In this document: in pieces, positions 1 through 64,000 of the stretch
How the letters are laid out: each line of letters starts with the position of its first letter
Numbering within the stretch: the first letter of the stretch is position 1
Assembly (NCBI GenBank): GCA_902580765.1
Contig: CACHLW010000001.1
Location: 41,143 to 105,142 of the forward strand
From: an uncultured Alphaproteobacteria bacterium
GTDB lineage: Bacteria; Pseudomonadota; Alphaproteobacteria; HIMB59; GCA-002718135
Direction of reading: 5' to 3'
Length of the DNA: 64,000 bases
The notes under the pieces: generated by a model
What the model was told of the DNA's origin: nothing
The model's input: the letters and a program-made list of their open reading frames with translations, nothing else
Databases searched by the model: none
Made by a program: the position numbers and the translations under genes

Positions 1-144
1 AATTATATGAGAAATCAAGGTATTTTATTGAGCACTGATGGACCTTATGACAATGTTATTAAAATAAAACCACCTCTTGTATTTACAAAATTAAATGTTG
101 ATCAGGTATGTAAAAACTTAGAAACTTTCTTTAAAAAATTATAA
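1..144 (+). CDS. Class-III (omega-type) PLP aminotransferase, C-terminal fragment; the 5' end lies outside the window
   Basis: Frame +1 is open from base 1 to TAA at 142-144. It is absent from the ORF track because there is no start in the window. The translation ...GILLSTDGPYDNVIKIKPPLVFTKLNVDQ... resembles the conserved C-terminal end of AGXT2-like/class-III aminotransferases. Confidence 0.6.
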   Translation, partial: NYMRNQGILLSTDGPYDNVIKIKPPLVFTKLNVDQVCKNLETFFKKL

Positions 145-730
145 AATATATTCCATAACTAATCATTAGCAGACCAATAGTTAGATCAATCCAAAACCAA
201 GTTTTATTTGAATAAATATATTTTGATAAAAACTTTGACATATATCCCAAAGAAAAGAAAAACAAAAAACTAGCTGAAATTGCTCCAACGCCAAATGAAA
301 ATTGATCATTAAAATTTGTTGATAATGATCCCAGTAAAATAATTGTATCTAGATAAACATGAGGATTTGCGTATGTAATAAGGAATAAGGTAATTAATAT
401 TTTTCCGTATTCGTTAATTATATTTAATTCTTTATTTATATCTTTAATTTGATTTAATTTTATAACTTTATTTAATCCATAAAATATAAGCCAAATTCCA
501 CCTAATACTTTTATCGTTCCTATGATACTTGGATTAATTTGAACAATATAATTAGATAGATATATTCCAATTACAATTAGTAAACTGTCAGATAGACTGC
601 AAAATAAAGTAACTGTAAAAACATAGGATTTTTTAAGCCCTTGTTGAATTACAAATAAATTTTGCGGTCCTATGGCTATAATTAATGTTCCTCCAATTAT
701 TAATCCTTGGATAAAATCATAAATATACAT
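131..730 (-). CDS. LysE/ArgO family amino-acid exporter
   Basis: 199 aa and multi-TM. The N-terminal ...IAIGPQNLFVIQQGL... is the LysE-family GPQN-type signature. The size is typical of the family. Confidence 0.8.
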   Translation of the reverse strand: MYIYDFIQGLIIGGTLIIAIGPQNLFVIQQGLKKSYVFTVTLFCSLSDSLLIVIGIYLSNYIVQINPSIIGTIKVLGGIWLIFYGLNKVIKLNQIKDINKELNIINEYGKILITLFLITYANPHVYLDTIILLGSLSTNFNDQFSFGVGAISASFLFFFSLGYMSKFLSKYIYSNKTWFWIDLTIGLLMISYGIYFIIF

Positions 731-765
731 ATTGCCTTAAATTATAATTACACTATTTTAAAATC

Positions 766-1224
766 ATGCACAAAATTATATTGTTTAGTTTGTTTATTTT
801 ATTATCAAAAAGTGTTTATGGAGAAATGATAAAACCAGACCCTTCAATTGGTCCTAAAGAAGTTATTTTAATTCAATTAAAAGCACTACAAAAAAATAAT
901 TCACCTTTTGACGATGCTGGTATTGAACAAACTTGGGAATTTGCACATCCAAATAATAGAATGTACACAGGTCCTCTAGACAATTTTATTAGGATGATTA
1001 AAAATCCATCCTACTCAATGATGATTGATCACTTAGAACACAATATAATTCCAGTTCAGGAACAAGAAAAAAGTTCATATTACTTTGTAGAGCTTACTGA
1101 TAGTAATGGAAAAAAATTTGGTTTCGAATGGACAGTAGAAAAAGTAGAGCAAAACGGTGAGTTTAAAGATTGTTGGATGACCGTAGGTGTTTCTAGACCA
1201 ATGCCTTTATCGCAAGCATCATAG
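766..1224 (+). CDS. Secreted DUF4864-like protein (function unknown)
   Basis: 152 aa with an N-terminal signal-like segment (MHKIILFSLFILLSKSVYG). The pattern ...VILIQLKALQKNN...AFEFAHPNN... resembles DUF4864 proteins. The family assignment is from memory only. Confidence 0.45.
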   Translation: MHKIILFSLFILLSKSVYGEMIKPDPSIGPKEVILIQLKALQKNNSPFDDAGIEQTWEFAHPNNRMYTGPLDNFIRMIKNPSYSMMIDHLEHNIIPVQEQEKSSYYFVELTDSNGKKFGFEWTVEKVEQNGEFKDCWMTVGVSRPMPLSQAS

Positions 1225-1880
1225 TGTGCGGAAGATTTACAAGTACTGAAGATAAAGAAAAAATTATAAAACTTTTTCCTAACTCTGAAGTTTTAAATTA
1301 CTCACATAAGTCTTACAATATATCACCGTCTAATATTGTTAATATTATTTATGAAAAGAATCATAAACTTTTAATAGATACTTTTATTTGGAGTTATAGT
1401 TTTTTTAGTAAACAAAATAATGTTACTCAATTTGTTATTAATGCAAGAATTGAAACGATTAATGATAAATATTTATTCAAAGAATCATTTACTAAAAGAA
1501 AATGTCTTATTATTGCAAATGGATACTATGAATGGAAAAATATAAATAATCAAAAACAACCATATTTAGTATCAATTCCTAGAAATGAATTATTGTTTTT
1601 TGGTGGAATTTGGAGGGAAGAAATAAGAGATAATAAAAAAATGAATGTTGTTTGTATCATTACTAAGGAAGCAAATGAAAACCTTTCCCATATACATAAT
1701 AGAATGCCTCTTATTATGTCTCATAATGAGGGTCTTGATTTTCTTAATGATAATGAAAATGAATTCCTACATAAAAACAAAAGTATTATCGAGGATGATT
1801 TAGACTTTTATCCAGTATCAAAAATTGTAAATAATCCAAAAAATAATGATGAAAATTGCCTTAAGGAAATATCTTTATAA
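1224..1880 (+). CDS. SOS response-associated peptidase (SRAP/YedK family, abasic-site processing protein)
   Basis: The N-terminus MCGRF carries the catalytic Cys2. ...NARIET... and ...HNRMPLIM... are SRAP hallmarks. The GTG start overlaps the upstream TAG stop (taGTG). Confidence 0.9.
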   Translation: MCGRFTSTEDKEKIIKLFPNSEVLNYSHKSYNISPSNIVNIIYEKNHKLLIDTFIWSYSFFSKQNNVTQFVINARIETINDKYLFKESFTKRKCLIIANGYYEWKNINNQKQPYLVSIPRNELLFFGGIWREEIRDNKKMNVVCIITKEANENLSHIHNRMPLIMSHNEGLDFLNDNENEFLHKNKSIIEDDLDFYPVSKIVNNPKNNDENCLKEISL

Positions 1881-1937
1881 TATTTAAATTTTTTTATCGC
1901 TTTTATAATATTAATCAAATATATAATTTTTTTTTAA

Positions 1938-2876
1938 ATGAGCCATTTATTTTATAAACCTGCTAAATCTAGATTACACAGAAGTGAATTGGCAGTTCCT
2001 GGCTCTAATCCAAAGATGTTTGAAAAAGCATTAAAATCAAATGCCGATTATATTTTCTTAGACCTAGAAGATGCAGTATCTCCAAATGATAAAATTGATG
2101 CAAGAAGAAATGTTATTAATGCAATAAAAGAATATAACTGGAAAGAAGAAGGTAAAACAATCTCTATAAGAATTAACGGTTTGGATACACACTATATGTA
2201 TCGTGATGTGATTGAAATTATAGAAGAGGTAGGTGATAGGGTTGATACATTATTAATTCCAAAAGTAGGCTCATCATCCGATGTATATATGGTTGATTGT
2301 ATGCTTAATCAAATTGAGCAAAATAAAAAATTTGAAAATAGAATAGGTTTAGAATGTTTAATTGAAACAGCACTAGGAATGTCTAATATTCAATCAATTG
2401 CAACATCAAGTTCAAGACTAGAAGCATTACATTTTGGAGTTGCAGATTATGCCGCAAGTATGCGAGCAAGAACTGTTGTCATAGGAGGTTTAAATCCTGA
2501 TTACCCTGGTGATCAATGGCATCATGGCTTATCAACTCTAGTAATGACCTGTAGATCATATGGCTTAAGAGCAATAGACGGACCTTTTGGTGATTTTAAT
2601 GACAAAAAAGGATATCTAGATGCTGCAAAAAGAGCTGCAGCAATTGGTTTTGAGGGTAAATGGGCAATACATCCATCGCAAATAGATTTAGCTAATGAAG
2701 TTTTTTCTCCACCCAAAGAAGAAATAGATAAAGCAAAAAAAATATTATTAGAATTAGAAAAAGCAGCTGCTGAAGGAAAGGGTGCTGCTCAGCTTGATGG
2801 AAGAATGATCGACGCCGCATCTGCTAGAATGGCTGAAAATATTGTAAATATAAATAAATTAATTGAGAGCAAGTAA
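1938..2876 (+). CDS. mcl: L-malyl-CoA/beta-methylmalyl-CoA lyase (HpcH/HpaI aldolase-CitE family)
   Basis: 312 aa. Long blocks match methylotroph Mcl as I recall it: RLHRSELAVPGSNP, FLDLEDAV, IRINGLDTHYMYRDV, LIETALGM, FGVADYAAS, FEGKWAIHPSQIDLANEVF. It lies directly upstream of mtkAB-like genes. Confidence 0.85.
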   Translation: MSHLFYKPAKSRLHRSELAVPGSNPKMFEKALKSNADYIFLDLEDAVSPNDKIDARRNVINAIKEYNWKEEGKTISIRINGLDTHYMYRDVIEIIEEVGDRVDTLLIPKVGSSSDVYMVDCMLNQIEQNKKFENRIGLECLIETALGMSNIQSIATSSSRLEALHFGVADYAASMRARTVVIGGLNPDYPGDQWHHGLSTLVMTCRSYGLRAIDGPFGDFNDKKGYLDAAKRAAAIGFEGKWAIHPSQIDLANEVFSPPKEEIDKAKKILLELEKAAAEGKGAAQLDGRMIDAASARMAENIVNINKLIESK

Positions 2877-4036
2877 TGGATATACACGAATATCAAGCAA
2901 AAAAAATATTGTCTGATTTTGGTGTTAAAATTCCGACTGGTGGTATTGTTTATAGTCCAGAAAATGCAGAAAACAAAGCAAGAGAAATTGGTGGTTCAAA
3001 ATGGGTTGTAAAAGCGCAAGTTCACTCAGGTGCTAGAGGTAAAGCGGGAGGAATTATAATATGTAATTCTCCGTTAGAAGTTGCTGATGCTACTGATAAA
3101 TTGTTAGGTAAAAAATTAATTACAAATCAAACTGGTCCAGAAGGTAAGATAATAAATAGAATTTATATTGAAGAAGCAACTGATATCAAACACGAATTAT
3201 ATTTAGGTTTAGTGTTTGATAGATCTTCAGAAAGTATAATGGTTGTAGCTTCAACAGAAGGTGGAATGAGTGTTGAAGAAATTTCAAAAGAAAAACCTGA
3301 AACAATTATACGATCAAAAATAGAAGTAGCAGTTGGTATTCAACAATTTCAAGCAAGAGAAATAGCTTTTGGTCTAGGAATTGAATCCAAATTGATCTCA
3401 AGAGCTGCAAATACAATTATAGGTTGTTATAAAGCTTTTAGTGAGCTTGATGCGACAATGGTTGAAGTTAACCCATTAGTTGTATCACACCAAGATGAAA
3501 TATTAGCATTAGATTGTAAAATGAGCTTTGATAATAATGCAATGTTTAGAAGAGATGAAATTGCAGAACTTAGAGATAAGACACAAGAAAATTCAAATGA
3601 AGTTTATGCTTCTGATAGAGGAATGAATTATGTAAGCTTAGATGGGAATATTGGTAATATTATTAATGGTGCAGGCTTAGCAATGGCTTCAATGGATATG
3701 ATAAAACTTGCTGGTGGCGAACCTGCTAATTTTTTAGATGTTGGTGGAGGTGCAACACCTGAAAAAATAGTTAAAGCTTTTAAATTAATCTCTATGGACA
3801 CAAAAGTTAAGGTTATATTAGTTAATATCTTTGCAGGTATTAATAGATGCGATTGGGTTGCAGAAGGAATTGTTCAAGCTTTATCAAAAATTGAAATTAA
3901 ACATCCGTTAGTTATACGTTTAGCTGGAACTAATGTCGAAAAGGGAAATGAAATTCTTAAAAAAAGCAATATTAATTACATTGAAGCATCAACTTTAGAA
4001 GATGCAGCAAATAAAGCAGTAAAGGCTCTTGGATAA
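2876..4036 (+). CDS. mtkA: Malate--CoA ligase (malate thiokinase) beta subunit, SucC-like ATP-grasp
   Basis: 386 aa. MDIHEYQAK..., the VHSGARGKAGG loop (MtkA-like GARGKAGG versus SucC GGRGKAGG), and GEPANFLDVGGGAT. The start overlaps the mcl stop (TAATG). Context with mcl favours mtkA over sucC. Confidence 0.75.
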   Translation: MDIHEYQAKKILSDFGVKIPTGGIVYSPENAENKAREIGGSKWVVKAQVHSGARGKAGGIIICNSPLEVADATDKLLGKKLITNQTGPEGKIINRIYIEEATDIKHELYLGLVFDRSSESIMVVASTEGGMSVEEISKEKPETIIRSKIEVAVGIQQFQAREIAFGLGIESKLISRAANTIIGCYKAFSELDATMVEVNPLVVSHQDEILALDCKMSFDNNAMFRRDEIAELRDKTQENSNEVYASDRGMNYVSLDGNIGNIINGAGLAMASMDMIKLAGGEPANFLDVGGGATPEKIVKAFKLISMDTKVKVILVNIFAGINRCDWVAEGIVQALSKIEIKHPLVIRLAGTNVEKGNEILKKSNINYIEASTLEDAANKAVKALG

Positions 4037-4038
4037 TC

Positions 4039-4935
4039 ATGTCTATAATCATTCACAAAAATACAAAGATTTTAGTCCAAGGTTTCACTGGAAAAATTGG
4101 AAGTTTTCATGCTGAAGAAATGATTAAGTATGGTTCTAACGTTGTTGGTGGAGTAACACCTGGTAAGGGTGGTATGACTCATTTAAATCTTCCTGTTTTT
4201 AATACTGTTAAAGAAGCTGTAGATCAAACAGGAGCATCAACATCAATTTTATTTGTCCCACCAGCCTTTGCAGCAGACTCAGCAATGGAAGCTGCTGATG
4301 CAGGTATTAAAACATGTGTGGCTATTACGGACGGTATTCCTTCTCATGATATGGTTAAAATAAAAAGATATATGAGGAGATATCCAAAAGATAAAAAAAT
4401 GGGATTAGTAGGTCCGAATTGTGCAGGAATAATTAGCCCTGGTAAATCTATGTTAGGTATTATGCCTGGTCATATTTACAAAGAAGGCAAAATAGGAATA
4501 GTTAGCAGATCTGGCACTTTGGGATATGAAGCTGCACAACAACTTAAAGATTTGGAAATTGGTGTTTCAACAAGTGTAGGTATAGGAGGCGATCCAATAA
4601 ATGGAAGTTCTTTTAGAGATATAATTGAAAAGTTTGAAAATGATGATGAAACTATTGCAGTTTTAATGATAGGTGAAATAGGTGGACCACAAGAAGTTGA
4701 AGCTGGACAATTTGCTAAAGAAAATATGAGTAAACCAGTAATTGCGTATATAGCAGGACTAACTGCACCCAAAGGTCGTGTGATGGGGCATGCTGGAGCA
4801 ATTGTTTCTGCTTATGGTGAAAGTGCAATAGAAAAAGTAGAGCTTCTTAAAGAGTGTGGAGTTACAATTTCCAAAAATCCTTCTGTAATGGGTGAGACTG
4901 TGAAAAAAGTATTAGTAGAAAATAATTTGAATTAA
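4039..4935 (+). CDS. mtkB: Malate--CoA ligase alpha subunit, SucD-like
   Basis: 298 aa. VQGFTGKIGSFH, GGVTPGKGG, the RYMRRYPKDKK insertion typical of MtkB as I recall it, SRSGTLGYEA, and GHAGAI with the phosphohistidine. It starts 2 nt after mtkA. Confidence 0.75.
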   Translation: MSIIIHKNTKILVQGFTGKIGSFHAEEMIKYGSNVVGGVTPGKGGMTHLNLPVFNTVKEAVDQTGASTSILFVPPAFAADSAMEAADAGIKTCVAITDGIPSHDMVKIKRYMRRYPKDKKMGLVGPNCAGIISPGKSMLGIMPGHIYKEGKIGIVSRSGTLGYEAAQQLKDLEIGVSTSVGIGGDPINGSSFRDIIEKFENDDETIAVLMIGEIGGPQEVEAGQFAKENMSKPVIAYIAGLTAPKGRVMGHAGAIVSAYGESAIEKVELLKECGVTISKNPSVMGETVKKVLVENNLN

Positions 4936-4950
4936 TATAATTAAAAAATA

Positions 4951-5088
4951 ATGAAATTTTTATATAAAAATGAATTCTGGATGTTAATATTTTCTCTAGG
5001 TGTTCTTTATTGGCTATTTAATCCGTCAGTCTTAACAACCTTAGTTATGATTGTGCCGCTACTATTAGCCGTTTCTTCTCGTAAATAA
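4951..5088 (+). CDS. Possible 45-aa two-TM small membrane protein (below the ORF-track size cut-off)
   Basis: ATG 4951 to TAA 5086-5088. MKFLYKNEFWMLIFSLGVLYWLFNPSVLTTLVMIVPLLLAVSSRK has two hydrophobic stretches and a basic C-terminus. It fills an otherwise unusually long 208-nt gap. Confidence 0.3.
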   Translation: MKFLYKNEFWMLIFSLGVLYWLFNPSVLTTLVMIVPLLLAVSSRK

Positions 5089-5143
5089 AATTAAGTTTTA
5101 TTCTTACCTATGTATGAACGTTTATCGTATTTATAGTTAAAAA

Positions 5144-5707
5144 ATGAAATTATATCTTATTAGACACGCAGAGTCAGAAGCTAATGCAGCATCAGATTTA
5201 GATAATCCAACTTATTATTATGATGCAAGAATTACTAAAAGAGGAGTTGAGCAAGCAATAAAATTAAATAATAGAATTAAAAATCTTAAATTTGATAATT
5301 ATTTTTGCTCCCCCTTAACAAGAACATTAGAAACATTCTCTATTGTTTTTCCATCTAATAAACCTGTAATTGAACCATTAATAAGAGAACATTTGTACCA
5401 CTCATGTGATGTAGGAAGACAACCAAAAAAATTAAAAAAAGAATTTAATAATTTTGATTTTAAAAATTTAAATGATTTTTGGTGGAATAATAACAAACCT
5501 ATTAATGAAAAAAAAATTATACAAGAGTCCCACAATGATATTAAAATTAGATTAAGATCTTTTCTACTATCTATCAAAAACCTTAATTTACAAAAAATTG
5601 TATTAGTCAGTCATGGTACATTCTTAAGTCAAATAACTGAATATATGCTAGATAACTGTGAGGTATATGATTGTGAGTACAATGAGATATACGAAAAATT
5701 TTTTTAA
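5144..5707 (+). CDS. Histidine phosphatase (phosphoglycerate mutase-like) family protein
   Basis: The N-terminal LYLIRHAESEAN contains the RHG-type catalytic motif. A distal SHG motif (LVSHGTF) is present. 187 aa. Confidence 0.8.
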   Translation: MKLYLIRHAESEANAASDLDNPTYYYDARITKRGVEQAIKLNNRIKNLKFDNYFCSPLTRTLETFSIVFPSNKPVIEPLIREHLYHSCDVGRQPKKLKKEFNNFDFKNLNDFWWNNNKPINEKKIIQESHNDIKIRLRSFLLSIKNLNLQKIVLVSHGTFLSQITEYMLDNCEVYDCEYNEIYEKFF

Positions 5708-5730
5708 TTTAATTCTTGATAAATAAAAAT

Positions 5731-6498
5731 CTAAAACATCTCATTTATTATTTTATTTAATTTTTGAGTTACTCTATCAATTATTTTTTTTCCTATCTGT
5801 GCATTGGATTTTCTAGGATCTCCAATAATTCCACTTTTACTTAATTCTTTAGTTACCCAAGCTTTTTTAATATTTTTCTCATAAGAAATGGTTTTAGATG
5901 ATAAATAATCGGAGGATAATCTATGTTTAGAAATTTTAGATTGCCTAACTAGGTTTGGAAATAAATATAACATAATAGATGTTTCAAATTCTCCACCGTG
6001 ATAACCAAAGTCTTTTTCTTTACTTGATATAATTCCTTTAAATTGATCAAATAAAAAATATGTGCCTTTTACTATGTTTATCTTAAATTCTGATTTCAAT
6101 TCTTTAGCAATAATATCTATATGGCTAATTTGTCCACCATGACTATTTAAAAGTAATATATTTTTAAATTTCAATTTACATACATTTTCTAATATTGACA
6201 AAGAGTGCGATATAAATTCCAATGAATCAATACTTATTGTTCCATCAAAATCTGTATGTTCAGAAGCTGAACCAAAATATATTTCAGGCATAATTAAATA
6301 TTTATTTGAATTATATTTTTTATTGAATTCTAATAATATTCCTTCAAGAATTTTTTTATCAGTATTTAATGGAAGATGTGGACCGTGTTGCTCTATTGAT
6401 GAAAATGGGAAAATTAAAACTGTTTTTCTATTTATTTTTTTAATTTCATTTGTTGTTAATTCTTCCCAAAAGTTTGTTAGCATTTTTTTATTATACAT
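5731..6498 (-). CDS. Creatininase-fold amidohydrolase family protein
   Basis: 255 aa. The metal and active-site blocks look intact: SSIEQHGPHLPLNTD, LNSHGGQ, HGGEFETS. Confidence 0.8.
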   Translation of the reverse strand: MYNKKMLTNFWEELTTNEIKKINRKTVLIFPFSSIEQHGPHLPLNTDKKILEGILLEFNKKYNSNKYLIMPEIYFGSASEHTDFDGTISIDSLEFISHSLSILENVCKLKFKNILLLNSHGGQISHIDIIAKELKSEFKINIVKGTYFLFDQFKGIISSKEKDFGYHGGEFETSIMLYLFPNLVRQSKISKHRLSSDYLSSKTISYEKNIKKAWVTKELSKSGIIGDPRKSNAQIGKKIIDRVTQKLNKIINEMF

Positions 6499-6511
6499 TT
6501 ATAAGTAAATT

Positions 6512-7471
6512 ATGAAATCTTATTCTTTATGGATTGATAAAAAAAAACAAGCTAAAATTTATCAAAAAAAACTTGTTTACAATAAAAATAACAAAACAGT
6601 TTTAGTTAAAACTATTTACTCAGGTATTAGCAAGGGAACTGAAAAATTAATTTCATCTAAAAGCGTAAGTGAGGATCAATTTGAATTAATGAAAGCCCCT
6701 TTTCAAGAGGGTTCTTTTAATTTACCTATAAAATATGGCTATATAAATGTTGGGAATATTATCGATGGTCCAAGGGAATATATAAATAAAAAAATATTTA
6801 GTCTTTATCCTCATCAGGATTTATATGAAATTTCTATTCAAAATTTAATTTTTTTACCTAAAGGAAATTTGAGAAAATTTGTTCTAACTGCAAATATGGA
6901 AACAGCTATTAATATCTTTTGGGACGCTCAATCTAAAAGTAATAACAAAATTCTAATTGTAGGGCTTGGCTCTGTAGGATTATTAACTGCATTTTTTTTT
7001 AAAATTAATGGATATAAAAATGTTTATGTTTATGATAATAATAAAAATAAAAGAAAAATTGCCAATTATTTAGGATTAAATTTTATTGATATAAGAAAGA
7101 TTGAGAAAATTGATGTAGCAATAAATACTACAGCTAATTATAAAGTTTTAAATTCTCTAATGGAAAAATTATCTATCGAAGGAAAAATAGTAGAAGCTAG
7201 TTGGTATGGTAAAAATAAAGGAGAAGTTGCCTTAGGCGGGTATTTTCATTCTAAAAGATTAAAAATTATTAGTTCACAGGTATCTAAAATACCAAAATAC
7301 ATGAAAAATAAATATGATTTTGAGGGGAGATTAAAATTAGCAATTAAATCTTTAAAAAATTCAAAATTAGAAAAATTAATTACTAGTGAAAGTAATTTTT
7401 TTGATTTAGAAAAAGATTACTATAAAATCCTTAAAAATAAAGATACAATAATGCATCTAATTAAATATTAA
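6512..7471 (+). CDS. MDR-superfamily (BchC-like) zinc-type alcohol dehydrogenase family protein
   Basis: 319 aa. It has the SGISKGTE motif found in the BchC-like MDR subgroup in place of GxCxxD, and a Rossmann motif ILIVGLGSVGLL. Confidence 0.7.
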   Translation: MKSYSLWIDKKKQAKIYQKKLVYNKNNKTVLVKTIYSGISKGTEKLISSKSVSEDQFELMKAPFQEGSFNLPIKYGYINVGNIIDGPREYINKKIFSLYPHQDLYEISIQNLIFLPKGNLRKFVLTANMETAINIFWDAQSKSNNKILIVGLGSVGLLTAFFFKINGYKNVYVYDNNKNKRKIANYLGLNFIDIRKIEKIDVAINTTANYKVLNSLMEKLSIEGKIVEASWYGKNKGEVALGGYFHSKRLKIISSQVSKIPKYMKNKYDFEGRLKLAIKSLKNSKLEKLITSESNFFDLEKDYYKILKNKDTIMHLIKY

Positions 7472-7473
7472 TT

Positions 7474-7872
7474 ATGTATTCTATAAAAGTAAGAGAAAAT
7501 ATTCTAATAGCTCATTCATTACCTGGAGAAGTATTTGGACCAGCCCAAAATATGCATGGAGCTACATATTTAGTAGATGCAGAATTTTTCACTGATAAAC
7601 TTAATAAATACAATATAATTATGGATTTAGGAATAGTGTCCACGACTTTAAAAGATATTCTTAAAATATATAATTATCAAAATTTAGATGAAATTGATGA
7701 ATTTAAGGGTAAAATTACCTCAACAGAGTTTTTAGCAGAGGATATCTGCAATAAGATCTTAAATAGACTAAGAAATGAATTCTCTCAAGATTATAAATCT
7801 TTAAAAAAAATTAAAATAACCTTGCAAGAATCAAATGTTGCATGGGCATCATATGAAAAAGAGGTTATCTAA
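7474..7872 (+). CDS. 6-pyruvoyl-tetrahydropterin synthase/QueD-fold (COG0720) protein, non-canonical active site
   Basis: 132 aa with the tunnel-fold pattern ...ILIAHSLPGEVFGPAQNMHGATYLVDAEF...MDLG...L.N.. The canonical C-x3-H-G-H reads A-x3-H-G-A here. Confidence 0.7.
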   Translation: MYSIKVRENILIAHSLPGEVFGPAQNMHGATYLVDAEFFTDKLNKYNIIMDLGIVSTTLKDILKIYNYQNLDEIDEFKGKITSTEFLAEDICNKILNRLRNEFSQDYKSLKKIKITLQESNVAWASYEKEVI

Positions 7873-8899
7873 AAATAAATCTGATATTTATTTTGTTTAT
7901 CCAGGAAACATTAATGCAAAAACTGGAGGATATATTTATGAAAAAAATATCCTAGAATATGCAAAGATAAGAGATATAAATATTAGACCAATTGCTCTAA
8001 GTGAAAATTATCCTTTTCCTACAAACAACGATATAAAATATTTTCTAAAAATTTTAGATAAAATTGATCCTGACTCTAAAATTATCATAGATGGATTAGT
8101 TTTAGAAGGAATGTATTCAATTTTTAAAAAATTACTTACTTATAATGTCATCGCGCTAATACATCATCCTTTATATCTTGAATTTAAAAGTCATAGGTCA
8201 AAAAAATTCTTACGATTAGAAAAAGAAAATTTCAAAAAAATAAATAAATTTATTGTGACCTCTAAAAATACAAAAAATTTATTAATAAATGATTTTAAGG
8301 TACTAAATAATAAAATTTCTGTAGTTGAACCTGGTATAGAAAGACTTGTAAAATATAATTTTAAAAATAATAGTAAAATTCATTTTTTAACATGTGGAAG
8401 TATAATAAATAGAAAAAATTATCTTTTTTTATTAAAAGTTTTAAAGCCTTTAGATAATTTTATTTTAGAAATTGTTGGTGATACTACAAGAGATATAAGT
8501 TATTACAAAAAACTCAAAAAATTTATTTCTAAAAATTCAATGAACAGAAAAATAATATTCCATGGTACTATTTCAGATACAAAATTAGCTAAATTATATT
8601 CTAAAACAGATTGTTACATTTCGGTAAGTAAATATGAAGGTTTTGGCATGTCTTTAGCAAATGCATTAATAATTAAAAAGCCAATTATAACCTTTTTCAC
8701 TAATACTATCTTAAATACAATTGGAAAAAAGGGTGTTATTTATTTCAAAAAATTTGAAGTAAATGATCTTAGAAATATAATTATTAAAAATATATTAAAT
8801 AAAAAAAATTTTAAAAAACTAAATATTGATATTCATAAAAATAAAAGATATCTTCTTACTCCTCTAGAGTCAGCTAAGAAATTTGTTAATTTAATTTAA
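7835..8899 (+). CDS. Glycosyltransferase (GT-B, group-1/GT4-like)
   Basis: The C-terminal half has ...VGDTT...LAKLYSKTDCYISVSKYEGFGMSLANALIIKKPII..., a GT4-like E-x7-E region whose second E is Asn here. A more likely start is ATG 7853 (MKKRLSK...), which still overlaps the upstream gene by 20 nt. Confidence 0.7.
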   Translation: MLHGHHMKKRLSKNKSDIYFVYPGNINAKTGGYIYEKNILEYAKIRDINIRPIALSENYPFPTNNDIKYFLKILDKIDPDSKIIIDGLVLEGMYSIFKKLLTYNVIALIHHPLYLEFKSHRSKKFLRLEKENFKKINKFIVTSKNTKNLLINDFKVLNNKISVVEPGIERLVKYNFKNNSKIHFLTCGSIINRKNYLFLLKVLKPLDNFILEIVGDTTRDISYYKKLKKFISKNSMNRKIIFHGTISDTKLAKLYSKTDCYISVSKYEGFGMSLANALIIKKPIITFFTNTILNTIGKKGVIYFKKFEVNDLRNIIIKNILNKKNFKKLNIDIHKNKRYLLTPLESAKKFVNLI

Positions 8900-8900
8900 T

Positions 8901-9689
8901 ATGCATGAATTTCAAAATAAATGGTTAAATCTTAGAGAAACTGTCGATAGGAATTCAAGAAATAAAAGAATACTATATTTAATTAATAAATTTTTTAAAA
9001 ATAAAAAAAATATTAGAATAGTTGACTTAGGTTCAGGTGCTGGATCTAATTATAGATTTCTTAAATCGAGATTATTAAATAATCAATATTGGTCTTTTGT
9101 AGATATATCACATCAATCAACAAATTATTTTAAAAAAAATATAAAATTATCATCTAAAATAAAAAAAACTAATTTTAAAATTGTTGATGTAATTAATAAT
9201 CTAGAAAAAATAAATCTTAATGATTATAATTTAGTTACAGGATCTGCTTTTTTAGATATTCTTCCAAAAACATGGTTTAAAAATTTTCATAAATTAAATG
9301 TTGATACAGAAATTGTCTACTTTGCCTTAAATTATAACGGTAATTTTAAATTTTTTCCAAAACACAAGGATGATAAAAAAATTCTTAATATTTTTAATAA
9401 AGATCAAAAATCTGACAAAGGAATAGGGGAAGTGGCCGTTGGACCAGATTGTACTGAATTAATAAATAAAGTATTTAAAAGGACTCACAAAACATATGTT
9501 TTAGACTCTACATGGGATGTTAGTAAAAATTATAAATTTCAAATTTATTTCTTAAATTTTTGTAGAGAAATTATTCAAAAAAATAAACTTAACTTTGATG
9601 ATTGGTTAAAATTTCGTTTAAAATGTATTAAAGAAAAAAATTCTAGATTTATTTTAAATAATACAGATTTTTTAGCTATTAAGAAATAA
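8901..9689 (+). CDS. Class-I SAM-dependent methyltransferase
   Basis: 262 aa. SAM motif I is IVDLGSGAGSN, and an acidic post-I residue (FVD) is present. It starts 1 nt after the glycosyltransferase. Confidence 0.65.
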   Translation: MHEFQNKWLNLRETVDRNSRNKRILYLINKFFKNKKNIRIVDLGSGAGSNYRFLKSRLLNNQYWSFVDISHQSTNYFKKNIKLSSKIKKTNFKIVDVINNLEKINLNDYNLVTGSAFLDILPKTWFKNFHKLNVDTEIVYFALNYNGNFKFFPKHKDDKKILNIFNKDQKSDKGIGEVAVGPDCTELINKVFKRTHKTYVLDSTWDVSKNYKFQIYFLNFCREIIQKNKLNFDDWLKFRLKCIKEKNSRFILNNTDFLAIKK

Positions 9690-10505
9690 ATTAACAATAA
9701 TTTCATTTTCTAATTCATTAAAATTATGTTTTGGTCTGATAGCTTTATTGAGATTTGAAATTTCTTTTAAATTTAATGAATTAATTCCGGAACCTATTAA
9801 TATTGGGGCAATCATAAATTGAAGAATATCAATATATTTATTATTTATTAATTCTGAAATAGTTTTTGATCCTCCCTCTACTAAAATATTTTTATATTTA
9901 AGTTTTTTTATTTGCGTAATTAAGTTTTTAGTAAAATTTTTTTCTTTTAACCTAATTATTATTGAATTATTTAATCTAATATTTTTATTACTTTTTGTAA
10001 AAATTATATTTTCATTACCGTCATTAAATATTTTATATTTGTTATTTAGTGAAAGACTGCCATCAATAATAATTCTTTTTGGATTTGTGCCCTTTATTTT
10101 TCTTGTTGTTAATAGGGGATCATCTTTTTTTATGGTATTTGAGCCTACAATAATTGCATCACTGATACTTCGTAAACAATGTAGGTAAATAATACTCTTG
10201 GGATTATTTATGTAATGTGAATTACCATTATTTAATGCAATTCTACCATCAATACTTTGTCCTATCTGAGCTATAACTAATTTTTTGTTTTTTTTTAATA
10301 TCGGGAAAAGGATATTTAAGATTGATTGATAAAATTTACTAATATTAATTTTAGATTCCAGATTATTATTTTTTATGTAAAAATTACTTTTTCTTTTTGA
10401 TGATAAAGAAATACTATTTTTTTTAACCAATAAATATAAATCACTATTCTTTTTAGAATTTTTTATAAAATCTAGTAAAATTCCTATATTTTTTGATGTA
10501 ATCAT
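9672..10505 (-). CDS. RibD C-terminal-domain (pyrimidine ribosyl reductase/DHFR-like) family protein, no deaminase domain
   Basis: 277 aa. ...IAQIGQSIDGRIA..., ...GSNTIKKDDPLLTTR... and ...ILVEGGSKTISELI... are RibD_C-type blocks. There is no CMP/dCMP deaminase zinc motif. The 3' end overlaps the methyltransferase by 18 nt (convergent). Confidence 0.7.
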   Translation of the reverse strand: MITSKNIGILLDFIKNSKKNSDLYLLVKKNSISLSSKRKSNFYIKNNNLESKINISKFYQSILNILFPILKKNKKLVIAQIGQSIDGRIALNNGNSHYINNPKSIIYLHCLRSISDAIIVGSNTIKKDDPLLTTRKIKGTNPKRIIIDGSLSLNNKYKIFNDGNENIIFTKSNKNIRLNNSIIIRLKEKNFTKNLITQIKKLKYKNILVEGGSKTISELINNKYIDILQFMIAPILIGSGINSLNLKEISNLNKAIRPKHNFNELENEIIVNLFLNS

Positions 10506-10541
10506 TTGTTTTTATTTCAATTATATCTATATAAAGTTTTC

Positions 10542-11663
10542 ATGAGTTTCAAATCTAATACAGGCACTATAATAGATAGGGCAATTAACGAACTCAGGAC
10601 CGGAAGACCCTTAATAATTCAGAATAACAAGGAATTTTGGATGTTCTTTAATATAGAGCATTCCCAAAGTAAAATTTTTAATCAATTCAATAAGCACTTA
10701 ATTGATGAAAAATATCTACTTATTACTAAACAAAAAGCTCAATCAATTTTTAATAAGAATATTAAAAGTAATATTTATTTTGAAATAAATCCCAAAACTG
10801 ATGTAAATCAAATAATAAATTTATTTGTCAACCCTCTTAGCAATAATAAAGTAATTAAATTTACCAATATTAAAAAATTCAAATCTAAAAATTTTCATAA
10901 TGTTTGTATTGATCTTTCCAAAAATGCTAAAATGATACCGTCGTTAGTTTTTAAAAAAATTAATAAAAAATATTACAAAAATATAAACGAATTTGGATAT
11001 AAGAATGGAATTTTAATATTTGACTACAAAGATTTATTGAAACAAAATGAATTAATTTGTGAAAGTATTAAATTAGTTTCCAGTGCAAAAGTTCCATTAC
11101 CAAAAAACGAAAATTCTAATTTTAAAATATTCAAATCATATATTGGATCTGATAAACATGTAGCGATAATTGTTAATCCAAAAAAAATAAATAAAAAATC
11201 TGTTAATTTAAGAATACATTCAGCTTGTTTTACAGGTGATATTTTTCATTCTTTAAAATGTGATTGTGGTGAGCAATTAAATCAATCAATCAATTACATG
11301 GTTAGAAATAATGGTGGAGTTATATTATATTTAGAACAAGAGGGTAGGGGAATAGGATTAGCTAATAAAATGAGAGCTTATTCTCTTCAAGCAAGGGGTA
11401 TGGATACAATAGACGCCGATCATAATATTGGTTTTTTAGATGATGAAAGAGATTTTAATATTGCAGCTAGAATACTGAAATTATTAAAAATAAATAAAGT
11501 TAATCTCATTACAAATAATAAAAATAAAATTAATTCTATTAAGAAAGCTGGAATTAAAGTCGAAAATCAAATAAATACAAAGCCAACATTGAATAAATTC
11601 AATAAAAATTATTTTAAAACAAGAGTTAAAAAAGCTGGGTACGGTCTTAAACTAGTAGTATAA
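10542..11663 (+). CDS. GTP cyclohydrolase II-like protein with a degenerate RibB-like N-terminal domain
   Basis: The C-terminal ~170 aa read RIHSACFTGDIFHSLKCDCG (Zn Cys triad with E. coli spacing), LYLEQEGRGIGLANKMRAYSLQ and DERDF. The N-terminal ~200 aa start like DHBP synthase (IDRAINELRTGRPLII) but lack its acidic DDEDRENEGD motif. I moved the start from the track's TTG 10506 to ATG 10542 (MSFKSN...). Confidence 0.8.
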   Translation: MSFKSNTGTIIDRAINELRTGRPLIIQNNKEFWMFFNIEHSQSKIFNQFNKHLIDEKYLLITKQKAQSIFNKNIKSNIYFEINPKTDVNQIINLFVNPLSNNKVIKFTNIKKFKSKNFHNVCIDLSKNAKMIPSLVFKKINKKYYKNINEFGYKNGILIFDYKDLLKQNELICESIKLVSSAKVPLPKNENSNFKIFKSYIGSDKHVAIIVNPKKINKKSVNLRIHSACFTGDIFHSLKCDCGEQLNQSINYMVRNNGGVILYLEQEGRGIGLANKMRAYSLQARGMDTIDADHNIGFLDDERDFNIAARILKLLKINKVNLITNNKNKINSIKKAGIKVENQINTKPTLNKFNKNYFKTRVKKAGYGLKLVV

Positions 11664-11665
11664 TT

Positions 11666-12109
11666 ATGAAAAAAATTCCTAAGATAAAACTTCAATTAAC
11701 AAACGATAATGAGTTTGATTCCTCTAAATTAAAGAATAAAACAGTTTTATTCTTTTACCCTAAGGCGTTAACTGGTGGATGCTCAGTAGAAGTTGCAGAT
11801 TTTCAGAAATACTTAACAAAATTTAATAAAATTGGCTTTGATGTAATAGGAGCTTCTAAAGATCCTGTTGATCGTAATAAAAAATTTTCAGATAAGTATA
11901 AATTGAAATACCCACTTGGTTCAGATGAAGGAAAAAATTGTGATAAACTTGGTATTTGGATAGAAAAATCTATGTATGGTAGAAAATATTTTGGGATAGA
12001 TAGATCTACATTTGTAATCGATAAATATGGAAAAATTCTAAATTCTTGGAATAAAGTGAAAGTTAAAGGTCATGTTGAAGAAGTTTATAATTTTTGTAAA
12101 GATCAGTAA
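11666..12109 (+). CDS. bcp: Peroxiredoxin, Bcp/PrxQ type
   Basis: 147 aa. The P-x3-T-x2-C peroxidatic motif is YPKALTGGC. A ...GAS.D... block is present. It starts 2 nt after the upstream gene. Confidence 0.8.
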   Translation: MKKIPKIKLQLTNDNEFDSSKLKNKTVLFFYPKALTGGCSVEVADFQKYLTKFNKIGFDVIGASKDPVDRNKKFSDKYKLKYPLGSDEGKNCDKLGIWIEKSMYGRKYFGIDRSTFVIDKYGKILNSWNKVKVKGHVEEVYNFCKDQ

Positions 12110-12113
12110 ATTT

Positions 12114-13007
12114 TTATTTAATTTTACCTATTTCTTTTTCTCTTTTAATTACAAATAAACCACTTAACGTAATAATTATTGCACCAATAATCATATTATA
12201 AGTTGGAGTTTCACCTAGTATTAAATACCCAAAAATCATACCAAATATAATTACACTGTATCTTGCAGAGGCGGTTAATGAGAGTGGTGCATAAAAAACT
12301 GTTAATACTGAAAATAAATATCCGAATAAAACAAATATACTAGAAACAAGAATATAATTTACATCTTCACCGCTTACTTGATAACCAAAAATAATTGAAC
12401 CCAACCCTGCAAACCCAGTAATCAACAATGCTGTCACAAATGTAATTTCAACACTATTTGATTTAGTAGCTAAACTTTTTGTAGCAATATCTCTAATAGT
12501 TAAAAAAATAGCAGCTAAAATTGGTAACACTAAAAGATAATTAAATTGAAAATTTTGTGGATTTACAACTACTAGCACACCTAAAAAACCAATAATAACT
12601 GCACACCATCTTCTTATTCCAACTTTCTCTCCTAAAAAAAGAAAAGCAAATATTGTGACAAAGAAAGGATTAGTCATTAAAAGTGTATAAACCTCAGATA
12701 TTGGAAGTAATATTAAACCAACTAAAAAAAATAATGCTGTTAAAACTTCATACAAACCTCTTATATGAAAACTTTTGATTGATAGTATTTTAATTAAATT
12801 TTTTTTTTCGAAAAAAACTAAATATAAACCTAATAAACTTGATGTAACTAAACCTCTTAAAAAAATTACAGAATATAATGAATTGTCATCACCTATATTT
12901 TTTACAACAAGTTTGACATAACTATCATTTATAGAGAATGATAATTGGCCAGCCATCATAAAAAGTACACCTATCGTCCCAACTGAAAATAAAATCTTGC
13001 TTTTCAT
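12114..13007 (-). CDS. DMT-superfamily (EamA) transporter
   Basis: 297 aa with ~10 TM segments. Mid-protein motif FLGEKVGIRRWCAVIIGFLGVLVVVNP. Confidence 0.85.
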   Translation of the reverse strand: MKSKILFSVGTIGVLFMMAGQLSFSINDSYVKLVVKNIGDDNSLYSVIFLRGLVTSSLLGLYLVFFEKKNLIKILSIKSFHIRGLYEVLTALFFLVGLILLPISEVYTLLMTNPFFVTIFAFLFLGEKVGIRRWCAVIIGFLGVLVVVNPQNFQFNYLLVLPILAAIFLTIRDIATKSLATKSNSVEITFVTALLITGFAGLGSIIFGYQVSGEDVNYILVSSIFVLFGYLFSVLTVFYAPLSLTASARYSVIIFGMIFGYLILGETPTYNMIIGAIIITLSGLFVIKREKEIGKIK

Positions 13008-13031
13008 AATAAAAAAAAATATTTAACTGAT

Positions 13032-14366
13032 ATGTTACAAAGAAATACTTCCAGCCATTTATATGGATTTACTGACTTGAAGTCATTAAATGAAAGAGGG
13101 CCTTTAGTTATTTCTTATGGAAAAGGAATACATGTTTACGATACTAAAGGTAATAAATATCTAGATGGGAATTCTGGTCTATGGAATCAGTGTGCTGGTT
13201 TTGACCATCCTGGACTAATTGAAGTTGCAAAAAAACAGTATGAAAAATTTGCTGGTTATCATTCTTTATTTGGAAGATTGTCTGAAGAAACGTTGCAGCT
13301 ATCTGAAAAAATTATTGAAGTATCACCTTTTGATCAAGGTCGTGTATTCTTTTGTAATTCAGGATCTGAAGCAAATGACACCATGGTCAAAATGTTATGG
13401 ATGTTAAATGCAAGAATTGGAAAGCCAAATAGACGAAAAATTATAACAAGAATTAATGGATATCATGGCGTTACTTTAGGAGCTTCTTCAATGACAGCCA
13501 AACCATATAATAAAGAGTTTGGTTTACCATCTGAAGAATTTATTCATATTGAATGTCCTCATTATTGGAAATATGGATTAGAGAATGAAACGGAAGAAGA
13601 ATTTTCTCTTAGGATGGCCAAAAATTTAGAAGAAAAAATCATCAAAGAAGATCCAGAAACTATTGCAGGTTTTGTTGCAGAACCTGTTCAAGGTGCAGGA
13701 GGTTGTATACCTCCTTCAAAATCGTATTTTGATTTAGTTCAGCCTATATTAAAAAAATATAATATTCCTTTTATCGCAGATGAAGTAATTTGTGGATTTG
13801 GTAGAACTGGAAATTTATGGGGCTGCGATACATACAATATCAAACCAGATATAATTATCTCATCTAAATGTTTAACCGCTGGATACTTTCCTATGGGAGC
13901 AGTTATAGTTAATAAAGAATTTTCAGATAAATTTGTTGAAGTATCAGAAGAAGCAGAAGAATTTCCACATGGTTTTACAGCTGGCGGTCATCCTGTTGGA
14001 TGTGCGATTGCTTTGAAAGCAATAGATGTAATTATGAATGAGGGTTTATTAGACAATGTAAAGTTGATGGAACCTTATTTTTTTGAAAGATTAAATGAAT
14101 TTAATGATTATGCACACATTGGAGAAACTAGAGGTATAGGTCTTATGGCTGCATTAGAGATGGTAAAAAATAAAGATACAAAAGAGCCATTCGAAGGTTA
14201 TCTTAACATGGGAGATAAAGTTGCTAATTTATCAATTGATAATGGATTAATTTGTAGACCTTTAGGTCCTGCTATTGTTTTGTGTCCTCAATTTATAATT
14301 ACAAAAAATCAAATTGATGAAATCTTTGATTCTCTTCATAAAACTATAAAGCAAGTATTTAATTAA
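13032..14366 (+). CDS. Class-III PLP aminotransferase (omega-transaminase type; substrate unknown)
   Basis: 444 aa. NSGSEAND, IADEVICGFGRTG, and a PLP lysine block ISSKCLTAGYFPMGAV. Confidence 0.85.
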   Translation: MLQRNTSSHLYGFTDLKSLNERGPLVISYGKGIHVYDTKGNKYLDGNSGLWNQCAGFDHPGLIEVAKKQYEKFAGYHSLFGRLSEETLQLSEKIIEVSPFDQGRVFFCNSGSEANDTMVKMLWMLNARIGKPNRRKIITRINGYHGVTLGASSMTAKPYNKEFGLPSEEFIHIECPHYWKYGLENETEEEFSLRMAKNLEEKIIKEDPETIAGFVAEPVQGAGGCIPPSKSYFDLVQPILKKYNIPFIADEVICGFGRTGNLWGCDTYNIKPDIIISSKCLTAGYFPMGAVIVNKEFSDKFVEVSEEAEEFPHGFTAGGHPVGCAIALKAIDVIMNEGLLDNVKLMEPYFFERLNEFNDYAHIGETRGIGLMAALEMVKNKDTKEPFEGYLNMGDKVANLSIDNGLICRPLGPAIVLCPQFIITKNQIDEIFDSLHKTIKQVFN

Positions 14367-14692
14367 GTATCGTATTTAACTATAAAACCAGAATACTTAA
14401 CATTACTTATAATGCTACTAGGAATAACTCCTTCAACTAATGCAAGTGAGGGACCATCTTTCGCTTTCTCTGTAATAGATAGAATACTTTGCATATCTCC
14501 CTGAATAATAGCTTCTACTTCATCTTTACTTTCTTTGTTTTGTACATATCCATTTAATCCTAAAGAAATTGCTAAATCACTAAACCAGTGCCTAAATCCA
14601 ACACCTTGCACTTTTCCTTTTATTATTAGACGATAAGTTTTTATTTCATTTGTATTCATCTCTCTATCAATATAAGTACTTTTTATATTCAC
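14363..14692 (-). CDS. Acylphosphatase
   Basis: The IKGKVQGVGFRHW signature. The probable true start is the internal Met (MNTNEIK..., about 14659). Its stop codon shares TTAA with the convergent aminotransferase. Confidence 0.85.
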   Translation of the reverse strand: MNIKSTYIDREMNTNEIKTYRLIIKGKVQGVGFRHWFSDLAISLGLNGYVQNKESKDEVEAIIQGDMQSILSITEKAKDGPSLALVEGVIPSSIISNVKYSGFIVKYDT

Positions 14693-14713
14693 ACAATCCC
14701 TAAATAGTAATTA

Positions 14714-15589
14714 ATGTTTAATAAAAAAATTTTGTATTGTTCTTTGTCATTAATTTTGGGTGGAAGTTTATTTGTAATACATGATGCAATAATAAATCAT
14801 TTAACAGAAATTGAGTTTAAGTTTTATCATCATGTATTTTTTGGAAGTCCTTGGTTAATTTTAATATTTATATATTTATACTTTACTAGAAATATTAAAA
14901 CTTATTTAGAGTCATCAAATTATTCAATTTTAATATTAAGAGGTTTTTTATTTTTACCTTTACCTTATATGCTTTTTATAAGTTTACAAAATATTACATT
15001 ACCAGAATGGACAACTCTTAATATGATCTCACCTATTTTAGGATCAATTCTAGCAATATTATTTTTAGGAGAAAAAATAAATTATTTTACAACCACTGCT
15101 GTTTTTTTAGGATTTATTGGTGTTATATTTATTATACAGCCAGGTTTTCAATATTTTAGTTTTTATTATTTATTTCCCATTTATGGTGCATTTACTCTAG
15201 CATTGCAGAGTTTTTTAGCGAATAAATATTCAAATATTACAACAACTTTAGGTTTTTTTATATATGGATTAGTACCTATAAATTTGGTTTCTGTAGTTTT
15301 ATTTATATTTGATCCACTAATTAATTATCAATTATTTTTTATTTCATTATTTGCTGGTTTAATTGTTTTAATAGGTGTTTATCTTGTAACCTATGCGTTT
15401 CAAAATTCTAAAAATCATTTTTCATCAATTTTTGCCTTATTTTATTTACAAATATTATGGTCATTATTAATTGGTATTATATTTTTTAATGAATATCTTA
15501 ATTTTATTGCATTAATAGGAGCGTTATTAATTGTATTAAGTGGAATTCTGTCCCTTCAAGCTCAAAAAAAACAACTTAAGGATTTATAA
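14714..15589 (+). CDS. DMT-superfamily (EamA) transporter, tandem paralogue 1
   Basis: 291 aa with ~10 TM segments. It aligns end to end with the next gene: DAIIN.L, KFYH, LP.PF, LPE.TTLNM, FL.EK.N, IQPGF, YLQ.LWS, LSGI.SL...KQLKD. Confidence 0.75.
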   Translation: MFNKKILYCSLSLILGGSLFVIHDAIINHLTEIEFKFYHHVFFGSPWLILIFIYLYFTRNIKTYLESSNYSILILRGFLFLPLPYMLFISLQNITLPEWTTLNMISPILGSILAILFLGEKINYFTTTAVFLGFIGVIFIIQPGFQYFSFYYLFPIYGAFTLALQSFLANKYSNITTTLGFFIYGLVPINLVSVVLFIFDPLINYQLFFISLFAGLIVLIGVYLVTYAFQNSKNHFSSIFALFYLQILWSLLIGIIFFNEYLNFIALIGALLIVLSGILSLQAQKKQLKDL

Positions 15590-15608
15590 TTATTATTAAA
15601 ATTAATTT

Positions 15609-16487
15609 ATGAAAAAAAGTATAATTTATTCTTCAATCCTTTTGTTTTTTGCCGGAATATTTTTTGTAACAAATGACGCTATAATAAATTATCTATCTCA
15701 AAAAGATGTAAAATTTTATCATTTCATTTTTTATGGAATACCCATTTTTCTATGTTTTCCATTTTATTTTTTAATTAATGGAACTTTAAAAAAACATATA
15801 AAATGTACTAATTATTTTCCACCTATTTTTAGAGGTTTTTTAAACATTCCTCTGCCATTTATAGCTTTTATAACACTTGAACAAATTAAACTTCCTGAAT
15901 TCACAACTTTAAATATGACTGCACCTTTAATGGGCACAATATTTGCAATATTTTTCTTAAATGAAAAATTAAATGTTTTAGCCTATATTTCTCTTTTAAT
16001 TGGTTTTTTGGGTGTTTTGTTTGTAATTCAACCAGGATTTGAAAGTTTTAATATTTATTATTTAATTGTCCTCATTGGAGTATTGTTAATTACCGTTACA
16101 ACTTTTATTGTAAATAAATACAGTTATGTGACAACAAATATTGGTTATTTCTTGTATGGTGGTTTTTTTGTTCACTTTGTTTCAATACCTTTATTTTTAA
16201 TGAATCCATTAAAAGTATCTCTTATTGATTTTTTCTTAATTATAACTGCTGCATTATTTATTAATTCAGCTATGTTTTTTGCAACAACTGCATTTAAAAT
16301 TGCTCAAAAACATTATGCTTCTGTATTCAGTTTGGTCTACCTCCAGGTATTGTGGTCATCATTAGTTGGAATATTTATCTTTAATGAATATATGAATTTA
16401 TATGCTTATATCGGAGCATTATTTATTGTTTTAAGTGGAATTGTTTCATTACCTTCACAAATTAAACAATTAAAGGATGCACATTAA
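15609..16487 (+). CDS. DMT-superfamily (EamA) transporter, tandem paralogue 2
   Basis: 292 aa. Collinear with 14714-15589 at roughly 40-45% identity by eye. Confidence 0.75.
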   Translation: MKKSIIYSSILLFFAGIFFVTNDAIINYLSQKDVKFYHFIFYGIPIFLCFPFYFLINGTLKKHIKCTNYFPPIFRGFLNIPLPFIAFITLEQIKLPEFTTLNMTAPLMGTIFAIFFLNEKLNVLAYISLLIGFLGVLFVIQPGFESFNIYYLIVLIGVLLITVTTFIVNKYSYVTTNIGYFLYGGFFVHFVSIPLFLMNPLKVSLIDFFLIITAALFINSAMFFATTAFKIAQKHYASVFSLVYLQVLWSSLVGIFIFNEYMNLYAYIGALFIVLSGIVSLPSQIKQLKDAH

Positions 16488-17209
16488 TGAATAAATTTTT
16501 TTTAATTTTATTTATTTGTATTTTTAGTTTCAAATCTTTTTCTAATGAAGTTAAAATATTAAGTGAGTCTATCGGTAGTGGCTTAGAAGTTAAAAATCAT
16601 TCTAAATTATCTGTTCATTACATTGGCAAGCTAGAAGATAATACTGTTTTTGATAGTTCTTATGATAGAGGGCAATTTTTTAATTTTCAAATAGGTGTAA
16701 GGAAAGTTATCTTAGGTTGGGAAACTGGTTTACTTGGAATGAAAGAGGGTGGTAAACGAACAATCTTTATCCCATATCAGTTAGCTTATGGTGAAACTGG
16801 TGCAGGCAGTTTGATTCCACCAAAATCAAATCTTATTTTTGATATTGAAGTAATAAAGGTAATTCCACCTGGGTATAAAGAAATAGATGGTTATCAGTTA
16901 AAATTAGCAATGACTGATGACTTTAAAATTATAGATATTAGGAATGATGATCAAATAAATAATACCAATAAAATACCTGGTGCTATTCATATTACAGCAT
17001 TTGATAAAAATGGAAATTTTTTCCCTGATTTTTTTGAAAAGTATAAAGAAAATGTACAAATAGGAGATAAAGTTATTTTTATAAGCCAAAAAGGGGATAT
17101 ATCTTCAATTTTAGCTAATGGATTTGTCGAACAACTAAATCAATCAAATATTTATCACTTAAAGGATGGTATATTAGGTTTAGAAAAAATAAATTTTGAT
17201 TTTGAGTAA
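16487..17209 (+). CDS. Secreted FKBP-type peptidyl-prolyl isomerase fused to a rhodanese-like domain
   Basis: A signal peptide is followed by an FKBP block (VHYIGKLEDNTVFDSSYDRG..., VILGWETGLLGMKEGGKR, IPPKSNLIFDIEVIKV). A C-terminal ~110 aa has rhodanese-like topology (IIDIRN...IPGAIHI...VIFISQKGDISS...L.DG). Confidence 0.8.
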   Translation: MNKFFLILFICIFSFKSFSNEVKILSESIGSGLEVKNHSKLSVHYIGKLEDNTVFDSSYDRGQFFNFQIGVRKVILGWETGLLGMKEGGKRTIFIPYQLAYGETGAGSLIPPKSNLIFDIEVIKVIPPGYKEIDGYQLKLAMTDDFKIIDIRNDDQINNTNKIPGAIHITAFDKNGNFFPDFFEKYKENVQIGDKVIFISQKGDISSILANGFVEQLNQSNIYHLKDGILGLEKINFDFE

Positions 17210-17210
17210 A

Positions 17211-18002
17211 TTAAAAATCTATTTTTTTATTATTTTCAGCTGCATGATTAATAATAAATTGCCATGCTGATCTGCCTGTCCTATTACCTCTTTGCAAACT
17301 CCATTTAATTGACTCCTTTTCAGTATTTTCATTAAAGGGAAGATTAAACTTTTCACAATATTTAAAAATTATTCTAACAAATTCATTTTGAGAAATATTA
17401 TGAAAACCAATCCATAAACCAAAACGATCACTTAAACTTATTTTTTCTTCAACACTTTCATCAGTATGAATTGCAGAGGATCTTTCATTTTCTATCATAT
17501 CCCTTGGCATTAAATGTCTTCTATTAGAAGTTACATAAAGAACAATATTTTTAGGTTGATTTTGTATACTGCCATCTAAAGTAGATTTAATTATTTTGTA
17601 ATCACTATCTATCTTTTCAAATGATAAATCATCAATAAAAATTATAAAATTATAATTCTTTAAATTTGCATACTTTTCATAAAAAATATTATTTTTATTT
17701 AATTGTATTAATTTTAAATTTTTATTTTTTCTATTTATTTCATAAAAAACTGATTTAATTAATGAACTTTTACCATTACCCCTTGATCCCCATAATAAGG
17801 CATTATTTGTAAAATTTCCTTCAGCAAAATTTTTTGTATTATCGTAAATAGTTTTCTTTTGTCTTTCTATTCCAATTAAAAGATCAAGATCTAAATAACT
17901 AAAATTAGAGATTATTTTAAGGTTTTTTATTTTGCTATCCCAAATAAATGCTTTTCCTCTTGAGAGTGTAAGATTTAATAAAAAATTGCTTAAAAACATC
18001 AT
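17211..18002 (-). CDS. DUF815-family P-loop ATPase
   Basis: 263 aa with a Walker A motif (WGSRGNGKSSLIK). The position upstream of yajC-secDF is typical for this family in alphaproteobacteria, as I recall it. Confidence 0.7.
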   Translation of the reverse strand: MMFLSNFLLNLTLSRGKAFIWDSKIKNLKIISNFSYLDLDLLIGIERQKKTIYDNTKNFAEGNFTNNALLWGSRGNGKSSLIKSVFYEINRKNKNLKLIQLNKNNIFYEKYANLKNYNFIIFIDDLSFEKIDSDYKIIKSTLDGSIQNQPKNIVLYVTSNRRHLMPRDMIENERSSAIHTDESVEEKISLSDRFGLWIGFHNISQNEFVRIIFKYCEKFNLPFNENTEKESIKWSLQRGNRTGRSAWQFIINHAAENNKKIDF

Positions 18003-18074
18003 AAATACTTTATTTGATTTTTCTTATTACACAGTATAATAAATCTCTCAAATTAAATCATCATAGGTACTATT

Positions 18075-18416
18075 ATGGAAGCATTTGGAACATTTTTACC
18101 CCTTATATTAATATTTGTAGTTTTTTATTTTTTATTAATTAGACCACAACAAAGAAAAGTTAAACAGCACAAAGAAATGCTATCCAATCTCAAAAGAGGT
18201 GATAAAATAGTAACTTCAGGCGGAATTATCGGAACTATAAATAAAGTAGCTGATAATAGAGAATTAACCTTAGAAGTTGCTGAAAATGTTGAAATAAAAA
18301 TTGCATCCGGAATGGTTGCAGATTTATATGCAATGCCAGAAGTTCAAAAAAAAGAACCACCAAAAGAAGAGAATAAAAGTAAATCTGGCTTCTCTTTATT
18401 TTCTAGAAAAAAATAA
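18075..18416 (+). CDS. yajC: Preprotein translocase subunit YajC
   Basis: 113 aa. A single N-terminal TM is followed by LIRPQQRK...L.GD.V.T.GGIIG. It lies upstream of secDF. Confidence 0.9.
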   Translation: MEAFGTFLPLILIFVVFYFLLIRPQQRKVKQHKEMLSNLKRGDKIVTSGGIIGTINKVADNRELTLEVAENVEIKIASGMVADLYAMPEVQKKEPPKEENKSKSGFSLFSRKK

Positions 18417-18428
18417 ATTTTTTTATTA

Positions 18429-19979
18429 ATGAAAAATTATCCCATCTGGAAATCATTTACAGTAGTATCATTAGTCTTATTAGGTATAATTTTTGCAATT
18501 CCTTCAATTATTTATGATGAAAGTTCAGAAAATTGGTTTTTAAAGAATAAGATTAATTTAGGTTTAGACTTACAAGGTGGATCATATTTATTATTAGAAG
18601 TTCAACTAGATGTTTTATATAAAGAAGAATTAGATAATTTTGTTGATAGTGTTCGTTTGATTTCTAGAGATCAAGCTGTAAAAATTGAAAAAATTGATAT
18701 TCTAGAAAATGAAGTTGTTGTTTTTTTTGGTAATAAAGAGAAGATAAAAGATATTAGAGATAGTTTTTTTCAAATGTACAGAGGAGTTACTTTACAAATT
18801 AATAACAATAAAATCAGTATAAAGTTAAATGATGAATATAGAAAAATTATTCAAGACTCAGCAATTAAACAATCACTTGAAATTGTTAGAAAAAGAATTG
18901 ATGAATCTGGAACCAAAGAACCTTTAATCCAAAGATCAGGTAAAAAGAGAATACTTTTACAATTACCAGGAGTAAAAGACCCTGAAAGAATAAAAGATTT
19001 ATTAGGTAAAACAGCCAAACTAACTTTTCACATCGTTGATAATGAGAATACATCTGCTCTTCAAAACAATCTAGCTCCTTTTGGAAAAATTATTGTTCCA
19101 GACATGTACGATGAAAATACAAAATATTTATTAGATAAAAGAGCAGTAGTAGGTGGAGAAAATTTAGTTGATGCCAAAGGTTCATTTGATCAAACAGAGG
19201 GTCATGCAGTGTCATTCCGTTTTGATACAGAAGGTGCTCAAAAATTTGGTAAAGTTACAACAAACAATATTGGTAAAAATCTCGCTGTTGTTTTGGATGG
19301 TGTTGTCATTACGGCTCCAAGAATTAGCAGTGCTATTACAGGAGGCTCAGGGATTATAACTGGAAATTTTAATGCCCAGGAAGCATCTGATTTAGCTGTT
19401 TTATTAAGAGCTGGTGCCTTGCCAGCGCCTTTAGAAATAGTTGAAGAAAGATCAGTAGGGGCTGGTTTAGGAGCAGACTCTATAGCTGCTGGTCAAATAG
19501 CTGCTGTTATTGGTATGGTTTTAGTATGTATATTTATGATACTAATATATGGAACTTTTGGCGCTCTAGCTAATGTTTCGTTAATAGTAAATTTGTTTAT
19601 AATAATTTCATTATTAGGAACAATTGGTGCAACATTGACATTGCCTGGTATAGCTGGAATAGTATTAACAATTGGAATGGCAGTGGACGCCAATGTTCTA
19701 ATTTTTGAAAGAATTAAAGAAGAGAGTTTAAAACAAACAAAAGTTTTTCAGATTGTAAAAAATGGCTTCGATAGAGCTATGTCAACTATACTTGATGCCA
19801 ATATTACTACTTTAATTGCTGCTGTTTTATTATTTGCATTTGGTTCTGGTCCAATTAGAGGTTTTTCAATTACACTGTCTCTGGGTGTGATAGCATCTAT
19901 GTTTACCGCTTTAATGCTTACAAATTTTTTAGTGTATATGTACTTATCATTTGCAAATAAAAAGGAATTAAAATTATAA
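18429..19979 (+). CDS. secD: Protein translocase subunit SecD
   Basis: 516 aa. LGLDLQGGSYLLLEV, a large periplasmic domain, and a C-terminal 6-TM block with GIAGIVLTIGMAVDANVLIFERIKEE. Confidence 0.95.
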   Translation: MKNYPIWKSFTVVSLVLLGIIFAIPSIIYDESSENWFLKNKINLGLDLQGGSYLLLEVQLDVLYKEELDNFVDSVRLISRDQAVKIEKIDILENEVVVFFGNKEKIKDIRDSFFQMYRGVTLQINNNKISIKLNDEYRKIIQDSAIKQSLEIVRKRIDESGTKEPLIQRSGKKRILLQLPGVKDPERIKDLLGKTAKLTFHIVDNENTSALQNNLAPFGKIIVPDMYDENTKYLLDKRAVVGGENLVDAKGSFDQTEGHAVSFRFDTEGAQKFGKVTTNNIGKNLAVVLDGVVITAPRISSAITGGSGIITGNFNAQEASDLAVLLRAGALPAPLEIVEERSVGAGLGADSIAAGQIAAVIGMVLVCIFMILIYGTFGALANVSLIVNLFIIISLLGTIGATLTLPGIAGIVLTIGMAVDANVLIFERIKEESLKQTKVFQIVKNGFDRAMSTILDANITTLIAAVLLFAFGSGPIRGFSITLSLGVIASMFTALMLTNFLVYMYLSFANKKELKL

Positions 19980-20878
19980 TGTTTGGTTTAAATAAAATTA
20001 TTCCCGTTGAGCCTAATATTAATTTTTTAGGTTTAAGAAGAAATTTTTTAATTTTTTCTATTTTAGCCATATTAATCTCAATAGGCTTATTAAGTATAAA
20101 GGGTTTAAATCTTGGAATTGATTTTAAAGGAGGTACTTTAATTGAAGTCAGTACAAAAAATACTTCAATTGGTGAGCTAAGAGAAATTTTATCTTCTTCT
20201 TATAGTGATGTATCTTTACAGGAATTTGGTAATGAGAATATTATTTTAATAAGACTTCAAAATAAAAGTAATCAAGAAAGTATTGAAACAGTTAATTCTG
20301 TCAAAAATTTAATTCAAGACAAGGTTGTTGAGTTTAGAAGGTCTGAATTTGTTGGTCCTACAATTAGTTCTGAACTTCTGTTTAGAGGATTTCAAGCTGT
20401 TTCTTTTGCACTAATTGCTATTTTAATTTACATTTGGCTGCGTTTTGAATGGCAATTTGGTTTCGGCGCAGTTGTTGCATTAACTCATGATGTATTGTTT
20501 ACTCTTGGATTGCTATCTATTCTTAATGTAGAATTTTCTCTTGCAACAATAGCAGCAATACTTACAATTGCTGGATATTCTATTAACGATACAGTAGTAA
20601 TATTTGATAGAGTTCGTGAAAATTTAAGAAAATATAAAAAACTCGAATTAGTAGATTTATTTAACTTATCAGTTAATAACACTTTATCGAGAACTATAAT
20701 GACAAGTTTAACAACGCTTCTTGCATTAGTTTCTTTATTTATATTTGGAGGAGAGGTTATTAGACCTTTCGCTTTAACAATGATTATAGGTGTAATAATT
20801 GGTACTTATTCATCTGTTTTTATTGCGGTCCCAACTTTATTAATTTTTAAGTTCAGACCGCAAGATGAAGATGATTAA
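19979..20878 (+). CDS. secF: Protein translocase subunit SecF
   Basis: 299 aa. LGIDFKGGT and GYSINDTVVIFDRVREN. The start overlaps the secD stop (TAATG). Confidence 0.95.
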   Translation: MFGLNKIIPVEPNINFLGLRRNFLIFSILAILISIGLLSIKGLNLGIDFKGGTLIEVSTKNTSIGELREILSSSYSDVSLQEFGNENIILIRLQNKSNQESIETVNSVKNLIQDKVVEFRRSEFVGPTISSELLFRGFQAVSFALIAILIYIWLRFEWQFGFGAVVALTHDVLFTLGLLSILNVEFSLATIAAILTIAGYSINDTVVIFDRVRENLRKYKKLELVDLFNLSVNNTLSRTIMTSLTTLLALVSLFIFGGEVIRPFALTMIIGVIIGTYSSVFIAVPTLLIFKFRPQDEDD

Positions 20879-21471
20879 GAGTTATTTAAGTTTTCTGTAA
20901 CTTTTTCCCAATTAACTAAATTATCGATAAAAGCTTTTAAATAATCAGGTCTTCTATTTCTATAATCAACATAATATGAGTGTTCCCAAACATCACATCC
21001 AAGTAGAGGAGTTTGACCATGTACGATTGGGTTTTCTCCATTTGGTGTTTTAGTAATTTCTAATTTTCCATTATTTAGAACTAACCAACACCAACCTGAT
21101 CCAAATTGACCAATGCCTGCATTTATAAAATCTTCTTTCATTTTTTCAACTGAACCAATATCTGAAACTATCTTATTTTCGAGCTCAGAGGGAATTTTTC
21201 CATCTGGATTATTTTTCATTACTTCCCAAAAATGAACATGATTTATATGTTGTGCCACATTATTAAATACAGGAGCATTTTTTTGATAAGAGTTGATAAC
21301 TATATCATTAACGTTATCGTCTGCTATATTTTGTTCTTTAATAAACTTATTTCCATTAGTAATGTAAGCCATGTGATGCTTATCATGATGCAACTCTAAA
21401 GTTTCAGCCGACATATACGGCATTAGAGCATCTTTACTGTAGGGTAGATCTGGTAACTCTAGATTTATCAT
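20875..21471 (-). CDS. sodB: Fe/Mn-family superoxide dismutase (Fe-type likely)
   Basis: 198 aa. LPDLPY, LELHHDKHH, QFGSGWCWLV, DVWEHSYYVDY. Confidence 0.9.
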   Translation of the reverse strand: MINLELPDLPYSKDALMPYMSAETLELHHDKHHMAYITNGNKFIKEQNIADDNVNDIVINSYQKNAPVFNNVAQHINHVHFWEVMKNNPDGKIPSELENKIVSDIGSVEKMKEDFINAGIGQFGSGWCWLVLNNGKLEITKTPNGENPIVHGQTPLLGCDVWEHSYYVDYRNRRPDYLKAFIDNLVNWEKVTENLNNS

Positions 21472-21486
21472 TTTATTTCCTTTGAT

Positions 21487-24291
21487 TTACAAAATTTTCT
21501 TTAAAAATTCACCTGTAAAGCTTTTTTTATTATTTGCAATATCTTCGGGGGTACCAGTTCCAACAATTTGACCACCATTTACACCTCCTAGAGGACCCAG
21601 ATCAATTATATGATCTGCTGTTTTAATAACATCAAGATTATGCTCAATAACGATTACAGTATTACCTTCATCGACAAGAGTATGAAGAATTTTAAGTAAT
21701 TTTTTTACATCATCAAAATGAAGACCGGTAGTTGGTTCATCAAGAATATATAGTGTTTTTCCTGTTGATCTTTTTGATAATTCTTTTGATAATTTTATTC
21801 TTTGCGCTTCACCACCTGATAAAGTAGTAGCTGATTGACCAATTTTTATATAATCTAATCCTACATCCATTAAAGTTTGTAATTTTTGTTTTATTGCAGG
21901 AATTTTATCAAAAAATTTATAACCTTCTTCAACAGTCATTTCTAAAACATCAGAAATAGATTTATCCTTATATTTTACTTCTAAAGTCTCCCTATTGTAC
22001 CTTTTACCTTTACAGATATCGCACTCAACATAAACGTCAGCTAAAAAATGCATTTCTATTTTTTTCACCCCATCACCTTCACATGATTCACATCTACCGC
22101 CTTTAACATTAAATGAAAAACGACCTGGTTTATAGCCTCTAGCACTTGATTCATTTAAATTCGCAAACCAATCTCTTATCGGAGTAAAACATCCTGTATA
22201 TGTTGCTGGGTTTGATCTTGGTGTTCTTCCAATAGGTGATTGATCAATATCAATTACTTTATCAATATGATTAATACCTTTAAAATTAAAACGACTTTCA
22301 TCTTTATTTAAAGATTTATTGAAATACTCATCTAACCTTTGATACAATGTATCAATAATTAATGAAGATTTACCACTTCCAGATACACCTGTAACAGTAA
22401 TAAAATTTCCTAAAGGTAAAGTTATATTAAGATTATCTAAGTTGTTTGTTTTTATTTTATTAAGCTTAAAAACTTTATTTTTATTAAATTTTCTTCTATT
22501 TTTTGGAACTTCTATTTCTAAGGATTTATTCAAATATTTTGCTGTCAAACTTTTATTATTTTTAAGTATTTTTTTAAGTCCTCCCTCTGCAATTATGTGC
22601 CCTCCATTAACTCCTGCTTTAACACCAATGTCAATTATATGATCAGATTGTCTTATTGCATCCTCATCATGTTCAACAACAATTACAGTATTTCCTAAAT
22701 CTCTTAATCTAAATAAAGTTTCAATTAGTTGCTGATTATCTTTTTGATGTAATCCAATAGATGGTTCATCCAAAACATATAAGACTCCTGTTAAACCTGA
22801 GCCAATTTGACTTGCCAATCTAATTCTTTGACTTTCACCTCCAGACAAAGTTTTACTAGCTCTTGCTAATGATAAATAATCTAAACCAACTCTATTTAAA
22901 AAAACTAATCTATCTTTTATTTCTTTAATAACTCCTTCAGCAATTTTTTTATTATTTTTATCAAGTTTACTTTCAAGTGATGAAAACCAGTTTAAACATT
23001 CGCTAATTGATTTTTTAGTGATATTTCCAATATGATTTTCATCAATTCTTACGGCTAAAGCTTTATCGTTAAGCCGGAAACCATTGCAAACTTCACAGTC
23101 TCTTTCAGATAAATATTTTTCTAATTCATACTGAAGCCACCATCTCTCAGTTTCCTCATATTTTCTATCAATAAAGTTAATTATTCCCTCAAAATCATAT
23201 AAAAAATTTAGTTCACTATTCTCATCTCCATAAAGAATTATATTTTTTACTTTTTTTGGAATTTCACTCCATGGAACATTTTTCTTAACTTTGAATTGTT
23301 TTAAAATTCTATCTATTGTTTCAACAAAATATTTTTTTTGATAACCAAATACTTTTGTTTCCCATGGTTTAATAGCTCCATCAGTAATTGATCTAGTCTC
23401 ATCTGGCACAATCTTGTTTTCGTCAAAATATTTTTCAACTCCTAACCCATCACACTCAGAACATGCACCCTGTGGTGCATTAAAACTAAATAATCTAGGT
23501 TCAATCTCTTCAATACTAAATCCAGACACAGGACATGCAAATTTTGATGAAAATATCGATATTTTATTCGTATCTAGATTTTCTAAATATAACAAACCAT
23601 CTGATAAAGTTAACGCAACTTCTATACTTTCACTCAGTCTTTGTTGGATATTTTTTTTTACAACAAGTCGATCAATTACAACATCAATATTATGTTTAAA
23701 ATTCTTTTTAAGTGAAGGCACTTCTTCAATATCATAGACAACATTATCTACTTTAAGTCGTTGATAACCTCTTTTTTTTAAATCTTCGATTTCTTTTCGA
23801 TATTCACCTTTTCGATCTCTAACTATTGGGGATAAAATATAAATTCTTTTATCAATATTATTTTTAATTATAAGATCAGTCATTTCACTAACAGATTGCG
23901 ATTTAATTGGTTTACCTGTTGCTGGAGAGTAGGGAACGCCAACTCTAGCATATAGCACTCTTAGGTAATCATAGATTTCTGTGACTGTACCTACGGTACT
24001 TCTTGGATTTTTTTGTGTAGTTTTTTGTTCTATAGAAATAGCTGGAGATAGACCATCAATACTATCTACATCAGGCTTATTCATCATTTGAAGAAATTGT
24101 CTTGCATATGCTGATAGACTCTCAACATATTTTCTTTGTCCTTCAGAATAAATTGTATCAAATGCTAAAGTTGATTTTCCTGAGCCACTTACACCTGTAA
24201 TTACAACAAGTTTATTTTTTGGTATTTCTAAGTTGATATTTTTAAGATTGTGCTCTCTTGCACCTTTTATAACAATTTTATCTAAATTCAT
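21487..24291 (-). CDS. uvrA: Excinuclease ABC subunit A
   Basis: 934 aa. [10 protein letters not shown], two ABC modules ([12 protein letters not shown] / [10 protein letters not shown]; LSGGE.QR), and zinc-finger Cys clusters. Confidence 0.97.
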
Positions 24292-24348
24292 GAATATTAG
24301 TGTTATCTAATAACTTTAATATGTTATATGGATATATATAGAATTCTT

Positions 24349-24822
24349 ATGGTTGGTAGTGTTAATAAAACAATTTTATTAGGAAACTTAGGAAGAGATC
24401 CTGAAATTAGGTCTATGCAGTCTGGAGCTAAAATGGCTTCATTTTCAATTGCAACTTCAAAAAGATGGAAAGATAGAAATACTCAAGAACAAAAAGAAAA
24501 AACATCTTGGCATAACATTGTTGTTTTTGGAGACGGCTTAGTTGATATAGTAGAAAAATACGTGAAAAAAGGATCTAAAATTTACGTTGAAGGAGAGCTT
24601 CAAACAAGGAAATGGCAAGATAAAGATGGAAATGATAGATACACCACAGAGGTCATTTTACAGGGATATAATTGTAATTTAACCCTCTTAGACAGTAGAA
24701 ATAGTAATTCTCAGGTATCTGATAATTCTCAAGAAATGGATCAATCTAAGCCTATTGAGGAAAATTCTTTTGGAAATCAATCAGGTGATTCTGAAGATTT
24801 AGATGAAGATATCCCTTTTTAA
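24349..24822 (+). CDS. ssb: Single-stranded DNA-binding protein
   Basis: MVGSVNKTILLGNLGRDPE..., an OB fold, and an acidic C-terminal tip DEDIPF. I moved the start from 24328 to ATG 24349 by comparison with the canonical SSB N-terminus. Confidence 0.9.
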   Translation: MVGSVNKTILLGNLGRDPEIRSMQSGAKMASFSIATSKRWKDRNTQEQKEKTSWHNIVVFGDGLVDIVEKYVKKGSKIYVEGELQTRKWQDKDGNDRYTTEVILQGYNCNLTLLDSRNSNSQVSDNSQEMDQSKPIEENSFGNQSGDSEDLDEDIPF

Positions 24823-24965
24823 ATATTTTTTGTTAGATATTATTATTTAATTACTGAAAAATATAGTTTTTTTAATATAACTTAACCATTTATTTATATT
24901 GGTTTAAATTGTGCTTTTTGATATAAAAAACTCTTATTTTTTCTTAGAAAACTTGGATTTTTTTA

Positions 24966-27644
24966 GTGCCTGACGATATAGATACATCAAATAACGACAA
25001 TCAAAAACCTACTAATATACCTTCAGTAAGTTTAGAGCAAGAAATGCAAAAATCCTACCTGGATTATGCAATGTCTGTAATAGTTAGTAGGGCACTTCCA
25101 GACTGTAGAGATGGTTTAAAGCCAGTTCATAGAAGAATATTGTACTCTATGAGTGAATCAGGGTACAATTTTAACAAACCATACAAAAAATCTGCAAGAA
25201 TAGTGGGTGATGTAATGGGTAAATATCATCCACACGGAGACTCAGCTATTTACAATTCTATGGTTAGAATGGCACAAGATTTTTCTATGCGATTAGAGTT
25301 AGTTGATGGTCAAGGGAATTTTGGATCTTTAGATGGCGATCCTCCTGCAGCAATGAGATATACTGAAGCAAGACTTGCTAAAGTATCCGAAAAGCTTGTT
25401 GAAGATATTGATAAAAACACTGTAGCGTTTCAGTCTAATTATGATGATACAACAAAAGAACCCTCAGTTTTGCCATCCCAATTTCCAAATCTTTTAGTTA
25501 ATGGAGCATCAGGAATAGCTGTTGGAATGGCAACTAATATTGCCCCACATAACTTAGGAGAAGTTATAAACGCATCTTTATATCTTATTAAAAATCCAGA
25601 ATGTAATATCTCAGACCTTCAAAAATATATTTTTGGTCCTGACTTTCCTACAGGAGGTCAAATAATTGGTAAAAAGGGCATAACAGATGCATTTGAAACT
25701 GGAAGAGGAGGGTGTGTAGTTAGGTCCAAAACTAGTATTGAAAATTTTAAAAAGGATCGTGAAGCAATCATTCTTCATGAAATACCTTATCAGGTTAATA
25801 AATCAAAATTATTAGAAAGGATTGCGGAAATTGTAAAAAATGGAATTGTTGAAGGAATTTCAGATTTAAGAGATGAGTCAGATAGAAACGGTGTTAGGGT
25901 TGTTATAGAATTAAAAAAAGATGTAGACTCAAACATTATTCTCAATCAATTATATAAACATACGTTAATTCAAACGACATTTAATTCTAATATGCTTGCT
26001 TTAAATAAAGGGAAGCCAGAACAAATGAATTTAAAAGAAATTTTATCTTCATTTTTAGATTTTAGAGAAGAAGTAATAATAAAAAGAACATTATTTGACC
26101 TTAATAAAGCTAGAGAAAAAGCTCATATTTTAGTTGGATTGGTTGTTACTAATGAACATATTGATGAAATTATAGAATTAATAAAAAGTTCAAAAGATAC
26201 AAAAGAAGCAAAAGAAAAATTAATTAAAAAGAAATGGAAAGTATATAAACAAAATCTTAATTTTATTAAATCAGTTGAGGATGATACTGTAGAGCTAAAA
26301 AACAACACTTTCAATTTTTCTGAAGCACAGGCTAAAGCTATTTTAGAATTAAGATTACAAAAATTAACTGCTTTAGAAAGAGAAGATATACAAAAAGATT
26401 TAGAAAGTTTAATTTTAGAAATTAAAAATTACCTATCTATACTTAATTCTAGGGAAATTCTTCTTAAGGAAATAGAAAATGAATTAGCTGAAATTAAAAA
26501 AGAATTTGCAACTGAAAGACGTAGTGAAATTATTGATCAAGAATATGAGCAAGTAGATGATTTAAGATATATTCAACAAGAAAATATAGTTTTAACTATT
26601 TCTAATAATGGATACATTAAAAGATCACTATTATCTAATTATCGTTCTCAAAATAGAGGAGGTAAAGGTAAAACTGGCATGTCAACAAGGGAAGAAGATT
26701 TTGTTAAAGAAATTCACTTTGCAAATACTCATACTAAACTTTTAGTTTTTTCTTCATTAGGAAAGGTTTATTCTCTAAAATCTCATGATGTTCCTGAAGC
26801 TAGTTTAAAGGCAAGAGGAAAGCCTATAGTAAATTTATTGCCATTTAAAAATTCTGAAAAAATATCAACTTTTCTACCATTACCTCTAGATGAAAATCAG
26901 TGGGAAAAATTTTATGTTATTTTTACAACTAAAAATGGAATGGTTAGAAAAAATAAATTAATTGATGTTGCTAAGAGTGGAAAAAGAGAATTGAGGGACT
27001 CAGGCAAAGTATCTATCAGGCTTGATGAAAAAGATGAATTAATTGGTGTTAAGCTTTGTACTGTAGATGATGATATTTTACTCTCTTCATCAAATGGAAA
27101 ATGTTTACGTTTTCCAGTTGAAAAATTAAGATTATTTTCTGGTTTAAATTCTTCAGGCGTAAGGGGTATAAAATTAGATAAGGGCAATACAATCATTTCT
27201 TTAGCAATTTTAAAACATTCAGTGATTGATATGAGCATTCGTCAAGAATACTTAAGAGCAGCATCCGAAAGTAGAAAAGAAACTTCATCACTCAAAAATG
27301 GATTTGAAGAATTAAATAATAATGAGGAATTTCTTTTAGCTATTACATCAAAGGGTTTTGGAAAAAGATCATCCGCTTATGAATATAGAATTTCAAATAG
27401 AGGAGGGAAAGGTATAACTGGTATAATTACATCAGAAAAAAATGGTGTAGTTGTTGATTGTTTTGTTGTTAAGGACAACGATGAAATTATTCTTGTTAGT
27501 GATAAGGGTCAAATAATTAGAGTTAATGTAAACCAAATTAGAATAGCTGGAAGATCAACAAAAGGTGTAAGTATTTTTAAGATTCCAGAAAGTGATAGAA
27601 TTGTTTCTGTTTCTAGAATACAAGAATTCGAAAATGATGAATAA
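24966..27644 (+). CDS. gyrA: DNA gyrase subunit A
   Basis: 892 aa with a GTG start. [22 protein letters not shown] (QRDR region), [10 protein letters not shown], and a C-terminal beta-pinwheel with a GyrA-box-like QNRGGKG. Confidence 0.97.
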
Positions 27645-28128
27645 AATTGGAATATATCCGGGTACTTTTGATCCTATGACTGCAGGTCATATGGATATAA
27701 TTAAAAGATCATTAAGAATAGTAGATAATTTAGTAATAGCTGTCGCTAACAATATTAACAAAGATTCATTGTTTAGTGTTCAAGAAAGAATTAGTATTAT
27801 TAAAAGTGATATCACCTCTCTAAATGAATTAAATTCAAAAATTAATGTTACTGAATTATCAGGATTACTTACAACTTTTGCTAAAGATCAAAATGCCACA
27901 TGTATAATACGTGGTTTAAGAGCAGTATCTGATTTTGAGTATGAATTTCAAATGACAGGCATGAACTACCAACTTAACCCTGATATCGAGACAATATTTC
28001 TTATGACTTCCGAAAAAAACTCATTCATTTCATCTAATTTTGTAAAAGAAGTCCATAAACTAGGTGGAGATGTTTCAAATTTTGTTTCTAAAAATACTTT
28101 AGAGCAGCTTAATAAAAAAAACTCTTAG
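27634..28128 (+). CDS. coaD: Pantetheine-phosphate adenylyltransferase
   Basis: [23 protein letters not shown] (T/HxGH motif). The start is trimmed to ATG 27634, which overlaps the gyrA stop. Confidence 0.9.
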
Positions 28129-28178
28129 TTAATCACTTGCGCTTACAATATTTGAACTATATAGAATACAAATTCGAT

Positions 28179-28254
<76 letters not shown>

Positions 28255-28260
28255 TCCAAA

Positions 28261-28443
28261 ATGAAAAAAGCAAAAATCAAAAATATTGCATCAGGTGTTG
28301 AGAAAAATTGTGATATTTTAAGAAAAAATGAAAACATTCTTGAAGTAGTTCTTGAAGGCACAACAATAAAGATATTGCTTAAAAAAAAGACTAATAAATA
28401 TATCGGATACTTTAAAGAAATGGAATTTGAGTCTGATGGTTAA
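28261..28443 (+). CDS. Hypothetical 60-aa protein
   Basis: An ORF only, starting 6 nt after the tRNA-Lys. It is lysine-rich and I recognised no family. Confidence 0.3.
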   Translation: MKKAKIKNIASGVEKNCDILRKNENILEVVLEGTTIKILLKKKTNKYIGYFKEMEFESDG

Positions 28444-28877
28444 TTTTTATTCCTAATATTTAATTCGTTTTCATAATCAATTTGTACTTGTTTTAAAATT
28501 TCTTTCTTTGTTTTTACTTTACCTTTACCTACACCAGGGCAATTTTTAGCAATATCGTTATTCCAAGTTTTTGTATTCATATTTTCAGGCCAAAAAGGCC
28601 AAGTTCTACATTGTATAGGTCTTGATTTATAAACAGTACATTTGTTATCTTTCAAAAATATGCAATTTCCATTATTTTTTTTTAGTTCCTTTAAGTGAAT
28701 GAAACCATCAGTTTTTTGACAATAGTTTTTTACAAAGTTTTGTTCTGTTATTTTAAATCCATCTGACAATTTTTTAATATCTTTCTTACTTAAATAAACA
28801 AAACCATAGGTACCTCTTGATACACAACAATTTCCAGAACCCTGGCATTCAAATCTAATACCTTTTTCTATATCCAT
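28440..28877 (-). CDS. YkgJ-family cysteine-cluster (zinc/iron-chelating, CxxCxxCC-type) protein
   Basis: 145 aa. The N-terminal FECQGSGNCC cluster and further Cys residues (NGNC, KC, QC, NC) are typical of the UPF0153/YkgJ family. Confidence 0.65.
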   Translation of the reverse strand: MDIEKGIRFECQGSGNCCVSRGTYGFVYLSKKDIKKLSDGFKITEQNFVKNYCQKTDGFIHLKELKKNNGNCIFLKDNKCTVYKSRPIQCRTWPFWPENMNTKTWNNDIAKNCPGVGKGKVKTKKEILKQVQIDYENELNIRNKN

Positions 28878-28882
28878 AACTA

Positions 28883-30964
28883 TTATCCAGCAGTAAGTGT
28901 TAAAATTGCTGCATCTCTTTCTTGAAGATACAATAAGTTTCGAAGATTTTCTCCTTCTATGTTTTCCAATTTTGGATTTTTTGATAATATATCTTCTACC
29001 ATAATTTTAGCATCTTCTAATAGATCGTAATCAAAACTAAGATCAGCTACATAAAAAGATGGACTGCCAGATTGTTTTTTTCCTAAAATTTCTCCTGGAC
29101 CTCTTATTTTTAAATCCTCTTCAGCGATTTTAAAACCATCATTTGTTTGCTTCATTATATCAATTCTTTGTTTTGAAATTTCCCCGATATTATCTTTATG
29201 TAAAAGTATACAATATGATTGAATGTCATTTCTACCAACACGACCTCTCAATTGATGAAGTTGAGCTAAACCAAATCTTTCTGCATGTTCAATTACAATT
29301 GTTGTAGCAGAAGGAATATCTACACCAACTTCAATAACAGTTGTTGAAACTAAAATTTTATAATCCTCATTTTTAAACTTTGTCATTATTTCTTCTTTTT
29401 CTATTTCACTTAAACGTCCATGCATTAAAAGAACTTTATTTTTGAAATATTTTTTTAAAATTTTGTACCTTTCCTCTGCAGCTTTTAGATCTAACTCTTC
29501 AGATTCTTCTATTAAAGGGCATACCCAGTAAAATTTAGACGATGAATTTTTTATTTTTTCTTTTATTCTATCAATAAGTTGATTTTCTTTTTTTAATGAC
29601 AAAGAGCTAGTTATAATTGGTTTACGACCTAAAGGTTTTTCAATTAATTTACTCTCTTTCATATCTCCATATGCTGCTAATGTTAATGTTCTTGGAATGG
29701 GAGTTGCACTCATTACTAAAATATTTGGTTTATGATTTTTGTGGTTAAATACCATTCTTTGATAAACACCAAATCTATGTTGTTCATCAATAACTGCTAA
29801 ACCTAAATTGTTAAATTTTACTGTATCTTGTATTAAAGCATGTGTTCCAATTATAATATCTACGTTCCCATTTTTAATTTTATCTAATTTTTCTATTCTT
29901 TCTTTACCCTTATCCTTTCCAGTAAGAACAAGAACATTTATTTTTGAATCCTTTAATAAATTTAATATATTTTCATAATGCTGAAATGCGAGTATTGTAG
30001 TAGGCACCATTAAAGCAGATTGAAAATTACTTTCAAATACTTTTATCATTGATATTAAAGCTACAATAGTTTTTCCAGAACCAACATCTCCTTGCAACAA
30101 TCTTATCATTTGATTAGAACTTGCTAGATCCTTAAGTATTTCTTTGATTACATTATTTTGTGAATTTGTAAGTTGAAAATCTAAATTACTATAAAATTTA
30201 TTTAATGTTTTATTTTCACTAGTAATTCTTAGACCTTTTTTCTTTTGATTAAAATTTCGCATAATTCCTATAGCTAATTGATGAGATAATAATTCATCAA
30301 ATGCTAGTCTTCTTCTAAGTGAATTTTTATTTTTTATATTTTCATCACTTGGACTATGAAGATTTTTAACTACTTCTTTCCATCCTTTAAATTTATATTT
30401 ATTTAATATTGAAGTTTCTATCCATTCATTAAAATTTGGTAAATTATTTAATATTTGATCTGTTAATTTATTCATTATTTTTTGATTGAGGCCACTAGTT
30501 AAACTGTAAACTGCTTCTTTACTTTTGATTATTTTATTATTGTTTAAAGCACTTACATTACTAGGGTGTGTTATTTGAAATGTGTTTCTAAAATATTCTA
30601 ATTTTCCAGATATTAATCTATTTTCATTTGTTGGAAGCATTTGTCTCAACATAGGATGTCTTGCATTAAAATATACTAAATCAACATTTGTATCTCCGCA
30701 GATACATTTAATTTTGTAGGGTTGTCTTTTAAACCTCGAAGGCTCATGTTTAATAATTTTTAAATTTAATGTTACTAAAGAATTAATTTTTGCATCATGA
30801 ATATTTTCATAGAATTTTCTTTCCAGAATGTTATTTGGTATGTTCCAAACAAAATGAATATTCTTATAAATACCTAATTTATTAATAATTAGTTCTAACT
30901 TTGGACCAACTCCTTTGAGAGACGATATAGAAGATAATATATAATTTAATTTTTCTGGTCTCAT
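28883..30964 (-). CDS. recG: ATP-dependent DNA helicase RecG
   Basis: 693 aa. Wedge domain, helicase motifs LLQGDVGSGKT, VIDEQHRFG, MSATPIPRT, and LHQLRGRVGR. Confidence 0.95.
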   Translation of the reverse strand: MRPEKLNYILSSISSLKGVGPKLELIINKLGIYKNIHFVWNIPNNILERKFYENIHDAKINSLVTLNLKIIKHEPSRFKRQPYKIKCICGDTNVDLVYFNARHPMLRQMLPTNENRLISGKLEYFRNTFQITHPSNVSALNNNKIIKSKEAVYSLTSGLNQKIMNKLTDQILNNLPNFNEWIETSILNKYKFKGWKEVVKNLHSPSDENIKNKNSLRRRLAFDELLSHQLAIGIMRNFNQKKKGLRITSENKTLNKFYSNLDFQLTNSQNNVIKEILKDLASSNQMIRLLQGDVGSGKTIVALISMIKVFESNFQSALMVPTTILAFQHYENILNLLKDSKINVLVLTGKDKGKERIEKLDKIKNGNVDIIIGTHALIQDTVKFNNLGLAVIDEQHRFGVYQRMVFNHKNHKPNILVMSATPIPRTLTLAAYGDMKESKLIEKPLGRKPIITSSLSLKKENQLIDRIKEKIKNSSSKFYWVCPLIEESEELDLKAAEERYKILKKYFKNKVLLMHGRLSEIEKEEIMTKFKNEDYKILVSTTVIEVGVDIPSATTIVIEHAERFGLAQLHQLRGRVGRNDIQSYCILLHKDNIGEISKQRIDIMKQTNDGFKIAEEDLKIRGPGEILGKKQSGSPSFYVADLSFDYDLLEDAKIMVEDILSKNPKLENIEGENLRNLLYLQERDAAILTLTAG

Positions 30965-31007
30965 AGATTTTTATAAAATTATAAACTATATTCTATATTC
31001 AATTTTT

Positions 31008-31256
31008 ATGTCATTCAATTCACTAAAAAAAACTATAAAATATAGGGTTTCTTACTCTGGGACAAAAGAAACAGATATTCTATATAAAAGATATTTTATA
31101 AATCAGTTAGATAAATTTAGTGAAAAAGATCTTGAGCAAATCAAATCATTATTTAATCAATTCTCCGATAACGAGATTTATGATTTTCTTACTTCTAAGG
31201 TAACTATTCCATTAGGATATAAGGAAATATTTAATAAAATACTTAATGACGAATAA
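31008..31256 (+). CDS. sdhE: FAD assembly factor SdhE (DUF339) family protein
   Basis: 82 aa. YSGTKETDIL... corresponds to the RGxxE.D motif region. Its position between recG and mfd is the usual alphaproteobacterial arrangement, as I recall it. Confidence 0.6.
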   Translation: MSFNSLKKTIKYRVSYSGTKETDILYKRYFINQLDKFSEKDLEQIKSLFNQFSDNEIYDFLTSKVTIPLGYKEIFNKILNDE

Positions 31257-34200
31257 AAATACTATCGGTCCATCAATTCATAATGTTGAACCATTTTTCA
31301 TTTCGCAGTTTTATCAAAATTCCAATAAATCAATTTTATACATTGGAAAAGATGAGAGAGAAATATCATCTATGGAAGAAAAAATTAAATGGTTATTACC
31401 TAATGTTGAGATTTTATTATTTAAATCTTGGGATCAAATACCCTACGATAATGTATCACCTTCAAAAGAGGTTCAAATCGAAAGATTAAAAACACTTAAA
31501 ATTTTATCAAATTCTGATGCAAAAAGAATAATACTTACGACAATTAATTCAATAACACAAAAAATAATTCCTAAATCAATTATTAATTCACAACTTTTTA
31601 AAATTTCAAAAAAACAAAAATTTAAACTTGAGGATCTTATTAATAACCTTGTGATTTTAGGTTTTCAAAGAACTTCTTTAGTTCGCGATAAATCAGAATT
31701 TTCTGTAAGAGGATCAATTTTAGATATTTTTCCAAATGATAGATCTAAACCAATAAGAATAGATTTTTTTGATGAAGAAATAGAGACAATTTTTGAATTT
31801 GATCCAATTACTCAAAAAAGACTAAAAGAAATAAATAGTGATTTAGAGTTTAATATTGTTAATGAATTAATTCTTAATGAAGATAACCTGAACTTATTTA
31901 GAAAAAATTTTAGGGAAATATTTCCAGAGTATAGAAATAGTCAAGTTTATAATCTTTTTTCTGAAAAAATTATTCCATCCGGCGGTGAACAATTTATCCC
32001 TTTATTTTATGATAATCTTGAAACATTATTTGATTATATTGAAGAATATAAAATATTACTAAACGACGAATTTAATAACATTTTTGATAATAGATTAGAA
32101 AACATAAATGATTTTTATTTAGCAAGAAAAAATAATAAAGAAAGTTTTTTTCTATCACCTGAATATTTTTACTTAAGCAAAGAAATATTTAAAAAATATT
32201 TGAAAAATACTGAGCACTTTTATTTTAATACATTTGATAAAAATAATCATATTAATATTGATGTAAATATTATTCATAATTTATCATCTATTAAAAAAGA
32301 AATAGATTTTAGTTTTATAAATCAATTTCTTAAAACTAATTCTAAAGATAATATAATTTATATATGTTGTCGTAGTAAAGGAAGTTTAGAAAGAGTATCT
32401 AAGATATTAGAAAATAATTTAAGCTTAAATTTAAATGATGTAGCAAACTTTAATCATTCACTTCCAGATAATATACTTTTAACTATTCTAGATATTGAGG
32501 AGTCATTTAAACTAAATAAATATATTTTTATTAATGAAAAATCCTTATTTGGTTATTTTTTTAATACGCAAATATCTAAATCACGTAAACAAACTATATT
32601 TTTTGAAGAATTAAATAAATTATCTATTGATTCTATTCTGGTTCATTCTGAGTATGGTCTTTGTAAGTTTAATAATATTAGAAAAATTGAATTAAACGAC
32701 TCAATTCATGAGTGTTTAGAATTAGAATTTTTTGAAAATCAAAAACTTTTTTTACCAGTTGAAAATTTAAGTTATGTATCAAAATATAGTGACGATACTG
32801 ATGGAAATATTATTTTAGATAAACTTGGTGCTTCACATTGGCAAAAAAGAAAAGCAGATGCAAAAAAGAAAATTAGAGATGCTGCAAAAAAACTAATTTC
32901 AATAGCTTCTAAAAGACTTCAATCTCAATCTTATGAAATTAATACAAATATTCCTGAGTATGATAAATTTGTAAGTACGTTTCCATATGTTGAAACTGAT
33001 GATCAATTGAATGCTATACAAGATGTAATTAATGATTTTTCTAAGATGATACCCTCTGATAGATTAATTGTAGGTGATGTAGCGTTTGGTAAAACAGAAG
33101 TAATTTTAAGAGCTATTTTTCTTGCTGCAAAATCAAATTTACAATCTGTAGTTTTAGTACCAACTACAATTTTATCTAGACAGCATTTCATTAATTTCAA
33201 AAAAAGATTATCAATTTTTGGTATTAACATTTCAGAAATTTCTAGATTAGTGTCATTAAAAGAAAAAAAAGAAATTTTTGAAAAATGTAATGCCGGTAAT
33301 ATAGATGTATTAGTTGGTACTCATGCGTTATTAAATGATAAATTAAAATTTAAAAAGCTTGGCCTAATAGTTTACGATGAAGAACAAAAACTAGGAACAA
33401 TTCAAAAAGAAAAATTTAAAGAAATTGCACCAAAAGCTCATTGTATTTCACTTAGCGCAACACCTATTCCAAGAACTTTAAGTATGTCTCTTTCAGGAAT
33501 AAGAGATCTAAGTTTAATCCTTACAGCGCCATTTGAAAGAATGGCTGTTAGGACTTACGTTTCACCTTTTGATTCTTTGACTATCACAGAAGCTATAAAA
33601 AGAGAAATATATGGAAGAAAAAACGGGGTTTATTTTGTTGTTCCAAGAAAAAAAGACTTACCTTTTGTTGAGCAATTTTTAAATGATAATTTACCAGAAA
33701 TTAAATATGTAATTACTCACGGTCAGCTTAGTCCTAAATTATTAGAAAGTAGAATATCAAAATTTTATAACCAAGAAGTACCTTTAATGTTAAGCACAAA
33801 TATTATTGAAAATGGTTTAGATTTACCTCATGTAAATACAATTATTGTTTACCGATCAAATATATTTTCTTTAGCAGCTTTGTATCAATTGAAAGGAAGG
33901 GTAGGTCGATCTTCCAAACGTGGATATGCATACATTACATACAAAGAGAGTGAGCTAAAAGATAATGGTAGAAAAAGATTATCAATAATAAACTCTTCTG
34001 ATCATCTTGGTGCAGGTTTTAATATTGCATCTCAAGATCTTGATCTTCGAGGTGGTGGTTCTGTAATTGGAGAAGAGCAGAGTGGTTTTATCAAGGAAAT
34101 TGGAACTGAGCTTTACCATCAAATGCTTGAAGAGGAGATAAATTTACAAAAAAGTAAAATTAATTTAGATTTTATCAAAAAAGATATTTATCAACCAATA

Positions 34201-34623
34201 ATTAAAATCCCTGTTGAAATTTATATACCTGAAGATTTTATTAACGATGTTGATCTAAGACTTTCCATTTATAAAAGAATATCAAATATAAATAATAAAA
34301 AAGAAATTGAAGAGATTAAAATAGAATTAATCGATAGGTTTGGTAAATTGCCTAAACAATTAATTAACCTACTAAAATTAGTAGAAATTAAAATCATTTG
34401 TTTAAAAAATAACATTGAAAAGTTTGAATTTAGCAGAAAAGGCATTTTAATTAGTTTTTTTCAAAATCAACCAAAAAATCCAGAAAAATTATTAGAACTT
34501 TCATTATCAAATAATAATTCTTTAATATTAAGACCTGATCAAAAAATTTTTTATGATTTTGGTGGTAATTTAATTAATGACAGGTTTGAATTATCTAAAA
34601 ATGTCATTAATTTAATTAAATAA
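31246..34623 (+). CDS. mfd: Transcription-repair coupling factor
   Basis: 1125 aa. A UvrB-homology N-terminus, an RNAP-interaction domain, helicase motifs GDVAFGKTEV, YDEEQKLG, LSATPIPRT, LYQLKGRVGRS, and a TRG motif region. The start overlaps sdhE by 11 nt. Confidence 0.95.
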   Translation: MTNKNTIGPSIHNVEPFFISQFYQNSNKSILYIGKDEREISSMEEKIKWLLPNVEILLFKSWDQIPYDNVSPSKEVQIERLKTLKILSNSDAKRIILTTINSITQKIIPKSIINSQLFKISKKQKFKLEDLINNLVILGFQRTSLVRDKSEFSVRGSILDIFPNDRSKPIRIDFFDEEIETIFEFDPITQKRLKEINSDLEFNIVNELILNEDNLNLFRKNFREIFPEYRNSQVYNLFSEKIIPSGGEQFIPLFYDNLETLFDYIEEYKILLNDEFNNIFDNRLENINDFYLARKNNKESFFLSPEYFYLSKEIFKKYLKNTEHFYFNTFDKNNHINIDVNIIHNLSSIKKEIDFSFINQFLKTNSKDNIIYICCRSKGSLERVSKILENNLSLNLNDVANFNHSLPDNILLTILDIEESFKLNKYIFINEKSLFGYFFNTQISKSRKQTIFFEELNKLSIDSILVHSEYGLCKFNNIRKIELNDSIHECLELEFFENQKLFLPVENLSYVSKYSDDTDGNIILDKLGASHWQKRKADAKKKIRDAAKKLISIASKRLQSQSYEINTNIPEYDKFVSTFPYVETDDQLNAIQDVINDFSKMIPSDRLIVGDVAFGKTEVILRAIFLAAKSNLQSVVLVPTTILSRQHFINFKKRLSIFGINISEISRLVSLKEKKEIFEKCNAGNIDVLVGTHALLNDKLKFKKLGLIVYDEEQKLGTIQKEKFKEIAPKAHCISLSATPIPRTLSMSLSGIRDLSLILTAPFERMAVRTYVSPFDSLTITEAIKREIYGRKNGVYFVVPRKKDLPFVEQFLNDNLPEIKYVITHGQLSPKLLESRISKFYNQEVPLMLSTNIIENGLDLPHVNTIIVYRSNIFSLAALYQLKGRVGRSSKRGYAYITYKESELKDNGRKRLSIINSSDHLGAGFNIASQDLDLRGGGSVIGEEQSGFIKEIGTELYHQMLEEEINLQKSKINLDFIKKDIYQPIIKIPVEIYIPEDFINDVDLRLSIYKRISNINNKKEIEEIKIELIDRFGKLPKQLINLLKLVEIKIICLKNNIEKFEFSRKGILISFFQNQPKNPEKLLELSLSNNNSLILRPDQKIFYDFGGNLINDRFELSKNVINLIK

Positions 34624-35717
34624 TGTTTAAAATTATAATCATATTTAATTTTTTTATTTTTTTATTTTTTAATAAAAATGTTTTATCTTTAGACAACAAA
34701 TATAAGCTTGAAATTTTAAAATCTAATTTAAGTTCCCCTTGGAGTTTAACATTTATAAGCAATAATCAAATTTTAATTAGTGAAAAAACTGGTAAAATTA
34801 AATTATTTGATATTTTAAGTAATAAAATTACTGAGATAGATCATACCTTAAATGTAATTAGGGATAAAAATTCACAAGGTGGTCTTTTAGACATTTACTT
34901 TTATAATAATCAAGTTTTTATATCTTACTCTGAAAAAATTGGTGATAAATTATTTAGTCCTTCAACAACATCTATTGCAAAAGCAGATTTAGATTTAAAT
35001 TTCTTAAATTTTGAAAACATTTTTAGAGCTAATCCACCTATTAGATCACCTTATCACTTTGGTTCGAGAATAGCTATTCATGATGATTATTTATACGCAT
35101 CTGTAGGTGAAAGAGGAAAAGGAATGATAGCTCAAGATGCTAATCAACATCCTGGAAGTATCATCCGAATTAAATTAGATGGAACTTCTCCTAAAGATAA
35201 TCCTCATTACATCTCACAAGAAACATGGTTACCCGAAATATATCAAATCGGTGTTAGAAATCCACAAGGAATGTCTATTTCTCCTTTTGATAATAAAATT
35301 TATATTAGTAATCACGGAGCAAAAGGTGGCGATTGGTTTGGTGAAGTTAAAAAGGGTGAAAATTATGGTTGGAAAATTTTAGGTTGGGGTGGAACTAATT
35401 ATGATAATTCCAAAATTGGTCCTAAATGGTTACCTGGTTTTACAAAAGCAATTCATTACTGGGTGCCATCAATTGCAGTTAGCGCAATCACAATATATGA
35501 TGGAAATGAATTTCCAGAATTTAAAGGATTAGCACTTATAACATCTTTAAAAGATCAATCTCTACGCTCACTAGATTTTTCAAATTTAGATAATGTGAAA
35601 GAACATATTGTTTTTAAAAAAGAAATAGGAAGAATAAGAGATATTAAAATTCATCCAGTGAGTGGTAAAATATTTTTATTAGCACAAGATAAATTATGGT
35701 TATTTGAAAAAAAATAA
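34623..35717 (+). CDS. PQQ-dependent (soluble) sugar dehydrogenase, YliI/sorbosone dehydrogenase-like beta-propeller
   Basis: 364 aa with a signal peptide. HPGSIIRIKLDGTSPKDNP, IGVRNPQGMS, GENYGWK. Confidence 0.8.
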   Translation: MFKIIIIFNFFIFLFFNKNVLSLDNKYKLEILKSNLSSPWSLTFISNNQILISEKTGKIKLFDILSNKITEIDHTLNVIRDKNSQGGLLDIYFYNNQVFISYSEKIGDKLFSPSTTSIAKADLDLNFLNFENIFRANPPIRSPYHFGSRIAIHDDYLYASVGERGKGMIAQDANQHPGSIIRIKLDGTSPKDNPHYISQETWLPEIYQIGVRNPQGMSISPFDNKIYISNHGAKGGDWFGEVKKGENYGWKILGWGGTNYDNSKIGPKWLPGFTKAIHYWVPSIAVSAITIYDGNEFPEFKGLALITSLKDQSLRSLDFSNLDNVKEHIVFKKEIGRIRDIKIHPVSGKIFLLAQDKLWLFEKK

Positions 35718-35763
35718 TTTTAATGAGTGTTGAGAAATATTCTTTTTAATTTATACATACAAT

Positions 35764-35880
35764 ATGTTTGAATTTTTAGCGTTTTTAGTTGGTGTTATGA
35801 TTATGGGACCAATAGTGTATATTTTTTTTTTAGTTCAAGATTTAAAAAAAAGGATTGATAAGCTTGAAAATAAAAATTAA
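35764..35880 (+). CDS. Possible 38-aa single-TM small protein (below the ORF-track size cut-off)
   Basis: ATG 35764 to TAA 35878-35880. MFEFLAFLVGVMIMGPIVYIFFLVQDLKKRIDKLENKN has one TM segment followed by a charged helical tail. Confidence 0.35.
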   Translation: MFEFLAFLVGVMIMGPIVYIFFLVQDLKKRIDKLENKN

Positions 35881-35886
35881 TTTTTA

Positions 35887-36714
35887 ATGCATAAAAATAT
35901 TTTTTTGGCTTCTTATCCTAAATCTGGAAATACTTGGCTGAGGTCTATTATTGGAAATTTTTATAATTTTGATAAAGATTTTAGCCTCAATGATTTAAAA
36001 TTAATACCTTTACTATCAATTAAAAAACATTTTAGTGAATTTGAAAATAAAATTTATACAAATAATAATGAGTTACATTTTGATTGGATTTCACAAAATA
36101 TTATTAAATGTCAAAAAATATTAAACAATAAAGTAAATCATCTGAATATATTTAAAACTCATAGTGCAAGACATAAAAATTTTACAAATGAAACAGTAAA
36201 TGCAGGTTTTATTTATATAGTTAGAGATCCTAGAGACATAATAGTTTCTCTTAAAAATTTTTCAGGTAAAGAAATTGATAAAACTATTGATGAGTTTCTT
36301 TTTTCAAAAAGTTTAATGATTACAACTAATGGAGCGCAAGAATTACTTTCAACTTGGGAACTTAATGTTCAATCCTGGTTAAATTATAATAGTGTTCCTA
36401 GATTGATCATAAAGTATGAAGATTTAAAATTAAATCCAAAAGAAATTATATTAAATATTACGAAATTTCTTAATAAAATACACAGATTAAATATAAACTT
36501 AAGTGACCAAGACATTGACAAAATAATAGAAAATACAAATTTTACTAATTTAAGAAATTTAGAAGATAAAAATGGTTTTGATGAAGCTACAAAACATTCT
36601 AAATTTTTCAGATCAGGCACATCTAATCAATGGAAAGATATATTATCTAATTCACAAGCCAAGCTTATTGAAAAAAATCTAAAATCATTAATGAAGTATT
36701 TTAATTATATTTAG
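35887..36714 (+). CDS. PAPS-dependent sulfotransferase-domain protein
   Basis: 275 aa. 5'-PSB loop SYPKSGNTWLRS, catalytic-His region FKTHSA, and 3'-PB motif YIVRDPRDIIVS. Confidence 0.85.
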   Translation: MHKNIFLASYPKSGNTWLRSIIGNFYNFDKDFSLNDLKLIPLLSIKKHFSEFENKIYTNNNELHFDWISQNIIKCQKILNNKVNHLNIFKTHSARHKNFTNETVNAGFIYIVRDPRDIIVSLKNFSGKEIDKTIDEFLFSKSLMITTNGAQELLSTWELNVQSWLNYNSVPRLIIKYEDLKLNPKEIILNITKFLNKIHRLNINLSDQDIDKIIENTNFTNLRNLEDKNGFDEATKHSKFFRSGTSNQWKDILSNSQAKLIEKNLKSLMKYFNYI

Positions 36715-36721
36715 ATTATAA

Positions 36722-36811
36722 TGGCGGAGAGAGTGAGATTCGAACTCACGAACGAGTTGCCCCGTTGCCGGTTTTCAAGACCGGTGCTTTCAACCGCTCA
36801 GCCATCTCTCC
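36722..36811 (-). tRNA. tRNA-Ser (anticodon UGA)
   Basis: The reverse complement folds as a 90-nt class-II tRNA. Acceptor GGAGAGA/TCTCTCC, anticodon arm CCGGT-CTTGAAA-ACCGG, a long variable arm, T arm GTGAG-TTCGAAT-CTCAC, and an encoded CCA. Confidence 0.95.
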
Positions 36812-36903
36812 GTTTAAATGCTTACTATAGTTTCATCTTAAAAATGTCAAAATATTAAGTATTATCATTTCCTAATTGACGATAGTTTTGGTAATTTTAA
36901 TTA

Positions 36904-37941
36904 ATGATTATTAGGTTTATAATATTCTTTATTTTTATTTCTTTCAAATCCTATGCAACTGATTGTGAAAAACCGAAAATGCCAACTGATGAAGAATGGA
37001 ACAGTTGGCTGACTAATATAAAACAAGAAGCACTTGAAAGAGGTATAAGTCAAAATACTATTTCAAATAATTTAAATGATGTTAAGCCACAAAGTAAAAT
37101 TATTATGCGTGATAGATGCCAGCCGGCATCAACAATGACTTTAGATGAGTATTTATTTTATACAATTACTAAAGATAAAGTTTTTGCAGGAAAAAATTTT
37201 TTAAAAAAACATGAAGATTTATTAAAAGAAATTGGAGATTATTTTAAAATACAACCAAGATTTATTGTTGCTGTATTAGGTATGGAAAGTTATTATGGAA
37301 GAAATCAAGGAAAAATAAATTCCATAATTGCGATAACCACTCTTGCATTTGATAGAAGAAGAAGTGACTTTTATAAAAAACAATTATTTGCTGCTCTTGA
37401 AATATTAGATAAAAATCTTGTTCCAAATGGAGAACTAAAAGGTAGTTGGGGTGGGGCAGTTGGTATGACACAAATGATTCCTACAACTTTTTTAGAAAAT
37501 GCATATGATTGGGATGGCAATGGTATTGATATCTGGAATAGTTATGCTGATGCTTTTGCTAGTACTGCAAACTATTTAACTTCATTAGATAAAAATCCAT
37601 GGTCTAATGATAGTACTTGGGGTAGAGAAGTGCTTCCACCAAAAAATATTTCTTCATCTTTTTTTGATTCTATAAAACAAGTTAACCCCAAAGGTTGTGG
37701 GGCAGTTAAACGTAGATCAATTCCTAAAACTCTATCCGAATGGTCAAAATTAGGATTTACAAAGATCAATGGAGATCCTTTACCAATTAGAGATGATTTA
37801 GAAGCTAGATTAATAATGCCTGATGGGATAGATGGAAGAATGTTTATAGTTTATCCTAATTACAAAAATATTCTTTATTATAATTGTTCATCATATTATG
37901 CTGTATCAGTGGGTCTCCTAAGTGATAAAATATCTAATTAG
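36904..37941 (+). CDS. Lytic murein transglycosylase (MltB/Slt35-like)
   Basis: 345 aa with a signal peptide. LGMESYYG, GAVGMTQMIPTTF, and DGNGIDIW are blocks typical of the MltB family. Confidence 0.8.
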   Translation: MIIRFIIFFIFISFKSYATDCEKPKMPTDEEWNSWLTNIKQEALERGISQNTISNNLNDVKPQSKIIMRDRCQPASTMTLDEYLFYTITKDKVFAGKNFLKKHEDLLKEIGDYFKIQPRFIVAVLGMESYYGRNQGKINSIIAITTLAFDRRRSDFYKKQLFAALEILDKNLVPNGELKGSWGGAVGMTQMIPTTFLENAYDWDGNGIDIWNSYADAFASTANYLTSLDKNPWSNDSTWGREVLPPKNISSSFFDSIKQVNPKGCGAVKRRSIPKTLSEWSKLGFTKINGDPLPIRDDLEARLIMPDGIDGRMFIVYPNYKNILYYNCSSYYAVSVGLLSDKISN

Positions 37942-38857
37942 TCTAATTTTTCTTTTATTTATATTTTCTTGCAATGAATTAAATCTCAATAACGTTTCTG
38001 ATGTTGTAGAAAATAGCACAAATAAAATAGAAAAAATAATTGACAATAAAAAAGAAGATAAAAAAGAAATAAATCAATTAACCAATAAAAAAACTAAAGA
38101 TAATATTTTTTATTATGTTGGTGAGCCTTATTTTATTGAAGGGGTTAGTTACATTCCAGAGGAAAATTATAATTATTCGGAAATCGGACTTTCTTCTTTT
38201 TACGGTAAGGAATTGCACAATATTAAAACAGTAAACAATGATACAAATAAAGTTACAGAGTTACTTGGTAGACATAAAATATTACCTATACCAAGTATGG
38301 TCAAAGTAACTAACTTGGATAATGGACTTTCTATAAATGTAAAAATAATAGATAGACATGATGATAATGCAGTTATTATTCAGGTTTCAAGAAAAGTTGC
38401 ACAACTTCTTGGATTTTATAAATCTAAAATAGCTACTGTAAAAGTAGAAATACTTTCTGATGCTAGTAAACAATGGAAGAGTGTTGCAAATTCATTAAAT
38501 GAAGAAAATTTTGATGAAACTATCTTGTCTGCACCAACAGAAATTGTATCTATTGAAGAAATTGATGAAAATATGAATTCTAATGATGAAGCTACTATAA
38601 TTATAGAAGAGCCAATTGAACTTAAATCAGAAAAAATAACTGATTTTAAATTGTATTTAAGAGTTACTGGGTTTAAAAACTATGAGAGTATTCGATCAGT
38701 ATTAGATAATTATGATAATAATCTAAAATATACTTCTGAAAAAAATAATTCCAAATATGACGTAATTATTGGTCCTTTAGAAAATACAGAAGCAAATAAT
38801 TTGGTTTCATACTTTATCTCAAAAGGTTATAAGGAGACTGAAATTCTTATTGAATAA
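37922..38857 (+). CDS. rlpA: RlpA-family septal-ring lytic transglycosylase lipoprotein with a SPOR-like C-terminus
   Basis: Lipobox-like LLFIFSC. A DPBB block (GLSSFYG...TAAH..LP.PS.V.VTNL.NG.S..V.I.DR). The C-terminal ~80 aa (LYLRVTGFKNYE...IIGPLENTEANNLV) resemble a SPOR domain. A GTG start overlaps the upstream gene by 20 nt. Confidence 0.8.
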   Translation: MIKYLISLIFLLFIFSCNELNLNNVSDVVENSTNKIEKIIDNKKEDKKEINQLTNKKTKDNIFYYVGEPYFIEGVSYIPEENYNYSEIGLSSFYGKELHNIKTVNNDTNKVTELLGRHKILPIPSMVKVTNLDNGLSINVKIIDRHDDNAVIIQVSRKVAQLLGFYKSKIATVKVEILSDASKQWKSVANSLNEENFDETILSAPTEIVSIEEIDENMNSNDEATIIIEEPIELKSEKITDFKLYLRVTGFKNYESIRSVLDNYDNNLKYTSEKNNSKYDVIIGPLENTEANNLVSYFISKGYKETEILIE

Positions 38858-38892
38858 CAAATAAAGGTCATAATTAAGAATTATTAATATTT

Positions 38893-40026
38893 ATGGTAAA
38901 AATTTTTAGCTTTTTTTTATTTTTTATTATTTCTTTAAAACTTTACGCCATTGATACAAAGGCAGAACAAGCAGTTGTCATTGATTTTGATACAAATGAA
39001 GTCCTTTTTGAAAAAAATTCTAATGCAAAAGTTATACCAGCATCAATGACTAAGATTATGACTGTTTATGTTGCATTTGATAGAATAAAGAATACCAATT
39101 TTGCAATTTCTAATGAATGTAGAGTGTCCCCTAAAGCTTATAAAAAGGGAGGTTCCAGAACATTTTTAGAGATAGATGACAATGTAACAGTTGATGATTT
39201 ATTAAAAGGTATAATTGTTCAATCTGGTAATGATGCTTCTATAGCTTTAGCAGAATGTTTAGGTGGTACTGAAGAAGATTTTGCTAAACTAATGAACGTT
39301 TATGCAGAACGTTTAGGAATGACAAATACAAAGTTTGTTAATTCATCTGGCTGGCCTGATGATAATCACTATTCCACTGTTTATGATCTTGGAATTCTTT
39401 CAAATGCAATAATTAGAGATTTTCCAGATCTTTATACATATTTCAAAATGGAAGAGTTTACTTATAATGATATTACTCAGCCAAATAGAAATAAACTTTT
39501 ATATCAAGTTCAAGGAGCAGATGGTTTAAAAACAGGTTTTACAAAAGAATCCGGTTGGGGAATAGCTGCTACAGCATTAAGAAATGATAGAAGGATTACA
39601 GTTGTTATCAATGGTACCAATAGCTCTAGATCAAGATTAAATGAATCTTCTAATTTAATAAATTGGGCATTTAATCAAACTTCGCAACAAACATTAGTTG
39701 AAAAAGATCAATTTATTAAAGAAGTTGATGTATGGCTGGGAAGTGAGAGTAGTATTAATTTAATTAGTTCTCAAAAATTAGTATCAACATTATCATTTGA
39801 CCAAATTCAATTAATGAATTCTTCTATTACATATACAAAACCAATATCTGCACCAGTTAAAAAAGGTGATGAATTAGGAAAATTAACTATCAATATAGAA
39901 GGAAAGCCAAAAATAGAAGTACCGCTTATTGCTGAAAAAGATGTATCTGAAATCAACCCTTTATTTAAAATATTTGCTGCTGCAAAATACTTAATTTTTG
40001 GAAGAAGTTTGGATGAAATCAAATAA
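38893..40026 (+). CDS. D-alanyl-D-alanine carboxypeptidase (PBP5/6 class)
   Basis: 377 aa with a signal peptide, and SxxK (ASMTK), SxN (QSGND) and KTG (LKTGFT) motifs. Confidence 0.9.
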   Translation: MVKIFSFFLFFIISLKLYAIDTKAEQAVVIDFDTNEVLFEKNSNAKVIPASMTKIMTVYVAFDRIKNTNFAISNECRVSPKAYKKGGSRTFLEIDDNVTVDDLLKGIIVQSGNDASIALAECLGGTEEDFAKLMNVYAERLGMTNTKFVNSSGWPDDNHYSTVYDLGILSNAIIRDFPDLYTYFKMEEFTYNDITQPNRNKLLYQVQGADGLKTGFTKESGWGIAATALRNDRRITVVINGTNSSRSRLNESSNLINWAFNQTSQQTLVEKDQFIKEVDVWLGSESSINLISSQKLVSTLSFDQIQLMNSSITYTKPISAPVKKGDELGKLTINIEGKPKIEVPLIAEKDVSEINPLFKIFAAAKYLIFGRSLDEIK

Positions 40027-40624
40027 AGGTTTATTCATTACTTTTGAAGGACCTGAAGCTAGCGGAAAGTCATCTCAAATATTACTTTTATCAAAATATT
40101 TAAAAAAAAATAAAATTCCTTTTGTTATCACTAGAGAACCTGGAGGTACTAATTTTGCAGAAAAGTTAAGACAATTAATTTTGGATAATAAATCTAAAAT
40201 TAATAATTTAGAAGAATTGCTTCTTCTTATGGCAGCAAGATCAAATCATATAAATAAAGTAATTATTCCTAATCTTAAAAAAGGAAAGATCGTCATTTCA
40301 GATCGATATGCAGATTCATCTTTTGTTTATCAAGGATATGTAAATAAATTTGGAATTAAAAGGGTTCAAAAATTTCACAAAGAACTTCTAAACAATTTTT
40401 TTCCTGACTATACATTTATTTTTAAAATTAATCCAAAAGAAATAATTAAAAGATTAAAACAGAGGAAATTTAAAAACAAGTACGATAAATCTAACTTATT
40501 ATTTCATCAAAAAGTAATTCAAGGATATAAAAAAATAGCAAATCCAAAAAGATATATAACGGTTGATGCTTCTTTATCTAAAGATATAATTCACAAAAAT
40601 ATTATTAAAAAATTAAAGTTATAA
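40013..40624 (+). CDS. tmk: dTMP (thymidylate) kinase
   Basis: MKSNKGLFITFEGPEASGKSSQ (P-loop) and a DRY motif (SDRYADSS). The start is trimmed to ATG 40013. Confidence 0.9.
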   Translation: MKSNKGLFITFEGPEASGKSSQILLLSKYLKKNKIPFVITREPGGTNFAEKLRQLILDNKSKINNLEELLLLMAARSNHINKVIIPNLKKGKIVISDRYADSSFVYQGYVNKFGIKRVQKFHKELLNNFFPDYTFIFKINPKEIIKRLKQRKFKNKYDKSNLLFHQKVIQGYKKIANPKRYITVDASLSKDIIHKNIIKKLKL

Positions 40625-40627
40625 TTA

Positions 40628-41611
40628 ATGATTGAATTAATAGGTTTTGAAAAAGAGTATAGTAATCTCCTTAAAAGATACAAATTAAATAATCTTCCAA
40701 ATTCAATTTTAATTCATGGATTGAGTGGTATAGGTAAAAGAACTTTTCTCAACAAATTAGTAAAAAATATTATAAATATAGAATTTCAAGATAGTAATTT
40801 GGAACATCATTTAAATTTATTTAAAAATAATACACATCCAAATATAAAAATAATTGAAAAAGAGATTGATAGCAAAACTGGAAAAATTAAATCTAATATC
40901 ACAATTGAACAAATTAGAAGATTAAAAACATTTTTAAATTCAACAACAACAGTTCAAAATTCTTCTAAAATAGTTATTGTTGATTCTGCTGATTATTTAA
41001 ACATTAGTTCTGCAAATAGTATGCTCAAGATCTTAGAAGAACCAAAAGAAAATACCTATATTTTTTTAATATCAAACCAAATTTCATTACTTTTGCCAAC
41101 AATTAGATCAAGATGTTTAAAAATTAAATTTAATACTCATGATTTATCTAATTTTACTAATATCATTAAAAATAATATTGATGAAATTTCTAATGAAGAA
41201 ATAAATTTTTACTTTGAATTAACTTATGGATCACCTGGAACCACTATTCTTTATTATAATAATGATTTTTTGGATATTTTCCAATTATCAATTAAATGTC
41301 TTTTATCAAATGATCTAGATGATGATAAAATAAATTTATCTAATATTTTATCAAAACTTACTAATGATGAATTTAATAATTATTTATCAATGCTAAAATT
41401 TATCCTAATTGTTGCTAATAAGCTAAAAGTAAATAGAGATGATAAAAGCTTGGTTAATATACCAAATTATCTAGAGTTAGAGTCTTTATCTACCAATCTT
41501 AGCAAAAAAAATCTTATTGATAGATTTGATTATATAACTAATAACCAAAAAGAATTATTTAGTTTAAATCTTGATAAAAAAATATTTATATTAAATTTTT
41601 TAACTCAATAA
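40628..41611 (+). CDS. holB: DNA polymerase III subunit delta prime
   Basis: 327 aa. ILIHGLSGIGKRTF, N.LLK.LEEP, and an SRC motif (TIRSRCLKIKF). Confidence 0.8.
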   Translation: MIELIGFEKEYSNLLKRYKLNNLPNSILIHGLSGIGKRTFLNKLVKNIINIEFQDSNLEHHLNLFKNNTHPNIKIIEKEIDSKTGKIKSNITIEQIRRLKTFLNSTTTVQNSSKIVIVDSADYLNISSANSMLKILEEPKENTYIFLISNQISLLLPTIRSRCLKIKFNTHDLSNFTNIIKNNIDEISNEEINFYFELTYGSPGTTILYYNNDFLDIFQLSIKCLLSNDLDDDKINLSNILSKLTNDEFNNYLSMLKFILIVANKLKVNRDDKSLVNIPNYLELESLSTNLSKKNLIDRFDYITNNQKELFSLNLDKKIFILNFLTQ

Positions 41612-41612
41612 A

Positions 41613-43133
41613 ATGAATTTTTATATAACTACACCAATATACTACACTAATGATATTCCTCATATAGGCCATGCATATACAAGTATAGCTTGCGATATTA
41701 TTGCGCGATATAACAAATTATTAGGAAACAATGTATTCTTTTTAACTGGTACAGACGAGCATGGGCAAAAAGTAGAAAAAGCTGCTATTAATTCAAACTT
41801 AAAACCTAAAGAATTTGTCGATAAACTTTCTGTAAATTTTATTAATTTAATACCTTTTTTAGGATGTGAAATAGATGATTTTATAAGAACTACTGAAGAA
41901 AGACATATTAAAGCCTCACAAGAACTTTGGAAGCAATTAGAAAAAAATAATCAAATATATCTTTCAAATTATGAAGGTTGGTACTCAGTTAGAGATGAAG
42001 CATTTTATTTAGAAAATGAATTAAAAAAGATTGATGGTAAATACGTTACGGATAATGGATCACCTGTAGAGTGGGTTAAGGAGGAAAGTTATTTTTTTAA
42101 ACTTTCAGAATGGCAAGATAAGTTGATCAATTATTATGAAAAAAACCCAGAATCAATCTTACCAAAAACGCGATATAATGAAGTATTAAGTTTCATTAAA
42201 GGCGGATTAAAAGATCTGTCTATTTCAAGAACAACTTTTAACTGGGGAGTACCAGTTCCAAATAATTCTAAACATGTGATGTATGTTTGGATTGATGCAT
42301 TATGTAATTACCTAACTGCAATTGGTTATCCAGATACAGATAATAATAGTTACAAGAAATTTTGGCCTGCAACACACATTGTAGGAAAAGATATATTAAG
42401 ATTTCATGCAGTGTATTGGCCAGCTTTTTTAATGGCTGCTGGTATTGAACCTCCTAAAAGAATATTTGCGCACGGATGGTGGACTAATGAAGGGCAAAAA
42501 ATTTCTAAATCACTTGGTAATGTCATTGATCCTTACGAAATTATTAATGAATATGGCTTGGATCAAATTAGGTTTTTTTTATTTAGAGAGGTACCCTTTG
42601 GAAATGATGGAGATTTTTCAAAAAAAGCTATCGCAAATAGAATTAACGCAGATCTATCTAATAATTTTGGTAATTTAGTACAAAGAATTTCATCATTTGT
42701 TGTAAAAAATAATGACTCTATACTAAAGCCAGCAGAAAATTTAACTAATGAGGATCAGGATTTAATTAATATTCTTCAAAATAAATTTGATGAATATTGT
42801 AAATTTATGAATAATCAACAAATTGATAGAGCAATCAAGTCTGTCTTGGAATTAATATCTGCTGGTAACGCATATGTTGATACTCAAGCACCATGGACAC
42901 TGAAAAAAACAAATAAAATTAGAATGGAAGACGTTTTATATATTGTTACAAATATAATTATTAAATCAGCTATAATGCTCTATCCAATAATACCAACTAG
43001 TTCAAAAAAAATTCTTAATATTTTTAATTATAATATGGACAATAATAAATTTGAGAATTTTACTAAACTAATCAATCAAAATATAAAAATAAATAATCCA
43101 GAACCAATATTTCCAAGAATATTGAATGATTGA
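41613..43133 (+). CDS. metG: Methionine--tRNA ligase (short form)
   Basis: 506 aa. HIGH motif (PHIGHAYT), KMSKS variant (KISKSLGN), and WIDAL.NY. Confidence 0.95.
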   Translation: MNFYITTPIYYTNDIPHIGHAYTSIACDIIARYNKLLGNNVFFLTGTDEHGQKVEKAAINSNLKPKEFVDKLSVNFINLIPFLGCEIDDFIRTTEERHIKASQELWKQLEKNNQIYLSNYEGWYSVRDEAFYLENELKKIDGKYVTDNGSPVEWVKEESYFFKLSEWQDKLINYYEKNPESILPKTRYNEVLSFIKGGLKDLSISRTTFNWGVPVPNNSKHVMYVWIDALCNYLTAIGYPDTDNNSYKKFWPATHIVGKDILRFHAVYWPAFLMAAGIEPPKRIFAHGWWTNEGQKISKSLGNVIDPYEIINEYGLDQIRFFLFREVPFGNDGDFSKKAIANRINADLSNNFGNLVQRISSFVVKNNDSILKPAENLTNEDQDLINILQNKFDEYCKFMNNQQIDRAIKSVLELISAGNAYVDTQAPWTLKKTNKIRMEDVLYIVTNIIIKSAIMLYPIIPTSSKKILNIFNYNMDNNKFENFTKLINQNIKINNPEPIFPRILND

Positions 43134-43908
43134 CTCACATTGTCATTTAAATTTTAAAAAATTATCAGAAAATTTTGAGAATATCATTAATAATTCCAAA
43201 AAAAATAATATAACCTCAATATTATCAATCAATACAAAACCTGAAGATTTCCAAGATCATTTAAATCTAATAAAAAATTATAATTCTATTTATCTCTCAT
43301 ATGGACTTCACCCAAGTGATGTTCAATCAATGAACCAAATTGAATTACAAAACTTTGATCATTATTGTAATAATGAAAAAGTAATAGGAATAGGTGAAAC
43401 GGGCATTGACTTGCATCATAATGATCAATTTCTTAAAGAACAAACACAAGTATTTGAAACCCATATTGAAGCTTCAATAAAGCATTCACTACCAATTATC
43501 ATTCATCAAAGAAATTCTGAAAAAGAAATAGTAGATATTTTAAAAAATTATAAATCAAATAATTTAAAATTAATTTTTCACTGTTTTACCGGTTCAAATG
43601 ATCTACTAAATTTTTGTTTAGAGAATAACTACTACATTTCTATATCTGGAATAATAACATTTAAAAATGCATCAAATTTAAGAGATATAATCAAGGATGC
43701 TCCTTTAGATTCTATACTTATAGAAACTGATAGTCCTTTTTTAGCACCCGAGCCAATGAGAGGTAAAGTTAATGAACCATCTTATGTAAAATATACAGCT
43801 GAATATTTGGCAAAATTTTATAAATTATCCTTTGAAGAATTTGAAAAAATCACTGATAATAATTTTTTTAATTTGTTTACGAAAGCTAAAAGAGATAATT
43901 ATCTGTAA
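43126..43908 (+). CDS. tatD: TatD-family metal-dependent hydrolase/DNase
   Basis: 260 aa. MIDSHCHLNF, GETGIDL, IIHQRNS, FHCFTG, ETDSPFLAP. Confidence 0.9.
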   Translation: MIDSHCHLNFKKLSENFENIINNSKKNNITSILSINTKPEDFQDHLNLIKNYNSIYLSYGLHPSDVQSMNQIELQNFDHYCNNEKVIGIGETGIDLHHNDQFLKEQTQVFETHIEASIKHSLPIIIHQRNSEKEIVDILKNYKSNNLKLIFHCFTGSNDLLNFCLENNYYISISGIITFKNASNLRDIIKDAPLDSILIETDSPFLAPEPMRGKVNEPSYVKYTAEYLAKFYKLSFEEFEKITDNNFFNLFTKAKRDNYL

Positions 43909-44660
43909 TGAAAATAACAATTTTAGGCTGTGGAGGATCTTTTGGATCACCTTTAGCATGGAATAGACATGGGAATATTGATCTTGATAATAAAAGAAAT
44001 TTTCGAACAAGATCATCTGTACTTATTGAATATAAAAATACAAATATTTTAATTGATACTAGTCCAGATCTTAGACAGCAACTTTATAATGCAAAATGTA
44101 CAAATATTGATGCGGTACTTTATACTCATATTCATTCTGACCATACATCAGGAGTGCCAGATATGAGAGCAATGTCATTAATAAATAAAAAAATTATTCC
44201 CGCATATATGCCAAAAGAAATGATTCCTGAAATGGAGACAAATTATAAATATATTTTTAAAGGAGAAAAAGATTATTTACCATTTATGGAAATTAAAGAA
44301 TTAGATTCTAGTATAAATTTCCAGAATATAAATATTGAAACATTTAAACATAATCATGGGTCAATTGATGTTCAGACTTACAAGATTGGAAATTTTGCTT
44401 ATTCTACAGATTTAAAAAAATTTTATAATAAAGATATTGATAAATTAAAAAATTTAGATCTATGGATAGTTGGTTTGTTAAGAGAGGATTCGCATCCTTC
44501 ACATGCTGGATTTGATCAAATAATGGATTTCATTTCTTATATTAAACCAAAACAAACTATTTTTACTCATATGACAGCTTTACTAGATGAAAAAGAATTA
44601 ATAACTAAGTGCCCAGCATATGTTAAACCTGGATATGATGGAATGATTATTGATTTATGA
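43908..44660 (+). CDS. MBL-fold metallo-hydrolase (PhnP-like)
   Basis: 250 aa. ILGCGGS and THIHSDHTSG (HxHxDH). It follows tatD as in many alphaproteobacteria. Confidence 0.75.
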   Translation: MKITILGCGGSFGSPLAWNRHGNIDLDNKRNFRTRSSVLIEYKNTNILIDTSPDLRQQLYNAKCTNIDAVLYTHIHSDHTSGVPDMRAMSLINKKIIPAYMPKEMIPEMETNYKYIFKGEKDYLPFMEIKELDSSINFQNINIETFKHNHGSIDVQTYKIGNFAYSTDLKKFYNKDIDKLKNLDLWIVGLLREDSHPSHAGFDQIMDFISYIKPKQTIFTHMTALLDEKELITKCPAYVKPGYDGMIIDL

Positions 44661-45592
44661 AATCAGAATCTATTGGTTTCATTGGTGTAGGAAACGTTGG
44701 TTCAAACCTAGCAAATAATTTATTAAAATCAAATAATAATGTTTTTGTGTATGATAAAAATAATCAATCTTATTCAAGATTAAAAAATCTAAAAAACAAG
44801 CCTTGTAAAGCCTTAAAAGAATTAACTGAAAAGAGTGATATTATAATAACCTGTTTACCTTCACCAAAAGCGGTAAGCAAAGTTTTAAAAACTATATTAA
44901 AATATTTAACTAAAAAACATATCTGGATTGAGATGAGTACTACAGATAAAAACGATATGATAAGTTTATCCAAAAAAGTAACTAGTAAAGGTGGAAAAGT
45001 ATTAGAATGTCCTATTACCGGAGGAGAACATAGAGCTAAATCAGGGAATATATCTATTTTAGCTGCAGGTAAAAAATCAACTTTCAAAAAATGTTTCCCA
45101 ATTTTATCATTGCTTGGTCATGAAATTTTATATTGTGGAAAAATTGGAAATGCCTCAATATTAAAAGTGATTACAAATTATTTAGCATCATTACATTTAG
45201 TAGGTATAGGTGAGGCTTTGAGTGTTGCAAAAAAAAATAAAATTGACTTAGGTTTAACGTATAAAGCGATAAAAATAAGCTCTGGGAATAGTTTTGTAAA
45301 TGAAACTGAAACAAAGGTCATACTTGGAGGCAGTTATGATGTTGGATTTACAATGGATCTAGTCAATAAAGATATAAATCTTTTTAATAAACTTGGAAAA
45401 AATATAAAATTAGAACTGGGAAATTATCTAAGTAAAAAATTTAAACTTGGTATCAAAATTTTAGGTGAAAGATCATTTAGTACTAGTATTATTAAATTAA
45501 TTGAAAAAGATGCAAAAATTAAATTGAGAGCAAAAAATTTCCCAAAACAGTTAATTGATAAACAAAAAAAACAAAAAGGTGTAGAAGTATAA
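44657..45592 (+). CDS. NAD(P)-dependent beta-hydroxyacid dehydrogenase family oxidoreductase (HIBADH/6PGDH-NAD-binding type)
   Basis: 311 aa. N-terminal IGFIGVGNVGSNLANNL, and downstream GKIGNASILKVITNYL. Confidence 0.7.
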   Translation: MKSESIGFIGVGNVGSNLANNLLKSNNNVFVYDKNNQSYSRLKNLKNKPCKALKELTEKSDIIITCLPSPKAVSKVLKTILKYLTKKHIWIEMSTTDKNDMISLSKKVTSKGGKVLECPITGGEHRAKSGNISILAAGKKSTFKKCFPILSLLGHEILYCGKIGNASILKVITNYLASLHLVGIGEALSVAKKNKIDLGLTYKAIKISSGNSFVNETETKVILGGSYDVGFTMDLVNKDINLFNKLGKNIKLELGNYLSKKFKLGIKILGERSFSTSIIKLIEKDAKIKLRAKNFPKQLIDKQKKQKGVEV

Positions 45593-45593
45593 T

Positions 45594-46547
45594 ATGTCAC
45601 ATAAAAAATTGTTACCTGCCGATTTAGATCCAAGAAATCCAAGTTATGCTTACAAAAATAAATATAATGAACATGTAGAAAATACTGATCAATTCAATAA
45701 CTATGTAAAGTCTGCTGCAGTTAAAAAAATTTTTTCTGGAATGTTATGGGGAGAAGGTCCGGCTTATATTCCTCATTTAGATACATTAGTCTGGAGCGAT
45801 ATACCAAATAACAGGATGCTAAAGTTATCAAATGATATAGTATCTGAATATAAAAATCCCTCTAACTATTGTAATGGAAATACTATTGATAAAGAAGAGA
45901 ATGTAATTTCTTGTTCACATGGAGGAAGATGTATCTATAAAACTAATGATAATTTAGAAGTGGAAGTCTTAGTTGATAGTTATAATGGTAAGAAACTTAA
46001 CTCGCCAAATGACCTATTTGTTAAATCGGATGATACAATTTGGTTTACAGATCCGCCTTATGGTATTCTATCAGATTATGAGGGATATCCTGGTGAGCAA
46101 GAATATGGTGGCTGTAATGTGTTTTCTTTTGATCCTAAACTAAATACTTTAAAAGTTATGATTGACGACCTTGATAGACCAAATGGAATTGCCATTTCTC
46201 CAGACGAAAAAAAACTATATGTTGCAGATACTGGAGAAAATATAAAACATTTGTATGTTTATGATATTGTAGACGGATTACCCATTAACAGAAAATTAAT
46301 TTATGATTTTAAACCCTTTTTCTCAGATGGTTTTAGATGTGATAAAGATGGTAATGTTTGGACAAGTGCAGGAAAAGCAATTAAATGTTTTAATCCTCAA
46401 AATGAATTAATTGGACAACTTATAATCCCTGAATTAGTATCAAATTTAGAATTTGGAGGAGTGGAAGGAAATATCTTGTACATAACAGCCACAACTAGTT
46501 TATATTCAATTGAATTAAATCAACAAGGCGCCAGATTTTATGAATAA
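45594..46547 (+). CDS. SMP-30/gluconolactonase/LRE-family protein
   Basis: 317 aa. GEGPAY, NSPNDL.V..DG.IWFTDP, RPNGIA.SPDEKKLYVADT, and DG.R.D.DGN.W are six-bladed propeller lactonase blocks. Confidence 0.8.
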   Translation: MSHKKLLPADLDPRNPSYAYKNKYNEHVENTDQFNNYVKSAAVKKIFSGMLWGEGPAYIPHLDTLVWSDIPNNRMLKLSNDIVSEYKNPSNYCNGNTIDKEENVISCSHGGRCIYKTNDNLEVEVLVDSYNGKKLNSPNDLFVKSDDTIWFTDPPYGILSDYEGYPGEQEYGGCNVFSFDPKLNTLKVMIDDLDRPNGIAISPDEKKLYVADTGENIKHLYVYDIVDGLPINRKLIYDFKPFFSDGFRCDKDGNVWTSAGKAIKCFNPQNELIGQLIIPELVSNLEFGGVEGNILYITATTSLYSIELNQQGARFYE

Positions 46548-46875
46548 ACCTTTATCTTCAGGAAAGTGTGAACCATGCAATGGGAGCACTCATAAATTAG
46601 ATTATCAAGAAATTAGTAAATTTTTATCTGAACTTAATGAATGGTCAGTCAATGACAATCAAGAAATGATTTTCAAAAAATTTAAATTTAGCAATTTTAA
46701 AAAAGCTATATCATTTGCAAATGAGGTAGGAGAAGTAGCAGAAAATGAAGGTCATCATCCAGATATATCAATAGGATGGGGTTATTGTTTAGTTATGGTC
46801 CATACTCACGCAATAGAGGGATTATCAGTTAATGATTTTATATTAGCTTCCAAAATTGATTTAATTAAAAGTTAA
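46540..46875 (+). CDS. Pterin-4a-carbinolamine dehydratase (PCD/DCoH family)
   Basis: 111 aa. The full PCD signature E-x3-HHP-x5-W-x9-H-x8-D is readable in ...AENEGHHPDISIGWGYCLVMVHTHAIEGLSVND... Confidence 0.85.
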   Translation: MNKPLSSGKCEPCNGSTHKLDYQEISKFLSELNEWSVNDNQEMIFKKFKFSNFKKAISFANEVGEVAENEGHHPDISIGWGYCLVMVHTHAIEGLSVNDFILASKIDLIKS

Positions 46876-46879
46876 TTTA

Positions 46880-48256
46880 ATGAAAAAAAAAATTTTTATT
46901 TGCGGTATTAGTACTGAATGCTGCTCTTATTCAACATTAATACAAAATAAAAAAGATTTTGAAGTTTTAACTGGAAAAAAACTTTTAAAATATATAAATT
47001 TTCCATATTCCAAACATAATAATATAACATTTATACCAAATAAATTTTATAGAAGTTTACCTGGTGGGCCTGTAGATAAAAAATTTTTTATAAAAACAAT
47101 TAACAATATTACAAATGATTTAATAAAATCAAAACCTATTGATGGTATTTTGCTAATCATGCATGGTGCTATGTATGTCAAAGGTATTAGTGATCCCGAA
47201 GGTTTTTTTATCAAAAAAATTCGCTCTAAAGTATCTAAAAACTGTAAAATATCATTATCTTATGATCTTCACGGGCAGATGACTGATACAATTATAAAAA
47301 ATATCGATTATTTTGCAGCATATAAAACAGCCCCACATATTGACGTTAAGCAAACATATTCAAGATCATTGAAAATGTTAATAGATGGAATATTAAAAAA
47401 TAAAAAAAATCATATTATTTGGGAAAAAATACCAGTTTTAGTTTCAGGCGAAATGTCATCTACAATAGTTGAGCCATGTAAAAAAATTTATAAAAATCTT
47501 AATATTTTTAATAAATTTAGTGGGATTAATGATTGTAATTTACTTATAGGATATGTTTGGGCTGATACTAAGAGGGCAACAGCTTCTGCAATTGTAAATT
47601 GTACAGATGTTAATATCGGTAAAAAAATTTGTAAGAAAATAGCACTAAGTTATTGGAATAATAGGTTTAATTTAGTTTATGATATGAAATCTTATAAATT
47701 AAATAAGATTTTTCATGTAGTTAATAAAAAAAAATTTACAATTTTAGCCGATAGCGGAGACAATCCAACAGCTGGAGGAGTAGGTAGTAGAATAGATGTA
47801 TTAGAGCACGTATTTAAAAACAAGATAGAGAACACACTATTTGCAGGAATTTATAATGAAGAAATTTTTAGAGAGCTAAAAAATAAAAAAAACAAAATTG
47901 TCATAAAAGATAGTATCTCAAAAAAGAAAATTTCTATTTCAATTGATAAATTTTATCTAAAAAATGATAGTGCGATTGTAATCTCAAATAATAATACAGT
48001 AATTTTTACTAAATGCAGAAAACCTTTTCATTATCTGAGTGATTTTAGGGAATTAAATATAAATTTAAAAAAATATAAAATATTGATTGTAAAATCAGGA
48101 TATCTTTCACCAGAACTTAAAAAACTTAAAGCAGATAATTTTATGATTTTAACAGATGGATTTGTTACCCAAGATTTTAAAAGAATTAAAAATTTATTTA
48201 GGGAAAAACCAATTTATCCTTTTCAAAAAAATTTTAGATACAATATAGCTATTTAA
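46880..48256 (+). CDS. M81-family (MlrC-like) metallopeptidase
   Basis: 458 aa. N-terminal IFICGISTECCSYS (compare GGISHETNTF), DGILLIMHGAM, YDLHGQ, YKTAPHIDVKQT. The assignment is from memory of the family pattern. Confidence 0.65.
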   Translation: MKKKIFICGISTECCSYSTLIQNKKDFEVLTGKKLLKYINFPYSKHNNITFIPNKFYRSLPGGPVDKKFFIKTINNITNDLIKSKPIDGILLIMHGAMYVKGISDPEGFFIKKIRSKVSKNCKISLSYDLHGQMTDTIIKNIDYFAAYKTAPHIDVKQTYSRSLKMLIDGILKNKKNHIIWEKIPVLVSGEMSSTIVEPCKKIYKNLNIFNKFSGINDCNLLIGYVWADTKRATASAIVNCTDVNIGKKICKKIALSYWNNRFNLVYDMKSYKLNKIFHVVNKKKFTILADSGDNPTAGGVGSRIDVLEHVFKNKIENTLFAGIYNEEIFRELKNKKNKIVIKDSISKKKISISIDKFYLKNDSAIVISNNNTVIFTKCRKPFHYLSDFRELNINLKKYKILIVKSGYLSPELKKLKADNFMILTDGFVTQDFKRIKNLFREKPIYPFQKNFRYNIAI

Positions 48257-49645
48257 TTAAGTACCACAAAAAGTTTCAAATACTTTTTCACTTTCAAGAG
48301 GTGCGGTAATATATTTTTTATTATCTATTTTCTCATAAGGTTTTTTTAGTAATTTTTCGAATTCATATAATTGACTGTAATTATTGCTGTACACTTCATT
48401 AATTATTTCTTCAATAATATGATTCCTAGGTATAATTTGAGGATTAACATTTTTAAATTTTCTTATTTTATTATTTTTATATTTTTCTTCCCAATTTTTA
48501 AAAATCTTTTTATCAAGAGTATTATTTTCTAAATCTAAAAATGTATTTGTATAATCAAGTTTATAAATATGCATCAAATCTAAAAATTCTTTAACAATTT
48601 CTTCGTTATTATTATTAGTATCTAAATTTAATTTCATAGACATCATTGTTAACCAAGATTGATTAAATAATTTTTTATATTTATTTAATATATCTTCGAT
48701 TTTTTTGATTGCTGTTTTTTCATTTGGATCAATTAAATGAAGAAAAGTTTCAGCAAATCTTGCTAAATTCCACAACGTTATTTTTGATTGATTTTCAAAA
48801 GAATATCTTCCCATTTTATCAATTGAGCTGAAAACTTTTTTTGGATTATATTCATCCAAATATGCTGCTGGACCATAATCTATAGTTTCACCTGATAAAG
48901 ACATATTATCGGTATTCATAACACCATGAATAAAACCAACTCTCATCCAATCTACGACTAACTTAATTTGTAAATCACAGATTGTCTCATAAAATTTTAA
49001 ATATTTATCATTATTATTATCTATATCAGGATACAGTCTTGAAATTGTATAAGATATAAAGTTTTGAAATTCCTCTCTATTTTTTAAAAGACTTCCAAAT
49101 TGAAAAGTTCCCACTCTAATATGCGATTTTGCAACTCTAATTAAAACTGCGCCAGGTTCTAATCTATCACGTAATACATTTTCACCAGTAGTAATAACAG
49201 CTAGTGCTCTTGTTGATGGTATACCAAGATTATGCATAGCTTCACTTAATATGTATTCCCTTATCATTGGGCCTAATGCAGCTTTTCCGTCTCCATTTCT
49301 AGAGTAGGGTGTTTGGCCTGATCCTTTTAGCTGTATATCTACTCTTTGTTTATTATTAGTAATATGTTCACCAATAATTACAGCTCTGCCATCGCCTAAA
49401 ATTGTAAAATTTCCAAATTGATGTCCAGCATAAGCTTGAGAAAAGTAATTTTTATTTAATTTATTTTTTCCTAAAAGAATATTACACTTTTCATCATCAT
49501 CATATTTACTAAAATCTAAATTTAAATCCCTAGCAAGGTCACTATTAAACAAAACTAATTTTTTATTACAAAAATTTTCAGGATTAACTTTACTATAAAA
49601 AATACTAGGTAATTTTGTATAACTGTCTTGAAAATTCCAAACCAT
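48257..49645 (-). CDS. selO: Protein adenylyltransferase SelO (YdiU)
   Basis: 462 aa. YAGHQFGNF..LGDGRA, LKGSG.TPYSR.GDG.A, HGVMNTDNMS, TIDYGP. Confidence 0.9.
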   Translation of the reverse strand: MVWNFQDSYTKLPSIFYSKVNPENFCNKKLVLFNSDLARDLNLDFSKYDDDEKCNILLGKNKLNKNYFSQAYAGHQFGNFTILGDGRAVIIGEHITNNKQRVDIQLKGSGQTPYSRNGDGKAALGPMIREYILSEAMHNLGIPSTRALAVITTGENVLRDRLEPGAVLIRVAKSHIRVGTFQFGSLLKNREEFQNFISYTISRLYPDIDNNNDKYLKFYETICDLQIKLVVDWMRVGFIHGVMNTDNMSLSGETIDYGPAAYLDEYNPKKVFSSIDKMGRYSFENQSKITLWNLARFAETFLHLIDPNEKTAIKKIEDILNKYKKLFNQSWLTMMSMKLNLDTNNNNEEIVKEFLDLMHIYKLDYTNTFLDLENNTLDKKIFKNWEEKYKNNKIRKFKNVNPQIIPRNHIIEEIINEVYSNNYSQLYEFEKLLKKPYEKIDNKKYITAPLESEKVFETFCGT

Positions 49646-49715
49646 TTTAAATAAATATATATAAATTTTTTGAATTTAACATCTACAACTTTAGTATATA
49701 TGTATTAAGTCAGAG

Positions 49716-50498
49716 ATGAATACCATAATTGATATAGTTAATCAGTCAAAACATCCAATAAATAGCGATGAATATATTCAATATTGCAATAATGAAATTA
49801 AAAAAAATTCTATACTAATTTTAAATGATTTTTTAACAAATGGCTGCTTAAATGAATTAATTACTGAAGCACATGGATTACAAGATCAAGCTTTCTATTG
49901 TTCTCAAAATCATACTATCTTACTTAATAAACATGATAAATTAAGTGACTTGAATGATCCTTTAAATAGAGAGGTTGTAAGTGATAAAGGTTGTGTTCCT
50001 CATGATTTGTTAAATCATCAATCAAAATTAAATACTTTATATCAATCAAATATATTTAAAAATTTTTTAAAAGGTGTCTTAAATTTAAAAGATATCTATC
50101 CATACAGTGATACCTTATCTTCCATAAATTATAATTATTATCAAAAATCACAACAGCTTGGATGGCATTTTGATAATGCATCATTTGCTATTACTTTAAT
50201 GATACAATCATCAGATATAGGTGGTGAATTTGAATATGTTAGTAAAGGTAGAAATTTTTCTGAAAACTATATCGATAAATCATATATTAAAGATATTTTA
50301 GATAGAAAAATTTTACCACAAAAAGCAGATGTTGATGCCGGTACTCTGATATTATTTTATGGTAGAAATTATTTGCATCGTGTAACACCAGTAGAGTCTG
50401 AAAAACCAAGAATATTAGTAACACTTAATTATAATGAAGAAGAGGGCACAATGCTTTCAGAAAATGCAAGATTAACATTTTTTGGTAGAATTAACTAA
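49716..50498 (+). CDS. Fe(II)/2-oxoglutarate-dependent oxygenase family protein (substrate unknown)
   Basis: 260 aa. An HxD facial-triad candidate WHFD, a distal His in NYLHRVTPV, and a following R (KPRILVTLNY). Confidence 0.55.
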   Translation: MNTIIDIVNQSKHPINSDEYIQYCNNEIKKNSILILNDFLTNGCLNELITEAHGLQDQAFYCSQNHTILLNKHDKLSDLNDPLNREVVSDKGCVPHDLLNHQSKLNTLYQSNIFKNFLKGVLNLKDIYPYSDTLSSINYNYYQKSQQLGWHFDNASFAITLMIQSSDIGGEFEYVSKGRNFSENYIDKSYIKDILDRKILPQKADVDAGTLILFYGRNYLHRVTPVESEKPRILVTLNYNEEEGTMLSENARLTFFGRIN

Positions 50499-51289
50499 TT
50501 ATGATTAAAGAAAAATAATTGTTTTCCATTTACTCGATAATTATTAATCAATTTTTTTGCTTCTTCTGACGTAATCCAATCAATATATTTTTTAGCCTCT
50601 TCAATATTTAAATTATTATTTATCTTATTGCTTACTAAAATTATCCCATATTGATTAAATAATGGTGGTAAATTTTCACAGACAATTTGTAGATTTTCTT
50701 TTTTATTAAAAGCTATCCAAGTGCTACGATCACTAAGAGTGTAAGCATTCTTTTGATTAGCTATTAATAATGTTGAGCCCATTCCCTGACCAACACTGAG
50801 ATACCAATTTTCTTTAAATGGTATATTTATATTTGATAATTCCCAAAGCTCTTTCTCCTTTTTGTGTGTTCCACTCTCATCACCTCTTGATACAAATAAT
50901 AATTTTGATTTTTTTATTTCAATCATTTTATTTTCAATTGAAGAGCATGTTTTGTTATCTTTTTTTGGTCCTATCAAGACAAAATCATTATACATCAAAT
51001 CATATCTTAGGTTGCCATATCCCTTATCCATAAATTCTAGCTCTGATTTTTTATGATGAACTAATAAAATTTCAACATTTCCATCCATTGCAACTTTAAT
51101 TGCCTGACCTGTTCCAAGAGATAATGCTCTGACTTTTATTTTATATTTTTTTTCAAATTCTTTGTTAATATATTCTAATAAACCCGTATCGTGTGTAGAA
51201 GTTGTGCTTGCTATTGTTATATGTTTATCATTAGCTAGAGCATTCTTAATCAAGAATATTAAAATAAATATAATTAAAAATCTAATCAT
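50495..51289 (-). CDS. Periplasmic oxyanion (tungstate/molybdate, TupA-like) substrate-binding protein
   Basis: 264 aa with a signal peptide. The anion-binding block ITIASTTSTHDTGLLEYI resembles the TupA TTTS.DSGLL motif. Confidence 0.65.
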   Translation of the reverse strand: MIRFLIIFILIFLIKNALANDKHITIASTTSTHDTGLLEYINKEFEKKYKIKVRALSLGTGQAIKVAMDGNVEILLVHHKKSELEFMDKGYGNLRYDLMYNDFVLIGPKKDNKTCSSIENKMIEIKKSKLLFVSRGDESGTHKKEKELWELSNINIPFKENWYLSVGQGMGSTLLIANQKNAYTLSDRSTWIAFNKKENLQIVCENLPPLFNQYGIILVSNKINNNLNIEEAKKYIDWITSEEAKKLINNYRVNGKQLFFFNHN

Positions 51290-51349
51290 AAAACTTGATA
51301 CATCTTATAGTACTTACTAAATATATTTATATATTTTGAAAGGATAGTT

Positions 51350-51535
51350 ATGAAAATTATCAAAGTTTTAGAAAAAACTGAATTAGTAATAGTCGATTTA
51401 GAGGTAAATTTAGGCGAAGAAAAAAGAAATGGTTTAACATTATGTGTTAAATATAATGGTGATTATTATCCATTAAATACTGCACATGATGGAAGGCCAA
51501 TTTTAATGAATAAAGAGAATGTAATTAAAAATTAA
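51350..51535 (+). CDS. Hypothetical 61-aa protein
   Basis: An ORF with an upstream AAAGGA (SD-like) element. I recognised no family. Confidence 0.3.
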   Translation: MKIIKVLEKTELVIVDLEVNLGEEKRNGLTLCVKYNGDYYPLNTAHDGRPILMNKENVIKN

Positions 51536-51872
51536 AATTCAATTTTTTAATTATAAACATGAAAATAGCATAAGCTATTGCAGTACTGATTATTGAAACA
51601 ATTAGTGAAAAAACAAAATTTTGTTTAAATTTCAGAAGAATAGGTAAAACAATAAAAAAAACAAAAGAAGGAATACTCATAACAATTGTACTATAAGATA
51701 ACTCTATTACTTTTTGATAATCCTTTGTGTCCCAATATAACCATATAAAAGCTAATAAAGATGTTAGTGGTAAGGAAACAATTATTGCAGCAGTCCAAGT
51801 ATATTTTTTTGCTATTTCAGATACTGCAACAATTATAATAGCACTTATTATAGTTTTAAGAAAAAAATACAT
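51525..51872 (-). CDS. DUF3147-family small membrane protein
   Basis: 115 aa with 4 TM segments. VSEIAKK..., SLPLTSLLAFIWLYWDTKD and IPSFVFFIVLPILLK match my recollection of DUF3147. It overlaps the upstream DMT gene by 1 nt. Confidence 0.65.
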   Translation of the reverse strand: MYFFLKTIISAIIIVAVSEIAKKYTWTAAIIVSLPLTSLLAFIWLYWDTKDYQKVIELSYSTIVMSIPSFVFFIVLPILLKFKQNFVFSLIVSIISTAIAYAIFMFIIKKLNFNF

Positions 51873-52732
51873 TATTTACTCACATTTGTTCTTGTAGCTA
51901 TATAGACACCAAATGTACAAATTAATAGTCCAATAATATCAATTATAAATAATTTTTCATCTAAAACAAACCAAGCCATTACAGCAGTAGTTGGAGGAAC
52001 AAGGAAAAAAAGACTGCTAGTTTTAGAAGCTGTTCCATTTTTTATTAGATACATAAGTATTGCGTACGCTCCAAAAGACACCATAATGATTTGCCACGAT
52101 ATTGATAAAATAAAACGTTTATCAAAATTAATAAATGATATTTCAAAAAATAATGAAATTATAAATAAAAATATTCCAGCACTTAATGCTTGATAAAAAT
52201 TATTAACTGAAAGACTTATTTCATGAGTAAATTTTTTTTGCCAAATAGTAGCTGAAGTTGCTCCTAAAAGTGCAACAATAGAAGCAATAACACCTATTGT
52301 TGGGATTTCTGTTCCAATATCATAACCTATAACTAATATAGTACCTAAAAAACCAAAAAATATTCCTATCCATTGCGTAACAGTAACTTTTTCTTTTAAA
52401 ATAGGTCCACTTAGAATATTTGTTAAAATAGGTTGGAGGCATACAATTAACGCAGATAATGTTGCAGTAAGTCCCATAGAATAAGAAAAAAATACTCCAC
52501 CTAAATAAAATCCATGAAAAAGAATTCCAGTAATCATAGCTTGAAAGATTAAATTTCGATTTATTCTTATTCTTTCCCTAAAAATAATAGAAAAAATTAA
52601 AAAAAATACACTTACAATACAAAACCTAAAACATAATGCAGCAAAAGGGCTTGCTGATTGCACAATAAATTGACCACTTATAAAAGCACTACTCCAAAAA
52701 AAGATAAATAGATATGAAAGATATAGGTTCAT
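51872..52732 (-). CDS. DMT-superfamily (EamA) transporter
   Basis: 286 aa with 10 TM segments and two EamA-like halves (LKEKVTVTQWIGIFFGFLGTILVIG). Confidence 0.8.
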   Translation of the reverse strand: MNLYLSYLFIFFWSSAFISGQFIVQSASPFAALCFRFCIVSVFFLIFSIIFRERIRINRNLIFQAMITGILFHGFYLGGVFFSYSMGLTATLSALIVCLQPILTNILSGPILKEKVTVTQWIGIFFGFLGTILVIGYDIGTEIPTIGVIASIVALLGATSATIWQKKFTHEISLSVNNFYQALSAGIFLFIISLFFEISFINFDKRFILSISWQIIMVSFGAYAILMYLIKNGTASKTSSLFFLVPPTTAVMAWFVLDEKLFIIDIIGLLICTFGVYIATRTNVSK

Positions 52733-52792
52733 TATAAATAATAATTCTATTCTTTATTTATAAATGTTATGAAAATTTATTCATAGAATAAA

Positions 52793-53194
52793 ATGCTTAG
52801 CAATAAAATCAATTTTTTTTGTCCAAATTGTAGTTCAGATAAATATAGTGGTAAAACTACTATAGGAAAAAAATATAAAGATGAACCATATAAAAATGTA
52901 ACATCTGAAATACAATGCGCTCAGTGTTTTATGGATATTCCATCAATTATTTCAGAAAATATTTCTCCTGATAAGCAAAATGAAATGTCCAAACTTTGGA
53001 ATGAAATATATAAACCATCACATAAAGAAAGTGCTGCACAATGTTCAAAATGTTTTAGGTATTATTGGGAAATAGAAAAATATTTATCTGTACATAATAT
53101 TTCTGCAAAAGACATTTTCTATCAAACTTATAATCCTAAAAAATCAATTGGAGATTTAATTTGTAAGATTTGTGATCCAACATCTTTTAAATAA
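52793..53194 (+). CDS. Cysteine-rich hypothetical protein with two predicted zinc ribbons
   Basis: 133 aa with four CxxC pairs (CPNC...CAQC; CSKC...CKIC). I recognised no family. Confidence 0.45.
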   Translation: MLSNKINFFCPNCSSDKYSGKTTIGKKYKDEPYKNVTSEIQCAQCFMDIPSIISENISPDKQNEMSKLWNEIYKPSHKESAAQCSKCFRYYWEIEKYLSVHNISAKDIFYQTYNPKKSIGDLICKICDPTSFK

Positions 53195-53199
53195 AATTA

Positions 53200-54045
53200 A
53201 TGTTAGCATATATTCTTAATATATCAGGTTGGCTTTTATTACCTTTTATGGATGGTATTGCAAAATATCTATCTGCAGAAATACATTTCATACAAATTGT
53301 TTGGGGTAGGTATTTTTTTATGCTTTTAGTTAGTTTTCCACTAGCATTTATATTTTTTAGAAAAGAAATTAGTTTTCCTAAAACAATTTCAGTACAGTTA
53401 TTTAGAAGTTTTTTTTTATTTTTATCTACCGTTTTTTTCTTTTATGCAATTTCAGTTATAACTTTAGCAGAAGCTTTAACCCTTGCATTTATCTCTCCAA
53501 TAATAGTGACAATATTATCAATTTTTTATTTAAAAGAAAAAGTTGGACTTCATCGATGGACTGCAGTTTTGATTGGGTTTTTTGGTGTTATGATTATTAT
53601 AAGACCAGGTTTTATAGAAATTAATTTTGCATCTTTCTCAGCTATTGCAGCAGGAATTTCATACGCTTTTTACATAATTTATACTCGAAAATTATCTTTT
53701 ACAGATAGTGCTGTTGTTACTTTGCTTTTTACAGGTATCGTAGGTTGTATTTTTATATCTCTTATTGTTCCTTTTTACTGGATAAATTTAGATTTAAGAC
53801 AATTATTATTGCTTATCTCATTAGCTTCAATTGGAACTTTAGGACATTTTTTAATAATTCTTTCTTTAAGACTTGGAGAAGCTTCTAAACTAGCTCCTTT
53901 GGGTTATTTTGAGATCTCCACAAATATACTTGTTGGATATGCCTTCTTCGGTGATTTGCCTGATATTTGGATTTATTTAGGATTATCTTTAATTGTTTTT
54001 AGCGGTATTTATATTTTTATTAGAGAAAGAAGAGAGATTAAATAA
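53200..54045 (+). CDS. DMT-superfamily (EamA) transporter
   Basis: 281 aa. YLKEKVGLHRWTAVLIGFFGVMIIIRPGF, the same subfamily motif as 12114, 57357 and 60126. Confidence 0.8.
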   Translation: MLAYILNISGWLLLPFMDGIAKYLSAEIHFIQIVWGRYFFMLLVSFPLAFIFFRKEISFPKTISVQLFRSFFLFLSTVFFFYAISVITLAEALTLAFISPIIVTILSIFYLKEKVGLHRWTAVLIGFFGVMIIIRPGFIEINFASFSAIAAGISYAFYIIYTRKLSFTDSAVVTLLFTGIVGCIFISLIVPFYWINLDLRQLLLLISLASIGTLGHFLIILSLRLGEASKLAPLGYFEISTNILVGYAFFGDLPDIWIYLGLSLIVFSGIYIFIRERREIK

Positions 54046-54046
54046 A

Positions 54047-54901
54047 CTAATTAGTTTTTCTAGTTGTTTGATAAATAAATATTGTAACAGATCCAAGCAG
54101 TAGGGCTCCTCCTATAATTGTATTTAGAGGCGGTATTTCATTTATAACAAACCAAACCCAAGCAGTACCTAAAACACTCTCTAATAAAAATATTAGAGCT
54201 ACTTCGTGTGCTGGAGCAAATTTAGGTGAAATTGTTAAAATCATAAATGGAATAGGTAGTATTAATAAGCACATTATGAAAAGAAACAAAATTTGATCAT
54301 TATTTAAATCAAAGTTAATTCCAAATGGTAAAGCGTAAAGAGCTGATATTAAACATCCTAATAAACATGCCGGTACCAAATCTTTATTTTTAAATAATCT
54401 AACAAGAACCATACTAAAACCCATTCCTATTGCTACAATTAGAGCCATAATATCTCCGTATAATCCCGTAGTTGTAAAGCTTCCTATTCCAATGATTATC
54501 ATTGCAAGCATAGCAATTAAAATCACTATCCATGTAAAAAGACTAGGTATTTCTTTAAGTATAAAAACTGAAAATATTGCAGCAAAAATAGGAGCTGATG
54601 CAATTAGAACTAATGTATTAGCTACTGCAGTATTTTGAATTGAATATACAAAACAAATATGAGTTATAGCATAGAGAATAGCATAGATTATCCCTGGTAC
54701 ACCAATTAGATAAAATGATTTAAGAAAAGATCTTTTGTAAGTATAAATGAGAAAAATTAATATCGTAACAATTGGTAGAGCGCTTCTATAAAATATTAAA
54801 CTAAAATCATCTAAATTTACTAATCTAATAAATAAACTATCAGGGCTAAGTATTAAAACCCCAACTAATGATAGTATAAGCCCCTTATTTCTTGTTTTCA
54901 T
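54047..54901 (-). CDS. DMT-superfamily (EamA) transporter
   Basis: 284 aa with 10 TM segments (ILKEIPSLFTWIVILIAMLAMIIIG). Confidence 0.8.
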   Translation of the reverse strand: MKTRNKGLILSLVGVLILSPDSLFIRLVNLDDFSLIFYRSALPIVTILIFLIYTYKRSFLKSFYLIGVPGIIYAILYAITHICFVYSIQNTAVANTLVLIASAPIFAAIFSVFILKEIPSLFTWIVILIAMLAMIIIGIGSFTTTGLYGDIMALIVAIGMGFSMVLVRLFKNKDLVPACLLGCLISALYALPFGINFDLNNDQILFLFIMCLLILPIPFMILTISPKFAPAHEVALIFLLESVLGTAWVWFVINEIPPLNTIIGGALLLGSVTIFIYQTTRKTN

Positions 54902-54969
54902 AAATATTTGAAAATAAATAGATTATTAATATATCTATCAGTATCGTTCTTTAATTCACACTTGTTTTT

Positions 54970-55377
54970 ATGAAAAAATTACTTTTTTTATGTTTTATTT
55001 TTTTATCACTAAATACTCACGCCTTAGATTCAAATAAATTAATAAACCTTGTTGATTTAAAAATACTTTTTGATCTTCAAAAGAATGATTGGAACGAAAA
55101 TGTTCTTTTTCTCATAAAAAAGAATTCATTTTCTAAAGTAGATAATGACTCAGAAGTATTTTATTTAAAATCAATATTTAATGATGGCGAAATAATTACA
55201 ATGCCAATTTTTTCTAAGGATATTGTTGAAAAAATTATATTTGAATATATTTTTTTAGATCACAATAAACAAAATTTAAAAATCATAAATAATCATTTTA
55301 ATTCTTTTAAAAATTTTTGTTTTGAATATCTCTATAATGACAAGTCTATACGAGTAGTTATTACTAAATGTAATTAA
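54970..55377 (+). CDS. Hypothetical secreted protein
   Basis: 135 aa with a signal peptide (MKKLLFLCFIFLSLNTHA). I recognised no family. Confidence 0.4.
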   Translation: MKKLLFLCFIFLSLNTHALDSNKLINLVDLKILFDLQKNDWNENVLFLIKKNSFSKVDNDSEVFYLKSIFNDGEIITMPIFSKDIVEKIIFEYIFLDHNKQNLKIINNHFNSFKNFCFEYLYNDKSIRVVITKCN

Positions 55378-56282
55378 TTAAAAACCATTGATGTAGCTTT
55401 AAAAATTAAACTATGTCTTTTAGCTAATTCTAATTTATCATTTGAATATCCACCACCTATTACTGTCGCAATAGGAATTGATTTATTTTTAAAAAATTCT
55501 AACACTGTAATATCTCTTTTTAATAATCCTTCAGTTGTTATTTTTAAATTTCCTAATTTATCATTCTCATGAATATCAACTCCAGTATCAAAAATTACTA
55601 AATCAGGATTAAAATTTTTTATACAACTATTAAGTGTTTGATATAATATTTCTAAATATTCATTATCTTCTAAATTATCATCTAATTCAACATCCATGTC
55701 ACTTATTGATTTTCTAAATGGAAAATTATTTTTACAATGAATTGAACATGTAAAAATTTTATCATTATCTTTAAGGATTGAGGCTGTACCATCTCCTTGA
55801 TGCACATCAGTGTCAAAAATTAATATTTTTTTTACTTGATGGGTTCTTATTAAATGTAATGAAGCATAAGCCATATCGTTAAAAACACAGTATCCTGAAC
55901 CAAAATCTCTATGACTATGGTGTGTGCCACCTGCTAAATGATTTGCTATACCATTCTTAATTGCTTCTTTGCATGTTAATAGAGTTCCATTAACTGCTAA
56001 AAAGGAGCGATGAGAAAGTGTTTCTGACCATTTAAAACCCAATCTTCTTATTTCTTTATCGGATAAAGTACCATTTTTAATTTTTAATACGTAATCTAAA
56101 TCATGACATATAGAAACTTCATTAACACTTGCTTTTTGAGGATTTAGAATTTTTGCACGATGATAAAAATCTGAAGTTTTTAATTCATTATATAAATCTG
56201 AAAACTTACTGGCAGTAAATTTATGATTTTCAGGCAGAGGAATGTCATAATCTTCGTGTGTTACCCAACTGATTTTTTTCAT
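55374..56282 (-). CDS. Histone deacetylase-family (Zn-dependent deacetylase/amidohydrolase) protein
   Basis: 302 aa. GGTHHSHRDFGSGYCVFND, DTDVHQGDGT, GGGY. Confidence 0.85.
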   Translation of the reverse strand: MKKISWVTHEDYDIPLPENHKFTASKFSDLYNELKTSDFYHRAKILNPQKASVNEVSICHDLDYVLKIKNGTLSDKEIRRLGFKWSETLSHRSFLAVNGTLLTCKEAIKNGIANHLAGGTHHSHRDFGSGYCVFNDMAYASLHLIRTHQVKKILIFDTDVHQGDGTASILKDNDKIFTCSIHCKNNFPFRKSISDMDVELDDNLEDNEYLEILYQTLNSCIKNFNPDLVIFDTGVDIHENDKLGNLKITTEGLLKRDITVLEFFKNKSIPIATVIGGGYSNDKLELAKRHSLIFKATSMVFN

Positions 56283-56337
56283 AAATTTGCCTCTTTTTAA
56301 CTTAATTTATGCCAAAATTAATTTGTACATAGAATAT

Positions 56338-56404
56338 GTGGCACTAATCTACCAATATATATTTAGTGAGTAAATGTATTCTATCCATAAAGAATTAGTG
56401 TCAC
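56338..56404. repeat. Imperfect inverted repeat GTGGCACTAAT / ATTAGTGTCAC (11 bp, one G-T position) with a 45-nt spacer
   Basis: Read directly. The arms are at 56338-56348 and 56394-56404. A CCAATAT direct repeat follows each arm (56352-56358, 56407-56413). It lies in the longest intergenic spacer of the window. Confidence 0.4.
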
Positions 56405-56514
56405 AACCAATATGGAATTTGTTTTAATATTTGATTTATTAATTATTTGTTTAATTGGTTTTTTTATTGTCAATTTTTATTGAATTAATAATCAATTTAA
56501 ATAATATTTTAATA

Positions 56515-57294
56515 ATGAAAGATTTTTATGATCTAAATGGCTATTTTTCACCATTAAAAATTTATAATCCAAAAGAAGCAAATTTTTTTAGAAATAAATT
56601 AGAAGATTCAGAAAAAAAATTAGGTAAACTTCATTATATTGTGAAAACTTATACAATAATGAAATGGGTGTATGAAATAGCAACTAATAAAATATTGCTT
56701 GATTTTATCGAAGAAATAATTGGTAAAAATATATTATTATATAATGCAACTTTTATAATAAAAGAACCAAACACTAAAACACACGTAAGTTGGCATCAAG
56801 ATCTTACCTATTGGGGTTTTGATAATAATGAAAAACAAGTAAGTGCATGGTTAGCTTTATCCAAAGCTAATGATCAAAGTGGTTGTATGAAAATGATTCC
56901 AGGTTCCCATAAAAATGGATTTTTTGAACATCATTCAACTGAAGATAAAAATAATGTTTTATCTAGAGGTCAAACTGTAAAAGATATTGATATAAATAAA
57001 GCAGTATCATGTCCGTTAGAACCCGGTGAAGTTTCCTTTCATCATGGTCTAACATTACATGCATCTCAACCTAATTCTAGTAATGACAGAAGAATAGGAT
57101 TAAATTTTCAATTTATTTCTACTGATATGAAACAACTAAAAAGCAAAAATGATAGTGCTATTTGTGTAAGAGGAGAAGATAAGTATAAAAATTTTAAGAC
57201 AGATCAAGTAGCTAAAGATGACTTTGATCATGAGGCTTATCAACATCTTTTAGTATTAAATAATCATTATAATGAAACAATAAGAAAAAATTAA
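56515..57294 (+). CDS. Phytanoyl-CoA dioxygenase (PhyH) family Fe(II)/2OG oxygenase
   Basis: WHQDLTYWGF, HKNG, FHHGLTLHAS.PN.S...R. I moved the start from the track's TTG 56455 to ATG 56515 (MKDFYDLNGYF). Confidence 0.8.
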   Translation: MKDFYDLNGYFSPLKIYNPKEANFFRNKLEDSEKKLGKLHYIVKTYTIMKWVYEIATNKILLDFIEEIIGKNILLYNATFIIKEPNTKTHVSWHQDLTYWGFDNNEKQVSAWLALSKANDQSGCMKMIPGSHKNGFFEHHSTEDKNNVLSRGQTVKDIDINKAVSCPLEPGEVSFHHGLTLHASQPNSSNDRRIGLNFQFISTDMKQLKSKNDSAICVRGEDKYKNFKTDQVAKDDFDHEAYQHLLVLNNHYNETIRKN

Positions 57295-57356
57295 TATTTA
57301 TTTATTAGAATCTGAAATAAGAGATCTAAAAATTTACTTCTATTTAATCAAATCAT

Positions 57357-58268
57357 ATGAATGTTTTATCTGGAATTAGTATCGGATTTATTGGTTACAC
57401 GATATTTGTCATTTTAGATACAATAATTAAAAAATACCTAGTTAATGAATATTCTGTTTTTCAAATAAATTTTTATATTTGTCTTTTTAGTTTTATACCA
57501 ACACTATTAACTCTTTATTTTCTAAACAAATGGAGCTCACTAAAAAATGATATTATTCATATACAGCTTCTTAGAGGATTATTTGGATTAATTTCAGGAG
57601 CTTTAGTAGTTTATTCATTTAGAGAACATGCATTTAGTGAAATTTACCCAATATTATTTAGTGCTCCATTAATGATAACAATGTTATCCCATTTTTTTTT
57701 AGATGAAAAAGTTGGTATTAGAAGATGGTCAGCGGTAACAGTTGGATTTATTGGTGTATTAATAGTTAGTAGACCTGGCACTATTCATTTTTCATTAAGT
57801 CTATTTGGTTTATTTTTTTCCGCATTACTAATGGCGATAAATATTACTTTAGTAAGAAAGTATTCAAATAATCAATCATCAATAGCATTTACTTTTTATG
57901 CTTTTTTATCTGCAACTATTTTAAATGGATTACTGAGTTTTAATAGCCACATCGCATTATCTTTTAATGATCTAATGATACTTGTTTTTTGTGGTATTAT
58001 TTGTGGAATAGGGGGTAATTGTTTAACAATCGCCTCTAAATTTTTAGAGTCTAGTGTTTTTGCTCCTATTCAATATACACAACTAATTTCTGGAGCAATT
58101 TTAGGTTATTTATTTTTTGCTGATATTCCAGATATTTATGAAATTATAGGATCTTTAATTATTGTTGGTAGTGGAATTTATATAATAATTAGAGAAACAA
58201 AAATAGGGGTTAGGCCATATATTAAAGAAGATTCAAGATTTCGTGACCAATTTAATAGAGGTCACTAA
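57357..58268 (+). CDS. DMT-superfamily (EamA) transporter
   Basis: 303 aa. FLDEKVGIRRWSAVTVGFIGVLIVSRPG. Confidence 0.8.
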   Translation: MNVLSGISIGFIGYTIFVILDTIIKKYLVNEYSVFQINFYICLFSFIPTLLTLYFLNKWSSLKNDIIHIQLLRGLFGLISGALVVYSFREHAFSEIYPILFSAPLMITMLSHFFLDEKVGIRRWSAVTVGFIGVLIVSRPGTIHFSLSLFGLFFSALLMAINITLVRKYSNNQSSIAFTFYAFLSATILNGLLSFNSHIALSFNDLMILVFCGIICGIGGNCLTIASKFLESSVFAPIQYTQLISGAILGYLFFADIPDIYEIIGSLIIVGSGIYIIIRETKIGVRPYIKEDSRFRDQFNRGH

Positions 58269-58323
58269 ATTAATAATTATAAATCAAAACTTTGTGATAA
58301 TATTTTAATAGCATAAAATTATT

Positions 58324-59511
58324 ATGAAAAATTTATTAAATAATAAAAATCCAATAACTTTACTAATTTTATCATCAATAGCCATGCCTATCGCTTTTAG
58401 TACTTGGATGGTTTTATTAAATAATTTCTCAGTTGAAAGAGCAAGTTTTACTGGAGTTGAAATTGGAATACTTCAAAGTATCAGAGAGATACCTGGCTTC
58501 CTAGCATTTACTATTATTTTTTTATTGTTCTATTTTAAAGAGCAATATTTTGCTATTTTTTCTTTAGCCTTAACTGGTTTTGGTGTTGCAATTACAGGTT
58601 TCTTACCAACTGTTTATGGTTTGTATTTTACAACAATTATTATGAGTACTGGCTTTCATTATTGTGAAACGGCCAAAAATTCTTTGAGTTTACAATGGCT
58701 TTCAAAAGAAGAAGCTCCACCAGTTCTAGGAAAATTAATAGCTATTAGCTCAATTACGTCTTTATTTTTGTATTGTATAATTTGGAGTTTATTAGAAATC
58801 TTTAATTTAGATTATAAGTATATATTTTTAATTGCAGGATTAATTTGTATTCTTATTTCCATACACCTTTTTATATCCTTTCCTTTTTTTGAAATTAAAA
58901 ATAAACAACATAAAAAAATAATTCTAAAAAAAGAATATTCTCTTTACTATATCTTAATTTTTTTATCAGGTGCTAGAAGACAAATTTTTGTAGTTTTTGC
59001 AGCTTTTTTAATGGTAGAAAAATTTGGATATTCAGCATCGCAAGTTACTTTACTATTTTTAGTTAATTATATTTTTAATTGGTTTTTTGCAGAACGTATT
59101 GGAAAGTTAATAAATATATTTGGTGAGAAAAAATGTCTTATATTTGAATATATTGGACTCGTTATAGTTTTTACATCTTATGCATTCGTGACCAATGCTT
59201 ATGTTGCAGCAGGTTTATATATTATTGATCATATGTTTTTTGCGTTAGCTATTGCAATTAATACATATTTTCAAAAAATTGCTGATCCAAAAGATATTGC
59301 AAGCACTGCAGGTGTTTCATTTACTATTAATCATATAGCTGCAGTATTTATCCCAGTACTTTTAGGATTTGTTTGGATTAATTCTCATTCAATAGTTTTT
59401 TTAATTGGATCTTTGTTTGCTCTACTATCTTTAATCGCTTCATTTTTTTTACCTAATAATTTATCAAAGATTATTTTAGATGAAAGTAATTTAAAAAAAG
59501 TAAGAGTATAA
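58324..59511 (+). CDS. MFS-type transporter
   Basis: 395 aa with about 11-12 TM segments in two halves separated by a basic loop (KNKQHKKIILKKE). Confidence 0.7.
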   Translation: MKNLLNNKNPITLLILSSIAMPIAFSTWMVLLNNFSVERASFTGVEIGILQSIREIPGFLAFTIIFLLFYFKEQYFAIFSLALTGFGVAITGFLPTVYGLYFTTIIMSTGFHYCETAKNSLSLQWLSKEEAPPVLGKLIAISSITSLFLYCIIWSLLEIFNLDYKYIFLIAGLICILISIHLFISFPFFEIKNKQHKKIILKKEYSLYYILIFLSGARRQIFVVFAAFLMVEKFGYSASQVTLLFLVNYIFNWFFAERIGKLINIFGEKKCLIFEYIGLVIVFTSYAFVTNAYVAAGLYIIDHMFFALAIAINTYFQKIADPKDIASTAGVSFTINHIAAVFIPVLLGFVWINSHSIVFLIGSLFALLSLIASFFLPNNLSKIILDESNLKKVRV

Positions 59512-59512
59512 T

Positions 59513-59932
59513 TTACTCACCTATATAACTAAGAATTATTTTTCTTTTGTATTTACTGTACCTGTGTTCAATTAGATATATTCCCTGCCACATCCCTAAT
59601 TTCATTTCTTTATTGTTTATAGGAATTGTTAATGAGGTTTGAGTAAGCATAGATTTTATGTGAGCAGGCATATCATCATCTCCTTCATAACCGTGTTTAT
59701 ATAATGAAGCATCTTCAGGAACTATTCTTTGAAAAAAAGAATTAATATCATCTAATACATCTGGGCTAGCATTTTCCATTATTGTTAATGAAGCAGAAGT
59801 GTGTTGTATAAATAAATTTAGCTGACCTTTAATTATATTATTTTTTAGAATCCAATCATGAACATTATTTGTAATTTCATACATTCCCTGTCCATTATTA
59901 GAAATTATCAATTCATCTTGTAGATTTAACAT
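59513..59932 (-). CDS. YjbQ/UPF0047 family (secondary thiamine-phosphate synthase) protein
   Basis: 139 aa. IQHTSASLTIMENASPDVLDD and DDMPAHIKSML are family hallmarks. Confidence 0.85.
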   Translation of the reverse strand: MLNLQDELIISNNGQGMYEITNNVHDWILKNNIIKGQLNLFIQHTSASLTIMENASPDVLDDINSFFQRIVPEDASLYKHGYEGDDDMPAHIKSMLTQTSLTIPINNKEMKLGMWQGIYLIEHRYSKYKRKIILSYIGE

Positions 59933-59954
59933 TTTCTAATCTTAAAATGAAGTC

Positions 59955-60028
59955 GTGGCACCTACAAGGAGAATTATAATGAAAATTAATGTTATGAAAA
60001 AAAGAACTATTCTTTTAATAAGTGCCAC
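59955..60028. repeat. Inverted repeat GTGGCAC / GTGCCAC (7 bp perfect) with a 60-nt spacer
   Basis: Read directly. The arms are at 59955-59961 and 60022-60028. They enclose AAGGAG (59966-59971) and a 21-codon mini-ORF (59979-60044). It lies in the second longest intergenic spacer. Confidence 0.4.
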
Positions 60029-60125
60029 AATCTTTAAAATATAATCAAATTTTGTTTTAATAGAGATATAAATAAGGAAAAATTGTGTTATGATTATCCT
60101 AATTCTTTTTAGCTAGGAATATTAT

Positions 60126-61016
60126 TTGTTAAACAATAATCAATTTGCAATTTTTTTAATTATTATATCAATTATTTTTGGTACTCTTATGGGTACATTT
60201 ATAAAATTAGCTCAAGAAGAATTAAATGTATTTACAACTGGTTTTTTACGTTTTTTCTTTGGATTTTTAATCATCATCCCTTACATTTTAAAAACAAAAT
60301 TTGAAGTATTTAGTACAAAAAATTTAAAAATTCATATTTTACGGTCAGTACTTAACTTACCTGCAATGCTACTAGGTTTTGCAGCTTTAGCTATGCTTCC
60401 ATTAGAGAAAATGACAGCCATTCATTTTATAGTTCCTATCATTGTTACAATCTTAGCTGTGATATTTTTAAAAGAAAAAATCTATTTGTATAGGTCAATT
60501 GCATTAGTGATGGGTTTTCTAGGAATGTTAATAATATTGCGACCCGGTATTATAGATATTTCTATTGGAATATATATGGCGCTTATTTCATCGCTAATTT
60601 GGTCAGTAGTTATAATTTTAACTAAAAAAGTATCTAAGGATGATAGTGCTATAACAATATTATCACACCAGTATGTTTATATGAGTCTTTTTTCATTTCC
60701 ATTAGTTATATATTTTTGGAATCAGCCAAGCTTAAAAACAATTATTTTTATATTATGTGCTGCAATGTCAGGAACTATATTACATATTGCATTAAATCAT
60801 GCATATAAATTAGTTGATGTAACTATGACTCAACCTTATTCATTTTTAGGATTAGTAGTTTCATCAATAATTGGATATTTTGTCTTTAGTGATAAACCTG
60901 ATTTTTATACCTGGTTAGGTGCTTCTGTAATTTTTTGTGGTGTGCTTCTAATTTCTTACAGAGAACTTCAATTAAATAAAGAAATTACAAGAAAGAGATT
61001 AAATATTAATTCATAA
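60126..61016 (+). CDS. DMT-superfamily (EamA) transporter
   Basis: 296 aa with a TTG start in the track, so the start is uncertain. FLKEKIYLYRSIALVMGFLGMLIILRPGI. Confidence 0.8.
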   Translation: MLNNNQFAIFLIIISIIFGTLMGTFIKLAQEELNVFTTGFLRFFFGFLIIIPYILKTKFEVFSTKNLKIHILRSVLNLPAMLLGFAALAMLPLEKMTAIHFIVPIIVTILAVIFLKEKIYLYRSIALVMGFLGMLIILRPGIIDISIGIYMALISSLIWSVVIILTKKVSKDDSAITILSHQYVYMSLFSFPLVIYFWNQPSLKTIIFILCAAMSGTILHIALNHAYKLVDVTMTQPYSFLGLVVSSIIGYFVFSDKPDFYTWLGASVIFCGVLLISYRELQLNKEITRKRLNINS

Positions 61017-61058
61017 TATTAATATTTAACATCGTTAGATTATGTGTATTATTAGTAA

Positions 61059-62306
61059 ATGCAAAATAATTATTTTTATAAATGGATAGATAGTAATAAA
61101 GATGATGAAATAAATAGTTTCAAAGAATGTATCGATTCATATATTTATTTTAAGAAAGATGCTTTTTATAAAACTAACAAATTAATTAAAAAAAAACCAG
61201 AATTTAATGCTCCAAAATTATTAAAAATAGTTTTATTGCTTTTTTCTAGAGATGTACAAAAAATTTCATTAGCTAGAGAAACATTCAAATCAATTTCCAC
61301 TGATGAAGTAAATGATTATTTTCATCAATATTTAGAGATAGTAAATCTCTGGATTAAAAATGATTTAAAAAATTTATTAAATAAATTGGAATTAATTATA
61401 AAAGATAATCCCAAAGATATTTTTGCAATCAGATTATTTCATTTTAATAATATTTTCTTGGGTATTGATAGTAAATTTTTAAATAAACATGAGGAAATAC
61501 TAAGTAAGTGGTCTGAAAATGATCAGCATTATAATTTACTATTAGGGATGACTAGCTATGCTTTTGAAGAAAATAATATAATTGATAAAGCTAAGCTTTT
61601 AGCTTTAAATTCACTAAAACAATCATCAAATGATTTATGGAGTTGGCATGCCCTTTTGCATGTACACGATAATGAGAATAACAACTCAATTAATAACAAT
61701 GATAATTTCAATAAAATTAATTGGTCAATTTACGGGCCAATAAAAAGACATATATGGTGGCACCAATCATTAATATTATTCTACAATCAAGAATATGAGA
61801 AAAGTTTAAAACTATTTGATAATTATTTCTCTTCTTCAGAAATTTTTTATTTAGATTTTTGTAATGCTTGTTCTTTTTTATTAAGACTTCATTACAAAGG
61901 AGTGGATGTTAAAGAAAGAATGGATAAATTAAAAGATTATGCTGAATATTTTAAAAATCAACACATACTTCCATTCATTGATTATCATCTTATTTTTTAT
62001 TACTTATACTATAATGACCAAGATTATTTTCAGCAACTTGAAGAGAGAATGGAAGAAAATTATTTAGAAAATTCTTTTAAAGAAAATTATATTAATTACT
62101 TAAAGCCAATCATTCACAGTATGAAAACAAATGAATTTTTGAACGAAAATATAATTAAATCACAATTTAAATACCTTGGAGGTAGTTTTGCTCAACGAGA
62201 ACTTATTTTTTTAAGTTTAATCCAAAATACAAAATATAAAAAAAATAAATCAGATTTAATATCAGAATATAATGATTATAAATCAGTATCTAAATTATAT
62301 GTATAA
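61059..62306 (+). CDS. TPR-like protein, possibly TTC38 family
   Basis: 415 aa, all-helical and repeat-like. The segment ...PKDIFAIRLFH... and ...SSNDLWSWHALLHVHDNE... resembles the conserved D.WA.HA..HV.E block of the TTC38 family as I recall it. Confidence 0.5.
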   Translation: MQNNYFYKWIDSNKDDEINSFKECIDSYIYFKKDAFYKTNKLIKKKPEFNAPKLLKIVLLLFSRDVQKISLARETFKSISTDEVNDYFHQYLEIVNLWIKNDLKNLLNKLELIIKDNPKDIFAIRLFHFNNIFLGIDSKFLNKHEEILSKWSENDQHYNLLLGMTSYAFEENNIIDKAKLLALNSLKQSSNDLWSWHALLHVHDNENNNSINNNDNFNKINWSIYGPIKRHIWWHQSLILFYNQEYEKSLKLFDNYFSSSEIFYLDFCNACSFLLRLHYKGVDVKERMDKLKDYAEYFKNQHILPFIDYHLIFYYLYYNDQDYFQQLEERMEENYLENSFKENYINYLKPIIHSMKTNEFLNENIIKSQFKYLGGSFAQRELIFLSLIQNTKYKKNKSDLISEYNDYKSVSKLYV

Positions 62307-64000
62307 CTCTAAATTTTTGGAAGAAAAATTTATAAAAAATTCAAATAATAATTTTACCTTATTAAAAGATAATCTTTTTTTTCGAAATATAACTTTTCAA
62401 AATTTTCAAATTTTAAAGATGATATCATTTTTGGTAAGAGACAAAAATTGGAATAACTATGATCCTAAAATTATAAATTATGAAGAGAGTTTTGATACAT
62501 CCTTAGAATATATATTCGATTTAGAATATGGTATAGATGAAATTCTTAAAACAAGAAATGTTATATTATTTTCTGATAATTCTATCACTCTATCCTCTGA
62601 AGGAGAATTTTTAACTGATTTTTGGACTAATAGAATAGGTTTTAATTTATTAATTCCATTAAAAAATCATGTTGGTTCAAACATCATTGTAACAAAAGAG
62701 AACGATTTGAAAGAGGAAAAAAAATTTCCAGAAAATATAAAACCTGACCAACCATTTTTTAAATTTAAAAACCTTGCTTATACTTTAGATGATAGTTTGT
62801 TTGTTAATATTAATTTTCAGGGTATTTTATTTGAAATGGAGGATCAAAGAAACTGGGGTGATGCTTCTTACAAAATATATAGTGGTTCTTTATTAAATCC
62901 TTTTCCGTATCTAGAAAAAGGGGGGTCTAATTTCTCTCAAACTGTTAAAATAGATATAGTAAATAAAAAACAAATATCTTTCCCGTCTAAGAATATTGTA
63001 AAAATTGATCATACCACTCCTTATAAATTTCCTAAAATTGGTATAAAAATAGATTCTTTAATTATTCCTGATGATAATTTAATAAATAACTTTGATTATT
63101 ATTACTATCTTATTGATTTTACTGAAGATTTTACAAATGTAACTTCAAGATCTCAGAACAAAGTATTCCTTGTAGCTTTGGTTGATCATACTAATGATCC
63201 TGATGATGAGTTAAAAAAAATTTACAATTTTGTAACTGAAAATACTATTAATTTAGATAAAATTTTAATTTGTCCAAAAATATATTTGAATAGTTTTCAA
63301 CCAGCTGGTGAATGGCCTAAAGCTCCGGAATTAAATGAATACTATAAAATTGCGAAAAAGATATTTTCTAATAGTGAAATTGTTTCTGGAATGGTCACTA
63401 ATTTTACAGAATTAAATAGAAAAAGACCAAAAATGTTTTATGATTTGGTAAGTTTTTCCTTCACTCCAATTGTTCATGATTCTAGTGATTTTGGTGTATT
63501 AAATACACCTGAAACTATACCTTATATCCTTAAAACTCTAAAAAATTTTTCTAATAGTACCAATGTTCATATTGGTCCAATTTCTATTGGTATGCATTTC
63601 AATCCGTATGGTGAAAGTCTTGTAAGTAATAAAAACAAAATAAGATTAGAAATGGCTGATAGCGATCCAAGGCATGATCAATTATTTTCACTAACTTGGA
63701 CACTGGCAATTTTTATTCAATCAATAAATAAAGAATCAAAATTTTTTACTTTTAATTCTATTTATGGGCATCATGGAATATTAAATAAAGATAATACCAA
63801 AAGACCATTGTATCATTTAAATAATTTTCTTATTTCATTAACAAATTCAGAAATTTTTAAATTTAATCCAGTTAACGAAGTGTATGGATTAAAAATCATA
63901 CTAAATGATAAAAATTATTATTTATTTGTCAATTCCTCAAAACAAAAAAAGGATATTAATATTCCTGAAATAAATTTTAGTAATCAATATAAGCTTAATT
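62299..64000 (+). CDS. Large hypothetical protein, N-terminal 567 codons; the 3' end lies outside the window
   Basis: Frame +1 is open from ATG 62299 to the window end with no stop. It is missing from the ORF track, presumably because it has no stop. The start overlaps the upstream stop (ATGTATAA). The translation MYNSKFLEEKFIKNS...DPRHDQLFSLTWTLAIF... matches no family I recognise. Confidence 0.6.
   Translation, partial: MYNSKFLEEKFIKNSNNNFTLLKDNLFFRNITFQNFQILKMISFLVRDKNWNNYDPKIINYEESFDTSLEYIFDLEYGIDEILKTRNVILFSDNSITLSSEGEFLTDFWTNRIGFNLLIPLKNHVGSNIIVTKENDLKEEKKFPENIKPDQPFFKFKNLAYTLDDSLFVNINFQGILFEMEDQRNWGDASYKIYSGSLLNPFPYLEKGGSNFSQTVKIDIVNKKQISFPSKNIVKIDHTTPYKFPKIGIKIDSLIIPDDNLINNFDYYYYLIDFTEDFTNVTSRSQNKVFLVALVDHTNDPDDELKKIYNFVTENTINLDKILICPKIYLNSFQPAGEWPKAPELNEYYKIAKKIFSNSEIVSGMVTNFTELNRKRPKMFYDLVSFSFTPIVHDSSDFGVLNTPETIPYILKTLKNFSNSTNVHIGPISIGMHFNPYGESLVSNKNKIRLEMADSDPRHDQLFSLTWTLAIFIQSINKESKFFTFNSIYGHHGILNKDNTKRPLYHLNNFLISLTNSEIFKFNPVNEVYGLKIILNDKNYYLFVNSSKQKKDINIPEINFSNQYKLN

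Follow-up and report, generated by a model that had tools for sequence, protein, structure and literature searches.

Locus and gene content

The seven genes described here lie side by side in the window, by which we mean the whole 64-kb stretch of DNA that was analysed, from a SAR11-type bacterium. All seven open reading frames of the original prediction are present, and their coordinates and strands match. They are listed here together with three SAR11-specific neighbours.

5731 to 6498, minus strand: creatininase-fold metal amidohydrolase (Pfam Creatininase 2.7e-55, full length)
6512 to 7471, plus strand: atypical MDR-superfamily NAD(P) dehydrogenase, BchC-like/polyol-dehydrogenase-like (weak ADH_zinc_N and Glu_dehyd_C; bchC 8e-14)
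7474 to 7872, plus strand: PTPS-IV subfamily tunnel-fold (T-fold) protein (Pfam PTPS 8.9e-21; PDB 3D7J 1.9e-33)
7835 to 8899, plus strand: GT4-family (GT-B, retaining type) glycosyltransferase (Glycos_transf_1 5.8e-19)
8901 to 9689, plus strand: class I SAM-dependent methyltransferase, small-molecule type (weak Pfam; AlphaFold2 and Foldseek)
9672 to 10505, minus strand: stand-alone RibD_C-type pyrimidine-nucleotide reductase without a deaminase domain (RibD_C 3e-31)
10542 to 11663, plus strand: PRK08815-type GTP cyclohydrolase II, GCH II (GTP_cyclohydro2 7.3e-49)
5144 to 5707, plus strand: neighbour, histidine-phosphatase-superfamily protein (His_Phos_1 2.8e-21)
11666 to 12109, plus strand: neighbour, BCP/PrxQ-type peroxiredoxin (AhpC-TSA 9.8e-26)
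12114 to 13007, minus strand: neighbour, EamA/DMT-family transporter (EamA 1.3e-20)

The two divergent gaps measure 13 nt (6499-6511) and 36 nt (10506-10541). The MDR and PTPS genes are 2 nt apart and the glycosyltransferase and methyltransferase genes 1 nt apart, whereas the PTPS and glycosyltransferase genes overlap by 38 nt, and the methyltransferase and RibD_C genes overlap by 18 nt at their 3' ends. The proposed arrangement in three abutting transcription units is presumed from the layout; promoter and terminator scans of the block gave a signal no higher than background. The GCH II start at ATG 10542 (373 aa) is the one called in related genomes; the frame is likewise open from a TTG at 10506. 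Purifying selection acts on all seven genes (dN/dS 0.01-0.29), most strongly on the PTPS gene (0.01-0.09).

Assignment of the individual proteins

The GCH II consists of a catalytic C-terminal domain (GTP_cyclohydro2, residues 193-356 of the 385-aa translation from the TTG) preceded by an N-terminal extension, about 180 residues long, in which no DHBP synthase is recognisable; Pfam gave no DHBP_synthase match in the protein. Model NF006456 matches over the full length (1e-78), and the Agrobacterium orthologue clears its cutoff. All 13 E. coli RibA positions checked, including C54, C65, C67, Y105 and R128, are identical in the SAR11 protein (dN/dS 0.02-0.06), which by these residues appears to retain an intact catalytic set. 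In work by Spoonamore from 2006, the Tyr reportedly separates complete, self-deformylating GCH II from variants that release the formamidopyrimidine.

The reductase carries its RibD_C domain at residues 77-244, and the TIGR00326 alignment begins only at model position 108, with the deaminase zinc motifs missing; both agree with its earlier description as a stand-alone RibD_C protein. It also matches TIGR01508 (archaeal DARP reductase, 1.2e-26) and, in the PDB, RibD, MjaRED and Rib7-type reductases (6e-18 to 1e-5).

For the creatininase homologue (dN/dS 0.07-0.29), the best NCBIfam matches are MftE (105 bits) and creatininase (81 bits), both under cutoff, while the ArfB model scores just 30.7 bits; PDB creatininases are matched at 1e-10 to 1e-12. 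The ArfB-type deformylase role once suggested for it is not required, because the SAR11 GCH II keeps Tyr105. Its gene adjoins the cluster in all SAR11 loci versus 13 of 61 non-SAR11 loci, and it is an accessory member. In S. meliloti and Brucella, riboflavin cannot be made without the AFRPP formamidase BrbF (SMc02977), which belongs to the creatininase family (PMC9478397).

The dehydrogenase was originally labelled a BchC-like MDR protein. Matches to Pfam are under threshold (ADH_zinc_N 5e-5; weak Glu_dehyd_C), as is that to TIGR01202 bchC (8e-14). A profile of the family, which comprises 883 50%-identity clusters at E<=1e-10, finds butanediol, iditol, idonate, galactitol-1-P and sorbitol dehydrogenases in the PDB (1e-11 to 1e-8), with matches that cover the Rossmann half only. 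GxGxxG is conserved and S40, G42, T43, E44, Y75, G76, Y77, P100 and H101 are invariant, but the usual Cys/His/Glu zinc ligands are absent from the alignment; the AlphaFold model (pLDDT 60.7) is not reliable for the catalytic domain.

The glycosyltransferase also matches Glyco_trans_1_4 (3e-13) and Glyco_transf_4 (2e-6), and public records of the same cluster call its gene "glycosyltransferase family 4 protein". Pfam recognises the methyltransferase weakly (E about 1e-3), but the original call is borne out by a confident AlphaFold2 model (pLDDT 92.9), for which Foldseek returns class I SAM methyltransferases (probability 1.0, TM 0.43-0.64), phosphoethanolamine and histamine N-methyltransferases among them. 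Its SAM motif, D42-x-G44-x-G46, is invariant in the family, and NCBI names the homologues "class I SAM-dependent methyltransferase".

The PTPS-fold protein matches PDB 3D7J ("Uncharacterized protein SCO6650", Streptomyces coelicolor; 1.9e-33) and is about 55% identical to it. Ala aligns at the positions of QueD Cys27 and His33, and SCO6650 is said, in work by Spoonamore from 2008, to be without zinc, catalytic triad and PTPS activity. The motif FGPAQ..HGA, which the window protein shares with 66 of 66 cluster homologues, defines the PTPS-IV subfamily (PMC5445326), which neighbours PF00925 and PF01872 and has no published function (PMC5445326; PMC5041015). From this signature and the 3D7J match, the block is best read as the SAR11 version of the SCO6650-SCO6655-type orphan cluster. 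The gene combination, which had been thought unnoticed, is therefore already in the literature as the PTPS-IV/SCO6650-6655 type; literature searches found no assigned product for it and public annotations yield generic names only. Streptomyces versions have Met or Leu at the Tyr switch position of GCH II, with a creatininase adjacent, whereas the SAR11 version keeps Tyr.

Conservation across taxa

At least 599 MDR-encoding stretches exist among GTDB species genomes. The seven-gene block occurs with its order kept in three SAR11 lineages, in one of them within an unrelated neighbourhood. Outside SAR11, 61 loci were picked by the MDR gene alone and partners were counted within a few kb: PTPS was found in 60, the methyltransferase in 55, the glycosyltransferase in 52, RibD_C in 46, GCH II in 33 and creatininase in 13. 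The last two are thus less tightly linked than the MDR-PTPS-glycosyltransferase-methyltransferase core. This core recurs together with RibD_C and GCH II in Rhizobiaceae, Rhodobacteraceae, Halomonas, Thioalkalivibrio, Acidobacteriota and Streptomyces, a spread over Alpha- and Gammaproteobacteria, Acidobacteriota and Streptomyces, and the same six families travel on accessory plasmids of Agrobacterium and Methylosinus. The predicted co-occurrence is accordingly found across phyla, far above chance. Gene fusions join RibD_C to MDR (P0206) and, in Halomonas/Vreelandella, GT4 to the methyltransferase.

A Haloarcula operon encodes a CDP-OH transferase, GCH_III (6.6e-81), MDR, a PTPS-like protein and a methyltransferase, with GT4 divergent. 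Here GTP cyclohydrolase III stands in place of the SAR11 cyclohydrolase II, a non-orthologous replacement, and GTP ring opening is therefore fixed as the entry step.

Proposed pathway

The block is probably the SAR11 version of a widespread orphan cluster that diverts GTP to a glycosylated, methylated pyrimidine- or pterin-type product. The dedicated, non-housekeeping route from GTP to a tailored metabolite that was originally envisaged draws support from the cross-phylum co-occurrence, the fusions, the GCH III swap and the lack of rib, fol and que genes in the 64-kb window. Its product is apparently something other than riboflavin, folate or queuosine. The steps below are drawn from family membership, conserved residues, fusions and gene context.

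PRK08815-type GCH II would convert GTP to 2,5-diamino-6-ribosylamino-4(3H)-pyrimidinone 5'-phosphate, and the accessory amidohydrolase may clear a formylated intermediate, like BrbF/ArfB, or hydrolyse a later amide. The deaminase-less RibD_C protein would then reduce the ribosyl to a ribityl chain, keeping the 2-amino group, and the polyol-dehydrogenase-like MDR enzyme would re-oxidise a side-chain hydroxyl. Should this be C2', the ketone and the 5-amino group could, speculatively, condense to a dihydroneopterin-phosphate-like pterin without GTP cyclohydrolase I. The zinc-less PTPS-IV protein, whose retained binding residues suggest that it may act on a pterin, would bind the 2-amino-4-oxopyrimidine or pterin ring for a non-PTPS transformation. 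A sugar would come from the GT4 enzyme and a methyl group from the class I methyltransferase. In most other lineages, the product would then be coupled to membrane or envelope by three further proteins: a CDP-alcohol phosphatidyltransferase, one resembling a flippase and a membrane protein resembling a sulfatase. Judged from the genes, candidate product classes are a pterin, a ribitylaminopyrimidine or another compound. At this locus SAR11 carries the soluble seven-gene core only, i.e., a stripped-down copy, in an abundant marine bacterium, of a cluster family found across bacteria and some archaea.

Alternative explanations

Outside SAR11, the accompanying genes hint that the product ends up as the head group of a lipid or a substituent of the envelope. 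Among the 61 loci, CDP-OH_P_transf occurs in 37, LPG_synthase_TM in 29, an FkbM methyltransferase in 28 and a sulfatase-like protein in 22; 32 of the 37 CDP-OH genes lie <=300 bp from another cluster gene (MDR, GCH II, FkbM, flippase-like or sulfatase-like), and these membrane genes share an operon with the cluster in Agrobacterium pAt, Streptomyces and Haloarcula. MdoH is adjacent in 17 loci and MdoG in 9. The end product of the cluster family might, tentatively, be the head group of a phospholipid, or a substituent of the periplasm or envelope that is moved from such a lipid: the CDP-alcohol phosphatidyltransferase would attach a GTP-derived polyol-phosphate to CDP-diacylglycerol or CDP-archaeol, an MprF-like flippase domain would flip it, and the sulfatase-like transferase would possibly pass it on, e.g., to periplasmic glucans. 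The methyltransferase model, which weakly resembles phospho-base N-methyltransferases (TM about 0.45), may fit this too. However, no membrane genes of this kind were found in the 64-kb window or beside the block in 21 of 21 SAR11 loci; on this reading SAR11 would use unlinked membrane genes or make a soluble precursor only. The sulfatase-like protein scores under the Pfam threshold and has no PDB or NCBIfam match, and the products of CDP-alcohol transferases include soluble phosphodiesters, for example di-myo-inositol phosphate. We know of no lipid whose head group is a pterin or pyrimidine, and literature searches found none. The earlier notion of a self-contained small molecule may not hold generally, as most other lineages include membrane lipid-type genes.

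It is unlikely that GCH II, the creatininase homologue (as a BrbF/ArfB-type formamidase) and RibD_C are simply the organism's own early riboflavin enzymes, with the other four genes unrelated or sharing intermediates. The BrbF precedent and the name "RibA" that the NCBI model gives to this GCH II family speak for it. Yet a prototroph would still need other rib genes, because RibD_C lacks a deaminase and GCH II a DHBP synthase, and no separate formamidase is needed because GCH II retains Tyr105. The 64 kb hold no deaminase, DHBP synthase, FMN riboswitch or rib (ribH, ribE), fol or que genes beyond the block; the accessory plasmids and the RibD_C-MDR fusion likewise tie these families to non-riboflavin genes. 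Still less probable is a role for PTPS-IV and its neighbours in making or modifying a precursor of a known deazaflavin- or flavin-type cofactor (F420/FO), e.g., by supplying a missing pyrimidine deaminase step, although Zallot 2016 mentions, as unpublished work, that PTPS-IV takes part in archaeal F420 synthesis (PMC5041015). If general, this would speak for a cofactor role and against a new metabolite. GCH II and RibD_C do give a ribityl-diaminopyrimidine, and the archaeal and fungal route has to deaminate this compound. Against this, CofG/H, CofC, CofD and CofE-like families are missing among recurrent neighbours in 67 loci, and FO/F420 synthesis offers no role for the GT4, methyltransferase and CDP-alcohol transferase enzymes that are constant partners here. 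A hydrolytic deaminase is also hard to reconcile with SCO6650, which reportedly lacks a metal site, and SAR11, Halomonas and Rhizobiaceae are not, to our knowledge, F420 producers. Chance adjacency in a compact genome is scarcely credible: short gaps and overlaps mean little by themselves in genomes as extremely dense in genes as those of SAR11, and the promoter and terminator scans add nothing, but order and content are kept across phyla in differing neighbourhoods, and the co-occurrence in 61 non-SAR11 loci and the fusions contradict it.

Neighbouring genes in SAR11

The histidine-phosphatase gene lies beside the block only in SAR11 groups A and A2, and is absent in group B and all other taxa; it is possibly a pathway phosphatase, of uncertain membership. 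The peroxiredoxin gene, 2 nt downstream of GCH II on the same strand (NF006960 thiol peroxidase 2e-30, under cutoff), and the EamA transporter gene are likewise uncertain members, and each is conserved beside the block only in groups A and A2.

The gene block

The seven adjacent genes proposed from sequence alone as a route from GTP to a tailored metabolite form a genuine cluster that is both conserved and functional. It is the SAR11 version of an orphan GTP-derived pathway, of the PTPS-IV or SCO6650-6655 type, that had been noticed before. Every open reading frame lies at the coordinates and on the strand originally called, and profile searches with Pfam and NCBIfam confirmed most of the seven assignments:

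5731-6498, minus strand, creatininase homologue
6512-7471, plus strand, MDR protein
7474-7872, plus strand, PTPS-IV protein
7835-8899, plus strand, GT4 glycosyltransferase
8901-9689, plus strand, methyltransferase
9672-10505, minus strand, RibD_C protein
10542-11663, plus strand, GTP cyclohydrolase II (GCH II)

The genes are tightly packed. The two divergent gaps measure 13 nt and 36 nt, the MDR gene is separated from PTPS-IV by 2 nt and the glycosyltransferase from the methyltransferase by 1 nt; PTPS-IV and the glycosyltransferase overlap by 38 nt, and the convergent methyltransferase and RibD_C genes by 18 nt. Compared with three relatives, all seven are under purifying selection (dN/dS 0.01-0.29), and the strongest constraint falls on PTPS-IV and GCH II.

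The remaining window genes are core housekeeping genes (sodB, uvrA, ssb, gyrA, coaD, recG, mfd, tmk, holB, metG, tatD, secDF, and yajC), so the block belongs to the conserved core genome and not to an island. The GC content of the window is about 25%, with a dip to 19.7% at 8-10 kb that prompted us to consider a horizontally acquired island or hypervariable region; housekeeping flanks, conserved synteny, and low dN/dS rule this out. The minimum, at 8000-10000, coincides with the glycosyltransferase and methyltransferase genes, which evolve fastest of the seven (SAR11 lineages share 50-63% identity here vs. 69-86% for GCH II). Rfam recognizes two tRNAs only in the window and no FMN riboswitch, and a promoter and terminator scan gave signal at background level. 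Among the matches listed, Pelagibacteraceae or “uncultured Alphaproteobacteria” from single cells and metagenome assemblies come nearest, at 93-97% protein identity.

Distribution of the cluster

The adjacency of these genes is not due to chance, as neighbourhood co-occurrence makes clear: the set recurs in other lineages. The block is found in identical order and orientation in three SAR11 lineages, in which MDR identity to the window is approximately 96%, 70%, and 61%. In the most distant of these its surroundings are wholly unlike those in the window, which shows that all seven genes travel together. More widely, the MDR family comprises 883 clusters (50% identity, E<=1e-10), and at least 599 stretches encode it when one genome per GTDB species is taken.

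For co-occurrence we used the best 61 non-SAR11 loci, picked by the MDR gene alone, and looked for partners within a few kb (see table). The hosts are Rhizobium, Agrobacterium, Martelella, Aureimonas, Rhodobacteraceae, Halomonas/Vreelandella, Thioalkalivibrio, Marinobacter, Granulosicoccus, Acidobacteriota, and Streptomyces. Three bacterial phyla or more, and the haloarchaea, have the core.

Table. Genes accompanying the MDR gene in the best 61 non-SAR11 loci
Core partners
PTPS-like protein: 60/61
Methyltransferase: 55/61
GT4: 52/61
RibD_C: 46/61
GCH II: 33/61
Creatininase: 13/61
Membrane genes and associated genes
CDP-alcohol phosphatidyltransferase: 37/61
MprF-like flippase domain (LPG_synthase_TM): 29/61
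FkbM methyltransferase: 28/61
Sulfatase-like membrane protein: 22/61
MdoH: 17/61
Cytochrome b561: 16/61
MdoG: 9/61

Two gene fusions link cluster members independently: RibD_C with MDR in one representative protein (P0206, 648 aa), and GT4 with a class I methyltransferase in a single open reading frame of Vreelandella/Halomonas (locus L049, 11393-13327). In annotated plasmid records the cluster genes carry generic labels: “GTP cyclohydrolase II RibA” for the cyclohydrolase, “zinc-binding alcohol dehydrogenase” for the MDR protein, “6-carboxytetrahydropterin synthase” for the PTPS-IV protein, “glycosyltransferase family 4” for the GT4, “class I SAM-dependent methyltransferase” for the methyltransferase, and “RibD family protein” for RibD_C.

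The entry step

The window GCH II matches the Pfam GTP_cyclohydro2 profile (7.3e-49) and, over its full length, NF006456/PRK08815 (1e-78). Across the window protein and all 39 proteobacterial cluster homologues, each of the 13 checked positions is identical to E. coli RibA; those kept include (E. coli numbering) the zinc ligands Cys54, Cys65, and Cys67, Tyr105, Arg128, and the phosphate-binding Arg/Lys. By these residues the window protein is predicted to be a GTP cyclohydrolase II (RibA). It is not a housekeeping bifunctional RibBA: the N-terminal DHBP synthase domain is absent (no Pfam match to DHBP_synthase at E<=0.01), and the alignments to bifunctional RibBA models start no earlier than about residue 135-190, with scores far under the model cutoffs.

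The best argument from gene context for GTP as the starting compound comes from an archaeon. On the Haloarcula halophila plasmid NZ_CP119560 (locus L090), an unrelated GCH III (7205-7987; GCH_III, 6.6e-81 in Pfam) replaces GCH II for the same first chemical step. The operon there runs Gfo/Idh/MocA oxidoreductase, CDP-alcohol phosphatidyltransferase, GCH III, MDR, PTPS-like protein, and class I methyltransferase, with a GT4 gene adjacent and divergent.

Whether the cyclohydrolase finishes its own deformylation bears on the creatininase homologue, whose fold is certain (Creatininase, 2.7e-55 in Pfam). ArfB is the archaeal creatininase-fold formamidase for the formylated GTP-derived pyrimidine, and the original prediction drew the analogy to it. 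The ArfB model scores only 30.7 bits on the window protein against a cutoff of 180. SCO6655 of Streptomyces coelicolor is said, in work by Spoonamore in 2006, to release the formylated pyrimidine because Met stands in place of Tyr; we take a non-Tyr residue (Met) at this Tyr105/Tyr120 switch position to be the mark of a FAPy-releasing GCH II. The window protein has Tyr there, which rules out an SCO6655-type identity. Since Tyr105 is kept, the SAR11 cyclohydrolase should complete deformylation itself, and an ArfB-like partner is not required. The combined proposal that the SAR11 GCH II releases a formylated product and the creatininase homologue deformylates it is likewise not supported, as Tyr105 is present in all proteobacterial copies, with and without a creatininase neighbour. 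In the Streptomyces cluster copies the switch residue is Met (S. fungicidicus) or Leu (a metagenome-assembled genome), and in both a creatininase gene adjoins. A creatininase-fold formamidase for the formylated intermediate, BrbF, is also described from S. meliloti and Brucella (PMC9478397). Of the ArfB analogy, then, the fold stands, and the deformylase role is possible without being needed.

The PTPS-IV protein

The window protein matches the Pfam PTPS profile at 8.9e-21. Its signature stretch is EVFGPAQNMHGA; the motif FGPAQ..HGA occurs in it and in 66/66 cluster homologues. FGPAQ in place of CxxxHGH, CxxxxxHGH, or ExxHGH is the published signature of PTPS-IV, whose neighbourhood includes PF00925 (GCH II) and PF01872 (RibD_C) according to the AGeNNT paper (PMC5445326). 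Both families lie less than 3 kb from the PTPS-IV gene in the window and are frequent in related loci. Motif and neighbourhood together place the window T-fold protein, on sequence grounds, in the PTPS-IV subfamily of COG0720.

In active PTPS and QueD enzymes, three His bind zinc, catalysis uses a Cys (or Glu), and there is an Asp-His dyad. Aligned to E. coli QueD, the window protein has Ala for Cys27, Ala for His33, and NYQ for DHH, and of the catalytic set only the ring-binding Glu is kept. The catalytic Cys, third zinc His, and Asp-His dyad being missing, a catalytically active PTPS/QueD (PTPS-I/II/III) is rejected. The sole solved structure matched is 3D7J, the S. coelicolor “Uncharacterized protein SCO6650” (1.9e-33), and no canonical PTPS/QueD structure in the PDB is matched at E<=1. 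SCO6650 reportedly (Spoonamore, 2008) has neither zinc, catalytic triad, nor PTPS activity, and retains its pterin-binding residues.

PGAP calls the cluster cyclohydrolase “RibA” and gives PTPS-IV proteins the name “6-carboxytetrahydropterin synthase” and a queuosine GO term. Because catalytic residues are missing and because of the gene context, both names are probably misleading for pathway reconstruction; “zinc-binding alcohol dehydrogenase” is another misleading label in the cluster. Zallot et al. 2016 (PMC5041015) refer, as unpublished work, to a PTPS-IV role in archaeal F420 synthesis; zero F420 genes are among the recurrent neighbours of the cluster, and we discard that link. The T-fold protein of Haloarcula halophila has an HxH pair (EIHSHHY) instead of FGPAQ..HGA, but shares the C-terminal VAWASYE motif.

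The remaining enzymes

The RibD_C domain (3e-31, 109 bits vs. a cutoff of 24 in Pfam) covers residues 77-244 with no deaminase part, and TIGR00326 aligns from model position 108 onward; the N-terminal CMP/dCMP-type zinc deaminase domain of a bifunctional RibD is absent, which excludes that identity. With PDB matches to RibD and to archaeal and fungal reductases (6e-18 to 1e-5), the protein is a predicted pyrimidine reductase of the RibD_C/Rib7/ArfC family.

The MDR protein had been called BchC-like. No model reaches its curated threshold; the match is a polyol-type Rossmann one: ADH_zinc_N at 5e-5 on the Rossmann half, no Pfam match to ADH_N, and, for the family profile against the PDB, butanediol, iditol, idonate, galactitol-1-phosphate, and sorbitol dehydrogenases (best 1e-11, Rossmann half only). 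Zinc ligands are not among the invariant residues of the family, and the AlphaFold model is poor (pLDDT 60.7).

The glycosyltransferase is a clear GT4 (Glycos_transf_1, 5.8e-19). By sequence the methyltransferase is weak (E of about 1e-3 in Pfam); its AlphaFold model has a pLDDT of 92.9 and a Foldseek probability of 1.0 to many methyltransferases, and D42, G44, and G46 of the SAM motif (DxGxGxG) are invariant. Model and motif confirm a predicted class I SAM-dependent methyltransferase.

Membrane genes outside SAR11

Beyond the span originally predicted, the cluster outside SAR11 usually includes membrane genes (see table), most often no more than 300 bp away from a further gene of the cluster, and frequently on the same strand. 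They accompany it in Agrobacterium, Streptomyces, and Haloarcula. Loci that join the two are L088 (Agrobacterium pAt CP048471), L073, L029, L049, L074, L089, and L090; cytochrome b561 and the periplasmic-glucan genes mdoG and mdoH are often joined to the non-SAR11 cluster too. The CDP-alcohol transferase is pgsA-like (TIGR00560, 4.8e-10), the GT4 proteins show MshA/BshA-level similarity, and neither the sulfatase-like nor the CDP-alcohol proteins gave a useful match in the PDB. From this linkage, the product in those organisms probably ends up as the head group of a lipid or as a substituent of the envelope.

SAR11 loci have no such genes beside the block, and tblastn across the 64-kb window returned chance matches only (E>=0.7). 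It may be, then, that the SAR11 product is a soluble compound only, or that SAR11 uses unlinked membrane genes.

Proposed pathway

We propose that GTP would be opened to the diaminopyrimidinone ribotide and its ribosyl chain reduced by RibD_C, the 2-amino group staying in place because there is no deaminase. A side-chain hydroxyl would then be oxidised by the polyol-type MDR (fused to RibD_C in one lineage), the PTPS-IV T-fold protein would bind and transform the 2-amino-4-oxo heterocycle, and GT4 and the methyltransferase (fused in Halomonas) would decorate it. In a variant of the third step, oxidation at C2' would give a ketone that closes onto the 5-amino group to form a dihydroneopterin-phosphate-like pterin; such a bypass of GTP cyclohydrolase I would be chemically reasonable.

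Some of the flanking genes are of antioxidant type. A BCP/PrxQ peroxiredoxin lies at window 11666-12109, 2 nt past GCH II; the distant SAR11 lineage (locus L020) has a glutathione S-transferase and a CMD/AhpD-like protein as flanks, at 8419-9117 and 15562-15969. Their presence in two SAR11 lineages with otherwise unlike neighbourhoods is possibly a coincidence. OsmC occurs near the Agrobacterium copy. The other SAR11-specific genes flanking the block encode a histidine phosphatase and an EamA transporter; these two and the peroxiredoxin may take part in the pathway.

Taken as a whole, the joint reading is one we would put forward tentatively and consider rather unlikely to hold in full. The product would be a GCH I-independent pteridine, formed by reduction, re-oxidation by the MDR, and spontaneous closure, or else a ribitylaminopyrimidine, glycosylated and methylated; in most bacteria and in haloarchaea a CDP-alcohol phosphatidyltransferase would attach it as a GTP-derived lipid head group or envelope substituent not known before, and SAR11 would retain the soluble core only, its product perhaps redox-active. 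The idea of a redox-active free compound comes from the antioxidant-type flanks. A different end point, and a speculation, is an aminopentanetetrol lipid head group, with ribitylamine released from the pyrimidine. Such lipids are reported from Methanomicrobiales, with Aquificae suggested by article titles only, and not from cluster-bearing taxa.

Comparison with known systems

The closest likeness is to S. coelicolor SCO6650-SCO6655, through the T-fold match to SCO6650; SCO6655 is the GCH II homologue neighbouring it. Related Streptomyces loci have the partner set of the window (MDR, GT4, class I methyltransferase, creatininase, and GCH II), with a RibD_C partner in the metagenome-assembled locus L074 only. 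Their GCH II is a short RibA with the Met/Leu switch, whereas the SAR11 and all 39 proteobacterial proteins are of the long PRK08815 type with Tyr, and they carry CDP-alcohol transferase and flippase-like genes, both missing at the SAR11 locus.

With the archaeal and fungal riboflavin order (GCH III ArfA, ArfB formamidase, ArfC/Rib7 reductase) and bacterial BrbF, the window has three folds or activities in common: GTP ring opening, a creatininase-fold amidohydrolase, and RibD_C acting before or without deamination. However, as argued from the outset, housekeeping riboflavin synthesis is a poor fit: the block has no deaminase, DHBP synthase, lumazine synthase, riboflavin synthase, or FMN riboswitch, and is tied to MDR, PTPS-IV, GT4, and methyltransferase genes, none with a riboflavin role.

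Bacterial pterin glycosides (cyanobacterial biopterin glucoside/cyanopterin and Chlorobium tepidopterin) are made by GCH I, PTPS, a reductase, and a pteridine glycosyltransferase. By described enzyme classes the likeness is a T-fold enzyme, an NAD(P) oxidoreductase, and a glycosyltransferase on a GTP-derived heterocycle, with methylation too in the cyanopterin pathway. Entry in the window is via GCH II and RibD_C, not GCH I, and the window T-fold protein lacks the Cys and third His of active PTPS.

In the route to vicine and convicine, ribose is removed, not reduced. Faba bean VC1, a RIBA-type GCH II, leads to these pyrimidine glucosides (bioRxiv 10.1101/2020.02.26.966523). It is a precedent for a duplicated GCH II feeding a glycosylated aminopyrimidine instead of riboflavin, although the pathway is a plant one with no T-fold, MDR, RibD_C-only, or methyltransferase partners. 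Toxoflavin/fervenulin clusters (ToxB GCH II, ToxE RibD, ToxA methyltransferase, ToxC, and ToxD) also combine a GCH II paralogue with RibD-type and SAM methyltransferase enzymes to turn a riboflavin intermediate into a specialised product, but ToxE has a deaminase domain, the window block has no ToxC or ToxD equivalent, and those clusters are without PTPS-IV, MDR, or GT4.

In the synthesis of phosphatidylinositol/PIM and phosphatidylglycerol, a polyol-phosphate and CDP-diacylglycerol are joined by a CDP-alcohol phosphatidyltransferase, and a GT4 (PimA, MshA-like) follows. Outside SAR11 the pgsA-like transferase, GT4, and MprF-like flippase domain follow the same logic, but the presumed alcohol is GTP-derived, and the membrane genes are absent at the SAR11 locus.

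Significance

The cluster fits no characterised pathway, and full-text literature searches found no paper assigning it a product, so the original statement on that point holds; the gene combination itself had already been noticed (PTPS-IV/SCO6650-6655). Searches of the SAR11 literature for riboflavin, pterin, or cyclohydrolase returned a mention of phhB only.

SAR11 is the most abundant marine heterotroph, and its genomes are among the most streamlined known. Even so, strong purifying selection holds seven genes side by side in this lineage for a product that is still an orphan. Knowing that product would define what the PTPS-IV subfamily and the PRK08815 “RibA” family do, solve the old SCO6650-6655 puzzle in S. 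coelicolor, and set right how metabolic models call riboflavin and queuosine pathways; it might also bring to light a GTP-derived envelope lipid of a new class or a new way to pterins. The full cluster is present in tractable hosts (among them Agrobacterium pAt, Methylosinus trichosporium OB3b pOB3b1, Halomonas/Vreelandella, and Streptomyces), and the product question is therefore directly testable.

Other features of the window and its relatives

Just upstream of the block, at 1938-4935, an HpcH/HpaI (malyl-CoA lyase-like) gene precedes the two subunit genes of an ATP-grasp/CoA-ligase resembling malate thiokinase or succinyl-CoA synthetase, an arrangement kept in synteny in related SAR11 genomes. 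In the 70%-identity lineage (L002 and L004, 7788-8258), an extra 156-aa open reading frame with no Pfam match, not present in the window, lies between a histidine phosphatase gene and the creatininase homologue. Further along, window positions 34623-36714 encode a soluble glucose/sorbosone dehydrogenase (GSDH, 1.2e-75) and, after it, a protein of the Sulfotransfer_1 family (1.9e-30).

Follow-up and report, generated by a model that had tools for sequence, protein, structure and literature searches.

A PTPS-IV (SCO6650-type) tunnel-fold protein lacking the catalytic cysteine and one zinc-binding histidine, encoded in a gene cluster shared by SAR11 and other bacteria

The DNA analysed here, referred to as the window, is a stretch of 64,000 nucleotides from an uncultured alphaproteobacterium. 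The open reading frame under study, at 7474..7872 on the forward strand, lies in a cluster of seven genes, which are given below with their coordinates in the window, their strand and the matches on which each assignment rests.

5731..6498, minus strand: creatininase-fold amidohydrolase, divergent from the dehydrogenase gene (Pfam Creatininase, 2.7e-55)
6512..7471, plus strand: BchC-like MDR dehydrogenase (NCBIfam BchC, 8e-14; Pfam ADH_zinc_N and Glu_dehyd_C both below their curated cut-offs)
7474..7872, plus strand: PTPS-IV (SCO6650-type) tunnel-fold protein of 132 aa (Pfam, PDB match, AlphaFold2 model, dN/dS)
7835..8899, plus strand: GT4-type glycosyltransferase (Pfam Glycos_transf_1, 5.8e-19)
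8901..9689, plus strand: putative SAM-dependent methyltransferase (weak NCBIfam matches only: sugar O-methyltransferase, 4e-05, and BioC)
9672..10505, minus strand: RibD_C-type pyrimidine reductase without a deaminase domain (Pfam RibD_C, 3e-31)
10506..11663, plus strand: GTP cyclohydrolase II (GCH II) homologue with an N-terminal extension and a Tyr in its 'RAY' motif (Pfam PF00925, 7e-49)

The genes around the PTPS-IV gene are closely spaced and coupled as in an operon, the stop codon of the dehydrogenase gene lying 2 nt before the PTPS-IV start and the probable start codon of the glycosyltransferase, ATG 7853, overlapping the PTPS-IV 3′ end. The RibD_C reductase matched the archaeal diaminopyrimidine reductase model TIGR01508 at 1e-26, which is below the cut-off of that model, and the creatininase-fold protein gave a weak match to ArfB (2.6e-07).

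Membership of the COG0720 / PF01242 superfamily was evident from the Pfam PTPS profile PF01242, which was matched over the whole domain (profile positions 2-121 of 121) with an E value of 8.9e-21 and 74.5 bits, above the gathering threshold of 22.4 bits. The protein does not carry the features of PTPS-I, since its motif reads A-Q-N-M-H-G-A and its score against TIGR03367 (QueD) was 37.3 bits, below the cut-off of 89.25; against TIGR00039, the general PTPS/QueD family, it scored 28 bits, far below the cut-off of 125. Alignment to the rat, human and C. elegans PTPS showed that the PTPS-II motif CxxxxxHGH is absent, and the PTPS-III motif ExxHGH is likewise missing, with Gln25 and Ala30 standing at the positions of the Glu and the last His. 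A COG0720 subfamily PTPS-IV with a signature of its own was set out by Zallot et al. 2016 (PMC5041015), and the AGeNNT paper, which cites that work, names 'FGPAQ' as the signature and notes a GTP cyclohydrolase (PF00925) among the neighbours of PTPS-IV (PMC5445326). The signature is present in the 132-aa protein as V-F-G-P-A-Q, a GCH II (PF00925) homologue is found in the gene neighbourhood at 10506-11663, and both the hhalign and the HMMER alignments show neither the catalytic Cys nor the Asp-His pair nor a complete zinc site of three His. In a single-sequence search the closest PDB match was 3D7J, the S. coelicolor SCO6650 protein, with E 1.9e-33 over the full length. The subfamily profile matched 3D7J with E 1.1e-54 and 187 bits and the next PDB chain with 2e-09 and at most 40 bits, SCO6650 being the nearest solved relative and standing well apart from the other subfamilies.

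A structure prediction, suggested by an earlier sequence-only reading of this locus, was made as an AlphaFold2 monomer model, using 46 sequences drawn from the window and the fetched loci. The model had a mean pLDDT of 93.3 and the element order E-E-H-H-E-E, that is, a beta-beta-alpha-alpha-beta-beta tunnel fold superposable on solved PTPS and QueD structures. On SCO6650 (3D7J) it superposed with a TM score of 0.93 and an rmsd of 1.3 Å, with 45% identity in the structural alignment, and on E. coli QueD with a TM score of about 0.75, the QueD and PTPS chains together ranging from 0.71 to 0.80 in Foldseek. Because of the match to 3D7J, the TM score of 0.93 against about 0.75 for QueD, and the FGPAQ signature, the ORF at 7474..7872 is assigned as encoding an SCO6650 orthologue of the COG0720 subfamily PTPS-IV. 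The SCO6650 structure of Spoonamore et al. 2008 is said to be a hexameric T-fold without zinc or a catalytic triad, and the protein reportedly has no PTPS activity. The loss of zinc ligand and cysteine is thus not new and no quirk of this gene, being the hallmark of a subfamily named and crystallised more than ten years ago. For annotation it follows that PTPS-IV genes should not carry the labels '6-pyruvoyl-tetrahydropterin synthase' or 'QueD'.

The active-site residues were compared by hhalign, with a subfamily profile of 38 sequences set against E. coli K-12 QueD (b2765), and the segments of interest are the following.

7507..7518, plus strand: I-A-H14-S motif; His14 corresponds to QueD His16, zinc ligand 1, and is kept (hhalign)
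7534..7548, plus strand: F21-G-P-A24-Q25, the PTPS-IV signature; Ala24 stands at the position of the catalytic Cys (QueD Cys27, rat PTPS Cys42)
7555..7566, plus strand: H28-G-A30-T31; His28 corresponds to QueD His31, zinc ligand 2, and is kept, and Ala30 replaces QueD His33, zinc ligand 3, which is lost
7672..7677, plus strand: Asn67-Tyr68, replacing the catalytic Asp-His (QueD Asp70/His71, rat Asp88/His89)
7717..7728, plus strand: T82-S-T-E85, kept counterpart of QueD P-T-S-E (hhalign)
7828..7830, plus strand: Glu119, kept counterpart of the conserved Glu, QueD Glu110 (hhalign)

The T82-S-T-E85 segment and its counterpart P-T-S-E presumably contact the pterin or pyrimidine ring in PTPS structures, and Glu119, like QueD Glu110, occupies the place of what we take to be the anchor of the 2-amino-4-oxo ring, the pterin anchor of those structures. 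HMMER alignment of the subfamily profile to rat, human and C. elegans PTPS agreed with the hhalign pairs, the PTPS segment 'FGKCNNpnGHGHNY' pairing with 'FGpAqn..lHGaTy' and 'LDHKNLD' with 'LNYKNLD'. The sequence-only reading had proposed that the catalytic Cys and the last zinc-binding His are each replaced by Ala whereas the upstream Ala-His histidine and the tunnel fold are retained, and all of this was borne out by the pairing of Ala24 with QueD Cys27, of Ala30 with QueD His33 and of His14 with QueD His16 and by the TM scores of 0.71-0.80 to QueD and PTPS. The Asp-His pair is lost as well, a replacement (Asn67/Tyr68) that goes beyond the losses first noted. That Cys and His had merely shifted, the circumstance named beforehand as fatal to the proposal, was looked for in the profile alignment and in the homologue columns, where the residues were not displaced. 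The 132-aa protein has one Cys (C92) and two His, and no conserved Cys column was found among either the 38 or the 46 aligned homologues. The catalytic Cys is therefore absent and not relocated, and a 'translated' Cys is ruled out, the sole Cys92 being non-conserved.

A phmmer scan of 1.84 billion cluster representatives, from clusters at 50% identity, gave 1058 PTPS-IV relatives at E <1e-3 and 416 at E <1e-10. Of the 149 representatives listed below the cluster of the query itself, nearly all carry IAHS…FGPAQxLHGAT[YF], and the motif set IAHS…FGPAQxLHGAT hardly varies over hundreds of clusters at 50% identity from at least five phyla. The 46 aligned sequences have 25 invariant columns, among them A13, H14, S15, F21, G22, P23, A24, H28, G29 and A30 and also T31, D35, D51, N70, L71, D72, T82, E85, E119 and S120, and dN/dS against the SAR11 orthologues was 0.06-0.09, which means that purifying selection is strong. 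Because of this recurrence in the representatives, the 25 invariant columns and the low dN/dS, the substitutions to Ala24, Asn67/Tyr68 and Ala30 are regarded as the fixed, selected state of an old subfamily, and the same substitutions recur far beyond chance. No fused partner domain was found in the ten longer homologues, which carry PTPS domains alone in one to three copies.

The gene neighbourhood was compared by a pattern scan starting from 12 sequences, with one genome per species, which gave more than 600 PTPS-IV loci; the best 80 of these, from Acidobacteriota, Actinomycetota, Alpha-, Beta- and Gammaproteobacteria, Myxococcota and Gemmatimonadota, were compared with the proteins of the window. 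Among these best 80 of more than 600 loci the MDR dehydrogenase was found in 77, in nearly all directly upstream and on the same strand, the GT4 glycosyltransferase in 66, in nearly all directly downstream, and a methyltransferase homologue in 52. In the same best 80, the RibD_C reductase occurred in 47 loci (52 when counted as an ORF family), GCH II in 29 by tblastn (49 as an ORF family) and the creatininase-fold hydrolase in 20 by tblastn (36 as an ORF family). The order is nearly fixed: dehydrogenase, PTPS-IV, glycosyltransferase, methyltransferase, RibD_C on the opposite strand, GCH II, and creatininase, also on the opposite strand. Further neighbours were sought by clustering ORFs with several predicted transmembrane segments, unrestricted clustering in the GC-rich loci having given mostly shadow ORFs. 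By this means a CDP-alcohol phosphatidyltransferase (CDP-OH_P_transf), usually divergent from the dehydrogenase gene, was found in 56 of the 80 loci and LPG_synthase_TM, a flippase-like membrane protein, in 32, both confirmed with Pfam. Neither of the two genes was found in the SAR11 cluster, and the source genome has one weak match, on another contig; in SAR11 the creatininase gene fills the divergent slot beside the dehydrogenase gene. The SAR11 genomes measure about 1.1-1.6 Mb, and the seven-gene cluster is kept in two of the seven genera sampled. Losses of PTPS-IV in two SAR11 genomes, G024 and G025, proved apparent only, a contig break falling inside the cluster.

The linked GCH II falls into two types by its 'RAY' motif, with Tyr in SAR11 and 20 other loci and Met in five loci from actinomycetes, four of them Streptomyces and one Amycolatopsis; a creatininase homologue accompanies both. 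In SCO6655, a GCH II, the Met reportedly halts the reaction at FAPy, the formylated product (Spoonamore and Bandarian 2006). Lineages with the Tyr type of GCH II may therefore differ from those with the Met type in their early chemistry.

Taken together with the gene context, the reading that we consider probable is that PTPS-IV would be a zinc-independent component of an orphan GTP-derived pathway, binding a 2-amino-4-oxopyrimidine or pterin intermediate. The clustered GCH II and RibD_C would turn GTP into a 2,5-diamino-6-ribosyl- or ribityl-aminopyrimidinone phosphate, and PTPS-IV would bind the 2-amino-4-oxopyrimidine or pterin ring of the labile intermediate. Together with the adjacent dehydrogenase it may then carry out a metal-free step, for example closure of a ring or tautomerisation once a side-chain hydroxyl has been oxidised, or, as an alternative within the same scheme, it may present the intermediate to its partners. 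The product would subsequently be glycosylated and methylated, and in most non-SAR11 carriers it would probably be joined to a lipid by the CDP-alcohol phosphatidyltransferase. Since the clustered RibD_C has no deaminase domain, the intermediate is expected to keep its 2-amino group, which would be recognised by the conserved Glu. The origin of the substrate from GTP is inferred from context, in which GCH II, RibD_C and the creatininase are less regular companions than the core of dehydrogenase, PTPS-IV and glycosyltransferase. The SAR11 genus g2 has no strong GCH II match other than the clustered one, which may simply be the housekeeping RibA. As SAR11 is without the clustered lipid-attachment genes, the end product may also differ between lineages. 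No biochemical data for any PTPS-IV member were found in the literature reached, and none of the literature searched names a product of the PTPS-IV cluster.

The best of the alternatives, though rather unlikely, is that PTPS-IV is a non-catalytic scaffold or carrier, which would hold an unstable intermediate or organise the dehydrogenase and the glycosyltransferase. It agrees with the replacement of the Cys, the Asp-His and one zinc His, with the keeping of the counterparts of the QueD Glu and T-x-x-E, with the tight packing of the reading frame between two enzyme genes, and with the near universal adjacency of dehydrogenase, PTPS-IV and glycosyltransferase; the loss of every known catalytic residue fits a purely binding role equally well. 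Against it stand about 25 positions invariant across phyla, including His14, Ser15, His28, Thr31, Asp35, Asn70 and Asp72 at the former active site, a polar set that exceeds what simple ring binding asks for and looks like a rebuilt active site. Because of these many invariant polar residues, catalysis is favoured over a pure scaffold. The sequence-only reading had left the choice between a non-catalytic subunit and an enzyme of different chemistry within a non-standard cluster. Its premise that the canonical zinc and Cys machinery is gone has held, so that the protein must be one or the other. The same reading had allowed that the protein might fall into a subfamily of known function: it does fall into PTPS-IV, by FGPAQ and 3D7J, but the function of that subfamily was not established in the literature reached.

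A more specific proposal concerns folate, since FolE was found in none of 26 SAR11 relatives and in none of 22 genomes at least 90% complete from seven genera, and FolE2 was likewise found in none of the 26. FolB and FolK are common in SAR11, and the source genome has a pabB-pabA-pabC-folP-folB-folK operon, so in FolE-less SAR11 the GCH II, RibD_C, dehydrogenase and PTPS-IV might together deliver dihydroneopterin phosphate to the pabBAC-folP-folB-folK enzymes and bypass GTP cyclohydrolase I. Reduction followed by re-oxidation at C2′ would, by inference, be chemically equal to the Amadori step. The two genus g2 genomes without FolB and FolK (G016 and G023) are also without the cluster, a pattern that first looked supportive once two absences due to contig breaks had been resolved. 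Chlamydia is known to bypass FolE by way of GCH II (PMC4161248), which also counts for this proposal. It is nevertheless doubtful in the extreme, because FolB occurs without FolE and without PTPS-IV in six SAR11 genomes that are at least 90% complete, one SAR11 genome has PTPS-IV without FolB, FolE is present in 28 of 28 non-SAR11 carriers tested, and folate synthesis has no use for the glycosyltransferase or the methyltransferase. As a general substitute for FolE the cluster is largely rejected on account of the six FolB-positive, PTPS-IV-negative genomes and the 28 FolE-bearing carriers, and a contribution to FolE replacement at the level of strains is kept with low probability. A long shot likewise is a combined version in which PTPS-IV and the MDR dehydrogenase would form a zinc-free, GTP cyclohydrolase I-independent pterin-forming step. 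The reduced GCH II product would be oxidised at its ribityl C2′, and the ring would then close in the tunnel-fold site; this step would supply dihydroneopterin for folate in the cluster-bearing, FolE-less SAR11 and elsewhere feed an undescribed glycosylated, methylated and lipid-linked pterin.

A remark by Zallot et al., based on unpublished work, places PTPS-IV in F420 synthesis (PMC5041015). A role in deazaflavin (FO/F420) or riboflavin synthesis would suit the clustered GCH II, the ArfB-like creatininase-fold protein and RibD_C, which resemble the early archaeal steps to riboflavin and FO. However, the FO synthase subunit CofH (TIGR03551) was found in none of the 26 SAR11 genomes, 16 of which carry PTPS-IV, so that an F420/FO role does not fit this lineage, and the conserved glycosyltransferase, methyltransferase and CDP-alcohol transferase are foreign to F420 and riboflavin synthesis alike. 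As for riboflavin, the source genome also encodes RibA in a separate, stand-alone gene, and at the end of a contig a short tblastn fragment hints at a second RibD-type gene. This role is accordingly held to be very improbable, and neither F420 synthesis nor FolE replacement is supported. The idea of a QueD/PTPS gene in decay and left without function, as the loss of every canonical catalytic residue might imply, is hardly credible and is refuted by the dN/dS of 0.06-0.09, the motif set invariant across at least five phyla, the frame intact in every locus examined and the confident model (pLDDT 93).

That SAR11 retains the cluster in two genera in spite of its very small genomes, and that lipid-attachment genes accompany it elsewhere, points to many soil and marine bacteria having a GTP-derived metabolite not yet described, which may be a lipid head group.

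Among known systems the protein is most like SCO6650 (3D7J), with which it shares full-length homology and the motif set IAHS…FGPAQxLHGAT…NLD…TxTE…ES, and in Streptomyces (loci L106, L116, L131, L153 and L155) the neighbours are likewise an MDR dehydrogenase, a glycosyltransferase, a methyltransferase, a GCH II homologue and a creatininase-fold protein. The Streptomyces cluster differs in the linked GCH II, which has Met there and Tyr in SAR11, and in having the CDP-alcohol phosphatidyltransferase and LPG_synthase_TM, neither of which is in the SAR11 cluster. With QueD / PTPS-I, the 6-carboxy-tetrahydropterin synthase (b2765, PDB 4NTK), it has in common the tunnel fold, at a TM score of about 0.75, and residues aligned to the first two zinc ligands, to the conserved Glu and to T-x-x-E, but CxxxHGH has become AxxxHGA and Asp-His has become Asn-Tyr. 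The animal and cyanobacterial PTPS-II, 6-pyruvoyl-tetrahydropterin synthases (rat, 1B66), and the FolB-replacing PTPS-III share the fold and the 'FG' before the active-site loop, which reads FGKC in PTPS-II and FGPA here. Unlike PTPS-II and PTPS-III, the protein has no CxxxxxHGH or ExxHGH and no third zinc His, and unlike PTPS-III it has Gln25 at the position of the Glu.

Two sets of genes border the cluster in the window:

1938-4935, a SucC/SucD-like pair preceded by a malyl-CoA lyase-like gene, close to the upstream end of the cluster
5144-5707, a histidine-phosphatase-family gene flanking the cluster (a further example lies in the fetched locus L179, 11706-11816)

The SucC/SucD-like pair is possibly a malate thiokinase. 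Homologues of it and of the malyl-CoA lyase-like gene adjoined PTPS-IV in none of 80 non-SAR11 loci (the best 80 of more than 600), and these genes are therefore probably neighbours unrelated to the cluster. The histidine-phosphatase-family gene adjoins the creatininase gene in the own genome, is located after the GTP cyclohydrolase II (GCH II) gene in another SAR11 genus (G020), and was not found in the non-SAR11 PTPS-IV loci; it could encode a phosphatase of the cluster pathway.

Among the same best 80 non-SAR11 loci, a CDP-alcohol phosphatidyltransferase gene, usually divergent from the dehydrogenase gene, was present in 56 and an LPG_synthase_TM flippase-like protein in 32 (loci within L083-L161), as exemplified by L111:

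7978-8742 (-) and 12187-13260 (+), CDP-alcohol phosphatidyltransferase and LPG_synthase_TM

That both are common beside PTPS-IV suggests a lipid-linked end product outside SAR11. Neither gene occurs in the SAR11 cluster.

Presence or absence of PTPS-IV in draft genomes needs to be checked against contig breaks, since two SAR11 assemblies (L176 in G024:C5 and L177 in G025:C11) end within the RibD_C gene or directly after that of GCH II, so that PTPS-IV is only seemingly absent. In some homologues, all outside the window, two or three PTPS-IV domains are arranged in tandem within a single chain of up to 855 aa (P0124, P0125, P0145, P0147, P0149, P0160, P0202 and P0209), with FG(P)AQ…HG kept in every copy. 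A three-copy chain could mimic the tunnel-fold trimer, and the source of these proteins is possibly eukaryotic algae.

The variable position of the RAY motif in GCH II, which reportedly determines whether the deformylated or the formylated pyrimidine is produced, was compared among cluster-linked copies (window 10506-11663 and loci including L106, L116, L131, L137, L153 and L155). It is Tyr in 21 loci from SAR11, proteobacteria and acidobacteria, the window among them. Met occupies it in five loci (four of Streptomyces, one of Amycolatopsis), His in two and Leu in a single locus. Three genes of the GCH II family are present in the own genome, namely the cluster copy, a stand-alone 198-aa RibA adjoining hisI and a weaker 386-aa copy, the latter two outside the window:

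G000:C2:29548-30036 and G000:C46:643-1089, GCH II-family copies

No stand-alone RibA was found in the SAR11 genus g2, where the cluster GCH II may therefore also serve riboflavin synthesis.

A folate operon lies elsewhere in the own genome:

G000:C2 ~35300-39400 (L181 9302-13416), pabB-pabA-pabC-folP-folB-folK

The operon also occurs in other SAR11 genomes (coverage G000, G001-G025 and G054-G065). FolE (GTP cyclohydrolase I) was found in none of 26 relatives, nor in any of 22 genomes with a completeness of 90% or more, drawn from seven genera, and FolE2 in none of the 26. A literature keyword search on the dihydroneopterin source in FolE-less SAR11 found no paper; one candidate would be a bypass that relies on GCH II, like the one in Chlamydia.
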